DNA of 64,000 bases, from NCBI GenBank assembly GCA_021613535.1, contig CP075495.1:14322001-14386000 (forward strand), given 5' to 3'. Position numbers and translations under genes: made by a program. Below the pieces are notes generated by a model that searched no databases, was not told the origin of the DNA, and saw nothing but the letters and a program-made list of their open reading frames with translations. The first letter of the stretch is position 1; the number at the start of each line of letters is the position of its first letter. This stretch comes from Adineta vaga (lineage: Eukaryota > Animalia > Rotifera). Below, in pieces: positions 1 to 64,000 of this stretch.

Positions 1-694
1 AAAGGAAAACCTCAAGAGTATCAACATACTAACAACTTACGAAAGAAGAACGCTACGAACATCCACAATAAACTTTATACCCATGATGAGAAAAGAAAGT
101 TCTTCAAGATAATGAATAGATTGTCCCTCAAATCTCTCTTTCTTTTTTTTTCTTCTCTGTTAAACATTACCGAACTAAGGACTTCGTGTCAATGCCAATG
201 AAAATTAGAGATTTTTGATTGAACACCATCGATCATTGTTGATAGAAATTGTCTCATGAATAATTATTTTCATAGAACTCTGGAAAAAAAAACCTCTTCA
301 AATGGGACCTTGACTTCTTTATATATATATATCTTTTTTTTGTGGTTTGCATTAATTGTAGACTATACATCAATAAATAAAATCTTTTCTTCTTATTGAA
401 ACATAGATTGACTAGACTATTGATTAAAACATACATCAAACAGATTACCATGCAATACATAACTTTCTTCTTCTTCTTCTAAATACATTAAGTATATGCA
501 TAACTAACGGAAGTCTATATTGAGAAACATATATATTAGATTTTCATTCAACAGAAGACAAATCTGTTACATGTATTTTAAACTCTATGAATAATTCATC
601 GAGAGAAATTTGTTGTTTTTTTTTACTCGTTTACTCTTTACAATATATACAGTACTGCAAAAGTCAATAGATCAAATAAAATTAGAATACTTTG

Positions 695-3600
695 TCAAGT
701 TTTTCGTCGTCGTCGTTTTTGTTTAATTTTTATCATCGATATTGGTTTGTTTTTTGTTATAACTTTAAATATATGTTTTCTTGTTAGTTCAATATGTTTT
801 CTTTCGGCATCTAATTCTAAATCATTTGCTAAACGAATTGCATTTGCGAATTGAGTTTTAGCAGAACGTTGATTTCCAGTAATTAAACATTTCAGTGCCA
901 AACACATTAAATAACGTGGTCGTAATAATTTAAAATGTTTACTTATATCATACATATGAGAAATAATCAAACGTTGTTGAACTTCAAGTGGTATTATTGG
1001 AAGACGAGTTTCGATTAACCATTTTGTACATTCATAAACTTCATAGAGTGCTAATTTAAGCATACCATTACAAACACGAAATGTCCATTCTTTTAATGAC
1101 ATACCAAATTTAATTGCACGCATATAATGCTAGAAAAATTTCGAAATATTTTGAATTATTATTGAGAGAGAGAGAAGAAAAAGGCGTATATAACATTAAA
1201 TTAGTGATACTCTATTTATTATTCATTATGTGAATATAAACTATTTTTCAATTCTATCCTCGATTTATGTATCTTGTGACTCAATAATTCTATTAACTTT
1301 TGTTCCGACATTGATCCATGTTATTAGATAAAATTGCTTTTATGATTTTCTCTAAAAGAACAGATTAACATCATAGTCTAGACAAATCCAAAAGTACTTG
1401 GACTAAGATAAGTTGAAATATCAATATATAGAGTGTGAATTTGTGTTTTTTCTTTTTGAAATTCATAAGAGAGTTTTATACCTCATTAGCTCGATCTAAT
1501 TTAATAATCTTCGTATAAGATTCAACTAAAGTTGCTTGAGCATAAAAAACAATCGTTAGAAATTTATGAATATCTCCTGGTGTTGATGTTTTCTTTTCCA
1601 CATGTTCAAGTAAATAATCAATTGCAAGAACAATTTCATTTAATAAATTTTCATCATATTCAATATTTAATTCCACAAATGTTTCTAATGTTAAAATAAA
1701 TGACCAAAGACGATTTTCATATTGTAATGGTCGATTTGATTCATTATCAATAATATCAATTAAATCTCTTATAACTCCTTCTTTTCGACCAATTAATGCT
1801 GCCTAGAATACTTCAAATAAATCGTTCATTAACTCAATTCTATTCATTTACTTGTAAACTATATGTTGCAACTGTCATTAAATGTTCATAAGCACCAATT
1901 TTATTAACTAAATCTTTAATTTTATATGAATCATTTAAAGCTCGATCAATTTTTCCTCGATATAGATTCCATATCATTGATAACCAATTTGATTTAATTG
2001 CAATTGTTTCATAACCAATAGGAATAGGTTCAATATATCGAATAATTGCTTGAACAAATAAATCACAATCTTCCATACGTTTAAGATCATGAGATAATTC
2101 TGCAAGTAATATCAATGATTGACAATGTTCATAAGATGTTAAGACAAATTGACATTGTATTAATGATAATGTTGCATTTAAAACACAAAAATAAGCAAAT
2201 AATAATTGTCCATGACGACGTGCACATTGACCAGCACGAAATAATAATTTACCAGTAAAATATCGTTGAATAATTTCTTCATCAGTTAACTTTTTATTGA
2301 TTGTTTGATGAATTAATGTTCGAATAAGAGTATGACGTAATTGTTTACATTGACTTTTCAATTTCATTGAATCTCGTGAACGAAAATCAATTAATTGAAC
2401 ATTTAAAATTTTTAAACCATAAACAACATAAAGAAATGCTTCATCATTCTTTCGCATACGATAAACTGATTCTTTGAACAATAGAAAAGTGCTTTTCGTT
2501 TTGTTTTGTTGTTAAAAATATTGAAAGATCTTTACCTGATAATAAATCATAAATTTGTGGTTCGAAAAATAAAGGTAAATTAAGATAATCACGTTCTTTT
2601 TCTAAACGTTCAAGAAGATTTTGAAGAATTATTTTTGATTCATAATAATTCGTTCGTATTAATTCTACACGTGCTAATTCTAATGAATAATAAAATACTT
2701 TTTCTATATTTGATGATTGATCCCATAATTTAATTAATAAACGATAGATTTCAACAAGTAAATAATTACAACGACAATTTCGTTGATTATATCTTGAAAT
2801 GAAAACAAAAACAAAATGTCATTCATATTAAAATCTAGATTTTACTCGATTTCAGTTGTATGATGTGAAATTGTATGATTAATTATCATATCGTTCGTTT
2901 TTGTTGTTTGAAATTCTTCTTGATTTATACAATGAAATGTTTGTCTTATTGATAAATCCGGAGCAAAATCAAGAAATTCAAATCGATGATCAATGCCTTC
3001 TTTTAATAGAAATAATGGACATGTTTCTGTAAAATTCATATATAAACGTTCATTTATAGATAAAATTGTTGATTTTTCATTTTGATATGATGAAATTGTT
3101 TTAATTAAAACTGTTGATGTCGAATCATGATCTGTCTGACGTGAAAGATGTAAATGTTTTACTAAATGTTCCGCTTCTAAGAATATTCAAACATAAAATT
3201 TATCATTATCTTATTTGAATTCGCAATTTATCTAGATTATTTTTTAGCTCGAAATGATATTTTTTCTCATATAGAATGTAGAAATGTACTCGAAGAAAAT
3301 CTCATGAATAATAATAAAGATATTATTACGATTGATGTTTATATCTTGGAGAAAATTGAAATGAATAGAGAGAAAACGACATCTATGAATGACTTTGTCA
3401 TTTGTTTCAATAAAGAATAAAAAGATATTATTTACCAAACATGATATCTTTGGTTAATAAGCGTTTGTTTTTACTATTTGGTGAATGTCTTAAAGGATTT
3501 TCTTTGAGTATTTCAGGTGAATTGGATTGTTTAAGAATTATATCTTGATCATTCATTGCATTATTTGTTAAAAAATCTAAAGATGATTACTTCATCAAGT

Positions 3601-6600
3601 GTATATGTGATTAAAACTTACTCGAAGGAAATGAAGAGGACTTTGAGTATTGATGTTTGAATAAGGTTTGATTTAGGTTTCTATATAGAATTGAAATTCA
3701 TTGGAAAAGAATCGAAAAAATTGTTACATTTGATGATTATTCTCCGATGAAAATTTTCGATGTTTAAATATTTTAAACCAATGATGATGAAGAATTTGTT
3801 CGATAGTAAATGTATTCAATTCTTGATTGTTATTATTATTGAAATGATTCAATTGTTGAAGATTTTGAAAATGATTCGAAGTTTTCTTTCGTCGAAATTT
3901 GAATAAACGTCGAGAAAATAATCTGAATCGATTGATAATTATTCGATATCTTCTTTGTTGAATTAAATATATTTTGAAAAATTCATTACAAGTTTTTCTT
4001 GATTTACAAAGATCAAAATTTGATTCGTAACAATGATTATTTCTTGAATTAGAATTTTTCAAATTCTTCAATAAAACAACATCAGGTGTTTCAATTGTTG
4101 ATCGTGTTGGATAGATTATTGTCATTGGACTATCGGATTGTATTAGACTGTTTTCATGTAAGCGAGAAGGAATTTTAGCATATGTTTCACCTTCAATTGT
4201 ATCTTTACGTCCACCAATTGCTATGTAAATAGACGATAGTAATAAGAACAATGAGAAAGAGTTATTTCAAAACAATGATTTTTTCGAAAAAAAAAGCAAA
4301 GATTTTCCGATTTCATGAAAACACAGAGATACATCATATCTCCTATACCGCTGAATTCTCTAATATCTTACCCATAGGATGAAATGTAGTTGACTGTTTG
4401 ATATTTTTAGTTAGAAAATTAATTTGTTGAATATTATTTCTTAATTGTTGAAAATAATTTCCTTTTTCTTGTAATTCCTGTTGATGTGTATCATGATAAA
4501 ATGTTTTCATTAAATTCTTTTCTTTTGATAAAATTTGTTCATGATCATCACTTGAATATTCTTTATCTTTATTCGAGATAATTTGTATTTGTTGAATAGA
4601 AAAATGATCAAGTATCATATTTTGTAAACGTTGATTTAATTGTTTTAATTTTCTTTCATGAAATGTATCAAGAATTGACATACCTAATTTCATACTTTGA
4701 ATTGGTGTTAAAAAAATCAATGAATCAGATTCGCCACCACATGATTTACATCGATGTATTTTTGATTCAATAAATAACGCTATTTTCGATGAATAATCAT
4801 GTTGAAATTGATCAATAATGGTTGCAAGTGTTGCTTCTTTTAATGTCGGATCTTTAAATTTATACATACGACAATTTTCAATTTGTTTTGTTGTATTCTC
4901 TGGACAACAACATAGAGATGTCATACTTGAAAAAATAAAAACAATATAAAAAGATATATAATTGAAGAATTCTGTTTTCTTCCCTACTTTTTTTCATGTA
5001 TTAATCTCGCTATTGTCGAATTCTTTCGTGCTCCAACATCTATCCAAGAACATTCGAAAATTTGTGCACGATATAATTGTGAGAAGGCAGTATTAATCTA
5101 GAAAATCGAATACAAAAAACATAGATATATGTTAAATATCAATATTTTCATTACTTTCAATAATTCACCAGCAATTCCATGATTATGATGTTTATTATTA
5201 TTCAATTGATGTTGATATGTATGAAAGATTTCATTAGTATGAATATCATAATTTGTAATTGCATGTACAATAATTCTAAATATAAAGAAACGGTGTATTT
5301 TATGAGAATATGTTTTTTTCAATACCTTTTCGATATATTTTTTGTTAATAATGAACTTATTTTTGCAATACGTTTTTCAAAATCTCTTAGTTTATCTATT
5401 TTAACATGTGCATTGATATTTTCAATAACAGTTGTATATGTCCAAAATTTATTTCTATCTATATCACATATTCGACATAATTGTGGTTCAACATATTCAA
5501 ATAAAATCTTGACATTTCCACTCGCTGGATCATGTTGTGCAACACGTTTCCATAAATATTTTTGTAAACCTTCAACATATTCATCATTGAAATCATCATC
5601 ATTGGTTATTGTTTCAATTCGAATGATTTGATTCGATAATAAATCAGATAATAATTGAACAACATTTTGTGGATGACCTCTTTTAAATGAAATCAATTGT
5701 TTTTTTGAAGAAAAAAAAAGATAATAAATCTTAATTTTAAATACAAACTTATCTGATTTTCGTGTTATTAATATTTCAAGATCTTTCGGTATACGTTGAA
5801 CAAACATTGCTTGACATGCAAGAGTCGTTAAATATCGATTATCAAGACCTATATTCAATCAAGAAATATAAGTTCATTCGAAATCTATCGATTGCATATT
5901 TTACCCATAAGTTGAATATGTTTCGTTGTTGATGATTCACGAAGATTAATCATACGTGTATGTAATTCATCATCATCTAATGTTGGATCTCGCATTGCTA
6001 GAATGAGAAGAGAAGTTGATGCTGAACCTATGGGATAAAAAAAACAACTCAATTCATTGAAATATTCGATGAAAAGAAGAAATTCTTCTACCGAGAAGAT
6101 GAAGATATTGCCAAGATTCTTTATCGATATATTGTGCATCATCAACAATAAATATGGTTGGTTGAGGTTGATAATTAAATATTTCATAAGTTGGATTTGT
6201 TGCATTAAGAATCAATTCATAAATCATTTCTTCAAGTATTTTACGTTTTGAATTTCCATTTAATTTATCAATATCAATATTTAATTTATCAAAATAGGGT
6301 CTCAATAAATATAAATACTTTTCATGATCTAAAAGAATATCGTTTTTATTTCATTCTTTATCAATCCAATATTCATTTATTTACTCGGTAAAAGTGATTT
6401 TAAGACGTTTAAAAGTGCATCAGATTCTTGTAATTCAGTATATAATAATTTCTTAAATAATTGTTTCAATGTATAACCAAATAATTGTACATGTTCAAAA
6501 CTTGCATTATAAGAAACTCGACGAATATTTTGTGTATCATACATTAATTCTTCATTGACATGAGCAAGAAGACGTGAACGACCAACACCAGTTGAACCAG

Positions 6601-9175
6601 TTAGAAATATACAAGATATTGTTATACAACAATGTCGAATAACTTGTTCAAGATATTCTAAAATTGTATTCCATTCATCTTCACGATTAATCATTGAAAA
6701 GACGAATACACTCATATTATGTTGATCATCATCTTGTCCTTTATATCGACGTATACTTGATGATATTGTCAAACCTTTTAATGGTACAGTAGGTAAAAGT
6801 TCAAAATAACGTTCTTCAAGATGAGCTTTATGATAAGTTTCATCATCACAAGAAACAATACCAGGATAATTAACCATTAATCGAGCAGCCTAAAACAATT
6901 TAATATTCAATGGAAAATAAGAAAGTAACATCAAACAAACCATGTTCACTTTTCTACCAATAACTGTATATTCACATCGAAGTGGATGTCCTAATACACC
7001 CTAGAATGAATATTTACAAACTTTCATATATATATATATATAAATAGGAAAGTACTTACACAGAATGTTTGACCAGTTGTAACACCAGTACTAACTCTGG
7101 CCACAAAATTGAATTTTTCTATATGAAAAATTTATTTTCATCTTTCTCCTTTCTCGTTTTCATTCTTACCTAATCTTTGAGTAATAAGAAAACTAAATTT
7201 TAACGCTCGTTCTGCATCTAAAATTTCATTATTTATATTTCTTATCTTAATTCAAAATTCAATACAAACCATCTGGATGTTTATATCCTGGCATTCCAAA
7301 AGCACATAGAAGACTTAAACCTTTATCAAACATGAAAACTTTCGTTAATAAACCATTCGTTATGGAAATTTGTTCAGCACAACAATCGATTATTGTTTGT
7401 AATTTCAATGGTAATTGTTTTATTTGATAATCAGTTAGTATAATATTAATAAAACAAATATTAATTAAACGTAATTCAGATAATTGATCAAGTGATTCAT
7501 GGTTTCTAACAGGTTTAATAATAAACGTACTTAAATCAAAGATATCATATTCTTCAAAATTCCAAAAAATACTCGGACGAAGTTTCATTGCTTGTTCATC
7601 AGTTAAATCAATTTTTTTATTCTAAAAAAAACAAATAAACTCATTCAAATCAAAGTTTGAAAGATATTCTTACTAATCGTTCTTGTTTTTTATTTGTTAC
7701 AGTTAATAGATCTTTCATATCATTATTAGCCATTTCTAATAAAGGTGTATTTATTCGATTCCATTTATTAATGAAATTTTTCATTGGACTATATTCATTT
7801 AATGTTGTTCGTTTTTTTAAAATTTCATTTCTATTATTTGTTGGTTCAATAGAATCTGAAGATATCAATGATTGATCATCTGATAAGTCATTTTCTGTTA
7901 GAATATCATTTCGACGACCATAAACTCGGATATCTAAATATTGATTTTTTTCTTGATTAAAAAAGTAGAAAGTTAAGATCAATTTTACAATGTGCTAGAA
8001 TCTTTTGTTTTAAAATAATATCTCGCGTTTTACTTGGTGGTGTTAGACGTTTATTAATTGCTGATGTAATACTATTTGATAGACCATGAGTAATTATTTC
8101 ACTTTGATGATTGGAAGAACGAGATGGAAGTTCTGTATTTTCATCATCATGTTCAGCTGTGAATTTTTCATGAATATATTCCTAAAATTAATCGATTTTA
8201 TTTGCTATTCAAATTCAAAATACTATTTCATTTACTGTATCTGCATCAAGAAGTAACCATGTTGCTAGATCAACGATGATATCTTGAGATTTACAAACGT
8301 CTAAATGAATAATGAAATTTCGAGGGTATATCTTGCAATGATTTTTATTACGTTCAGCATTTCTCACACTAACAACAGCACTACCATAACAAACATAATA
8401 ATTAACAAGATTAGTTCGACAATGTTCAATCATTTCTTCTGTAATTCCTGTTTTATTTGAATTGAATTTTTTGTTGAAATCAGAATAGAAATTAACTTTT
8501 CGCATAGAAGATTGAGTTTTTATTCCATATTCATCAAGTATTTTTGAACATGCCAGAGTTGTTCCCTGAAAATAGAAATCGTTTTCATGAGCAAAACTAT
8601 ATATCAAAAACATTGGAAACAAACACGAAGAAATATAATCGAATAAGAACCCATTGCAATAGCCGTTTTAATATTTAAAACAGTTCCTATCGATGTCATA
8701 TAATCACAAAACGATTTTTTCATATATAATGCACATGATATCACGCGTTTTGCTTGTTCACGTTGATGTTCAATTGAATTATTTTCAAATGGCCATAAAC
8801 CTACATAATGAAATATTATCTTTGAAAACAGAAATCACTTTTCTTTTCATTTCTACCAAGAACGGCATCACCAGCAAATTTATAAACATCTCCTTTTTCT
8901 TTTAAAATCGCTTCAACAATAGGTGCCATATAACCATTCAAAGCATTAGCTAATTGATTCACACCGCGTTGAATATCGTTACTATATTTTTCACACATTT
9001 CCGTAAAACCTGATACATCAGCGAAAAGAATAATGCCATGATATGTTTGAGCATATGGAATAGTTTCGTTTCGTGTTCGTTTTAGAAGAACATCAGGTAA
9101 TTGATAAATAAATGAACAAGATTGATTCGATTGACCATCGATCGAAAAATGATTTTCATTATTACGTTTACTCAT
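695..9175 (-). CDS. ADCY10: Soluble adenylyl cyclase (ADCY10/sAC-like), multi-exon: two class III cyclase domains, P-loop (STAND-type) NTPase, helical/TPR-like C-terminus
   Basis: Exon translations give ILFADVSGFT, KFAGDAVL, FMFDKG, GVTTGQTFCGVLGHPLRCEYTVIGRKVNMAARLM, Walker A-like FLTGSTGVGRS and Walker B IFIVDDAQYID. Many ~55-nt GT-AG introns. Probable ATG at 9175 (MSKRNNE), stop at 695. Exon boundaries approximate. Confidence 0.9.
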
Positions 9176-9235
9176 TCTTAGCTTTTTTGTTAAAATAAAT
9201 AAATTGATATGCATTCTTTAACGCGCTTTATTTTC

Positions 9236-9266
<31 letters not shown>

Positions 9267-9521
9267 TAAAGAAAATCTTTGAATACCTGTTGTCTCCATT
9301 ACGAGGAAATAAAGTGTCCTTATTAACTTTGTCTATAAGAAATAAAATTTCCCTGAGTATGAATTATAAGACAATTACAAAGTTCATTTGTTAACATTGT
9401 CCCTCGACTGATTTTTTAGTGTCAATCTATCAACATATTTATTTACAAAATTGTAAACAAACACATGGGAAACAAAACAAGATTAGTTTTTTTTCGTCAC
9501 TTTAATATAAAAATAACGTCA

Positions 9522-11302
9522 TTAGTAAAATATCGGATCTTTTGAATCGGTATAGACATGTGAATACAGATCATTTTCATATTCAATTAATTGTCGAAGA
9601 AAACCAATATTTGGACAAACAATAGGTCGTCGATGTCTGAGAAATCGAAATGCTTCATAGACAGTTGCATGATATGTTTTCATTAGATATACAAGAACTA
9701 ATGTTGTTGATCTTGATATACCCAAATTACAATGAACAAGAACACGATTTGATGAACTTTGTAAAGCTGATTGAATAAATTCAACTGTATGATCAAAACG
9801 ATCTTTTAAATAAACATCTTCTTTATCTTCTAATTCTAAATGAAGATATTGAAGTTTATCATTAAATATACATGGATGTTCAATCGATATATTAATAATA
9901 TGTGTGATTTTAAGATCACGAACAACTTTCCAATTTGTTGCTTGATTTCCTGTACCTAGAGAAAAGATTTTTTTTCTTCTTCTTCTTGAAAACAAATAAA
10001 CAACAAATTTCTTTTACCAAGATAAAGTTGATTATCGAGAACAACAGATGGATAAATTGTCAGAAATTTTTCTCGATCAACAGTTGAACGTACATCAGAT
10101 TGTGTACAAACAAATGGAAATAGTGAACGAAATGCTTCAAAACCACCAGCTAATGTTGCACATGAACGTGAACCAGATGGTGAAAATCGATGGATAATTC
10201 GACGCATTTCACTTGATGTATTCGGTAAAACACCTTTATCATCATATAAAACAATTTCACTGAATCGTTCGACAAGAGATATATAAACAGTACCATTCAA
10301 TGCATCTTCCCAATGAATAGCTAAAATAAATGATTTCAATTCTTTTTAAGGACAAATCATTTCGATAGTGTAAAAAAAGAATGTTCGTAAAGAATAACGT
10401 GTTGTTTCTATTTTTGTTGCTTTTTTAACCTTAATTGACAAACAAAATGTTCCTATTAAAAATCTTTATTCAACATAAACTAAGAATAGGTAGAAGGTTA
10501 ATTGCTTTTATATCTCTCGGCTTTCTTCTCGTGATTTTAATAGAGAATATACAAATGATATACGAATTCTTTATGAAAAAAGAAACACAAAACTGTCAGT
10601 GTTCTACCTTCTGTCAAAGTTTGTATCTTGACATTTTATTTCCATTTATTTGATTACTCATTTATATATATGCTATTATATTACTTCAAGAACAAAAAAT
10701 GTCGATCACATCATTTAGATTAGACTTTTACCTGTTATAATATGACTTCTATTGAAATCTTCTTTTGATCGACAATCGATAAGATATAAATAATGTGCAT
10801 GCATGAATAAATACTGATTTTGTAATCCATAGCCCATCATATTGAATAATTTCGATGGTGTTACACAATCTGATTGAGAACTTGTTGCTGGTAATGTGCA
10901 TTCAAGTTTTGGTGGGGGTGGAGATGATTGATGTTGTTGTTGATTGTGATTATTCATCGATTTTTCACTTCCTGATCCATTTGATAACTGCTGTTGTTTT
11001 AATCCGTTGAGTGATGGTGTAGTTGATTGAGAGTCTGTATTTGCTCGTCCTCTTGGCGTTAAACTATCATTTGTATTTGAACGTCGAGATGTTTGTGATG
11101 ATGCGATGGAATTCAATGTGGTTGTTGAACGATTCTTAGATGGTAGGTTTGTTTTTCGTCTGAGAGATAGTCGTTCATTAATGAGATTATTTTGATTAGT
11201 TCCATCATATTGTGATGGAAGTCGTGTTGTAAATGTGTAAGTTTTCTGTGAATTACTCGGTAATGAGACAGTATTACGTTCGATTGCTCGAGTTCCAGGC
11301 AT
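9522..11302 (-). CDS. Rhodanese (CH2) plus dual-specificity phosphatase, STYXL1/MK-STYX-like, 3 exons
   Basis: Rhodanese segment CVTPSKLFNMM...YLYLIDCRSKEDFNRSHIITA and LAGGFEAF; DSP domain YPSVVLDNQLYLG...KITHIINIS, VHCNLGISRS, PNIGFLRQLIEYE. ATG at 11302 (MPGTRA). Confidence 0.85.
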
Positions 11303-12918
11303 AGTTTCAATATTTGATATTGTAATACAACGTTGCAAAGGTAATTAGTAGATTTTCTCTTGTTCGAACACTTGATGTATAAGAAAGAAAAAGTTGTGAA
11401 TGAATAAAACGGAGTAATAGACGGAGAAGAAGTGCGAGTAAAGAAAAAGAAACGAAAGAAATCTATATTAAAAGAAATACTATTTTTATTTGATGAGAAT
11501 GAGACGGTGAAGTCACCGATTGTAGTCGAAATGAGAACCAAGAGGGAGGGAGAGAATAAGAAAAAGATGAAGGAGGAGGAGAGTTTTTCTTTTTTTATAT
11601 TTCTCGTCTGTAAATTGAAGATTGTTAACAACTGTTTATCTATTCAAATGAGAACATTACAGAAACATATCTGAAGAGAAAAAAAAGAAGAAACTAAGCA
11701 ATGTACCTTATTACTTAGCAGAAAAGAAAAAAAAATCTAATCTAAATAATTTAGTTTGCGAAGACAATCAAAGACATTTGAATTATATTGAAATAAGAAA
11801 GTCCAAAGTACATTATTGATCAAAAACAAAAGGCGAGTTCAGATGCTCATGACTTTTCGTACGTTTGTTTTTACTATCGAATAGTAAAAACATTAAAACT
11901 ACAAATAGCTTTTTTTCTCGTTGAGAATTTAAAAGAAAACTATTTGTAGCATTGTTTTTTTTGTCATATGAATCATTATATGTCCTATTAAATACAAATG
12001 CATAATATGAGTGATTTCGTTTTGTCCCCCTCACAACGATTCATAAGTGACTCTATAAATATCTTAAGAGCGATGAAATGATTACTTTGATCTACTAACA
12101 AATGTAGAGTATAAACGAAATTACAAGTCGAAGTTCATTCCTACACAAATTAATATCAAAGGGTCATTATTTTATCTACGCGTCTGGTCTATTTGTGTTC
12201 TGATTTATTTAGAAAGATATATTCTTTTGTTTAAGATACTTTCTATTTATAAATATTACTTTCGACATTTCATTTTCATCTTCAAGATACAATTCTTGAA
12301 ATGAAACCTTAGATAGATCTCATGTGACGCGGGGCGTATAGGTATCGATCGTAACTATTAATTACTTTTCGACAGACACTCCTTTCTTTTTCTCGAAATA
12401 ATAAAATGAAAATATAATTTTTGATCGTATGTTTATTCGATTTATTTTGTTAGACATATTTATTTGACATTCATTTTGAAACACTATAATTGAGATGAGA
12501 CTTGTAATTCATCCACCATCATCTTACATATTTTCGTTACATTTTTTAAAGTCAATTTATTGTCAAAAAAAGAAGAAAAAAAACAATCAAACTTAGAAAG
12601 AAAGATGTGTGTGCATAATAACGAAGAAGAAGAAAAATCACGAAATAAAATTACGATTTTCTCATGGTTTCTTATTACTTTCATCATCTTTAAAAGTGTA
12701 TATAAATATGGGTGTGCATATTTGTGCATAGAAATATATTGTTATTATTCTAAGAAGATAGGAAATTGTGCACGTGTATTTACAATCAACAGACTATTGC
12801 GTATGTTGAATAAATCAGATATATATTTCATCTATCATTGTCAATGAGTGTTCGAATACGGTTATGAAGGAATAAATAACTAGATTACTAAAAAGGCACT
12901 TTTAATCCACTGTTTTGT

Positions 12919-14634
12919 TCAAGAATTTGAATGAGTTTTATAACGACCAATTGATTTAAGATTTTCAACAAACATTCGACGTGCCATTTCAGGTCGACGA
13001 TCTTCACCAGATATCATTCCGGATAACTAAATTAGTTGAAAAACTTTTGTATTAAGATAAATAAAACATCAATCTTCTACTTACAACATTTGATTGAACA
13101 AAAATACATCCATTTTTATTCAATACTGTTCGTTGACGTTCAATTTCTTTTTCATTAACACCTCGACATGCATCTTCAATCAATGCAGTTCGATAATCAT
13201 TTTCAATAGCATGCATAGCTGTAGATGCTAACATAAAATTAATTGTTATTTCTTTTCGAATTCTTAATTTAATGAACTAATTACTCACCAACGCAAACAT
13301 CAGTAGCTAAACCAACAACATAAACATCAGTTACAAAGCGTTTTTTTAATTCATCGTCTAAAATTGTTTTACTAAGTTTCATATTATCCCAAAATGCTGA
13401 ATAGGAATCAATTTCAGGATTTGTTCCTTTATAAACATGTATAGCATCATCTAGACGAACTAAATCACCATGTAATGCAGCACCTGAACCTTTTTGTACG
13501 CAATGAGCTGGCCAAAGAGTTTGTTCAATACGTTTAGCTATGTCACTTGAACCAATAAATATAATTGTATCAAGTACATGTGCTTTATCTGCAGTAATCT
13601 AGAGTAAAACTATATATAAATATCTAATATTTAAAAAGTATCAATTTACATACGGGACTTTCAGGTGCGGTTTTCCTTAGAAAACGATTTTCATAGAAAG
13701 ATATATGGTTAACTGGATGCCAATCATACGTGTACGCGACAACGTCAAAGTTAACATCATGAAGAATACGATTAATTACGGGAACAACTTCTTCACCTGA
13801 AATAATTATTGATCAATTGAAAAAGAAACCGAGAATTTTTATTCTTTTACCTTGCTGATTGGCAGGACATGAATGAAGTGCTAATGTTCCTGATATGAAA
13901 TCATTTTGAACATCAACAATAACTAATGCACTGACAGGTTTGACAGCCTACAAAACAAATGATATGAGTTAAAGTAATAAAGACATATTTGTATTTACAC
14001 ATTCTATAGGTTTCTTCCATGCTTGAATAAATTCATCAAAATCAATTTTTTCATCCTGAAATTTCATGAAATAATTTCTTAATTTACAAGAATAAATTAT
14101 TAACTTGATTGTAATCTGTTTCACAAAAATATTGTTCGACTAAATCGCTTAATATACAATAGGGTCGTTGTTTATTGGAAAAAAGTGCATTGAGAAAACG
14201 ATGAAAATCATCTCGAGTCCATAAACCTTCACTAAAAGAAAACAATTATCGTCTGATGTATATCAAACTTTCAACACATACTTTAATGAATCAAAATATC
14301 GAAAACATCGTTCAAATTCGTCATCAGAGAAATTATTATTTCTTAATGAAACAAATGGATCATAATCAAAAGATGGCACTTTCATCGACGATTCTTGTAA
14401 AAACAAAGAAAAAGAAAATATAATTCATTGAATATTAAATTAGAGAAAAGAACTGTCAATAAACAAACCTTTATTTCCCATCAATACATTAGAAAATGAA
14501 TGAACAATAGATTTCAATAGCGATTGATGTTTCTGTTCATTAACATTTGTATAAGAACCAATGATAGTACTTGATGCTAAAGTACCATAGGCAAAAAACA
14601 AACGTCGAGTAAATAGTAATGGAAAAACTCGCAT
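12919..14634 (-). CDS. Nicotinamidase (isochorismatase family) with N-terminal EF-hand, metazoan Naam/PNC-1 type, multi-exon
   Basis: Exons read ALVIVDVQNDFISG, YDWHPVNHISF, LWPAHCVQKGSGAALH, KGTNPEIDSYSAFWDN, VYVVGLATDVCV, LIEDACRG; EF-hand-like TDYNQDEKIDFDEF. Last exon ends ...YKTHSNS* at 12919. Confidence 0.88.
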
Positions 14635-15881
14635 TATGATTGAAGATGAAAATTTTAATATTTCAACTACCTTCTTGAAAGTTAAGAAATCAGTAATAAG
14701 TTTCTTTTTCTATTCTCTCTTTTCTCGTAAAGAATTTTATTTCCTTATCCCACGCTTTCTTCTGGCCAGAATATTACGGAAAATACATAGTTAATGAAAG
14801 TAAGCGAGTAATGATTGGAAAAAAAAATACCTCAAAGAAAATCAATGTCACGATGGTAGTCGTTTGAAGTCTATTATAAAATTGAACGATATGAAACAAT
14901 TAATAATTTTACGATCGAGAGTATGCTATACAGACAGACAGTTAAATAAAGTGGAAAAACGAGTACGTGAAAGGAAAGAAAATTGAACGTTGTTACTCTT
15001 TAATACACATTCTTCGCTTTCCGTTATTCTTTTTATTTTTCTTTTAATGAGAATTATTCTGTCGTATATTTCTCGTTCTTTCTCTAGTAAGGACAATGAC
15101 GTTTATAACCAATAACAGCAACTGGTGATCGAAGAGAAAAATCGATATTTATATGCACATGTATGTGTTTGCATTAGAGAAAAATCTTATGAAAAAAAAA
15201 CAATATAAAAGAAATTTAGTTAATCTCGGCAAGTAAAAAAGAAACAAATAAGTTTAAAGAGTTTCTGATTATATTCATTATAGTTATTATGAGTCTTCTC
15301 ATGTAAATTTTTGTCAGCGAAACGAAGTCTTGAGAAAAAATTTCTCAGTCTATAATACAATAGAATTACTCTCGTCATCGACGAAGAAGTTTTTCTTGTA
15401 CATATTCGAATAGTAATACTTGAAAAATATATGATTTATTGTTTATAAAATATGATTGATGATATGACTATTTGAATCAGTAATGAAATCCATGAGATCG
15501 ATTTTTTTATAGATGTCTCTATTTTAGTGAATAGATCATACATGTAGAACTCGAGAGTTGTCATTCAAGTTCGTCCGAAGATGAAAGGACAGAAGTACTG
15601 CGAGAGAGAATAGGTGACGAGAACTTCGATCAGTCAACTAGAATATTTGCATATTTGAGTTTAACACTACTGAGAAAGACAAGGATCAATAGTAGTTCAT
15701 TCAACTTTTGTATAATGATAAAAGATACTGATTTAATAAAGCAAATGCATTCATAAAAACGTCAATGTGCTCATATGAAAACAAAATATCACTTGATATT
15801 GATAATACCTGCTTACAATAGCATCAAAACTTATATAAACCTTATTACATGAGTCAATAACTGTTAGTTCGTTCAAATTTT

Positions 15882-16380
15882 CAAGGATAATGATATTTAT
15901 ATGACATTTTTACCCTTAACTGATATTCTTGAACTCTATTGTGTTTTGTTTATTCGAATATTTTAGTTTTACTTTTTCAAAATAGAGATTCTTGTATTCT
16001 TTACGGATATTAAATGTGATTATTCATCACCTCAAACATTAACTAATCAATCAACAGTTGTAAAACGTGGTCAAAAACGTGATTGACAAGTTTTTCGTCC
16101 ACATCTAATGACTTGTATACCTAAAAGTTATTGGCAAAACTTTCCAATCATCTCTTCTTTTTCATTTTGTCCAAATATAGAACAAATGTCGATAAGTTTT
16201 CAAATTGAAATCTTTCTCGTTTTCTTTTATTGAATTAGTTTTTAAAGATGTCCAAGAAGGTTGTAGAAAAGGTGAAATTGAAAGATTTGAAACTGTACAA
16301 ATTATTAAAATCGTTAAAGAAGCATGAATATCTGAAATTGGTCTTGTTACTCATACATTGAAATTAAAACTACGCGTGTC
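15882..16380 (+). pseudogene. Degraded long-chain acyl-CoA synthetase (ACSL3/4-like) fragments
   Basis: Manual translation: DIYMTFLPLTDILELYC [intron ~15943-15985] EILVFFTDIKCDYSSPQTLTNQSTVVKRGQKRD*QVFRPHLMTCIP, then GEIERFETVQIIKIVKEA*ISEIGLVTHTLKLKLR. These resemble ACSL3/4 motifs [44 protein letters not shown] and LERFEIP.K..L..EPWTPETGLVTDAFKLKR. In-frame stops and a large internal deletion. Confidence 0.8.
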
Positions 16381-17396
16381 TTTACCTAAGAGTTAATGCA
16401 CCAATAAGAAATGACGTTGTGGCACTATAATGTTGGCGAAGTGCATAAATACAACACACTCTTACAAAATGAAATGTCGCTTTTTGGTTTCTAAGCAAAC
16501 TTAAGAAATCACTATTGAATAGAGTCAAATGATGATTTTTTTGCTCGAAAACGCGAGTTAATCGGTGTGAAATTTGTTTCAAACTCGTTGAATTCGGTAT
16601 AAAAAATTAGAATTTTACAGAATCTTCCGAAAAATAATTTCTTTTTTTTTGATTGGAGCTTTACATATGCATTACGGTTTTGACAAAACAAGTTCTTTAA
16701 TTCAACGTTATATCAAATTTTATAGTAGAGACAAGTCCTAACACCGTATATTAACCACAATCGCTCTCGTAAGAGATGCACATTATATTTTGTATTAAAA
16801 ATCCTTAATCTATTGTACAAGATTCAATTCAAAACAAAAACTATAACTAACCAATAGAATTATCAGAAATTCTGTCATTTGTCAATAATTTCTATTATTG
16901 TTCAAGTATCCCCTATAACTTATTCTTTATTAATTTTTTAAACGTGTAAAAATGCCTTTAATTTACAATGTACTATATGAGGTGTCGATCAACTATATAT
17001 TTTACCATAATAACCAAAAGAAGAAAAAAAAAGAACATTTTCTTTTCTTTCCAGTTTTAGATCAATAAGAAAATTACATTGAAAAAAAGAATGTTTACCG
17101 AAATGAAACATGCCAAAACAATACTATGAATAATAATCGCATTATTCAAGTGAGTCATTGATTTTTCTTTTCGAAAATAAATAAGATAGTCTATTTCGTT
17201 CTTTTATTTTTATCAGCTGATAACAAACCGAGTGTAAAAGAAACTTCTTTACTATCAAAACGAAGTTTTTCTCTAAACTTTATATGGATATATGTTAAAT
17301 ATAGTCAAATCAATTTGCTGTAAATAAAAAGATTATTTTTATTCATTGAATATGTTTTAGTGGTTGTGTGTCCGGTGATTCATTCCTTCGTTTTCT

Positions 17397-18594
<1,198 letters not shown>

Positions 18595-20577
18595 TAACGA
18601 ACTTTTTCGAGACAAAAACAAACCGGTATTTTAGACTCTTGTATATTTTATTGCGTTTTTCTATTGAGAGAATTCTGGTGCTTGTGTTCAAGATGAGATC
18701 ATCTCGCTTTTCTGTCTCTTATATTCGGCTTATATATATCTTTATTTTAATCATTATTTATAGTTTTATGTATCGTTATGTTTGATTGTGCATATATATA
18801 AAGCAAGTTTTTCAACGGTAGTCAGTGAATGATATGAACGGTTTTGTACATAAAGTGACAGAGCGAATGATATAGATTCTTATTTTAATTTTCTTTTCAT
18901 AGAAATAAATAATTATTGATAGAAACATTTTCTAACAAAAGATTCTATTCTTTAATCTCTTCAATGATTTTTCTATTTCACATCGATATGATTAACCAAC
19001 ATTAATTAGAAATAAATGCGGATACTTCGGATTTTATCTGAGAGTTATGTGTACTGCAAAAAGTGTATGAGAGAGATGAATCATTCTAGAATGTCTACGC
19101 ATCGAAATTATCACGGGAAATTTTTTGATGAGCAAGATTTCTATGATAGATACACATATCAGCATTTTCATAATAGATCATCAATAACAATAGGTATGAA
19201 GGTCTGTTTATTCCCTTTCGAAAGTCCTTCATACAGCCTACGAAACCTAGCATTTGGGAAACTTCTAAACTACAAGTCATCTGAGACGTATCTAGGCAAT
19301 TTGGTGTTAAAATATAGTTTTTGCGCATTTTGAGACCTTTTTCAAGCATTTTTCATTAGGAAACTACGATTTGACTCAAAACCAATATCAGATTCGGAAT
19401 CGGCGTTAGAAACTGAGACAATTCTTATATGTTTTCAAAAAACTCCGTATTCCCCCTCAGGGATGGTCTAGTCAATAATGAAAACTTCTTCGATAACTCA
19501 GTCATTTCTCGAGAGATCATTCTCATTTTCGAACTCGACAGAGATATTGATGAGACAATTATGTGCACAAAGTTTCAGCTCAATCGAATGTAGTTGTGAA
19601 GAGTAATCTGATAAACGGCCAGACATACTTACCGATTTTAATACTGTACTCACCTTCTGAGTACACTAAAAAAAGGAATATTCATATGAATATTGATATT
19701 AGTAAAGGAAAATATTTATATTCAATGAATAGAAATCATTATCTAATATAAAACAGTTGTTTCTATTCTCGAGAGATAAAGATAATGAAAACATTCGATA
19801 AGTTTAGATGTCAGGTTTGATTGAAGTTATCGATTAGTTTTTATCATCAAACATTATTATAATTCAAATTTGTTTTTCCGATGTCATTATAAGGAAAACA
19901 TTCAAGTTCTGATCTGTTTACTTCTCTTTTTTAAGAACATTCATTTGATAGATAGATTTCCATCAGAAATCTTCCCAACGCTCAAAATTATGTATTCCTT
20001 CTAATAATTTTATTAGAAAGAATCTCTTCATAGTCTCAAATTACTTGTTTGTCTATTCAATAAACATTTTCATTAATCAACATTTCTTCAGATGTATTTG
20101 ATCAAATTTAAACTGACGTGTGTTTTTGTTCTATGAAAAACTAAATAATAATATTAGAAGTTGATCCACGAATTAAGTTCATTTTTTTCCTTTTGATTAA
20201 ACATGAAAATCTTTCTTTTCTTTCATGTCACTTTCAATTACTAAAAGGTCGAACAAACTAATCATACTTGTCAAATAGATAAAACCTTTGAAATGAAAAA
20301 AAAAACAATAACTTATTGAAATTTGTCATGAAAAAGAAAATTCTTCTAATCCAAAAAAAAATCATTATTTTCATTCTCATAATTCGCTATTATTGAGCGA
20401 TCGAAAAAAAAATACATGCCATGAATATCGCTGCGCAAAGAGGTTCACACGAACATGAACAAAACAAAAAAGTTTTAACATGTAAGAAAAAAAAGAACAG
20501 AATGAGGATTATATATCTAAACATGATCAAAAGAAGAAGAAGAAGAAGTACAACAATATCTGTGTTTGTTATTGTTG

Positions 20578-23500
20578 TCAAAGACGACGTAAATCTAGTT
20601 TTAATATTCTTGTAAATGTTTTCTTAAATTGTTGATTCGCTAATGCATAGCAAAATGGATTAATTGGAGAATTTAAATAGCAAAGAAAATAAAAACAATG
20701 AAACATTGGATTGTTAAAAAACCAACTGTCTTTACAAGAATCGCATAGTGAATGAATTGCTGAATAGATATGCCTAAGAAAACAAAAATTGACAAAAAGA
20801 ACTAAATGAACATTTTCTTACCATGGTGTCCAACAAACGACAAAAGCACCTAGGAAAAGAGAGAGAGAGAGAAGTCGAGAGGATATGATGGAGAAAAATG
20901 CAAAACATACCGAGAATGAATGTTATGGTTCTTAAAGCTTTTCGAGCTCGATTTTGTGATTTAGATTTTCTGTGACTTTGTGTTTTGGGATTTCGTACGA
21001 ATTCTTTTACATGTGGTTTTGCTGTTGATATTATTGTTGTTGTTATTGTTATTGTTTCTTCATTGTTAATTGGTGTAATCAATCCATTTTTATTCTCATT
21101 CATATCTTGAACTTGTTCTTGTGCGTTAGATAAATGACTTTTCATATCAATTTGTGTCATTACAGACTGATCTTTTGTTTTCGGTGATGATGGAGCAGAT
21201 GTTTCAATAATAATACTTTCAAATGTAACTTTTGATGATGCACGAGCATTTGAAGAAGATGGATCATCATGTGAACCATAACCCGATGTATCATTATCAC
21301 GTGTTATCGTATCAGTTAATGAATGACATTTGATTCCACGTTCAATAATTTTGCTTCTTAATGAACAAATATCAGGATTTTCATTGGATTGAACTTCTAA
21401 TTCATCAGTTAATGTTGTTGCATTGATTTTATTAAATGCACGTAAAACATCTGGTGTGATTGAATCACGTGATTTATCTTTATTATTATCACTATCACGT
21501 CTATTATAAAAAAAAGATTTTCTATTATGTTTCTTTAAAATTCAAAAATTTTAAACATTAATCTTACCCTCCGTATTGTGTACTATTTGTTAGTGATGTT
21601 GTTGTTGTTATGCCATCGGAATCCGATGATGTATTTCGTTTTTTTTCTGTGGCAGAAAGAAGATGTTGTGGTGAACCTAATAATAATAATGGTATTTGAG
21701 GATTTTGACACGATGACGATGTTGTAGTTGATGATGAACTACACCAACTAGTTTGTGACATTGGTTGTTTAAAAGATGATGTAGATGAATCATATTGAAA
21801 GATTTTATCAACAGAAAAATCTTGACTATAAGTATTTAAACTGAAACTATTTGTTGTGGTTCGTTCATCACTTGTTGTATCCATTATGAAATTTTGTTGT
21901 GTTTTATTTAATATCATTGCTTTCATGAAATTATTATTTCGATTGGATTGAGTGAGAATATCGACTTGAATGTGATGGTTTTGTTCGAATTGATGAATCA
22001 TCCATACTGGATTCATCATCAATAAATGCTGATGAATGTTGTTCATTAAGACGAAGTAATGATGAAGCTTCGTCACATATTTCATTGTAATTTGATAAAG
22101 ATATTTCTAAATCATCACTAGCATTACTATCATTATCATGAAGTAAACAATCATCTACATCATTGATTTGACTACATTGATAAAAATCAATCAATGCTTT
22201 TTCAACATCAGCATTTTGAATTGACGAGGAATTTCGTACTTGTTGTTGTTGAGATAAAGATGATGGAGATGGTGATATTGTTGTTTTTGCTTTGGATACA
22301 AATATAATTGATGATGTTGTATGAGAATTATTCGATGAATTTGTAAATGTTGATAATGAAACAGGTTTTGATATTGTTTTTAATAAAGTTTCACATGAAA
22401 CATTACGTAAACTACAATGACGTATTGGAGATGAGTCCGATGTTTGACATGGATATGTTATTAATTCTACACTATCGTACATCGGTGATTCTAAAAGAAC
22501 TTTATGAGCATCTCGATGATTACCATAGATTTCATAAATTTTTCGATCAATTCCATCATCATTTGTTGTACTATTGAGTGAAATAATTGATTTTTTCGAA
22601 CGATGTTTATGTTTAAGATAAAATGGTGATTTATAAACAATTGTTTCTTCATGAATAGGTTCATTTGAATCTGCTGGTGGAACACGACGACGATGTAGAA
22701 TATAACCTTAATAAAAACAAACAAAGGTTATTCTAATTAATATTTTTTTGTTCTATAAAAGTACAATAAAATGAATATCTTATCGTTTAAATAAAACTCA
22801 TAAAGAAATATTTAGTTCTTTTCTTTTCTATTCAATAAATCATTTACCTAGATCTTCGAAATCAGTTTCATCAATATACGGTATATTTTCATCTGGATTC
22901 GTATTGTTAGAAACTACACACCAATTCTCATCGATTGAATCATTCTTATTCGTTATCATTGTATGAATTGGTGATGATAGTTTTTCTTGTGGTGAATCTT
23001 TCATTGATATATCGATTAAATTTTGTTGTTCTTCTTCGACTATTGGTGAAATTTGATTAATTGATGAACATGAATTTGTCAATGATTGAGCTAGATTATC
23101 ATTTGAAGGATTATCTGTATTATTCGATGATATTGAAGGATGTTCGATAGTCGTTGGTTGATTAGTATTTAGTGATGATGATGATGGTGGATCATTTTTT
23201 TTGGCTGCTACTAAGAGAGGTGATTGACGAGCTTTGAGTCTTTCATGAAATAATTCATCGGACATAATTGCTAATGATTCAGGTCGTGGTTGTGGAGGAG
23301 GATAAACTCGACATGCAGCAAGTTCGGGTTCGGATGGAATCGATGCTAATCGATTGGATGATTGTTGCTGATTTGAAATAAGATGTGGTGTTGTTTTATT
23401 TGGTATTGAATTACTTCCTTTGGGTTTTGATGCCGATGTAAATCCACTTAATCGAATGGGAGCTTTGTAAAGTGATTGAGCCATTGATGTCGCAAAAAAT

Positions 23501-25120
23501 TTCACATTGGAACCATGTTTTTGATTTGTTTGTCCACGAGTTGGACGATTCGATCGATTGATATGTGTAGTTGTTGATGAAACATTTAAAGGATTTGTTG
23601 AACTACTACCCCAATTTACACTCATACCACGACGACTTTTTTCTCGAGAAGTTTTTTCATTTGTATTTATCGGTGAAAGAGATTTCTTCTCTGTTGGCTT
23701 ATTAAAATCATAATCTGAATGAGATTCAAATGAATTCGAATTATCATCATCACCCACACCAACACGTCGTTGATCTGATGAATTACTACTATTTTGAGTA
23801 TTCAATACATTATGTGCAAGTAAATTTTGAGGATCTTCATCTTCACATTCATCACATGTTGTTGAATCAATCTTTTTTCGAGTGAAATTATTTTGTTTAT
23901 TAACAGCTATTTTTGCTGGAGATTTCGTTACACCAATACCAATATGTGTCATTGCATTACCTATATAAACAAATGTTAACAAATCAATCTATTGACAAAG
24001 TTTCTTAATCAATCTTACCAACAAGTGAAGACATTTTACGGGCATTTTCTCGTGATTTTCGTTCAAGATTACTAGCAACACCTAAACGAAATCGAAGTTT
24101 TCTTTTTTAGAAAAAAACAAACAAACAAATTATATTTTCCATTCATACCATATATAAAAATATAGAGAACTATCATGACAAATAATGTTGTCCAGAAATA
24201 ACCAATTGTTAAACATAAATTAAAAACTTGATTTTTATTCCATTGAACATCGCCTTAATAAACAAAATAGAAAGATTAGAAATCATAGATGAAGTCATTC
24301 AATACATACAAACACCATTTTGTAGATTTGAAATTCCTCTTAAACGTGGATATATCATTGTGGATGAAAAGAAGATCAAACAAGGAACTAGAGTAACAAA
24401 CAAAGAATCAATCAATGGAAATATGAATTTTTTTTTTTTCTTACCCGCCCATGTAATTGTAATCATAATGTTAATTTTTCTACCTGTACGCCATTTACGA
24501 TATTTAGCTGGCATTTTAACCGAACAAAATCGATCGATCGTAATGAACAGCACCGTATATATTGATGTGAGACAAACAGTATAGTCTAACGAAAGCCATA
24601 TGTCACAAATAATAGCATTCAATGGCCATTTTTCCGAATAGATGTATAGAGTAAGTAGAGGCATGGATAGAAGTCCAATAAGAAAGTCACTAACAGATAA
24701 TGAAAGTATAAAATAATTAGTCGGTTGACGAATTTGTCGATCAAGAAAAAATGCCAAAATAACGAGAATATTTCCCAGAACAGTTAACACTGATGTGACG
24801 CCGCCGAAGACAGCAATAACGATTAATAACCAAAATGGATAATATCTCGATTCGGTGATCGTAATTGCTGTTGTTAATGATGGTGATAATGATGATGATG
24901 ATGATAGTATCGATAATGTTGATAATAAGGGAGAAGAAATCGGTGATGTTTGAAATAATGGTGGACCAGGTATATGAGATATACTCCAATTTGTATTATA
25001 AGTAACGGATGAAATTGGTCGAATAAATTCCGATCGATTTCTGTTAGTTAATAGCGCATGCACAATGGCAGGGCTTTGATCATTATTAAAATGATCAGTT
25101 AAATCGGCAAAGGACGACAT
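20578..25120 (-). CDS. Muscarinic acetylcholine receptor-like class A GPCR with very long third intracellular loop
   Basis: GNILVILAF, PTNYFILSLSVSDFLIG, CDIWLSLDYTVCLTSIYTVLFITIDRFCSVKMPAKYRKWRT, TM6 NRARKALRTITFILGAFVVCWTP, TM7 CYLNSPINPFCYALANQQFKKTF. Stop at 20578. Confidence 0.9.
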
Positions 25121-27634
25121 GAAAATTCCAATGAGAAGAACAATAACAACAAATTCAAAACAAAAGTCATTTTAAGTCACCTTGTTATCATTCGTCAAAT
25201 GGTGACGATGGTAATACTTCATTACCATCTACAATATATATATATATATACATAATCGTATTAGAATAGACACAAGAGAGAAAGAGAAAAGAAGAAAAAA
25301 AAAAGGAAAACCTCATCTATATTTTTAATCTTAATATCACAAAGAAAACATCAGACAGATGAAGCAGATCAAGTTGTCTTAAAAATGCAATATTCTCTTT
25401 TGAAAGAAAATTTTTGTTTCATAGTTTCATATCACTTCTGGATATATACCAGGTTTCTTTTCTATTCGTCTTATATGAAATTTTCAATCTAATGAATGTA
25501 TTAATTATAATTTCTTTTCCTCACGCTACTGAATATTTTTGCTCTAGGTTTAAATAACACACATCGACATTAAAAGAAAATAAATAAATATTAAAGAAAG
25601 AGAAAAAAAAGAAATTTTATATTTATTCTTAGATTTCTGATTTAAAAGACGTGTATTCGTTACTCATGATCAGTTAGGCGAGAGAAAAAAGTTCAAATAA
25701 TGGATTCTGACAAAGAGGAAAACAAACGTAAGAGAGAGAAAAAAGAGAGAAAAAGGAAATCTCACCCTTCGACACTAATCTTTGTGCTCAGGCGAACTAC
25801 TAATGAGCGTTAATGTGTACATGCGCTATTCAATCAAATTACTTTCAGTTTTTTTCCGCTATTGATGGAGTTTACCTGAAATTCTAAATGAAATATCATC
25901 AAAAAAAGACACTAAACTGAGAAAATGAATAAACAATATACAAATAAATTGTTAACTCATTAATATTTCTTCACACTTGCCCTGCATTAATATTTGTGAT
26001 TCGAAAGTAATTGTTATATGTCTATTTTCCTTAACGAAGAAATAGACGAAGGAGGAGAAATATATCTCATCTATTATATTGCATAGAGAAATTACTTCTT
26101 TTTTTTCTGTCTCTCATTCCCTCTCTTAACTAATTTGTTCGTGCACCGTTACACTGTCTATGTAACTAAGAGGAGTTGTGTGTATGTAGGTTTTTCTTCA
26201 TCTATAACAGTTTGTTGTTTTGCCGTTTTTTTTCATTCTCAGGTCTGCTAGAAAAGTGGTTGTAATAGTGTTTAAGAGAAGCATTACCGATGAGAACTGT
26301 TACACCGGCACATTTCATTAGAAATATCACAGGTGAAAGAAGAAAAAGAAGAAGTGTAAAATAGTGGAAAATTAATTGTGATATTCTATGTCTTCTTAAC
26401 TCTCTGCTGATCTGTCAAAAGCTTGTATACGTCTATAGCTTCGATTGAATAAGTAAAAAAAAAAGAAAAATAGTTCATAGTCAAAAATCTTAATGATTTA
26501 CATGATTATATTTACACATAGATATCAATAGTTTTCTCCGATGTTTATTTTGGTTTACATTAATGAGAAAGTAGCATAAGTAATTTCCCTTTTTTCTTTT
26601 TTTTACCTTGTATACTTGAAAAAAAATAATATATATATTCGAAAACTGTGTCTATTCAAATAGGCGATCTCTTTTTTTTCTATGGAAAATCTTATTGAAT
26701 ATTTCATAAAGTGTAACGTTACATAGAGGATGTGAAAGAGAAGAGAGAAAAAGCTCGATCTAGATTAATAAATCGAGTTGTGAATAAAAAAAGCAACTTA
26801 GTATAACTTGTATAATGTAGTGATCGAGAATCTTCATTGACAACAAGTAATGTATGTGTCAGCTAGAATTAGTTATTGCGCCTCATAAAATTTGGAAACT
26901 AAGTAGTATAGTTGAAGGAAGAATAACTCTGAAAACTTAATTTTGTCTAAAATGCGTGGTTTAAGGCGAGAGTAAATGGAACAACTGACAAAAGCTACTA
27001 ATAACAAATAAGAACGAGAGAGAGGGATAGAGAGAGAGAGAAATGAAGAGGAGAAGCTTCACTAACGATCGTAATCAATTTGTCGATACAAAGTCAAACG
27101 AGCGCAACGATGAGAAAAAAATCGAGTCAATCTATACATAGATTTTTACACATAAGTATATTGACAGACATAAAATGGAAAGAAAGTATGAAAAAAGATA
27201 AAAAAAACAAGTTTTGATTAGAAAATCAGTTTTTTTTCTCATGAGCAAATAATAACTAAAAACAATTAGAAACAAATTTCAATGATTCTATTTCAAGCGA
27301 TTAGAAAAATCTTAGTTATAAGGTTTTTCGTTAAATCCTCTAAGATATGTTGTCGTTTCTTGTTGACAATTCTTTGAATCATTTTCTAAGACTGAAGTTT
27401 ATTGTTTTTTTGTTGTGCATTCTGTTTTGTGTCTCTTTCTTTAAGTATCTTATCTAGATTCTTGTTGAAATTGATCACATCAACAATAATAATAATAATA
27501 ATAATAACAGGAGAGAAGCAAAAAAAAATTGACATGATTATTATGCTATATTTTTTCGTTAACACTGTGGTGTATTCTATTAGAATTAGTAATTGATTTT
27601 CCGGCGAATGTCGCATTTGGATCTTGTTGTTGTT

Positions 27635-27666
<32 letters not shown>

Positions 27667-29120
27667 CTCTATCGGACAAACAAATACATCTGTATACATG
27701 ACAAATTTTTATCATTGATACATTTGATTCTGATACCAAATTTATAATCAAACACACGGATCAAATGTAGATAAGATGTGCATGTTGGCATGTAATATCA
27801 TGCTTAGAGATTTTCAAGAAATACTCATAGAAATCACATCTTTAGGGAATCTATAATAGATCGATCGATCTAATCGAAGAGACAATATGCATCAATCTTT
27901 AAAGACTAAACTGAAAAGAAAAGAGGTGTGTTCTTCTTTGATTTAGAAGAACGTATTCACTTACATTCTCTAGATTGAAAATAGATACATAATTGTCTAT
28001 TTACTAAGCTGATGATGATTATCGTATGATTGAATCATCATAATTTCAATAAAGTAGAAAGAATGCTCACTTGATCATTGCTATCGAGTTATGGATTGTT
28101 GAGTATCTGTGTGTCAAAGTTCGAAGAAAAATGAATGAAAAGGACGCCTTAATCTGTTCACTCTTATTCGACTGCTAAAAACTAATGTGAATATTTTCCC
28201 TCTTAACAGTATGTATATGTAGCTATTTTGTTCTTCTTCTTCTTCTTCTTCTTCTTCTTTTTCTGCTTGTCTTATGAAAATCTAATTCGCTAGATGAACT
28301 TAGACAATTACAATACCAGTTCTTTTCCTTTCACTCGCTAAGTTACTTTCTCTTTCTCGTTCGCTTAACATTATTCGAAAGATAGATTAGAAATCATCGT
28401 TGGTTTCTAAGCGAACAGATGAGATTCATTTTCTCAGTTCAACAGATTAGAAGCGAGAGTAAACGAGAACATACATATAGACTTGCGTCGACGCATTTAC
28501 TAAATCGAATTAGAACCGTCATTGCTATTGCTCGAGAGCATATCTCAGCTTCGCTTTCTTTTTTTCCCCCTCCTGCATATATTCGTGGAGTAAATATGTT
28601 AGATTAATAGAAGAATAACCTCAATAGTGATTGTGATCAATATCCTAAGATTGAAAGAATTGATCAAGATGATATAATCAGATGACAAAAAGATAGTATC
28701 ATTATATTATCTTATACTTAAATTTAACATTCATAGGGCATTATGTGATTATTTACAATCATAAATAATTATTTTGTATTCGCTCTTATTAGAATAAAAG
28801 ATGAGAAAAATAAAGTTTTCTATGACACACATAGAAGATCCTTTGCTAAGTTAATCCTTATAATATTCATTCTAACACATATGCAGAGTTTTTTTCCCCA
28901 TCATTATATATGCTATTTAGTAATAGGCATAAATACGTATTCATTCATGTATTCATAATCGATTTCCAATATTATTATTGACAAAACCTGTGTATGGCAT
29001 TTTTATAACATCATATAGACTTATTCAATAAATTCGGTGCACTTATAACTATGTATTTGTCCTCTTTCTCTCTCTCTCCGTTTTACTCCAGAGTACAGAT
29101 AGATAGATAGATAGATAGAT

Positions 29121-29218
29121 GAGTGAATGTCAGACGATTTGCTCATTCACGCCGTTGTTGATAAGATTGAGTGAATGTCAGACGATTTGCTCATTCACAC
29201 TGTTGTTGATAAGATTGA
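29121..29218. repeat. 48-bp tandem duplication directly after a (GATA)n microsatellite
   Basis: GAGTGAATGTCAGACGATTTGCTCATTCAC(G/A)C(C/T)GTTGTTGATAAGATT at 29121 and 29169; each unit holds a GTGAATG/CATTCAC inverted pair. Confidence 0.85.
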
Positions 29219-31351
29219 ACGAGTATATATCCTTTTCTATACGATCTATCGATAATGGAAACGAAGAAGACACTCTTAAACAATTTATAATTTCATTTCG
29301 AGAATGACATAATTCCGCTTCATATCCTTTCTTTTGCACGGTATGAGAATTGTTTTAGACGACTACGACAAGAACTTTTCTTTCTCATTGAAATGATTGT
29401 CATCGGATGATATTCGAGATGTCAAAAACAGGGATGTCGTTCTTCATCATTTCTGATTGTTCAAATGATAATCCAAAGAAGAAGAAGAAGAAGAAGAAAA
29501 ATGTCTGTCTTATCAATTCCCGCTGTCACATTTTATTCCACGTACTATTTTCTTTCGTGTTTTATTATCATTGTTATTGTGAGATTCTAATTCTATCAAC
29601 TTGTTGACATAGAACACATAAATAATCTCAAAAGAGAAAAAAAAAGTAAATCAACAAAGAAGCTTAGGTCAATGCTATAGAAAAACTCTTTTTGAGGTCT
29701 GATTAGAAAATTAAATCACAAGAAGAAAAAAAATGAGATAAAACAATTATTTACGAGAAAGAACAACTCCCAAGAGAACAAATCATTTTTTTCAAAACTA
29801 TTTCATATTAAAACATTACATGTTAATCAATTCATCAGTTTTTTTAAATGAATATGTACACATATTCTTATTAATTAAATAGACATACCAGTGAAACAAA
29901 AAAGAATCAAGTAGCAAACTTAAATGAGATGAATATGTGAGTTTGGTGGATGTCATTTGTACATGCTGATAACGTGTTCGCCCTTTCCAATAGCTGACAG
30001 TAACAGTGACAGGCGTTCGAACGATAGATAATGATATGCTTCTTTGTAAAAACAAAACAAGCGCCTCTATTCTATAGGTAAATGAGTAAAAGTGCCGTTT
30101 TTTTGCTTCTCTTTCGTATCTCAAAAACGAGATGTTGTACAATTGTCAAATATCTTTCGATCGTCGTATTTTCCTTTTTCAATATGATTCATTCAAGGTA
30201 ATTTTCAATGAGAACATGATGTTCACATAATTTAGAACAGATACCAATTAGCTTGGAAAGAATGATGGTTGGTCTTTGTATTGAGAAATGCTTTTTCTAT
30301 CATTATATGTGTACATTTCGGAAGTGTCGATACTTCCTCAGGCGACAAAAAAAAATGTGAATCCATTGCGATTAATCAAAGGTCGTAGACGGATACATTG
30401 TTACATATTTTTCTCATAGAGAGAAGATTACCTACAGTTTGAACATGTTGATTGTTATGTTGATTCAAGGAAATTGATCGATGGAAATAGGATTTTCTAT
30501 AGATGTCCAACATTTCTTCTTTCTTTTTTTATTCTGCTCTTTTCAGATTAATAACAAACATTAAGATAAAAAGAAATAAATTGACTAATTGCACGTCTTC
30601 CTTCAATCTTTAGTATGATGAGAAAGATCAAGTAATATATTCGATTCTTTTAATCTTATCGATATCCAAAAAATAAATAACTTAGTCATATTATATTGAT
30701 CGAAATGATAGAAAAAAAGAACATGTCTTTTGTGAATTCATTTCTATTATAAACTAAGAAGATTAAAAGATTGCTTGATTTTATTAATCTAGTAAGAGAA
30801 GATTGTTGTTGTTGTTGTTGATTTGATTCTTGACATTATTGAAATCAAATTTCTCAAAGTAGTTTTGAATGTCAATAGGAAAATCGGTTTATTTATCAAA
30901 TATTTCTAATGATAATCTGTTTTTCAAGGAAATCATCGACTAAATAGTATATACATCTGGAAAAAAGATCAACGAAATCGACATTGATTGATTGTTTCTA
31001 CTAATTCTTTTGGTTATTCATCAACGAAATGAATCTTTCTTTCTTTTACTCTAATTATTAACAAAAGAAATGCTTTTCCTTTTAAACAATAACTAAATTA
31101 TTCAATAAAATGCGAACTTCCTTTCGTTATTCTTCTCTCTCAAAACAAAATCTTAACTTCATCATCGAAAAGCAATTACTATCTAAGAGATTGATTTCCG
31201 CCTGATAAATTGCTTAAAACTAAACTTAATCTATAGTATAATTTTCCTTTTTCTCCTCATTTATTCGTAATAAAATCATTAAAATTATGACTAGACGATA
31301 GAAAATATCTCAACTACAGATGTAAGAAATTGATCTCAACTAGTCTAATGT

Positions 31352-32449
31352 TTAAATTTGTTTTTTCAGAGTTTTTTCTTTAGGTGGAATTGTCGTTTTC
31401 ATTTTGAGTAATCTCGTTTGATTTCGTATTTGTTGATAGGATATACAAGATTGATCATATTGATCCGTAAGATTCTCTGGATGTTCTTTTTCATAATTTC
31501 GTAAAAATAACCATAAACGATTGGCAGCGTCATGTTGATCTTGATGAACTAATTTGATCAATTGATGAATTATCGGTAACCAATTTAATTTGTAACGATC
31601 CCATGCAAAACCAAATGTAATCATTCGTGTTAAATCATATAAACTAAATTTTCTAAAAGATTTATCAAGAATTTCTAAATGTGAATGAAAAAGATCATTC
31701 ATTGATGTAAGAGACACATTAAGAATAATTTCCGATAAATAACCCATATAAGCATCATCTGGTCTTGAACGTAATTTACAATTTTTTGGAAAAGTTTCTA
31801 AAACAACATGTGGATGAAGTAATTGAAGTAAAGCACGAGAATAACATACACCAGCACCATATGTTGCAAATTGATATGTTCGATTAGTATTACTAACTTT
31901 TACACCTTTCGGAACACTTGTTCGACCAATATAATAAGGTTTGGAAGAATTAAATTGTGAAATATATTGATATAAATTATCTAAATTAATATATTGATCA
32001 TCATCAAATCGACACATCCATTGTAAATCTGATCGTGTGGTAGAAAATAATTTATAGAATAATTCAAATTCATGCGCTGTTTTACAACATAAATCAAATA
32101 TATTATGTGTTGTTGGACAATTTGTTTGTATAACATGTCGAAATGAATTCCATATTGATGAATTTGTTTGATTAGAAATATTGTCTGTTGTTAAATATAT
32201 ATTTGATTGTTTTGAATAATCTGTTGATATCCAACTTTGAAGAAGATATTTTAAACGTGATTGACAATTTTCTGATGTACGAATAATCAATAATATTCGA
32301 TCAGCAATTTCGCGTGATCGATCAATAAATCGAGATGAATGTGAACGATAATTTGTAATAGAAATAAATAGAAATGATGCACTAATGGATAAAAATAAAG
32401 ATATTATTAGACGAATATATAATTTTGAAAGATAGAAACTACGTTGCAT
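31352..32449 (-). CDS. Fringe-like beta-1,3-N-acetylglucosaminyltransferase (GT31), intronless CDS, type II membrane protein
   Basis: N-terminal TM (LIISLFLSISASFLFISI), LCCKTAHEF, WMCRFDDDQYIN (DxD), YIGR, FATYGAGVCYSR, PDDAYMGY, FHSHLE. Probable ATG at 32449 (MQRSF). Confidence 0.88.
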   Translation of the reverse strand: MQRSFYLSKLYIRLIISLFLSISASFLFISITNYRSHSSRFIDRSREIADRILLIIRTSENCQSRLKYLLQSWISTDYSKQSNIYLTTDNISNQTNSSIWNSFRHVIQTNCPTTHNIFDLCCKTAHEFELFYKLFSTTRSDLQWMCRFDDDQYINLDNLYQYISQFNSSKPYYIGRTSVPKGVKVSNTNRTYQFATYGAGVCYSRALLQLLHPHVVLETFPKNCKLRSRPDDAYMGYLSEIILNVSLTSMNDLFHSHLEILDKSFRKFSLYDLTRMITFGFAWDRYKLNWLPIIHQLIKLVHQDQHDAANRLWLFLRNYEKEHPENLTDQYDQSCISYQQIRNQTRLLKMKTTIPPKEKTLKKQI

Positions 32450-34302
32450 TATTTTAAAACTAAAATAAATAAAACAATCAGAAATAACTTTTTTGAAAAA
32501 CAATAAAAATATGATTGTAACAAAAATTCTCTTGATGAAAAGAAGTAGAATAAACTGTTGTTTTTTTTTTAACGTCTTCTTGTGTAAGATGAAGCCAAAT
32601 ATACTCGATTATAATGTGCAGATGATTTCATTTACATTTCTCCAAGGTTTCCGAATAGAAATGAATATTTTTTAATAAAAATCTATATTATTATAAAAGA
32701 TCTATGTATTTCAAAATGACTATTCATAAACAAATTGTTACACAAAATCAACTGTCTACTACTTATTTCAACTATATAATGCTTGACTAAAATATTCATA
32801 TGAATTATATTTTTAGAGATCAAAAGATTTTCTGCATGAATAGAATTCTCCTTTCAATGACATTTTAAATCATGAGATAAATTAGAAATTTTGATAGGAA
32901 ACATAAGAAACAATGAAAGATGATTAAAATGTAAATTCGTATGATAGTTTTTTTTTCAATCACTTATCGAGAGGTGATATGTATGTTAGGACAATATTAG
33001 AATAGAATGTCAGTCGAACAACACAGTTAAAGAACTTCTGAGAAAACATCATGAAATTCTTTTTCGTAAAAATTCTCGGTATTAGTTCATCGTAAAAGAG
33101 AACGAGAAAATCTGAATCTATCGATTTCTATGTAATAAGCTTTACTTACCTGAAAAAAAGAAAGAAAAAAAAATTCGTTGTTATTAACGATAGTTTGATT
33201 TCGAACTTTTCTATAATATGAATTTGATGTTCTGTTTTGTTTTATAATCGTCTAGATCGTGACAAACGCATTCGCATCTTTCTCAACGCATCATAATAAC
33301 GAATCATTTTCTACATTATCCTGCCGCATTTCAATGTATCTTCAAGAAAAGAACAAATCATAAAACTTTCAATCAACGATCTGAATGTTTGATACGACTT
33401 CTTTCTTTCTTTCTTTCTTTCTTTTTTCTCTATTCTTCTTCAATCGGTTTCATATAACCGTAAATATAACAGACAAATGCGAAGACAGTTGTTCATCTTT
33501 CTGATAATAATTTATTTCACAAGAAGAAGAAAAAACACGTACTCGATTGATTCAACATTTGAATTTCTTCGATCGATAACGAATTGTTACTTGCATGTTT
33601 CTTTTCACACAGTCAAACGAAGCATTGAAAAAAGAGGACATTTAAAGGTAATGCTTTTTGATCAAACACTCAAAATGTTATTCTATGAAATTTTCAAAAG
33701 CAAACAATCGAACACTCCTTGACTCATGCGACTTTCAGAGAGAATAGATATAACTGAAAAAGAAACACATCAAAAGGTTTCAAAATGTAAGAAATCCTTC
33801 TAGATTGAGGACATTTTAGTGCATTTTTTTAATCACAAGAACAGGACGTGTTCGACATTGAAATTCATGTGTTCTTTCAATAGTAAAAACAAATTGAATA
33901 TGTGAAATGCACAAAAGAACTGTGTTTTTTAATAATTAATTAATGAGAGAGTACTCAACAAGCGAATATTTGGGTACTTTTAATTTATAATATATCGATC
34001 GTATTATTTACAATTCTTAGTTTTAAATTCGATGTAATATTAAAAATAGATGAAGAAACAACGGAATCATTTGCGTTCAGTCCGACGAGAGATATTCTCG
34101 TTCTTTTAAATAATGGACAAATATTTGACGTCTGAATTTTCTTTTCTTACGAATTTTATCATGGCTCGAAACCATAAATGATTAATAACAAAAGAAAACG
34201 AAGCTATTAGTATTGAAGGTAATCGTCATTCTCTATGTGTGATTATTAAATGATTACAACATCATAATTATCAATGAAACCATTCACTTAAAGCATAAAA
34301 TG

Positions 34303-34400
34303 CTAGGGGGAACAAACTGATTTCAAACGCCGAAATCACCTTCAAATCGCTTTGAAATCATTGAAATCATGAATTCTTGAAATCACTTTGTTCCCCCTTG
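34303..34400. mobile_element. 98-bp hAT-type MITE with 8-bp target-site duplication
   Basis: Termini CTAGGGGGAACAAACTGATTTCAA ... TTGAAATCACTTTGTTCCCCCTTG. Identical flanks ATAAAATG at 34295-34302 and 34401-34408. Internal repeated GAAATCA motifs. Confidence 0.85.
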
Positions 34401-35644
34401 ATAAAATGGCAAATATAACATTTTCATTTCGTGATATTTCTCAAAATTTGATGGCTGAAAATTTATTAAAAGTTTTACAGCAATTGGTGATCATGAAAAT
34501 CTGAACAAATACAAACATGTGGATTATTGTATTTAACTCAGTTGTCTAATAGATAAATGAAAAAGAAATGAGAAATTTACTTTCATAGATACTCAAAGTC
34601 ATAAAAACAATAAAAATGAAAAATATTATATTAAGTAATGCTGTTTCTTATCAACTAGAAAATCAGAAATCTATTTAATCGATGAATAGAGTAGTAAAGT
34701 GCTTTGAATATGCTTCTTTGTCAGAATCAAACAATAAGAATGAATGATATTTCGACTAATTCTTTAGTCAATTGCGCAGTCAAGTATGTACTATATGCAC
34801 AGTTACATATACACAAGTTTCCAGTCATACCAATATCATAATTGCAACAATACAGAAAAATCTATCAATCATTCTAATAGAATTGAATAAAGAACTTTGT
34901 TTGTCACCTTATCAGCTTAGTTTGATATTGTGAACGACCTCCGAAGAAATGTTTTGAACGGCACTAGATCAATTCGTCGCATATATAGATGAGAATAAGA
35001 GAGACAAGTATGAAAGTGAATCGATAATTGAATTACACGATTTAAACTAACTTGTTATACTAAATATACTACTGATTTCAAAAGTTTCATATGAACTTTC
35101 TAAGCTATACAATAATTAGACGAAGTTGGTTTGACGGAAACGTTCAAAATATAAAACTTTCACTTTCAAAAACAAGAAAAGATATTGTTAGCTGTCTGGG
35201 TGTCACTGACATATTGAATAGACTTTAAAAAAATGACCTTACTATCGAATCGGTAGATAATTGCCACTCGTCTGATAATGAGAAAAAGTAGTGAAAATCA
35301 TAAGAATAATAAAGGGAACAGGTCTTGCTCTCATTTTGTCAAAAGATTTTTTTCTTTATAATTTATTTACGATTTAGTCATGAGTTGTCTAATGCGAGTT
35401 ATAAAACGTATAGTAATGAATATGCATTTATATTATAACTATAATTTCGTAAGTACTCGTTTTTTCAGACATCTGTACTAAAAAAACAGAAAGCAGAAAT
35501 AGGTGAAAACTAGGTACGATTGGAATTTTGCCACTTCCTCATTAAATAATGACAAAAATATATAATATAACAAATCTTGATAAAAACAATACAAAACTTG
35601 AATTCACATATTTTTATTATACTGGTTTTATAATATCAGTTCAC

Positions 35645-35862
35645 TACAGGGTATAGCAAAATTATAGACCCCTATATACATGAATACGAAAATCGTTATT
35701 TTATTTCAGCAGTAAGAGATGGTGATTAACCAATAGCATAGGAATGCGTGGGTACACATGTACTATCTACCAACCTAACATTCTATTTCCGTTCGCTGAT
35801 AGTAGAAGAAAAAAATAAAAATTGGTGAAAAATTGCTGTACCATAATTATAGACCCCCTATA
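35645..35862 (+). mobile_element. Probable solo end of a Tc1/mariner-like element (IR/DR type)
   Basis: TA|CAGGGTATAGCAAAATTATAGACCCCTATA at 35645, with the core AATTATAGACCCC(C)TATA repeated ~185 bp inward at ~35845. No matching opposite end seen in the window. Confidence 0.45.
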
Positions 35863-36219
35863 CGAAAAATATATTTTTCGATTTTCTGGAGTTGATCAAC
35901 CGTTAATTTCTGGCATTTTCCTATGATACAAGTAACATTCTATCTATTTCTCTCACTTTGAGCTATTACTTGGTAAAATTTTCCCAGGAATGCTTGTTAT
36001 TATGAGTTTTATTGGTGTCTTATGACTAACTACGTGATCTTGGTCAGGAAACACTTTTTTCGTAATTTATATCTACACAAAACTAGTCTGATAGCCATAA
36101 TAACGCGAGATAGCATCGCCCTAATTCAAATTATCTTGATCAAAGTGTAATTTGAAAGAGTTTGGCGATACAGATAATATAGTACCTAACTTTTATGTGA
36201 GGTATTGTTTAAAAGGTCG

Positions 36220-36714
36220 CAGAATATTATGACTAGTTGAAGCGATGGATCCAATCTAATGATACAGTTCGAGAGAGCCCATCAAGTTGTACTAGAATAT
36301 GTACTAACATAACACAGGAAAAACATTCTTCAGAAGAAAGGTCCGTAACTCGGAAGGTTGGCTAATTTCAACAGATATATGCGTATGCAGACAAAAGAAA
36401 ATTTGTTCGTATAGTTTTGATAAACTGATTCCGGCGAACTCTATGCACTTTTTCAGATACGTCTCTGATTATGGATCTCAGTTAAGTAGGAAAACTCCAA
36501 TTTCCTTCTTCAAGAATTACTATAACATAATCAGACGACAACAGTCAATTTTTGCATAAGCTTAGTAATTAGCCAATCTTCAATGTCATAGATAGTTATT
36601 CTGAGGAATGTTTTTCCTGTATTATATTTGTTGATATTCTTGTACAATTTGATACGCTCTCTCTAACTATACCAAGAGATTGAATTGATCGCTTCAACTA
36701 GTCATAATATTCTG
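36220..36714. mobile_element. ~495-bp degenerate foldback/MITE with ~150-bp imperfect inverted arms
   Basis: CAGAATATTATGACTAGTTGAAGCGAT at 36220 versus ATCGCTTCAACTAGTCATAATATTCTG ending 36714. Complementarity continues inward (ACAGGAAAAACATTC/GAATGTTTTTCCTGT; TTGGCTAATT/AATTAGCCAA). No clear TSD. Confidence 0.7.
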
Positions 36715-36835
36715 AGTAGCTGCCTAATTATAGTTATAATTATAAATGGAAATTCATTCATACATATATATCTATATCTATACACAGATCCAGATCCAGA
36801 TATACATTTATAGCTATATATATCTATATATAAAT

Positions 36836-37015
36836 ATACCTCACCCATGTTATGTTTAGGAATATAGGAATAGATTTAGTTTCATTTATATGTATATATA
36901 TACAGATATACATACCTCACCCCTGTTAGTTGCAGGTATGTAGGAATAGATTTAGTTTCATTTATATATATGCATACCTCACCCATGTAGATTGCAGGAA
37001 TATAAGAATTGACTT
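36836..37015. repeat. Three degenerate ~62-76 bp tandem units
   Basis: ATACCTCACCC(A/C)TGT...AGG(A/T)AT(A/G)TAGGAATAGATTTAGTTTCATTTATAT at 36836 and 36912, with a more diverged third copy at 36974. Confidence 0.75.
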
Positions 37016-37240
37016 TGTTTTATATGTGGGTGACAGTTGACATGAAGAATGAGTTTATATTGAAATGCAGAAAAAAATAGAAACAGAAAAGAGAAACGAA
37101 AGTTAAATGTTGACAAAGATTCGAAAATGAAAGGCCGAATAAAAATAAAATAGATTTTTTGTCGGTAGATATGTCTGATTCGAATGGATTATTATCAGAA
37201 TAGTATGAATGGATTGTTTCAAAAATATACTGTCGTTCAT

Positions 37241-38945
37241 ACGTAAGGGAAGTTGGCACCAGATTCGAGTTTTTTCATTGCCGATTCGCCCACGAACATG
37301 TTCCAAGTGTTCCAACCAGTGTTCCAAGTAGAACTCGACGAGCTCTATCGAATGACACCAAGAAAAACTCTGTAGGTCGAACCAGGCCAGAGAAAACTGC
37401 CAAATACCGGGTTTTTCAAGGGGATTTATACGATTTCAGGAGTAATTCCTCCGCCGATTCGCCTAGGAACATGCTATAAGTGTTCCAATACAGTTCCAAG
37501 TAGAACTCGACGAGCTCTACAAGTTTGTAATTGTGACTTTTTAAATCAGACCCTCTCTTAGCCCTCAAAAATGCCAAAATCCCCCCAAAACCAAGTATTT
37601 CCTTTCCCGATTCGCCTAGACACATGCTCCAGATGTTCCATTTGAGTTCCAAGTAGAACTCGACGAGCTCTACAATTTTGTAATTGGAACTTTTTCAATC
37701 TGACCCTCTCTTACCCCTTCAAAATGCCAAAAACCCACGAGAACCCGAAAAAAGGACTACTTTCTCTCTGGATTCCCCAAAACATGTTCCAACCAGTGTT
37801 CCAACCAGTGTTCCAAGTAGAACTCAACGAGATCTATCGACTGACACCAAGAAAACCTCTATAGGTCAAACCAGACCAAAGAAAACTGCAAAATACCGGG
37901 TTTTTCAAGGGGATTTATGCGATCTGAGGAGTAATTCCTCCGCCGATTCGCCCAGGAACATGTTCCAATTGTTTCAACCAGTGTTCCAAGTAGAACTCGA
38001 CGAGCTCTACAATTTTGTAATCGTGACTTTTTCAATGAGACCTTCTCTTACCCCTCAAAAATGCCAAACACCCCCCCAAAAACGAGTATTTCCTTTCCCG
38101 ATTCGTCCAGGAACATGTTCCAAGTGTTTCAACTATTGTTCCAAGTAGAATTCAACGAGCTCTATAATTTTGTAGTTGTGACTTTTTCAATGAGACCCTC
38201 TCTTAACCCTTAAAAATGCCGAAAACCCCGCAGAACCCCAAAACCGAGTATTTTCTCTTCGGATTCGTCCAGGAACATGTTCCAAGTGTTTCAACTATTG
38301 TTCCAAGTAGAATTCAACGAGCTCTATAATTTTGTAGTTGTGACTTTTTCAATGAGACCCTCTCTTAACCCTTAAAAATGCCGAAAACCCCGCAGAACCC
38401 CAAAACCGAGTATTTTCTCTTCGGATTCGCCCAGGAACATGTTCCAATTGTTTCAACCAGTGTTCCAAGTACAACTCGATGAGCTCTATCGATTGACACC
38501 AAGAAAACCTCTATAGGTCAAACCAGACCAAAGAAAACTGCAAAATACCGGGTTTTTCAAGGGGATTTATGCGATCTGAGGAGTAATTCCTCCGCCGATT
38601 CGCCCAGGAACATGTTCCAATTGTTTCAACCAGTGTTCCAAGTAGAACTCGACGAGCCCTACAAATCTGTAATGTTGAGTTTTTGAGTCAGACCCTCTCT
38701 TCCCCCCGTAAAATGCAAAAAAACCCAAACCCATAATATTTCCTCTCCCGATTCGCTTATAAACTCTTTCCAGCTGCACTGACATACTTTCCAAGGAGAA
38801 CTCGACGAGATCTATCGACTGACACCAAGAAAACCTTTGTAGGTCAAACCAGACCAGAGAAAACTGCAAAATACAAGATTTTACTGGAGGATTTATAGGA
38901 TCTGGGGAGTAGTTTCTTTACTAATTCGCCTAGGAACAGATTCCA
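37241..38945 (+). repeat. Left terminal inverted arm, ~11 modular units of ~153-174 bp
   Basis: Core CCGATTCGCCCAGGAACATGTTCCAA...GTGTTCCAAGTAGAACTCGACGAGCTCTA near 37281, 37454, 37607, 37770, 37943, 38098, 38260, 38422, 38594, 38748 and 38921, followed by one of two linker types. Confidence 0.92.
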
Positions 38946-39396
38946 ATCAGTGCTCTAAATACAACTTTTTATTAATATCAAATGGTATAGCTTCGTATGA
39001 TTAATTGGATATGACGTTACGTGATATCGAATGTCAGCAGCTCATACATTCCTTATTTTAAAAGTGTTTCCAGATTATTGGCTGTTACTGATCCAGGTAT
39101 CATTTATATACCACGTGGTCTGTTTTAGAAGAAGAGTCTTAAAATTTGTTTTTTTAATACTCAATAATATAATCATACCTACGTAATTCAATAATTGATT
39201 CAAAGTGTTATAAGCAACTTGAGCTGATCGATAGATAGCATATGGTACAGTGTGCTTTAAAGTAAAGTTATGCTATGACATGAAATTCAATTTATTTGAA
39301 TATAAGACCAAGTAGTTTTACAGTGGATCATTCTTAAGAACAAAAAGAGATATTAAACTAATCGTTTTACACATATCTGTCCCTCTTGGAAAGTTG

Positions 39397-39569
39397 TATA
39401 TAAACTCAATGATAGCCGTTCATTTCATCATTCCATTCCTTCTTACACGTCTTATTACATTGATTCATTGCTTCTAATGTGCGTCTAGCTATTTCGTTTT
39501 CATTTCGAATCCGTAAGTTATTTTTTTAATTTTCTTCGTTCAATATTAACATCGTATATACATACATAG
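39397..39569 (+). promoter_or_regulatory. Putative Pol II promoter and 5'UTR intron of the env-like gene
   Basis: TATATAAA at 39397-39404; Inr-like TCATT ~25-30 nt downstream; 57-nt GTAAGT...CATAG intron at 39513-39569 ending 17 nt before the ATG at 39587. Confidence 0.6.
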
Positions 39570-39586
39570 ATAATACAATTATCATC

Positions 39587-41604
39587 ATGTGGATAATTGC
39601 ACATCGTCATTCAATATTTCTTCTCGTCAACGTAATGTTTAATCTAGTGACAGACATTCACTCGATTCCAACTACTGTTTCATCGCTTAGTCAATCAACA
39701 GATAGTATTTATAATCAGTTAATTAACGGACAGAATTTGATTGTTCATGAGCAAAGTGGAGTTATTTTTAATCGAGTTGGATATTATTACGAAATAGACG
39801 ATATATTCGGGCTAACTGTAACCGTACCTGTTACTCAATATCTTTGCCCTATTTTACCTATGGAGCAAGTAGAAAAATTGAGGCTATGTGTTGATTATCA
39901 GGAATCATTTCGTAGTAAACTTGACCAGGAAGACGTTTCAAGTCATTCTTCACTCTTTGACTTTTTGAATTCGACTAATAGCACTCGATTTTCTGCCGAA
40001 AAAATACCTATCAAAACTCGTCATCATCATCATCATCGTATTAAACGCGCGTTACCAATAATTATTGGTGTTGCATTAGGCGCTTTCAGATTACTTTTTT
40101 AGGAGGTATGACAATGTATAACACAATAAAAGAAGCGCAGTTGAGTAATCGTGTGTCACAGATTCAACAATATGTTTCTGAAACGAACAAGCAGCTACAT
40201 AGTTTAGAAGTTTCTGTATTAACTAATACGAACAGTACAGTTCAACTAGCACGCTCATTTAATACGGCTCAAGAAAACATGGAGAATATGCGAACTACCA
40301 TGGAAACTATTGTTAAACATGTTTCCCGCCTCGATTATTTTGCCGAGGCACAAACACGCTATAATTTGAAAACGCATGCAGCACATGTTTATGAAAGTAT
40401 AAAAAATTCTATGCGTCGTATTGAGCGCAACGATTTGAACTTGGACTTCGTCGGAATGACAGAACAAAATGAGATTATCGAAATCGCATATCATCGTCTG
40501 AAGAATTCGGTACCCAGTGCTCGAGAATCAAAGGCCACATTTGTATCGCGCATGCTTTTTGCGCAGACAGTGCAGTTTTTTCCATCAGAAAATTTTACAC
40601 ACAGAAACGAAACTATGGAATATTATCCACAACACCTCGGTAATGTTGTATTTACATGTTATTTTTCAGTTCTTAAGACTAATGCTTTTGATAAGATGCA
40701 GATTTATAAACTTATCGCCTTGCCGTTCTTTACCGCTAAGGAAGAATTCGGAAACGAACTTTTTGGATTGCCAAAAATAATAGGCGTATCCAGTGGTGGA
40801 TACATTGAATGGCGAGAAATTGCTCAACAATCAGTATGCGATTTTGGAGATTATACAGTTTGTCGAGATCCGCCCATTGTTCAGAAACGCATTAATAACA
40901 TGTGCTTAGAACAGTTAATTTCTACCAAACGTTCATTTCACTGTCGAGTTCAAAAATCTACTTACTCTTCTCCGTATTTTCAGAAAATAGCCTCTAATAT
41001 AATAGCATTATCAACTAGAACACCGCTAAAGTGCACCACAACTGGAGGTTATCACACTTTCACAAACTTGAGCATAGTTCGTATGGATTGTAATGATACT
41101 TTTTACTGTGAGGGTAACATAAACTTTATCGGAGACAAGCGCTGTAAGACACTGGAACCATATATTATAAAAACAATAAATGAAGAAGTTATTCCAGTAA
41201 TTGATTCGATTCGTCCGCTAAATATTAGTCTACCCAAAGTTTATCCATTTGCTTCAGATAAAAATCTGGTACTCACTTTAGAAGAGCAAATGAGAATTCA
41301 AGAAAAGAATATAATAGAAACAGAAAAAACCGGTAACAATCTGTTGCAACTAGCAAATCTAAGTACAACAAGACCTACAGTAGTCATCATCATTGTTGCG
41401 GTCAGTGTTCTTGCTATATTGATCATTCTCGTCGCGATCTTTTTCATCTATCGATGTCGTCGGAACGGCAGCACATCTCCTACATCAATCGTGAACATTG
41501 ATACTACAGCAAATCATCCGATTAAATCAACATCAACAGCAACACAAGAGAATTTTGGCAGCCTTTATGACCTGTTATCAGCATTTGCCAAAAACAAAAA
41601 ATAA
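39587..41604 (+). CDS. Class I viral-type fusion glycoprotein (env/F-like), ~672 aa if a 1-nt frameshift at ~40085-40101 is repaired
   Basis: Hydrophobic N-terminus (signal-like); furin site RIKR (40037-40048) directly followed by ALPIIIGVALGAF; heptad-like segment LSNRVSQIQQYVSETNKQLHSLE...; Cys-rich ectodomain with several N-X-S/T sequons; second helical segment LTLEEQMRIQEKNI; TM VVIIIVAVSVLAILIILVAIFFIY; juxtamembrane RCRR; tail with YDLL. ORFs 39587-40102 and 40108-41604 differ by a -1 frame. Confidence 0.82.
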
Positions 41605-41675
41605 ATAAATAAATTGAATATTATCCTGTTATATGTCTTGTTTCATATTTGTTTCTGTAATCTGTTTCTTTTTGT
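41600..41675 (+). terminator. Poly(A) signals of the env-like gene
   Basis: Overlapping AATAAA motifs (AATAAATAAATAAA) at the stop codon, followed by a GT/T-rich tract (TGTCTTGTTTC...TTTGTTTCTG). Confidence 0.6.
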
Positions 41676-42177
41676 TCATTCGTTATTCATAAAATATTAA
41701 CTGGCTTACTCAACGCTAATTTTTCAGCATATCATTCTGTCCTACTGTTTCGTATCTCCACGAAGCTACCATCACAATTCAAATCAGAATAAGTTTTAGA
41801 GCAGGTAATTAAGATAGATAGCGTTCACCAAGAGATTCAAAACATCTATCATATATAACGATACCGATGATGAGAAAAATATTCACGAGGAATCTTCGTT
41901 TAAATAATAAACAAATATATATTACCACGTACAACGGATATGACATTCGAAGTATTGGCATCTTATACATCGTATTAGAAAGTACTGATCTAAGAGGCAC
42001 TTAACATTATCTACGAACAGACGCCACCGATTAGTTTCAGGAGCTCACTTGAAACAGTTTCGGAAACGGCTATGGCACAGCTATGTTAAACAGATTCAAG
42101 CTTTTAGAGGCTAAAAAATAACATTTTTGGATTCTCTTTGATATGGTTTGAACTCTGGAATATCTGAGGACATCATT

Positions 42178-43428
42178 CTATAGAGCTCGTCGAGTTCTAC
42201 TTGGAACACTGGTTGAAACACTTGGAACATGTTCCTAGGCGAATCGGGAAACGAATTACCTCAAGATCCTAGTGAAAATCCTGTAATTTGCAGTTTTCTC
42301 TAGTCTGGTTTGACCTATAGAGTTTTGCTTGGTGTCAATCGATAGAGCTCATCGAGTTGTACTTGGAACACTGGTTGAAACAATTGGAACATGTTCCTGG
42401 GCGAATCCGAAGAGAAAATACTCGGTTTTGGGGTTCTGCGGGGTTTTCGGCATTTTTAAGGGTTAAGAGAGGGTCTCATTGAAAAAGTCACAACTACAAA
42501 ATTATAGAGCTCGTTGAATTCTACTTGGAACAATAGTTGAAACACTTGGAACATGTTCCTGGACGAATCGGGAAAGGAAATACTCGTTTTTGGGGGGGTG
42601 TTTGGCATTTTTGAGGGGTAAGAGAAGGTCTCATTGAAAAAGTCACAATTACAAAATTGTAGAGCTCGTCGAGTTCTACTTGGAACACTGGTTGAAACAA
42701 TTGGAACATGTTCCTGGGCGAATCGGCGGAGGAATTACTCCTCAGATCGCATAAATCCCCTTGAAAAACCCGGTATTTTGCAGTTTTCTTTGGTCTGGTT
42801 TGACCTACAAAGGTTTTCTTGGTGTCAGTCGATAGATCTCGTTGAGTTCTACTTGGAACACTGGTTGGAACACTGGTTGGAACATGTTTTGGGGAATCCA
42901 GAGAGAAAGTAGTCCTTTTTTCGGGTTCTCGTGGGTTTTTGGCATTTTTGAGGGCTAAGAGAGGGTCAGATTGAAAAAGTTCCAATTACAAAATTGTAGA
43001 GCTCGTCGAGTTCTACTTGGAACTCAAATGGAACATCTGGAACATGTGTCTAGGCGAATCGGGAAAGGAAATACTTGGTTTTGGGGGGATTTTGGCATTT
43101 TTGAGGGCTAAGAGAGGGTCTGATTTAAAAAGTCACAATTACAAACTTGTAGAGCTCGTCGAGTTCTACTTGTAACTGTATTGGAACACTTATAGCATGT
43201 TCCTAGGCGAATCGGCGGAGGAATTACTCCTGAAATCGTATAAATCCCCTTGAAAAACCCGGTATTTGGCAGTTTTCTCTGGCCTGGTTCGACCTACAGA
43301 GTTTTTCTTGGTGTCATTCGATAGAGCTCGTCGAGTTCTACTTGGAACACTGGTTGGAACACTTGGAACATGTTCGTGGGCGAATCGGCAATGAAAAAAC
43401 TCGAATCTGGTGCCAACTTCCCTTACGT
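42178..43428 (-). repeat. Right terminal inverted arm, ~8 modular units
   Basis: Near-identical reverse complement of the left arm (37684-38148 mirrors 42985-42521, both 443 nt from their ends). Lacks one of the two 162-bp units duplicated on the left and diverges inward of ~42290. Confidence 0.92.
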
Positions 43429-43997
43429 GTCGTTCATACTGGTTTCTTTTTACGAAAGAATATTTTCGTTTTCGATATATTTGTTAGGTTATATATAAAA
43501 TATATTCCTAGAGATTTCGTTTGACTGATAGTTATAAACGAACTGTTGATGAAAGAGTGTATTTCAAAATATTTTTATGTATTGTATCTACCTGATTGTT
43601 TGTCTTAATACAGAAGGAAAGAAAATTTGATGTCCCGCACATCCTGTTTAGAGAAGAAATCTCTTTCTTTCAATATAAAATTCAATGTCTCGCATGTCCC
43701 GCTCATAAAAAAATCTATCTATTTTTTTTGCAAAACTAATTCTCTCTCTTTCTCTTTTCTATTTTCATAAATTTTCGATGTCCCATACATAAAACACCTG
43801 TCTACTTATACAAAAATCAACATCCTCTTTATAAAACAATCATTTAACGATTCATAACTTAATTAAGTAGATTATAATTGTTTTCTTTAACTTTAATATA
43901 CAATTATCAATTCTATTTTTCCTCTCTACAAATAAAAATATAGATTTAGATAGTAGTTTTCTATATTCCAATCTCAACTAAATTCCCTAATCGACTG

Positions 43998-44152
43998 CCA
44001 CATATAGTTAGTGAGACTGTGTATGTGGTGACCAAATTCATATCAACGAACAGATCTTGGTGTACAGTCAGTGAAACTGTGTATCTGGCGACCACATACA
44101 CAGTCTCACTGACTATATATTAAGATCTGTTCATTGACATGAATCTGGTCAC
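43998..44152. repeat. Nested short inverted/direct repeats, transposon remnant-like
   Basis: TAGTTAGTGAGACTGTGTATGTGGT / ACCACATACACAGTCTCACTGACTA and GTGACCAAATTCATATCAACGAACAGATCTT / AAGATCTGTTCATTGACATGAATCTGGTCAC, plus a third direct copy CAGTGAAACTGTGTATCTGG. Confidence 0.7.
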
Positions 44153-44694
44153 TTGATGAATGGTCAGTTTGAGTTAGGTTTTGGGCTGAGATCCTTGATC
44201 AGTGATGATACGATGGATGGATGATATATATTTTATCAAGAAAAGTCCCTACATGAAAGTCCCTAAGTCAAAAAGTCCCTATCTGTTCACCAGAATCAGC
44301 AATTATGGACTTATCGTCCCTACGTAGGGACTAATGTACTGATGTTTCTGGGGACCAGAAAGTAGGGCAAAGTATAGTCATCCCTGAATGGTTGAATTTC
44401 TCTTAAAAATAAACTTTTATTCGTCGATGCTTTACTTTATTTTTGTGAATTTAGAATAAATCATCATGAACCAGAACTTCTTTTATATCGTCGTAGTGAT
44501 ATCATATTTTGAAAAGAAAGATTTTATTTTTAGACATTGTCTGTATATATGTTTTGATTTGTTATAAGTACATCTCTTTTTTTCTGTCGTTGAATAAATA
44601 CGAAAGTTATTGAGAGAAATTATTATTATTATAGATGAAGAAATAAGCAAAACAATATTTCAATAATTGAAAATTGATTGAATTAGTTTTGGTT

Positions 44695-47556
44695 TCAGTT
44701 TTTCTTTTTACAACAATATTTCCGACTAACGAATCCAAGACAACATAGAACGCCAAGACCCATTGTTGCATAACCGCCATATCTATATAAATAATTCTTC
44801 ATGAATTTGTTTTCTGAGACAAAGACTAACTTAAGTATTTTTTGTTGTGATTCAGGTAATTTTTCATACCATTGCATAACAGTAAAATTCGATTCTTGAC
44901 CTTTTCCATCATTAAATTCATACTTTTCCTTTTCAGTTGTTGGTGATGGTGGTTCCTATTGAACAAGATTAACAAAGGAAACTTCTCAAAGAATCAATTT
45001 GTTACTATATTCGGTTGTTCTGCAGTTAGAGATTTTCCAGTTAAACCACCTTCAGTAAATATTCTCACAAGAAATTGACCTTCTTTGTCTGATTCATAAG
45101 TCGATGGAATGAGAATATAATTGCCAGGTTTAACACGAAATCGTCCTGTTACTTCACGTTTATTAATATAAGCTCCTGACAAAATTCAATTGAATTCTAT
45201 GAATAAAGAGACGATCTTGTTCTATTCCATTGATTACCTGTATCACCTTGTCGTTCAAGATCTTTTGGATAAAGTTTATATCCTTGTTCAATTTGTGATA
45301 CAATAATTGAATCTTTAATCTATGAATAATATTTCATTGTCTATAGTCAATGAGTTCGTATGTGTTATCAACGAAAAGAGAGAGGGAGACAAACTCGATA
45401 TAAACGTAGATTTATATACTCTTCCGCTTGTTGTACACGAGTTTGTTGGCGTTTTTGACGTGTATATTTTTGTAGACAAGCACAGATCACTGTACAAAGA
45501 CCATCACCACTTTCAATATCAGTTCTTGTTACATTAATTAAGTATTGTGGATTAGTAAAGAAATTTTCTATAAAATCAAATCAATATTTTTTTTCCTAAT
45601 GAAAGATTAAAAACAAAAAAAAATATATCAACCGATTCTGCCTTGTCCACATCCACCTGCTGTTTGTCCTTTGATCCAAGCACCATCGAATTGAGTTTGA
45701 TGCCAAGTAATCAGTTTTCCCTTTTTGAATAGAGTAATACATAGTTATATGGACATTCGATACAGTTTGTACTTACTTGTTGAGCATTGAGTTGTCCTTC
45801 GAATGAATCAGGTGATAGATTACAAATCTGCACTTGTTCGAAATGTTTCAACCAATCTGAATAAAGCATCCTAATTCATAATTTATATCAATCATACAAA
45901 TGAAAATCGATGAATTAACATTCAAATACCAGAATTCTCCATCAGCTTGTTTTTGATAATGTAATTGTTCTCTCGTATGTGTATCTACTTTATTCCAATT
46001 ATTTATATCGCTAATAATGAGAAGAAATAATTATGAAAAAAAAAAGAAATCATATAGTCATACCCATCACTCCAAGCACCATTCCATTCAGCTTCATTAC
46101 CCCATGGATTTCGACAACGAACTAATTGAACTATTTCACCATTTATAAGTTTAACACGAACAGCAGCAGTTACAGCGTATGCATGACCTTTTATAAGACC
46201 ATTTGCCATTTTAGCTTCATGTTCATTTGGATCCGGCTTAAAAAACGAATGAATTACGAGGAAAACTAATTGAAATGTTCGACATACAGTAATTGAACAA
46301 CCAACCATAGCATCATGTTTTAATGCTGTACCCATTGTTTGCCAAAATTGATCTCTGTCCTTTATATCTTTTGTATTGAATGATTCTTCTATTCCTCCTA
46401 GTTAATTACAATAAACTATATAATTGATAATATTTTCGTTGGAAATCATTCACCAGTCATGTCGATTAAAGCATCGGTAGTTTGTCCCGCATCCGTACCT
46501 TCATATGAAAAACTCAGTCTACAAATCAAATACACATCATGAAAAATATTCCTTTCAAAATCGCTTTTCATTGTATGTGTTCTGCTATTTCTCTATTTAT
46601 AACTTTTATATGCAAATTCATGTCATTGCACAATATCAATCAGTAACAGTTTAATAACCATGTCACAGTATACATTCTCTTAATGGTTGGCATATAGCTG
46701 TTCGCTTCCTTCGTAATACACTGGTCCGTATATCAATCTTTCACATTGGAAATCCAGGTTCAATCCCTGGCGAAAAATGAGCGAACGCGCAACCCAGCTA
46801 GTTCTTTTTGCTTTTTGTAAATTTACTTTGCATAAGCTTTTTCAAGTAGAGCGGCCCAAAATTCATTTGATTCTTTTATATTTTGACAAAATATCAATCG
46901 ATTATTTCTTGTTGGCAGATAATCATCGACAACAACATCAACCCATTTTCCAAATTGCCAAAATCGAAAATGAAAGATGCCTATATTCAGAATGAAAAAA
47001 AAAACATTTTAAATCTAGCTGTAGATTCTGAAAAGAGTGAAAAATGATACCAGAATAATATTTCTTATCGAAAGTTTGATCCAGTGGACATACACGTTCA
47101 AATATTGTAGCATTTTGTGTAATCATACTAACAGCAGATATAAACCAACAATTACCTAGGTTCAATTCATAATAGAAAGTTTTCGTTTCAAAAGAAATGC
47201 TTCAATCTACCCAATTGACCTTGATCAAGATCGAATCGATTTGCTTCATTTACAATAAACTGAGGATTTGAACAAATTTCCTACTAATGAACAAATTGAA
47301 ATCAAATTGAACTATGATTGTATACACTTGCATATGGACGTTTCCAAATCACATGATCAAGCATTGAATTAAAACCCAGAGTATAATAGAGTGACGATTT
47401 TGTATTGGCAAATTCACGATCGTTAAAGAGATTTGTAGAATTATATTGTTGTTTTAATTCCGAATATATTTGATTTCTATATGGATGTAAGGTTGTCTTA
47501 AAGATCGAATAAATGAGACTTAGATTTAATTATTTAATCATACATACTTGATTCAT
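44695..47556 (-). CDS. Calpain (CysPc + domain III/C2L) lacking penta-EF-hand, ending in a hydrophobic C-terminal segment
   Basis: [12 protein letters not shown] (Cys), LIKGHAYAV (His), CRNPWG (Asn), [26 protein letters not shown]...YILIPSTY. Final exon EPPSP...[28 protein letters not shown]. Probable ATG at 47556 followed by a GT intron. Confidence 0.9.
46707..46778 (+). tRNA. tRNA-Glu(TTC)-like sequence (probable pseudo-tRNA or tRNA-derived element) in a calpain intron, antisense to calpain
   Basis: TCCTTCG TA ATAC-ACTGGTCC-GTAT A TCAAT-CT TTC AC-ATTGG AAAT CCAGG-TTCAATC-CCTGG CGAAAAA. D, anticodon and T stems pair; the acceptor stem has two C-A mismatches; T5 runs lie ~25-35 nt downstream. 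Confidence 0.65.
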
Positions 47557-47957
47557 TTTCTTTAATAAGATCGGTATTAGAATATGATATGAAATATTAA
47601 CACAAACGAACTTTTATTTTTTTTGGCGCTTGCTTTCAATTTTATTAAAGACTAAATAATCAGCTGTCTTTAACAATACGTTCCGTTTACAAATAGGAAC
47701 AAAAGGCGAAACGTAACTGGATTCAATGCATAGATACTTCTAGTACAATTCAACGCTGAATATGAATACATCGTCGCAGGACGATATTATTCTGTTAGTC
47801 ATTCTTAAAACATCGTGATGCATGATTTCTTAGTGCATCACAATGATTAACAAAACATGTATGAATATCTTTATTAGAACGAAAAAGAAATCGATCATCA
47901 TCAGTATCGCTTCATCACCATCACTAAAAGGTCGTTTGATAATTTGTTCATATGATT

Positions 47958-48691
47958 TCACCTGATATAATCTTTACTGGTATACGATTGCACACTATTC
48001 TGTTGCTGTTGAAGTATTTCTTGTTTAACCAACCGAATGGCAAGAAAGAAAAGAAGAATACTGAGTAATATACATAATCCACCACATGAAAGAAGAATAA
48101 CAGCTACAGTCGAGCTTGGTTTATCCCATTGAGCAACTGTTGGATGTCTAGTATCGTACCAACATGAATATGATGAACCCACCTAAATAAAAGAAAAGTT
48201 TGTCTCCAAATCAGAAATAGGAAAACGAATATTATCTTCTCAAGTGCATGATTAAAGTATATTTACTATCAAGTCTTTCTCATCAAAAGTCATTGTTTGA
48301 AATGACTTCAGTACAACTCTACTCGATATACAATCGTTCTCTTCGAATAATGCGTTACCTCATATTCCTTCGCTTTGTTGAGAGCATCTATATACGAACG
48401 ATATCGTCGTTCACTTTCAACCAATGCAAATGTCGTTTGATTTGCACCATACAGCGCATTCCATGTTGGACCATAACAAGTATACCAATAATATCTTGAT
48501 TTACATTGATAAGTTTTATAAGATCCACTTTGAACTAGGCACATACTATTGCCATAGTATTTTACTTTGGGACTTTCCTTTCCAAAGAGAATACCGCCAA
48601 CAATCAACAGTGTAAATGCACCAGCTAGAAAGAGAATGAAAAATATGATGCAGAGAACTGCCTTCGGATCTTTAATTTTGTGAGTGGCCAT
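47958..48691 (-). CDS. Small two-TM protein with Cys-containing extracellular loop (topology like BK-channel beta subunits), 2 exons
   Basis: TM1 VLCIIFFILFLAGAFTLLIVGGILF; loop MCLV...CKSRYYWYTCY...SYSCWYD; TM2 VAVILLSCGGLCILLSILLFFLAI. Intron ~48356-48184. Family assignment rests on topology only. Confidence 0.65.
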
Positions 48692-49419
48692 GAAGAATAA
48701 TTGATAAATTCAAAAATAAAAGAAAAGTAACGTTTAGTTAGTCATTTCATCTTACTTATATAGATTTTGTGAATAAATACGTCATTTAATAATCATTCCT
48801 TATCATTTCGAGAGGTAGATGACGAAAATGACGTATACGGATAGGCAAGAAAGGTGTATTTGAGTTTTACAAAGGATAAAATTCGTTCTAATGTGAAAGA
48901 AAATTTTGTTTGCATCAAATATCAAATGATCTTTCAAAATACGACACAATATATTCTTTTATTGTTCTCTACACATAGAAAACAAATGGTACGTTCAATC
49001 ATCGTTTGGATCTTTAATTTTGTGTTCATTTGTCTATCTTTTAGTAGATATACCAGAAACTAAATAGTTATTGAACATGTATACGTTATCATTTAAGATA
49101 TTCGATACTAGTTTTAATGTAACATAACCAATATCAGAGAATATACAGTTTTCATATGACAATGATTTAAAATTCAGTTACGAATACTTTAAGTTTAGAT
49201 AAGATTATTACTCATGAATATTTAAAGAACTGTATTGATGATTTGAGAGATGATTCGTTATACAAAAAAAAATAAAATAAATAAAAATCACGAAAAAAAT
49301 AGCACTTGAAAGGCGTTCGTTTGAAAGAGGAAAAAAATGTAGATTTAGAAAATCGAAGAGAAAAGGTTTGAAATATTTATCAATAAAAATTAGTAGGACG
49401 ATAGAAAATCAACTCTCTT

Positions 49420-52400
49420 CTATTCATTGCGTTTTCTAAATGTTGATACAGACTGATTGGATATTCTACTATCATTGTTAGTTGTTGTTTGTTCATTCGT
49501 AGATTTTGAACTATTTGATTCAGTTGTTTTCTTCCGTTCCATTTGATTTATCAATCGTTCAATTGATAAACTCATCTGAAATGATAAAACACCGTTTAAT
49601 TTACAAGAAAACAGATATTTTATAAAAAGAAATCTATCTACTTGATCTAATCGACTTTCCATTCTTGAATTACTCTAAAATAACAAAAGATAAATGCATT
49701 TCTTGAACATATATAATATAAATATCGTACGTGTTCGAAACTTTTTTGTGTTTCATTAGTAACTGTTTTAAAAGCTATCAAGATTTCTTCTTTAACACTT
49801 CCTATTGTTTGATGTTGTTGTTCCGTAGTTGGTTTTGCTACACTAGAGCTATAGACACCAATATAGTTACAATTCATTTCATGGACAGAGAAATTCAATT
49901 TACTCGATCAAATTCATTGCTCTTCTTGGTTTATCATCATCGATTGTTGAAACATCTTTATTTCTATCTTTCTCTAATACGGATCGAGCATAACCATATG
50001 TTGCAGCATTTTCAAATAGATCCCAACGTTCATTTTGTGAATTTTTTAATGGAATCATTTCTAAATAAATATTGATCAACATAAAATAAAGTAAAGAACA
50101 AATTTCATTCTAATATCTTACTAAAAACAGGTGTAATCCTCTTTAATGTAGATGAAAACACTTCTGGATTGACTTCAGTTTGGCAGAATTTTGCACAAAA
50201 TGTTCGTCGAATACTTAACACAAGTAAACATAGATGTGAAATGAAAATCAATGGAGGATAGGATAATGGTAAACGTTCGAAATATTCACGAACAAATGAA
50301 TAACGTTGATAACGCCAATAAAATTCCGTATTCTCTTGTACTTTAACAATTGAGTCACTAAGTAAAGAAAACAAAATCATTTTTGTGTCATTATCAAATA
50401 TATTTTCGTTTTATATTTACGCAAAAACAGCAACTAAGAGATTAAGTAAAAGAATGTTAATAAACAGCATATGAAATGCTAATAAAACATGTGTTGCCGT
50501 TGCTTCAGCTTGATCTGTTCCTGCATCAGGATTCGTTCGATCTATTCATTAACATGATATTTAGAAAGACATAGAACAAAATTCGACTCACTATCAAGAA
50601 TATCTTTATCCGAAACTGCACCATAAATAAACCAATAAGGTTCATAAAAAATATGACTAAATATTCCACGACCAGTAAATGGAACCTTCTGATAATAAAT
50701 TAATGATCGAGAAACAACTCCATAAGCAGCAATAGCAATGAATATCATATAGACAAAAGCAAATAAATCTCGAAGCTAAAATAACTTATTCGAATTCAAT
50801 ATCTAAATATATCACTCTACTCACCATATTCTTTAACATAAATAATTTTGGACCTAAAAATTTCAACGCCATAACAAATTTTAATGAACGAATATACCAC
50901 ATTTCTAAATCTAATGCCCAAATAATTCTAAACAATAGATTAAATTTATCGTAAATATACTGAAATATTGAACAAACCTTGTCGTAGAGAGTAAACTATC
51001 ATCAAAACGTGCATATCGAAAACCAAGACCCGCATAGAAAAGAAAATAAGGTGTGATATAAAATACATTCGATAAAACGGTTAATATCGATGATCCTGTT
51101 GAACCCCATCGTTCAATCATACGTGCATCGTATTCATAATAAGTCTAGATAAAATAAACAAAGATTTTTGTCTTGAGAAAACCAAAAATATTCTCAAAGT
51201 TTCTTTTTACTTTTCGAACTTCTTCACAGAACATTGTTGAAACAGTAATAATTACATATATTTCAGTCCAATGAATTTCTACAAGACTCCGACTATCAAG
51301 ATGATAGAGCATCATATAACTGAATACCAAGAGAAACCAAATGTAACTAAGCTGAAATTATCCGAGATATGATAGATGAATTTTATGTTATGAGAAATGA
51401 TAAAATATGTTTTCTTACAAAATGATAAAGCATTTTAATCATTGGACTTCCATGAAAATATCGAAAACGTATCCAATAATGTGAACATTGTTCTTCTAAT
51501 TTTTGTTCATCTGTATAATAATTGATTCCTTCTTGAGATAATCTATAAACAAAACAAAAAACATTTCTTTCATGATTATCAAAGCATATTTATTTACTCT
51601 TCATTTTGTTTTTCCTAAAATGAAAAAAAATAAAACGAAATTTTCATATAGTAAAATCAATTTCTATTTACATACATTTGTAGAATATTTTTCTTCTTTT
51701 CGATATGTAATTAAATAAGGTGCAAGTAAACCAAGTGTTAAAACTGATGGAATTTGTGATAAACGTGCTGATGCTTGTCGATTTGTTAAACCAAGTTTAT
51801 CAAACCAAACATGATTCAATGCTTGATCAAAACATGCTGTTTCAAGTAATTTTCCACTTTCACTTGAGATCGCCACCTAAACAAATCTCCTTCTTCTTTA
51901 TTTTGTATGGAATTCACTTTTACCTGCATGCATGTGACATTTCCAAGTAATGGTATTTGTCGTAGAAGTAATTCACAAGCTCGTTCATCATTATATTCAT
52001 AACATTTATCCAAAACAGTTGCTGCATATGTTTCGAATTCTAAGGATTGTATACGAAATTTATCTGTTAGATCAACAGAATGTGATGAATCAGCATATTC
52101 TTTAAATATAGCTGAAGCAATTAATGATGCACAAATACGAGATCGAACATGAAGAAGTAAAACTTTCGCCATTTCAGGCATATCCATGAAAACTGACCAG
52201 AGAAAAAGATCACGTACCATATGATGTTTTGTATATTTAGTTTTTATTAATTTAATTTGATCATGAATACGAATCGATCGTAATTCTTGAACATCTTCAT
52301 ATGATCCACAACAAGTACATACTCGATTACTTAAATCGATTTTAATTCGATTACTAAAACTATCATCTCGAACGGAATAAATTGCACCGAAAAATGATCC

Positions 52401-54548
52401 AACAAGTTTATTTAATTTATAATCAAGTTGTTTAATTGATTCAAGTGGTAATCCACCAAATACGGTTATTACACGATTTTTATGACTCTGAAAAAAAGAA
52501 TTAAAAACAAAAAAACAGAAGATAATGAAAGACAAAATAAAACAAACTGTATTCATTGCATCATAACTTTTGTTATATAAATTGAGAATAATTGCTTGAT
52601 AACTATAAACATCATCTCTTTCAGCTAATGTTAATGGATCAAAACCAGCACTGAGAAAATATTCAACAAATCCGGGACGATTTTTTTCAAGTGATTTTAA
52701 AAATAACATCTTCTGTCGAACGATATCAGCCTAGGAGAAAAGTAAAGCAATGAGATCAATTTGAATGTGTATTGTCTGATATGGTTTACCGTCATAAAAT
52801 CATGTTTTTTCTTGACCATTTCGCCTTGTCGTGCTTGTAAAATTGTTAAAACACCATCGAAATAATTCCATTCGAGTGCTAAATCAACTAATTTATCTTC
52901 ATTATTTCGACGTTGTTTTTCTTGATCGAATAATTCAGTTTCATTCTTTTTATCAGTATCGACACTTTTTTTCTTGTTTTTCGCTACAAAATAGATGAAA
53001 GAGAACAAATGATTTAATAACACACACACACACATATATACCTGTAAATATTGCTTTAAAAATCGTTTCAGCAACATTTTTATCACGATCCAATGAGAAA
53101 ACATGTAGTAAATGACGATGATCTTCTTTTAAAATTTCTTGAATTCGTTTGATAGCTGATGATATTTCCGAATATGGTATATTTGGATAAAATCGATCAA
53201 GTGCTTGTTCAATTTCTTGTCTCGATGGATCCCTAATCAAAGAAATATTTGTTCAGATTAATCGAAATAATATTCATTATCAATTACCAATCTTGTATTC
53301 GATCAGGATTCGATGTTTGTTCAACTAAAGCAGCAAGGACATCAGCTAAACGACCACTACCCTATAGATCAACATAAATTTTATGTAGAATTAAAAAACA
53401 AAAAGTTCGAAATACAAACTTGAATTAAGACAATAGGTCGTTCGCCATTAATATCACTTTCCAGAACTTCAAGAGTTCCTAAACCTCCTTCGACAATGAT
53501 TGTTACTGGATAACCTTTGTAGAAATAATATGCATATTTGATTAATAAATAAGATTATTAATGACAAATGTACATACAGGTATGATTATCATTTCTATCT
53601 CGACATGCTTCCGTAATAAATTGATGTCGTTGTGAATCACTAAGATATTCATTTAATCGACCACTATCGAATAGAATACAATGGGTATGATTTGGTTCTA
53701 TTGTTTCTTTATCTTCTTGGACATTTTCAGGTATTTGTCTTTGACATAATGGTCGTGGAGAACCCTTTTATATAAGAAAATCAAAATTCATATTCTTATC
53801 AAAATGTTTATTTTCATTGAATTAATTTACGTTCGATGCAGTCTTCAGTTCAAGACGTGTATGTTCATTGACTGTTCCCCACATTGTCATTCCAATACAT
53901 TTCACTTTATTCGAATATTCTCGTAATAAACGATAATGTGAAATACCTTCACCAACTAATTTCGAGACACCATTATTTACTCCTGCTGTTAAAATCCATG
54001 CATCTAATATGGATTCACTATTCTTTTAAACAAAATTATTTTCTAATTTTATCTGATTACTTACCAGCCATTGTTGCAGCATCGATTACACCTCGAATAA
54101 ATTCTTTTTCAAGTCGTTCTGTCATCGTAAAATATCTCGCTCCACCATAAACACTAATAATTAAAACAGGTTTTTGATTTCCACCATCTTCAAGAATCAA
54201 TTGAAAAACATCTTTCATTGGCACACGATTATCGATGCGAATAAATTTACATCCATCAGATTTCAATGTTCCATAAACATTAATCGAAATTTTAGTTGAA
54301 TGTGTTGAATTATCTAAAAATTTCAAAGGAGGTTCCCATGATGTACTTCCATTTGCTGCCGCTTTCGATTGTAAACATTCACCAACTAGACTATGTCGAC
54401 GAACCATACGATCACAAGGACATAATTTATCCGGTTCACCATGATAATTTGAATTGACATTGAATATACTACAAGTACGAGATTTAAATTTTGGATCTTC
54501 TTGATAACGAACAATCAGATCGCACCATGAATGACTTCTATCATTCAT
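49420..54548 (-). CDS. TRPM-family cation channel, multi-exon
   Basis: SLOG/MHR motifs PVLIISVYGG, TAGVNNGVSKLVG, EPNHTHCILFD, VEGGLGTL, SGRLAD; LALEWN; RDLFLWSV; six-TM region with LGPKLFML and NILLLNLLVAVF; TRP box YWRYQRY; LSYPPLIFISH; C-terminal coiled-coil. No NUDT9-like or kinase tail seen. Confidence 0.92.
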
Positions 54549-55740
54549 TTTGATCTAAAAGTTTCTCAAGAAACTATTGTGCAATGTTGATGTATTTATA
54601 AATAATTAAAGATATATTATTAAGAATAAATGAAATTAATACAAAAAAAAGAATTCACTTCCAAACGAAAAATTCTTCTCAATAATTAAGAAGAAAGTAT
54701 TTATGAAAGGAATGAGATCTGTCTGCTGAGAATAATTTTGGATTAAATATTAAAAAGAATTCATCAAGCAAAAGTTTGTGCATACATTGATCATCAGCCG
54801 TTTTTTCCGCCTCCTTTTCTGACAGAACAAAAATAAAATCTTAAATCAATATTTATTTCATAATGAATACTAGACGTTTTTTCTCTAGAAATTCTCGAAG
54901 AAAAATCAGCAGTTCCTGTTAGTATATTATCTGTTTCCTGAAGAATTTCTTTTTTTGTTTTCTAAGAAACAACAACAGAAGATGGCATGTTATTACTTTT
55001 AGAAGAAAAAAAAACATTTTTTTATGATAAATTTTTATAAAATATGTAATCATGATTCATTGATTGTTATTCATATAACAATATGACGAAATCTTAATAG
55101 AATTTTGTTGAATATACAAAATCATTTGAATGATGTTCGATTAGATTCAATCATCGAATCTTTTCCATATCGTTATTCGGAAAAACTTAGATCCATCCCA
55201 ATGAATTCGTTGAACCTTCACCCCACGATTTCTGATCGCGATCTGTCTACGTTTTTAATACACAAATGGGAAATTATCAATGTACGTCATTATTGTCTAT
55301 AGGGATCTGATAGTTTTCGATTTCTTCGATCCTATTTTCGTCTTGACTCATCTATAATTCAGATATCCATTGATTTATTTTTTTTATGAACAAAAAATAA
55401 ATCAATTTCCCCATACACAAAAATCAATTTTTAATCGTCTAGAAAAATAATCATTTATTTTTGTTCTTGCATAATAAATCATTGATATTATGTGAAAGTT
55501 AATATATAGAAAACACTATTTCTCTAAAGACTAGGTTTTTGTTATATATGTATATATATATATATATATTCGAGTTTAATATGATTAAAAATTGGCTAAA
55601 ATATATCTCCAGAGTGGTTCAAGAGAAGAAAAAAAACAAGGAATATAAGAAAAAGATTTCTCGACGAGACAATATTCATTTGTTGGAAGTATTCAATCGA
55701 AGATACACGATTGAAACGACAAAAATCTAGTTTTTGTATC

Positions 55741-58700
55741 ATGAAAAATTTCTTCTTCTTATTTCTTACTAATACGATTATCTTTGCTCAATTCGATGGT
55801 AAGTAAAAGATATTCATATAGAGAAGAAAATGGTCTTTCATTTGTATAAATCTTAGATGGACAAATTGTTTTGGATCGATCGAAAACATCACCTGATCCG
55901 GATGGGAATTATCGTGTTTTAAATTATGAATTTAAATGTTTTCAACAATTATCAACATGTTCAACACATGGTTGGTCACTTCGATTTAAATTACGTCTTA
56001 ATCCATCGAATTCATATGATCGTGAACATAAATATCTATTATTTAGTACCGGCGCACATGAACCATATAGTGATGGAATGTTAATATATTTATATCAATC
56101 AAAGAATGCATCATATTTAGAATTTGGTTTAAAAGAATTTCATAATGATCAAATTGCATTTTATTGGCAAATTGAAGTTGATTTAGAATTAAATAGATGG
56201 ATTGATATTGCTACAACTATTCAATTAGCAAGTAAAGCATCGAATCAACATCATCAAATGACGATCTATTTCGACGGTTATTTATATAAGAAAACAGATA
56301 TGGAAAAATATACGGAATTATTTATATTTAAATATGATAAAATACATTCGAAATCAGCGATTATCTATGGGAATGATACGGAAGTTGCGATGTTTAAAGA
56401 AATTGTTTATTATGAACGAATTTTAATGGATATTGAAATAGCGAATGGTAAGAATTTCTTTTCATATGATTTGTTCTTTTATTTAAATAAAATTTTAGTT
56501 ACACCGAACGATGTTTCATTGGGATGTGTGAAAAAAAATGATCGCCTTCATCAATATTTAATTCCTCAAATGTTTGATTATTGGAGAGAATGTCGTAATG
56601 AATGTCATGAACGAAAGATGAAGGTTAGTTCGTTTAGAAACAGTTCTTCTTCAGACTGAAATTTATATAATTCATTTTTTATTAGATTGCTTTATATTCA
56701 GCAAATAGTGGCCGATGTGGATGTATGTTAAGTTCATATGAATTAGATTTATCATTTCAACTTGATAAGAAATGTGTTTGTCCGTTCAATAAACCATGTT
56801 CCAATACGGATGAATGGCACATTTTCATGGTATCGAATGTAATCGATTTAATTGATGCAGAAGTTGGTATGTTGATTTTGTTTTTCGAAGAATGAAATAA
56901 AAAAAAAGTGACGAACTTATCTTTTTAGGTTTGGAAATTCGAATGGCCGATGCAAGTTTTCTAACTCATAGTCGAACACGTGTTCAACGAAATGAAGGAG
57001 TGGAAATCATTGTTTCAGTTAAAAATGAACGAAATCTTGCTTCTTTAACTGTCTATGGTGATATCGAAGGTCACGAACCAACAAGTACAAATTCAAGTTC
57101 CAATGAAATTTATATTACTGCTGGTGTTGTAAGTATATTTTTATATAGAGAATTTGTTTGTTCATTCTATTGGTTGTTTTTAGGTAAACTTATCTTGGAA
57201 AAATGAAGGTCCAAAAAAAGTTCAATTTCGTGCTGATTATCGTCGAATGGTTCATAAAGAAACAGCAGAATATCGAACTGTTTATGTTGATGTTGTCTAT
57301 GTTAAAACTGATTTACCATTAAAATTTATTCATCTTTCACCTGATAGTCCAAATTATCAAAATTATCAAAATTTTACAGTTCAAACTTATGGTAGAAAAC
57401 AAGTTTTCCTTTGTTAATTCATACATTTCATAATCGTTTATTTCAGGAAGTGTTCCAATCAATTGTACATTGGACTATGGTGATGGACATCGACAAACCA
57501 ATGGTACTAGTCGTCATCAATATTATACAGCATATTTTGCACGAAATTATACACGTTATGGTGAATATAATGTATCCGTACGATGTTTTAATGAACTTAG
57601 TATCAATACAACACAAATAATACGAACTGTTCGACGAAATGAAATGAATCGAAAAATGATTATATATTCAAATGTAATGGAAACATCGGATATAACAAGA
57701 TTTAATATTTTATCAAAAAATGATTATTCATTTCGACATCCTGATTGTTTACATTTAAGAAATACGATTACGAATGAAACAATGAAATTAATTTGGAGAA
57801 AGAAAACATTAGAAGTTATACCAAATGAAGTAAATTTTATTATATCGAAAATTTTCATCGAAATTTTCTTTCCTTGTTTTAGCCATTATCAATTGGTAAA
57901 CATTTCTATCAACTTCAATGTGATTCCATGGCATTACAACCGTATATTCTCAATGTTCAACCAGCTATTCGTTCATTAGAACTTGAAGCATCGAAAACAA
58001 CGATTAAAAGTGGTGAATCAATCGATTTTTCTATTACACTTGAACCAACAGTTGATCTAACGATTATTTTCGATTGTGATATCGAACAAGTACCACTAGA
58101 AATCATTTATATTGAAAAAATAAACGATTTTTCATCGATATCAATCGGTAATTGTACATATTCAACAGCTGGTCAATACCATCCAATGATTAGTGTTATG
58201 AATCGTATTAATATTCATAATCAAAGCAATTTAATTATTGTTGAACTACCTTTATCACCATTTAAAGTTGAAATTGAAGATCGTTTTGATATAAATCAAT
58301 TAACATTAATAACAATACAATCATTAGAACAAATTCCATTCGAAGGAAACTTTCTATTAACAATACTTAATAATTTCAATGAAAAAAATCAAACGAAAAT
58401 TGAACGTGTTCAATTGATGAAATCAAATAATTTCACTGAACATTTATATATGAATATAACATCATATGGTAAACAGATTCTTCATGTACAAGGAGGTGAT
58501 CATCCAACTATTCGACAAGCACAAGCAACATTTATAATTGGAACAGATATAACCATAGAACCACAAGTTTATATTGTTAATCAAATTGGTTTTGTTAATG
58601 AAGATTATATTTGGATTGATTTACAATGGATAAATGGAATTGGTTTCGATATAGAGATTAATTATGATCAAGAAAAACAATTTCTTCTTCGTTATGAACA

Positions 58701-61700
58701 ATTTATATCAACTTTTTCTAATCGTACAATAAGAAAAACTGATGATATTCATCAAATACAATGGAAACGAGTAGGAAAACAACGTTTACAAGTTGGTTAT
58801 AAGTAAGATACCTTCATTGAATTTGTCTATCCTTTTTATTTTCATTTCAAATTCAGATTTACAAAAGCTGGTACATTTATCATCGATGTAACATTTATTC
58901 AACCATCATCCAAACGTTTACCGATTATTATCAAATGTCCAACAGTAACAATTGTTAAAGAAACAATTCGAAAAGAAGAAACATGTTTTCATGAAAAACA
59001 ATTTCATTTAATTTCATCGAATTCGTTAAATAATGTGACAATAACATCACCTGTTCTTCTTCTACCACATAATCTTCAACATGATCTCGAACCACATTTA
59101 ACAACAAATTGTTATGCTCAAGATCTACTATATTCCTTTTATCTTCTTTCAATTGATCCATTACAATGGAGATATTCACGTACACAACGTTATTTAATGT
59201 CAACTAGTCCGTCATTTCAAGATACATTTCTGGAAAAGTATTGTTCAAAATTTGGTGAAAATTCTACATTAACAATCGAACCCAAATCACTTCCACATGG
59301 TTATTATGTTTCGGTATTTACCATAACAAAAAGTTCGAATTTAGCGGATTTTCGACAATTTATTCAACCAATAGAAATTATTCGTTCTGATTTAATTACA
59401 ACATTTGGTGGAAATGAAACGATTACAAATGATGTAAATGAATTAAATTTAGATTTTTATTTCACAACCATTGATCCTGATTACAATGAATTCGATCGAC
59501 GAAAATTAAATTTTACATTAATTTGTTTTCCCGAATATCTTCAATCGATAATTTTTCAACCAAATATTATACAATTAGGTTCATCAAGACCAACCGAAAC
59601 TAATCCACAAAATCTCAATCAATGGTCAATACAATGGACGAATTTAAATTCAATTTTTCGTCGATTAGATATTAATCTTCATGTTTATGAAAATCAATGT
59701 TTTAAATCTAATAAACAAGAAGAATTAATTCAATTTGATACTCAAACAAAAACTTTACATATTCATGAAAGTAATCTCGTATTCAATAATGGAACACTTC
59801 ATTTTCTTCTAATTGTTCGACATCTAATCGATGGAAGACAATTAATTGCACGATTGAAAGTTGATCAACAATTGTCACTTGATTTTGATACAACAGATTT
59901 AGGTGCATTAGAAGATGTAATGGGAAATTTAGATGATTTAGCATCAGCAAATCCAAAGAAAGCTGTAGAATTTATTAGTGGTTTAGCAGATCGACTTAAT
60001 GAAATGAGTGATAATTCGGTAGTGAAAGAGTATTTTAGTTAATGAATGACTTTCATTTTTCTTTTTGTATGAATAGACATCGGGAGATACAAGTGAAGCA
60101 GATATCAAAGCAATGAATCAACGAATGGCAGCAGTAGGTTTTAGTTTCTTTTTTAGTTTACAGAAGTTTGAATGAATATTTTAGATGCGATCTAAAATGT
60201 TATCATCAATGGATACAGTTCTTGATTCATCAAATGATCCAAGTATGGTTAATAAAGCATTAAAAGCAAGTGCAACAGTGACAGCTAATAGTGATCAAAT
60301 GCCATTAGATAATCAAGTTTGTTTCTTTTCATTTGACTGATATTATCGAATCAGTTTGTCTCTTGTAGGAAAAAGGAGCAAATATTATTGAAAAAGTGGG
60401 TGCTAAAGTCAAAGATATGGAATCTGCAGATGATAATACTGTCACTGGTCTTGCTTCATGTCTGTATTTGGTTTTTAAACCATTTCATTGATAGAAAATC
60501 GATTATTTTCTTTTAGCTTTGATGGATGTTGGTAGTAATGTTTTACAAGCTGCATCAAAAACTGTTTCAAAAGATAAAGAAAATGATCCCGGTGCTGTTA
60601 TTGAAGTATGTAGATATACTTGAAACAAGATTGTCTCCCTTTAATACTAAGAAAAAAAATTTAGAATCTAGAATCTGATATGAAAGCAACAGAAGATGAA
60701 GAAACAGATACGAAAGTTCTCTATGCACCAACACAATTCTATGATGCATGTGATGAATGTGATACATTACCAGAAGAACGTTGGGAAGAGTATCGAAAGA
60801 AATTAGATGAAGAAAAGAAAACAATTATTCAAGGACGTGAACGAGTAATACTTTTGTTAACGAAATCATTTTCTTTAATTACGGAAAATTTTTCATAGGC
60901 TTCGAGTATTGCTAAACGAAGTTCCGGTGGATTATTTACCGTTGGTGATGTTTTAGCAAATCGTTCATCAACAAATGAGACAAAAACCATTGAAAGTAAA
61001 ACAATGGCAATGACTTTTACAAAAGCAAATCCTGATGGTAGAAATAACGATTCTTTAGTTAATGATAAAAACAATGTTTGTTGTTGTTTTTTTTTCTCGT
61101 GAAATTCTAGGTAAATCAAGTTTATCAGCTGGTGATACAAGTATTCGTTTACCAGTTCTATCTGATCTCAATACAGATTCTGGTTCCTCTGAAATCTTTA
61201 CAAAAGTACTTGAATCAAAAGAAAATCCATATGCAAGTGCACATGGACATTCGAGCGTCGAAGGAAGTGTTGTTAGTATCATCTTGTCACGACCAGATGG
61301 TTCTGAAATGCCTGTACAAAATACCAGTAAACCAATATCCATTCGTTTGACAAGACCTATTGATAAACGACCAAAACCTGAACAATATGAATTAAACGGA
61401 ACATTCTTTCGATATCATAAACTTACTTTACCAGATAAACATATGACTTTATCTGTTTATGTTTCTCCAAATTCATCACCCATGGATCTCTATGGAATTT
61501 ATGTTTCTTTCGGAACAAATGAGTCAATATTAGAATCACCTACAGAATCTAAATTTGATCTCCTTTTTGTTTTACCAAATCGAACAGCATTTACATCAAC
61601 ATCAGATATCAATATGAATGACGAAGACGAATTACGACATACAATTTTAATCCCACCTAGTGTTCATTTTGGAAATGGAACATATATTTTTGGTATTAAA

Positions 61701-64000
61701 TTGATTAGTAAGTGTATTTTTCTTCATTCGAAAAGAAATGATCTTATTTTGACAATCTTCTCCCCTTTAGATGCAAGTACAACCATGAATTTAACGGAAT
61801 ATCAATCGAGTTATACGATCAATATGTATGTATCAAAATGTCAATATTGGGATGAAAAACGATTCGTTTGGAGTTCCGATGGATGTCAGGTAAAGTTGCC
61901 TTTTTCCTTTGTTGAATCTATTTTCACATAATTTGAATAGGTTGGGTCATTGACAACATTGAAATCAACTGAATGTCTTTGTACACATTTGACAACATTT
62001 GGAAGTGATTTCTATGTTCCACCAAATACAATTGATTTTAAAACAGTTTTTACAAAATTTAAAAAATTACATGAAAATGCAGCAGTCTTCAGTACAGTGA
62101 TTGTTATTTTTGGCATATATGTTATCGCGGCCATTTGGGCAAGAAGAAAAGATGAACGCGATTTAGTCAAAGTAATGTATTTCATATACAACTACTATTT
62201 TCCATTGAGAATTCATCGAATATCAATGTGTTTCATATCTTTTAGTGGACAGCCGCACCACTTATTGATAATCTTCCTATTGATACTTATCATTATTTAA
62301 TTACAGTTCATACGGGTGTTGGTAAAGAATCTGGTACAACATCACATATAAATTTTGTCATCTCTGGTGAATTATCGGATAGTGGTGTACGAAAATTATC
62401 AGATGGCAAAACTCAAGTAAGTCAATCTGGAGTAGAGATGAATTGATTGAGAGAAAATTGTCTTCTAGGAATTTTCAGCTGGTAGTGTTCGAAATTTTGT
62501 AATGAGTGTAGAAGCACCGCTAGGTCCATTACTTTATCTTCGCGTTTGGCATGATAATTCTGGTGGAAAAGGCAAATCTTCTTGGTTTTTAAATATGATT
62601 AATGTTATGAATTTACAAACAGGTGAAAAGTAAGAATTCTCAATTGTCTATTCGAATACACTTTCTATTTATTAAAAGGAATTATTTCATTTGTGATAAT
62701 TGGCTTGCTGTTGAAAAAGGTGATGGTCTCGTTGATCGTGTCGTACCATTAGCTTCATCAAAAGAATTGAAAAGTTTTGCACATTTATTTACTCAATCGG
62801 TAAAGAAGAAATTCAGCGATGGACATTTATGGTATTCCGTATTTTCACGTCCTGTTCGAAGTAATTTCACTCGATTACAACGTATATCTTGTTGTATATC
62901 ATTACTTTTCTGTACAATGATATCGAATGCCATGTTTTATCGACAAGATACTCAAGGTCGACCAAATAAAGCTGGAGTTTTAATGAAAATTGGTCCAATT
63001 GAATTTACTTTAACACAATTATGGATAAGTTTCATTAGTACATTAGTTGTATTACCAGTCAATCTTCTAATTGTAACATTATTTCGTAAAGCAAAATATA
63101 GTCAAAAAACATTAATAACATATCATTTACAAGAAAGAAAACGTCGCAATAAAGCCAGTGAAAATAATGAACAATATCGAAAAACAATGAAGTTTGTGAT
63201 CATATCGAATTTGTAAGAAAGAAAATTTTGAATTTTGTTTTTTATTTTAGTTTCTTTTTTCGACGAAAACAACGTCAATTGAAACATTCCGAAGGATATG
63301 ATGAAACAGATATTGAACGTATTGGTGCAATACCATCAATTGAAGATAAAACTAGAACATTTCCACATTGGACTATTTATATTGCTTGGACATGTAAGTT
63401 TCTATATAAATTTCAATCATTATCTTTTCATATTTTTTCGTTCATTAGTGGTTATGTTAAGTATATTGACATGTTCATTTTTTATTATACTTTATTCATT
63501 GGAATGGGGAGCTAAACGTGCAAATGAATGGTTAATAACAATGATGCTTTCATTTGGTCAATCAATTCTTGTTATTGATCCTTTGAAAGTATTCTTTATT
63601 ACAGCAATTATAAGTTTTCTTATTCGTCGACCATATGATGATGAAACATTAGATTTTAATGATCCATTTACTGGAGCTTTAATTTCGAATCATAACATTG
63701 CGAATATTGATGGAAAAGACATCTATAATGATGCCAATGTTAAAGGTAATATTCAAATAAAAGAGAAAGAGAGAGACGAAGGATCGGTATGTTTATCTTT
63801 AGAAATCGCACGTCAACGTCGTGTACGTTTATTTAATTTGCGTCCAATTGATTCAACTGAAATGGCTCGTGCACGTGATCAACGTTTACGTGAAATAAAA
63901 ATGGGTGAAGTTATTCGTGAAATAATTATTTATATATTTTTTACAATTGTTCTATTATTTCTCTGCTATCAAGCGCGAGATACAAATTCCTATGGTTTAT
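55741..64000 (+). CDS. Polycystin-1-like (PKD1L/REJ family) protein, 3' end beyond the window
   Basis: Signal-like start MKNFFFLFLTN at 55741; LamG-like and WSC-like (LGCV...CRNEC...RCGC) regions; PKD-type repeats (LDYGDG, YSTAGQYHP); REJ-like region; GPS CQYWDEKRFVWSSDGCQV...CLCTHLTTFG; TM; PLAT (YLITVHTG, LRVWHDNSG, WFL, FICDNWLAVEKGDG); DGHLWYSVF...FTRLQRISCC. Confidence 0.92.

Follow-up and report, generated by a model that had tools for sequence, protein, structure and literature searches.

The locus described here raises the question of how a gene resembling those of viral fusion glycoproteins came to lie, as the only gene, between the inverted arms of a DNA transposon. The initial annotation of the window (the whole stretch analysed, 64,000 nucleotides from Adineta vaga) proposed either that a Pack-MULE-like cut-and-paste element had captured a fusogen or that the element was a deletion derivative of a larger, enveloped virus-like DNA transposon.

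Arms, termini and insertion site of the element

The element spans positions 37241–43428 (about 6.2 kb), with long inverted arms and a 9-bp duplication at its flanks (Table 1). Positions 37241–38327 pair in inverted orientation with 42342–43428; this 1,087-nt alignment is ungapped and contains 16 mismatches. The perfect terminal inversion described in the initial annotation is present in the outer 255 nt, where the two arms are identical, but not farther in; eight positions differ within the outer 1,020 nt. The modular arms of about 1.25–1.7 kb that it described were also found, and they measure 1.7 kb on the left (to about 38960) and 1.3 kb on the right (from about 42130), with ten and eight module cores, respectively, in modules of two types and 153–173 nt. 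Each left-arm module contains one imperfect 21-nt palindromic core. Exactly two copies of the 16-nt terminus are present in the window, at 37241 (+) and 43428 (−), where 0.18 would be expected by chance. Because each arm has only one outer terminus, the arms do not represent two independent elements flanking a gene, and a composite of two independent foldback copies was rejected on the same ground.

Table 1. Positions of the element, its gene and its flanking duplications in the window
Feature	Position	Strand	Remarks
Left target-site duplication, 9 bp	37232–37240		Within 12-nt direct match 37231–37242
Left arm: unique terminus and 10 modules (153–173 nt, two types)	37241–38960	+	Inner end approximate
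Upstream non-coding stretch, likely promoter of the F-like gene	39370–39468	+	71% over 101 nt versus L001; TATA-like box at 39397
F-like gene, 5′ piece (171 aa)	39587–40102	+	N-terminal region, two conserved cysteines; frame stops here
F-like gene, 3′ piece (other frame)	40045–41604	+	Homology from about 40084–40090
Two AATAAA polyadenylation-like signals at gene end	41600–41613	+	Sequence motif
Right arm: 8 modules and same terminus as left	42131–43428	−	Inverted pairing, module count
Right target-site duplication, 9 bp	43429–43437		Junction spanned by 428-nt contig 43400–43827

The 12-nt direct repeat in the flanks (its right copy at 43428–43439) has no third occurrence in the window and permits two symmetric readings, a 9-bp target-site duplication (TSD) around 37241–43428 or an 11-bp TSD around 37242–43427, as had been noted initially. 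We favour the former because read-derived contigs end or diverge at 43428 in four sequencing runs (X1, X2, X6 and X14). TSDs of 8–11 bp and long terminal inverted repeats (TIRs) characterize Mutator/Foldback elements in the portion of the survey consulted (PMC6446971). The single copy in the window has such a TSD, and its arms exceed the threshold of 100 bp for long TIRs and have the subterminal repeats of foldback types. The arms, the single terminus per arm and the TSD thus support the foldback/Mutator-type anatomy first suggested.

The right junction was compared with short-read contigs of X1, X2 and X6, which come from three studies, and of X14. In all three studies the junction is bridged by the single contig listed in Table 1, which is unbranched in the three runs, while X14 has no cover of 43450–43719; this pattern is compatible with the presence or absence of an empty site, and no empty allele was observed. 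A common terminal contig ends at 43428 in X1, X2 and X6, at 3.9–4.8 times the depth of the junction contig, a ratio that is not a copy number. In X14, two contigs depart from the window sequence after 43428 and are joined to other flanks. The right junction is therefore real, and the same end is present at other insertion sites, as expected of a transposing element. Together with the anatomy, this supports a real and recent insertion, in line with the initial annotation. Inverted duplications are a known artefact of assembly or amplification, short ones occur at both ends of a metagenomic relative (L003, below), and the read-contig check covers the right junction only. However, the two arms are not identical and have unequal numbers of modules, a direct repeat stands at both ends and three studies contain a contig across the right junction, so that an artefactual origin of the arms has almost no chance of being correct.

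A conserved F-like gene beside the same arm module

The sole gene between the arms is F-like, as first reported, but it is split between two frames by one frameshift as assembled. Its 5′ piece contains an RIKR furin-like site (residues 151–154) followed by the start of a fusion-peptide-like segment, and its 3′ piece, which is 54–80% identical to 36 of 37 homologues, encodes a heptad-like helix, a cysteine-rich region, a transmembrane helix and a short tail. A programmed frameshift was considered and rejected, as full-length homologues run uninterrupted here and partial records start and stop at scattered places (23 of the 71 stored F records are full length). Between the arms we found no further open reading frame (ORF) of at least 110 aa, in agreement with the LTRs, gag, reverse transcriptase (RT), integrase, polB, capsid and transposase initially listed as missing; a tblastn search detected no esterase or transposase-like remnant there, and the element has no Rfam match.

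F has 37 homologues in the search made, and intact members of the family, about 675 aa long, are present across bdelloids. Two of these, P0004 and P0005, have an RxKR site near residue 150, a hydrophobic stretch at 152–181, a transmembrane segment at 592–627 and 11 cysteines. The family thus displays the feature set of class I fusogens (furin site with hydrophobic segment, heptad helix, cysteines and C-terminal transmembrane helix), and an Atlas feature search with P0005 pointed to Fusion_gly and Baculo_F clusters at a score of 0.96. On these grounds the cargo is predicted to be a class I fusogen, which upholds its initial description. No significant Pfam or PDB sequence match was obtained for F. 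In the AlphaFold model, whose confidence is low (pLDDT 39.5), the best PDB fold match is metapneumovirus F at a weak E value of 0.075, and among viral fold matches a chuvirus glycoprotein, not F, ranks first. No signal peptide of strong hydrophobicity exceeded the threshold used, and no longer, fused F proteins were present among 5,969 candidates, which is weak evidence.

A scan of JGI metagenomes with F yielded three loci (L001–L003) out of 82 candidate stretches. L001 is 78% identical in DNA sequence to the window element. It has a 173-nt arm module 3′ of F, in the right-arm orientation and homologous to the innermost right-arm module of the window copy, and a divergently oriented SGNH esterase gene 5′ of F. 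No gag, pol or LTR was found in L001. The F and esterase ORFs are uninterrupted, so that the genes appear intronless in a genome of intron-rich genes. The arm module was seen in this one of the three F loci, and the sequence of L001 stops short of a terminus or TSD. Neither L002 nor L003 is long enough to show gene context; L003 bears the short inverted duplications mentioned above. F has a dN/dS of 0.22–0.23 relative to L001; the gene is old and conserved in its family, and purifying selection acts on it.

These observations bear on a one-off Pack-MULE or Pack-TIR capture, in which an empty foldback element would recently have acquired env, either from TelKA or another LTR retrotransposon or from a locus of the host. 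A single, broken gene between arms would fit such an event, bdelloid TelKA elements are described as having a paramyxovirus-like F of about 600 aa (excerpts of PMC5408684), and Pack-TIRs are known in animals. However, the cargo of Pack-TIRs has a median length of 224 bp (both from excerpts of PMC8277862). Pack-type cargo is a recent copy of a non-transposon locus, usually a short fragment, whereas the window element contains a whole conserved gene. A one-off capture appears to have been largely refuted by L001, in which F again adjoins this arm module and neither gag, pol nor an LTR was found; we regard it as very improbable. The Pack-MULE-like capture of a fusogen proposed initially is, as a recent event, likewise unsupported because F is old and conserved, adjoins an arm module in L001 and travels with an esterase, with which it co-diverges (see below). 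An LTR retrotransposon with env would have direct LTRs, gag and pol; the repeats here are inverted, and neither gag nor pol was found in the window element or L001.

The esterase partner and a candidate larger element

The esterase was identified by Atlas (score 0.94) and by Foldseek matches to SGNH proteins (E 4e-5); both AlphaFold models are of low confidence, and a usable fold match came from the esterase part only. Among the 36 F contigs of at least 4.5 kb, 17 are exactly equal in length to an esterase-bearing contig (shifted control: mean 0.05, maximum 2), and 19 have no esterase contig of matching length. Contigs of about 9–12 kb that would contain both genes have lengths of 8,812, 8,841, 9,175, 10,995, 11,046 and 12,162 (protein pairs P0028/P0098, P0010/P0080, P0008/P0074, P0006/P0067, P0004/P0064 and P0063/P0109). 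The divergences of F and esterase are correlated (Mantel rho 0.77, p 2e-4, 12 pairs), although near-identical copies make up three of the 12 pairs and a common ancestry of the hosts could also inflate the coefficient. The two genes thus appear to be recurrently co-located, on the indirect evidence of equal-length contigs.

Eight of 168 stored proteins are mis-spliced gene models in which the esterase is fused to a conserved downstream ORF, the tail. Seven of the tails are clearly alike (53–100% identity, three named taxa), and that of P0097 is linked to the others solely by a 14-residue match. Seven of the eight models are from Rotaria, a name that is missing among the F homologues found, and the link between F, esterase and tail is transitive, through the esterase only. 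The tail gave no match to Pfam, NCBIfam, PHROGs, PDB or plasmid sequences, and its fold model (pLDDT about 30) is unusable. The tail may be similar to the N-terminal part of a Mutator transposase of the NOF-FB/Rehavkus type. An autonomous Mutator/Foldback element would encode a DDE transposase with a C/D-x2-H motif and a conserved W; no catalytic domain was seen in this candidate ORF, which is known from an N-terminal piece only.

Taken together, the window element is probably a non-autonomous copy, shortened by deletion, from a larger foldback family of bdelloids. That family would have a predicted class I fusogen and an SGNH esterase as stable cargo, and a Mutator-type (Rehavkus/NOF-like) transposase probably mobilizes it. 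In a full element, a transposase-like ORF and the esterase, both leftward, would be followed by the rightward F, with roughly 9–12 kb between the two arms. Transposase supplied in trans would bind the terminus and the repeated palindromic cores, excise the element and reinsert it at cuts staggered by 9 nt. Full-length copies would express F from its own promoter, and the protein would be cut at the RxKR site and anchored in a membrane. The window copy would be a passenger because it has apparently lost the esterase and transposase-like genes and because a frameshift interrupts its F gene in the assembly.

The element could instead be what is left of an enveloped DNA virus that became endogenous, or of a Maverick/Polinton-like self-synthesising element with long inverted-repeat ends. 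Mavericks/Polintons have polB, a retroviral-type integrase, capsid genes and 6-bp TSDs. The combination of fusogen and esterase may resemble a viral envelope kit, and several kilobases of the 9–12-kb relatives are unread. A fusogen is also reported from nematode Mavericks (10.1101/2022.07.12.499685, in part). On the other hand, the TSD of 9 bp (or 11 bp) and the modular construction of the arms agree with Mutator/Foldback elements, and no polB, integrase or capsid gene was seen in the window copy or L001. IMG/VR scans with the F and esterase alignments, the protein P0096 and two arm motifs gave no match; a GTDB scan with F also gave none. (The single bacterial match of a GTDB esterase scan, at 26%, was dropped as unrelated.) We therefore regard a viral or Maverick-like origin as unlikely. 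Of the second initial proposal, the deletion derivative is favoured, but its enveloped virus-like part is only tentative: genes for a capsid, polB or a nucleocapsid were not seen, with the interior of the 9–12-kb relatives mostly unread.

Alternatively, F and the esterase could be a resident, domesticated host gene pair (syncytin-like), which foldback arms merely flank or from which they mobilised F. Bdelloids possess syncytial tissues, and F is strongly conserved across their genera, with a dN/dS of about 0.22. This reading is nevertheless quite improbable: several F copies lie 5–8% apart within one sequence cluster, with many partial records, the arm module adjoins F in L001, the genes appear intronless, and each arm has the single outer terminus described above.

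If the larger foldback family is as proposed, F and the esterase might help its DNA or RNA to cross membranes between cells or animals, a role that we put forward tentatively. Doubtful, though still worth stating, is an infectious cut-and-paste transposon of bdelloids: a Mutator/foldback DDE element of about 12–15 kb with a class I fusogen and an SGNH esterase of its own, kept across several genera and passing membrane-bound between cells or animals with no known capsid. Envelope fusogens have already been described from LTR retroelements and from Mavericks, which encode capsids. A true fusogen would give a DNA transposon an envelope-like route between cells, and the infectious element would be to DNA transposons what env-bearing elements are to retrotransposons. 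Should the family code for a transposase of its own, it would also help to explain, in a way open to testing, the persistence and spread of active DNA transposons in animals that have little or no sex, and it would be a possible vehicle for the exchange of DNA that has been reported among bdelloids. In the openly available literature searched, we found no cut-and-paste foldback transposon described as having a fusogen among its stable genes; an earlier entry in a database such as Repbase is possible.

Comparison with known systems

Among Mutator-type elements, Rehavkus, Drosophila NOF_FB, Tm1 and Muta1 share with the window element long TIRs with subterminal tandem modules, a 9-bp TSD, unequal module numbers per arm and non-autonomous derivatives. 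Rehavkus elements are 5.9–18.5 kb long, with a 9-bp TSD in five of six, and the Rehavkus/NOF_FB subgroup has a PHD finger and a minisatellite before the 3′ TIR (PMC6446971); subterminal tandem repeats are also noted for Rehavkus (PMC12581902). In Muta1, such repeats strengthen transposase binding (PMC5499845). Unlike in the window family, no fusogen or esterase is described for these four in the sections consulted, and the Rehavkus hosts in one table (PMC6446971) are arthropods and one annelid, with no rotifer.

Retroelements of the same animal group have accessory genes of both these kinds, namely a paramyxovirus-like F and a GDSL/SGNH esterase. Adineta vaga has the LTR retrotransposons TelKA (env-F) and Vesta (GDSL esterase) as well as Terminons (PMC5408684, PMC6431247, in part). 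These have LTRs or hammerhead ends, and F and esterase belong to different LTR clades. In the window family, which was compared with TelKA env by description, the two genes occur together, divergently oriented, with inverted arms and no RT; genes recruited separately by bdelloid retroelements would thus have been recruited jointly by a DNA transposon.

Nematode Mavericks with MFUS-1 and Teratorn are likewise TIR-bounded DNA elements with viral envelope machinery, for which host-to-host movement is proposed. As far as the sources consulted describe them, Mavericks have polB, capsids and a class III gB-like fusogen, whereas the window family has a predicted class I protein, foldback-type ends and no capsid seen; Teratorn is a piggyBac–herpesvirus fusion, unlike the window element. 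Pack-MULEs, Pack-TIRs and the msft-1/tlpr-1 MULE of Caenorhabditis briggsae hold cargo within Mutator-type TIRs, as here, and in the msft-1 element whole genes lie between TIRs of 870 bp. In the portions of those reports consulted, Pack-MULE and msft-1 cargo is a recent host fragment or a toxin-antidote pair, whereas that of the window element appears to be a viral-type family gene conserved across genera.

Structure and termini of the element

The window is AT-rich animal DNA (~29% GC) with intron-containing genes, and the element, a foldback-type insertion, lies in non-coding DNA between a Fringe-like glycosyltransferase gene and a calpain gene. When compared from their outer ends, the arms are identical over the first 255 nt and differ at 8 positions over the first 1,020 nt, whereas the full inverted pairing of 1,087 nt contains 16 mismatches; the perfect terminal inversion of the initial annotation thus holds for the outermost part and not for the whole pairing. 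The few differences are consistent with a young insertion, as proposed earlier from the near-identity of the arms and the intact target duplication. The modularity described for the arms was also recovered. They are arrays of two module types of 153-173 nt (67-97% alike within a type, about 60% between types), with 10 cores on the left and 8 on the right. Every module has an imperfect 21-nt palindrome with 6-9 of 10 pairs matched; nine matched pairs occur in 6 of the 18 cores and in 14 of 57,679 background windows. We infer that this palindrome is a candidate transposase-binding site. A 16-nt terminus was found at the two outer ends only. Both flanks carry a 12-nt direct repeat, with no further occurrence in the window, which permits two readings: either the target-site duplication (TSD) is 9 bp long and the element runs from 37241 to 43428, or the TSD is 11 bp long and the element runs from 37242 to 43427.

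Among the 24 sequencing runs listed, 11 contain at least 50% of the words sampled from 38960-44900. The right junction (region 43270-44600) was examined in contigs derived from four runs of four studies; the run with the best cover of the element may itself be the source of the assembly. In runs X1, X2, and X6, one 428-nt contig (43400-43827) spans the junction, and a 95-nt terminal contig stops exactly at 43428, with a depth 3.9, 3.9, and 4.8 times that of the junction contig, respectively, depth not being equal to copy number. In run X14, two contigs track the arm up to 43428 and continue into a flank unlike either window flank. Because the junction is bridged and the X14 ends have other flanks, the right junction is real and the same end occurs at further sites. 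Because contigs end or diverge at 43428, the element ends there, and of the two TSD lengths allowed in the initial annotation, 9 bp is favoured over 11 bp. The element first noted there is real.

Other repeats occur nearby. At 500 nt to the left of the insertion there is a small, older inverted-repeat element whose 148-nt arms (80% complementary) are separated by 199 nt. At ~36270 it bears a weak resemblance to the module core of the foldback arms (alignment score 27, just above the shuffle maximum of 26). Three direct repeats of 62-76 nt with AT-rich spacers lie immediately left of the insertion. The high-copy stretch on the right is probably a MITE cluster, because depth in the read-derived contigs climbs more than 100-fold near 44000.

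Features of the window and their positions
Feature	Position	Remark
Dual-specificity phosphatase	9522-10013	ordinary host gene
AMMECR1	18073-18594	ordinary host gene
Rhodopsin-family GPCR	24299-25171	ordinary host gene
Fringe-like glycosyltransferase	31352-32608	ordinary host gene
Older inverted-repeat element	36220-36714	
Three direct repeats	36817-37030	
Element	37241-43428	
Left arm, inverted pairing	37241-38327	
F, first frame	39587-40102	
F, second frame	40045-41604	
Right arm, inverted pairing	42342-43428	
High-copy repetitive DNA	43585-44400	
Hairpin	44028-44152	61 nt
Calpain	44994-46401	exons; ordinary host gene
TRPM-like channel	51816-52730	ordinary host gene

The F-like gene and a probable partner esterase

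As initially annotated, an env/F-like gene (F) is the sole gene seen between the arms. It occupies two frames, and the break falls in a hydrophobic segment directly after an RIKR site. Homologues of the second frame number 37, and all but one show 54-80% identity; those with a species name are from Adineta steineri or Didymodactylos carnosus and point to a bdelloid rotifer as the probable host. Of the 71 F records collected, 23 span the whole protein (about 675 aa) and have one uninterrupted frame across the region of the break; the others start or stop at scattered positions, some merely at contig ends. In the intact homologues, a furin-like site at around residue 150 precedes a hydrophobic stretch. 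They also carry a long predicted helix, 11 cysteines, 10-13 sequons for N-glycosylation, and a transmembrane helix at the C-terminus; no N-terminal segment lies above the hydropathy threshold used. Sequence searches of Pfam and PDB returned nothing significant. With the homologue P0005 as query, a protein feature search (Atlas) retrieved Fusion_gly and Baculo_F clusters at 0.96; the top ten named hits belong to one family or clan. The AlphaFold model is poor (pLDDT 39.5); its best viral fold matches, chuvirus glycoprotein (2.7e-5) and paramyxovirus F0 (4.5e-4), carry little weight, and the best PDB match of this low-confidence model is metapneumovirus F (E 0.075). That the cargo is a class I F is a well-supported prediction.

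Among three fetched metagenome loci with F relatives, only L001 (4,571 nt) shows gene context. F is conserved, with dN/dS against L001 of 0.22 and 0.23 for its two pieces. The two F regions share 78% identity along 2,345 nt; this alignment takes in conserved sequence upstream of the gene, where a TATA-like box lies. In L001, 173-nt modules homologous to the innermost right-arm module of the window follow F after ~190 nt in the same orientation, and a 313-aa ORF with SGNH motifs lies upstream of F on the opposite strand. The relatives of this ORF are identified as SGNH proteins (Atlas 0.94; Foldseek E 4e-5), and the esterase has 38 homologues, with named ones from Adineta, Rotaria, and Didymodactylos. 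In L001, F thus stands beside both an arm module and an esterase gene; no esterase remnant is present in the element of the window. Immediately 3' of the L001 esterase ORF, at the contig break (L001 1-257), a 55-nt AT-rich tandem array could represent a minisatellite internal to the full element. In L003, another of these loci, short inverted duplications of F sequence, one per contig end (1-91 and 1601-1684), are probably amplification chimeras.

Co-location was assessed by exact equality between the listed sizes of F contigs and esterase contigs. Among 36 F contigs of at least 4.5 kb, 17 equal an esterase contig in size (shifted controls: mean 0.05, maximum 2). A further match of 1,504 nt was dropped as too short for both genes. 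Six of the 17 measure 8.8-12.2 kb, sizes that would fit assemblies in which the repetitive arms cause breaks on either side of a unique interior. F and esterase protein distances are correlated over 12 pairs (Spearman 0.77, p 2e-4), to which shared ancestry may contribute; near-duplicates and fragments were excluded, with 3 of the 12 pairs still near-identical. In one sequence cluster, at least six contigs (25-124 kb) carry F and esterase pieces, mostly partial, and F copies on three contigs compared are 5-8% apart; the pattern suggests that a recent burst gave way to decay.

A putative full element and its known counterparts

Eight of 168 collected proteins are esterase gene models that run on into a non-esterase tail (five from Rotaria sp. 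Silwood1, two from Rotaria sp. Silwood2, and one from Didymodactylos carnosus). Seven tails are mutually 53-100% identical, and the eighth is linked only by a 14-residue match. This likeness across gene models argues for a conserved ORF 3' of the esterase in the same direction, with a C-x4-C and a later histidine. The tail has no match in Pfam, NCBIfam, PHROGs, PDB, or plasmid searches, and its fold model is of unusable quality. It may be similar to the N-terminal, pre-catalytic region of annotated NOF-FB or Rehavkus transposases. Because no Rotaria-named homologue is among the F homologues found, F, the esterase, and this ORF are tied together solely via the esterase; Didymodactylos has both the F-esterase and the esterase-ORF links, on different contigs.

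The proposed order of the full element is arm, transposase-like ORF, esterase, F, arm. Acting in trans, a transposase would bind the terminus and modules and insert the element with a 9-nt stagger, for which an excerpt of PMC5499845 offers a precedent in the foldback MULE Muta1. The window copy would be an internal deletion that retained F and its promoter. F and the esterase of a full copy might conceivably carry the element across membranes; for bdelloid LTR elements, Rodriguez et al. (PMC5408684) propose a like role, untested there, of their F and GDSL genes. We consider such an infectious transposon less likely than not.

Our literature search, with Repbase and several primary bdelloid papers outside its scope, returned no description of a foldback/Mutator element with F and an esterase. 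The available portions of PMC13524379, PMC6431247, PMC7943196, PMC2861651, and PMC8277862 do not mention one; that of PMC2861651 records a single foldback-like insertion, tentatively so assigned, in bdelloid DNA. Nematode Mavericks are known DNA elements with fusogens (10.1101/2022.07.12.499685, in part). As far as its sequence goes, the anatomy of the element fits Mutator/Foldback, of which it is a candidate member. According to excerpts of PMC6446971, Mutator/Foldback elements have TSDs of 8-11 bp and long terminal inverted repeats, and Rehavkus elements measure 5.9-18.5 kb; of six that are tabulated with a known or listed size, five have a 9-bp TSD. Judged from similar excerpts, the arms fit those of Rehavkus (PMC12581902), and the anatomy also fits Tm1 (PMC3169594), NOF_FB (10.64898/2026.09.13.751287), and Tetris (PMC4079207).
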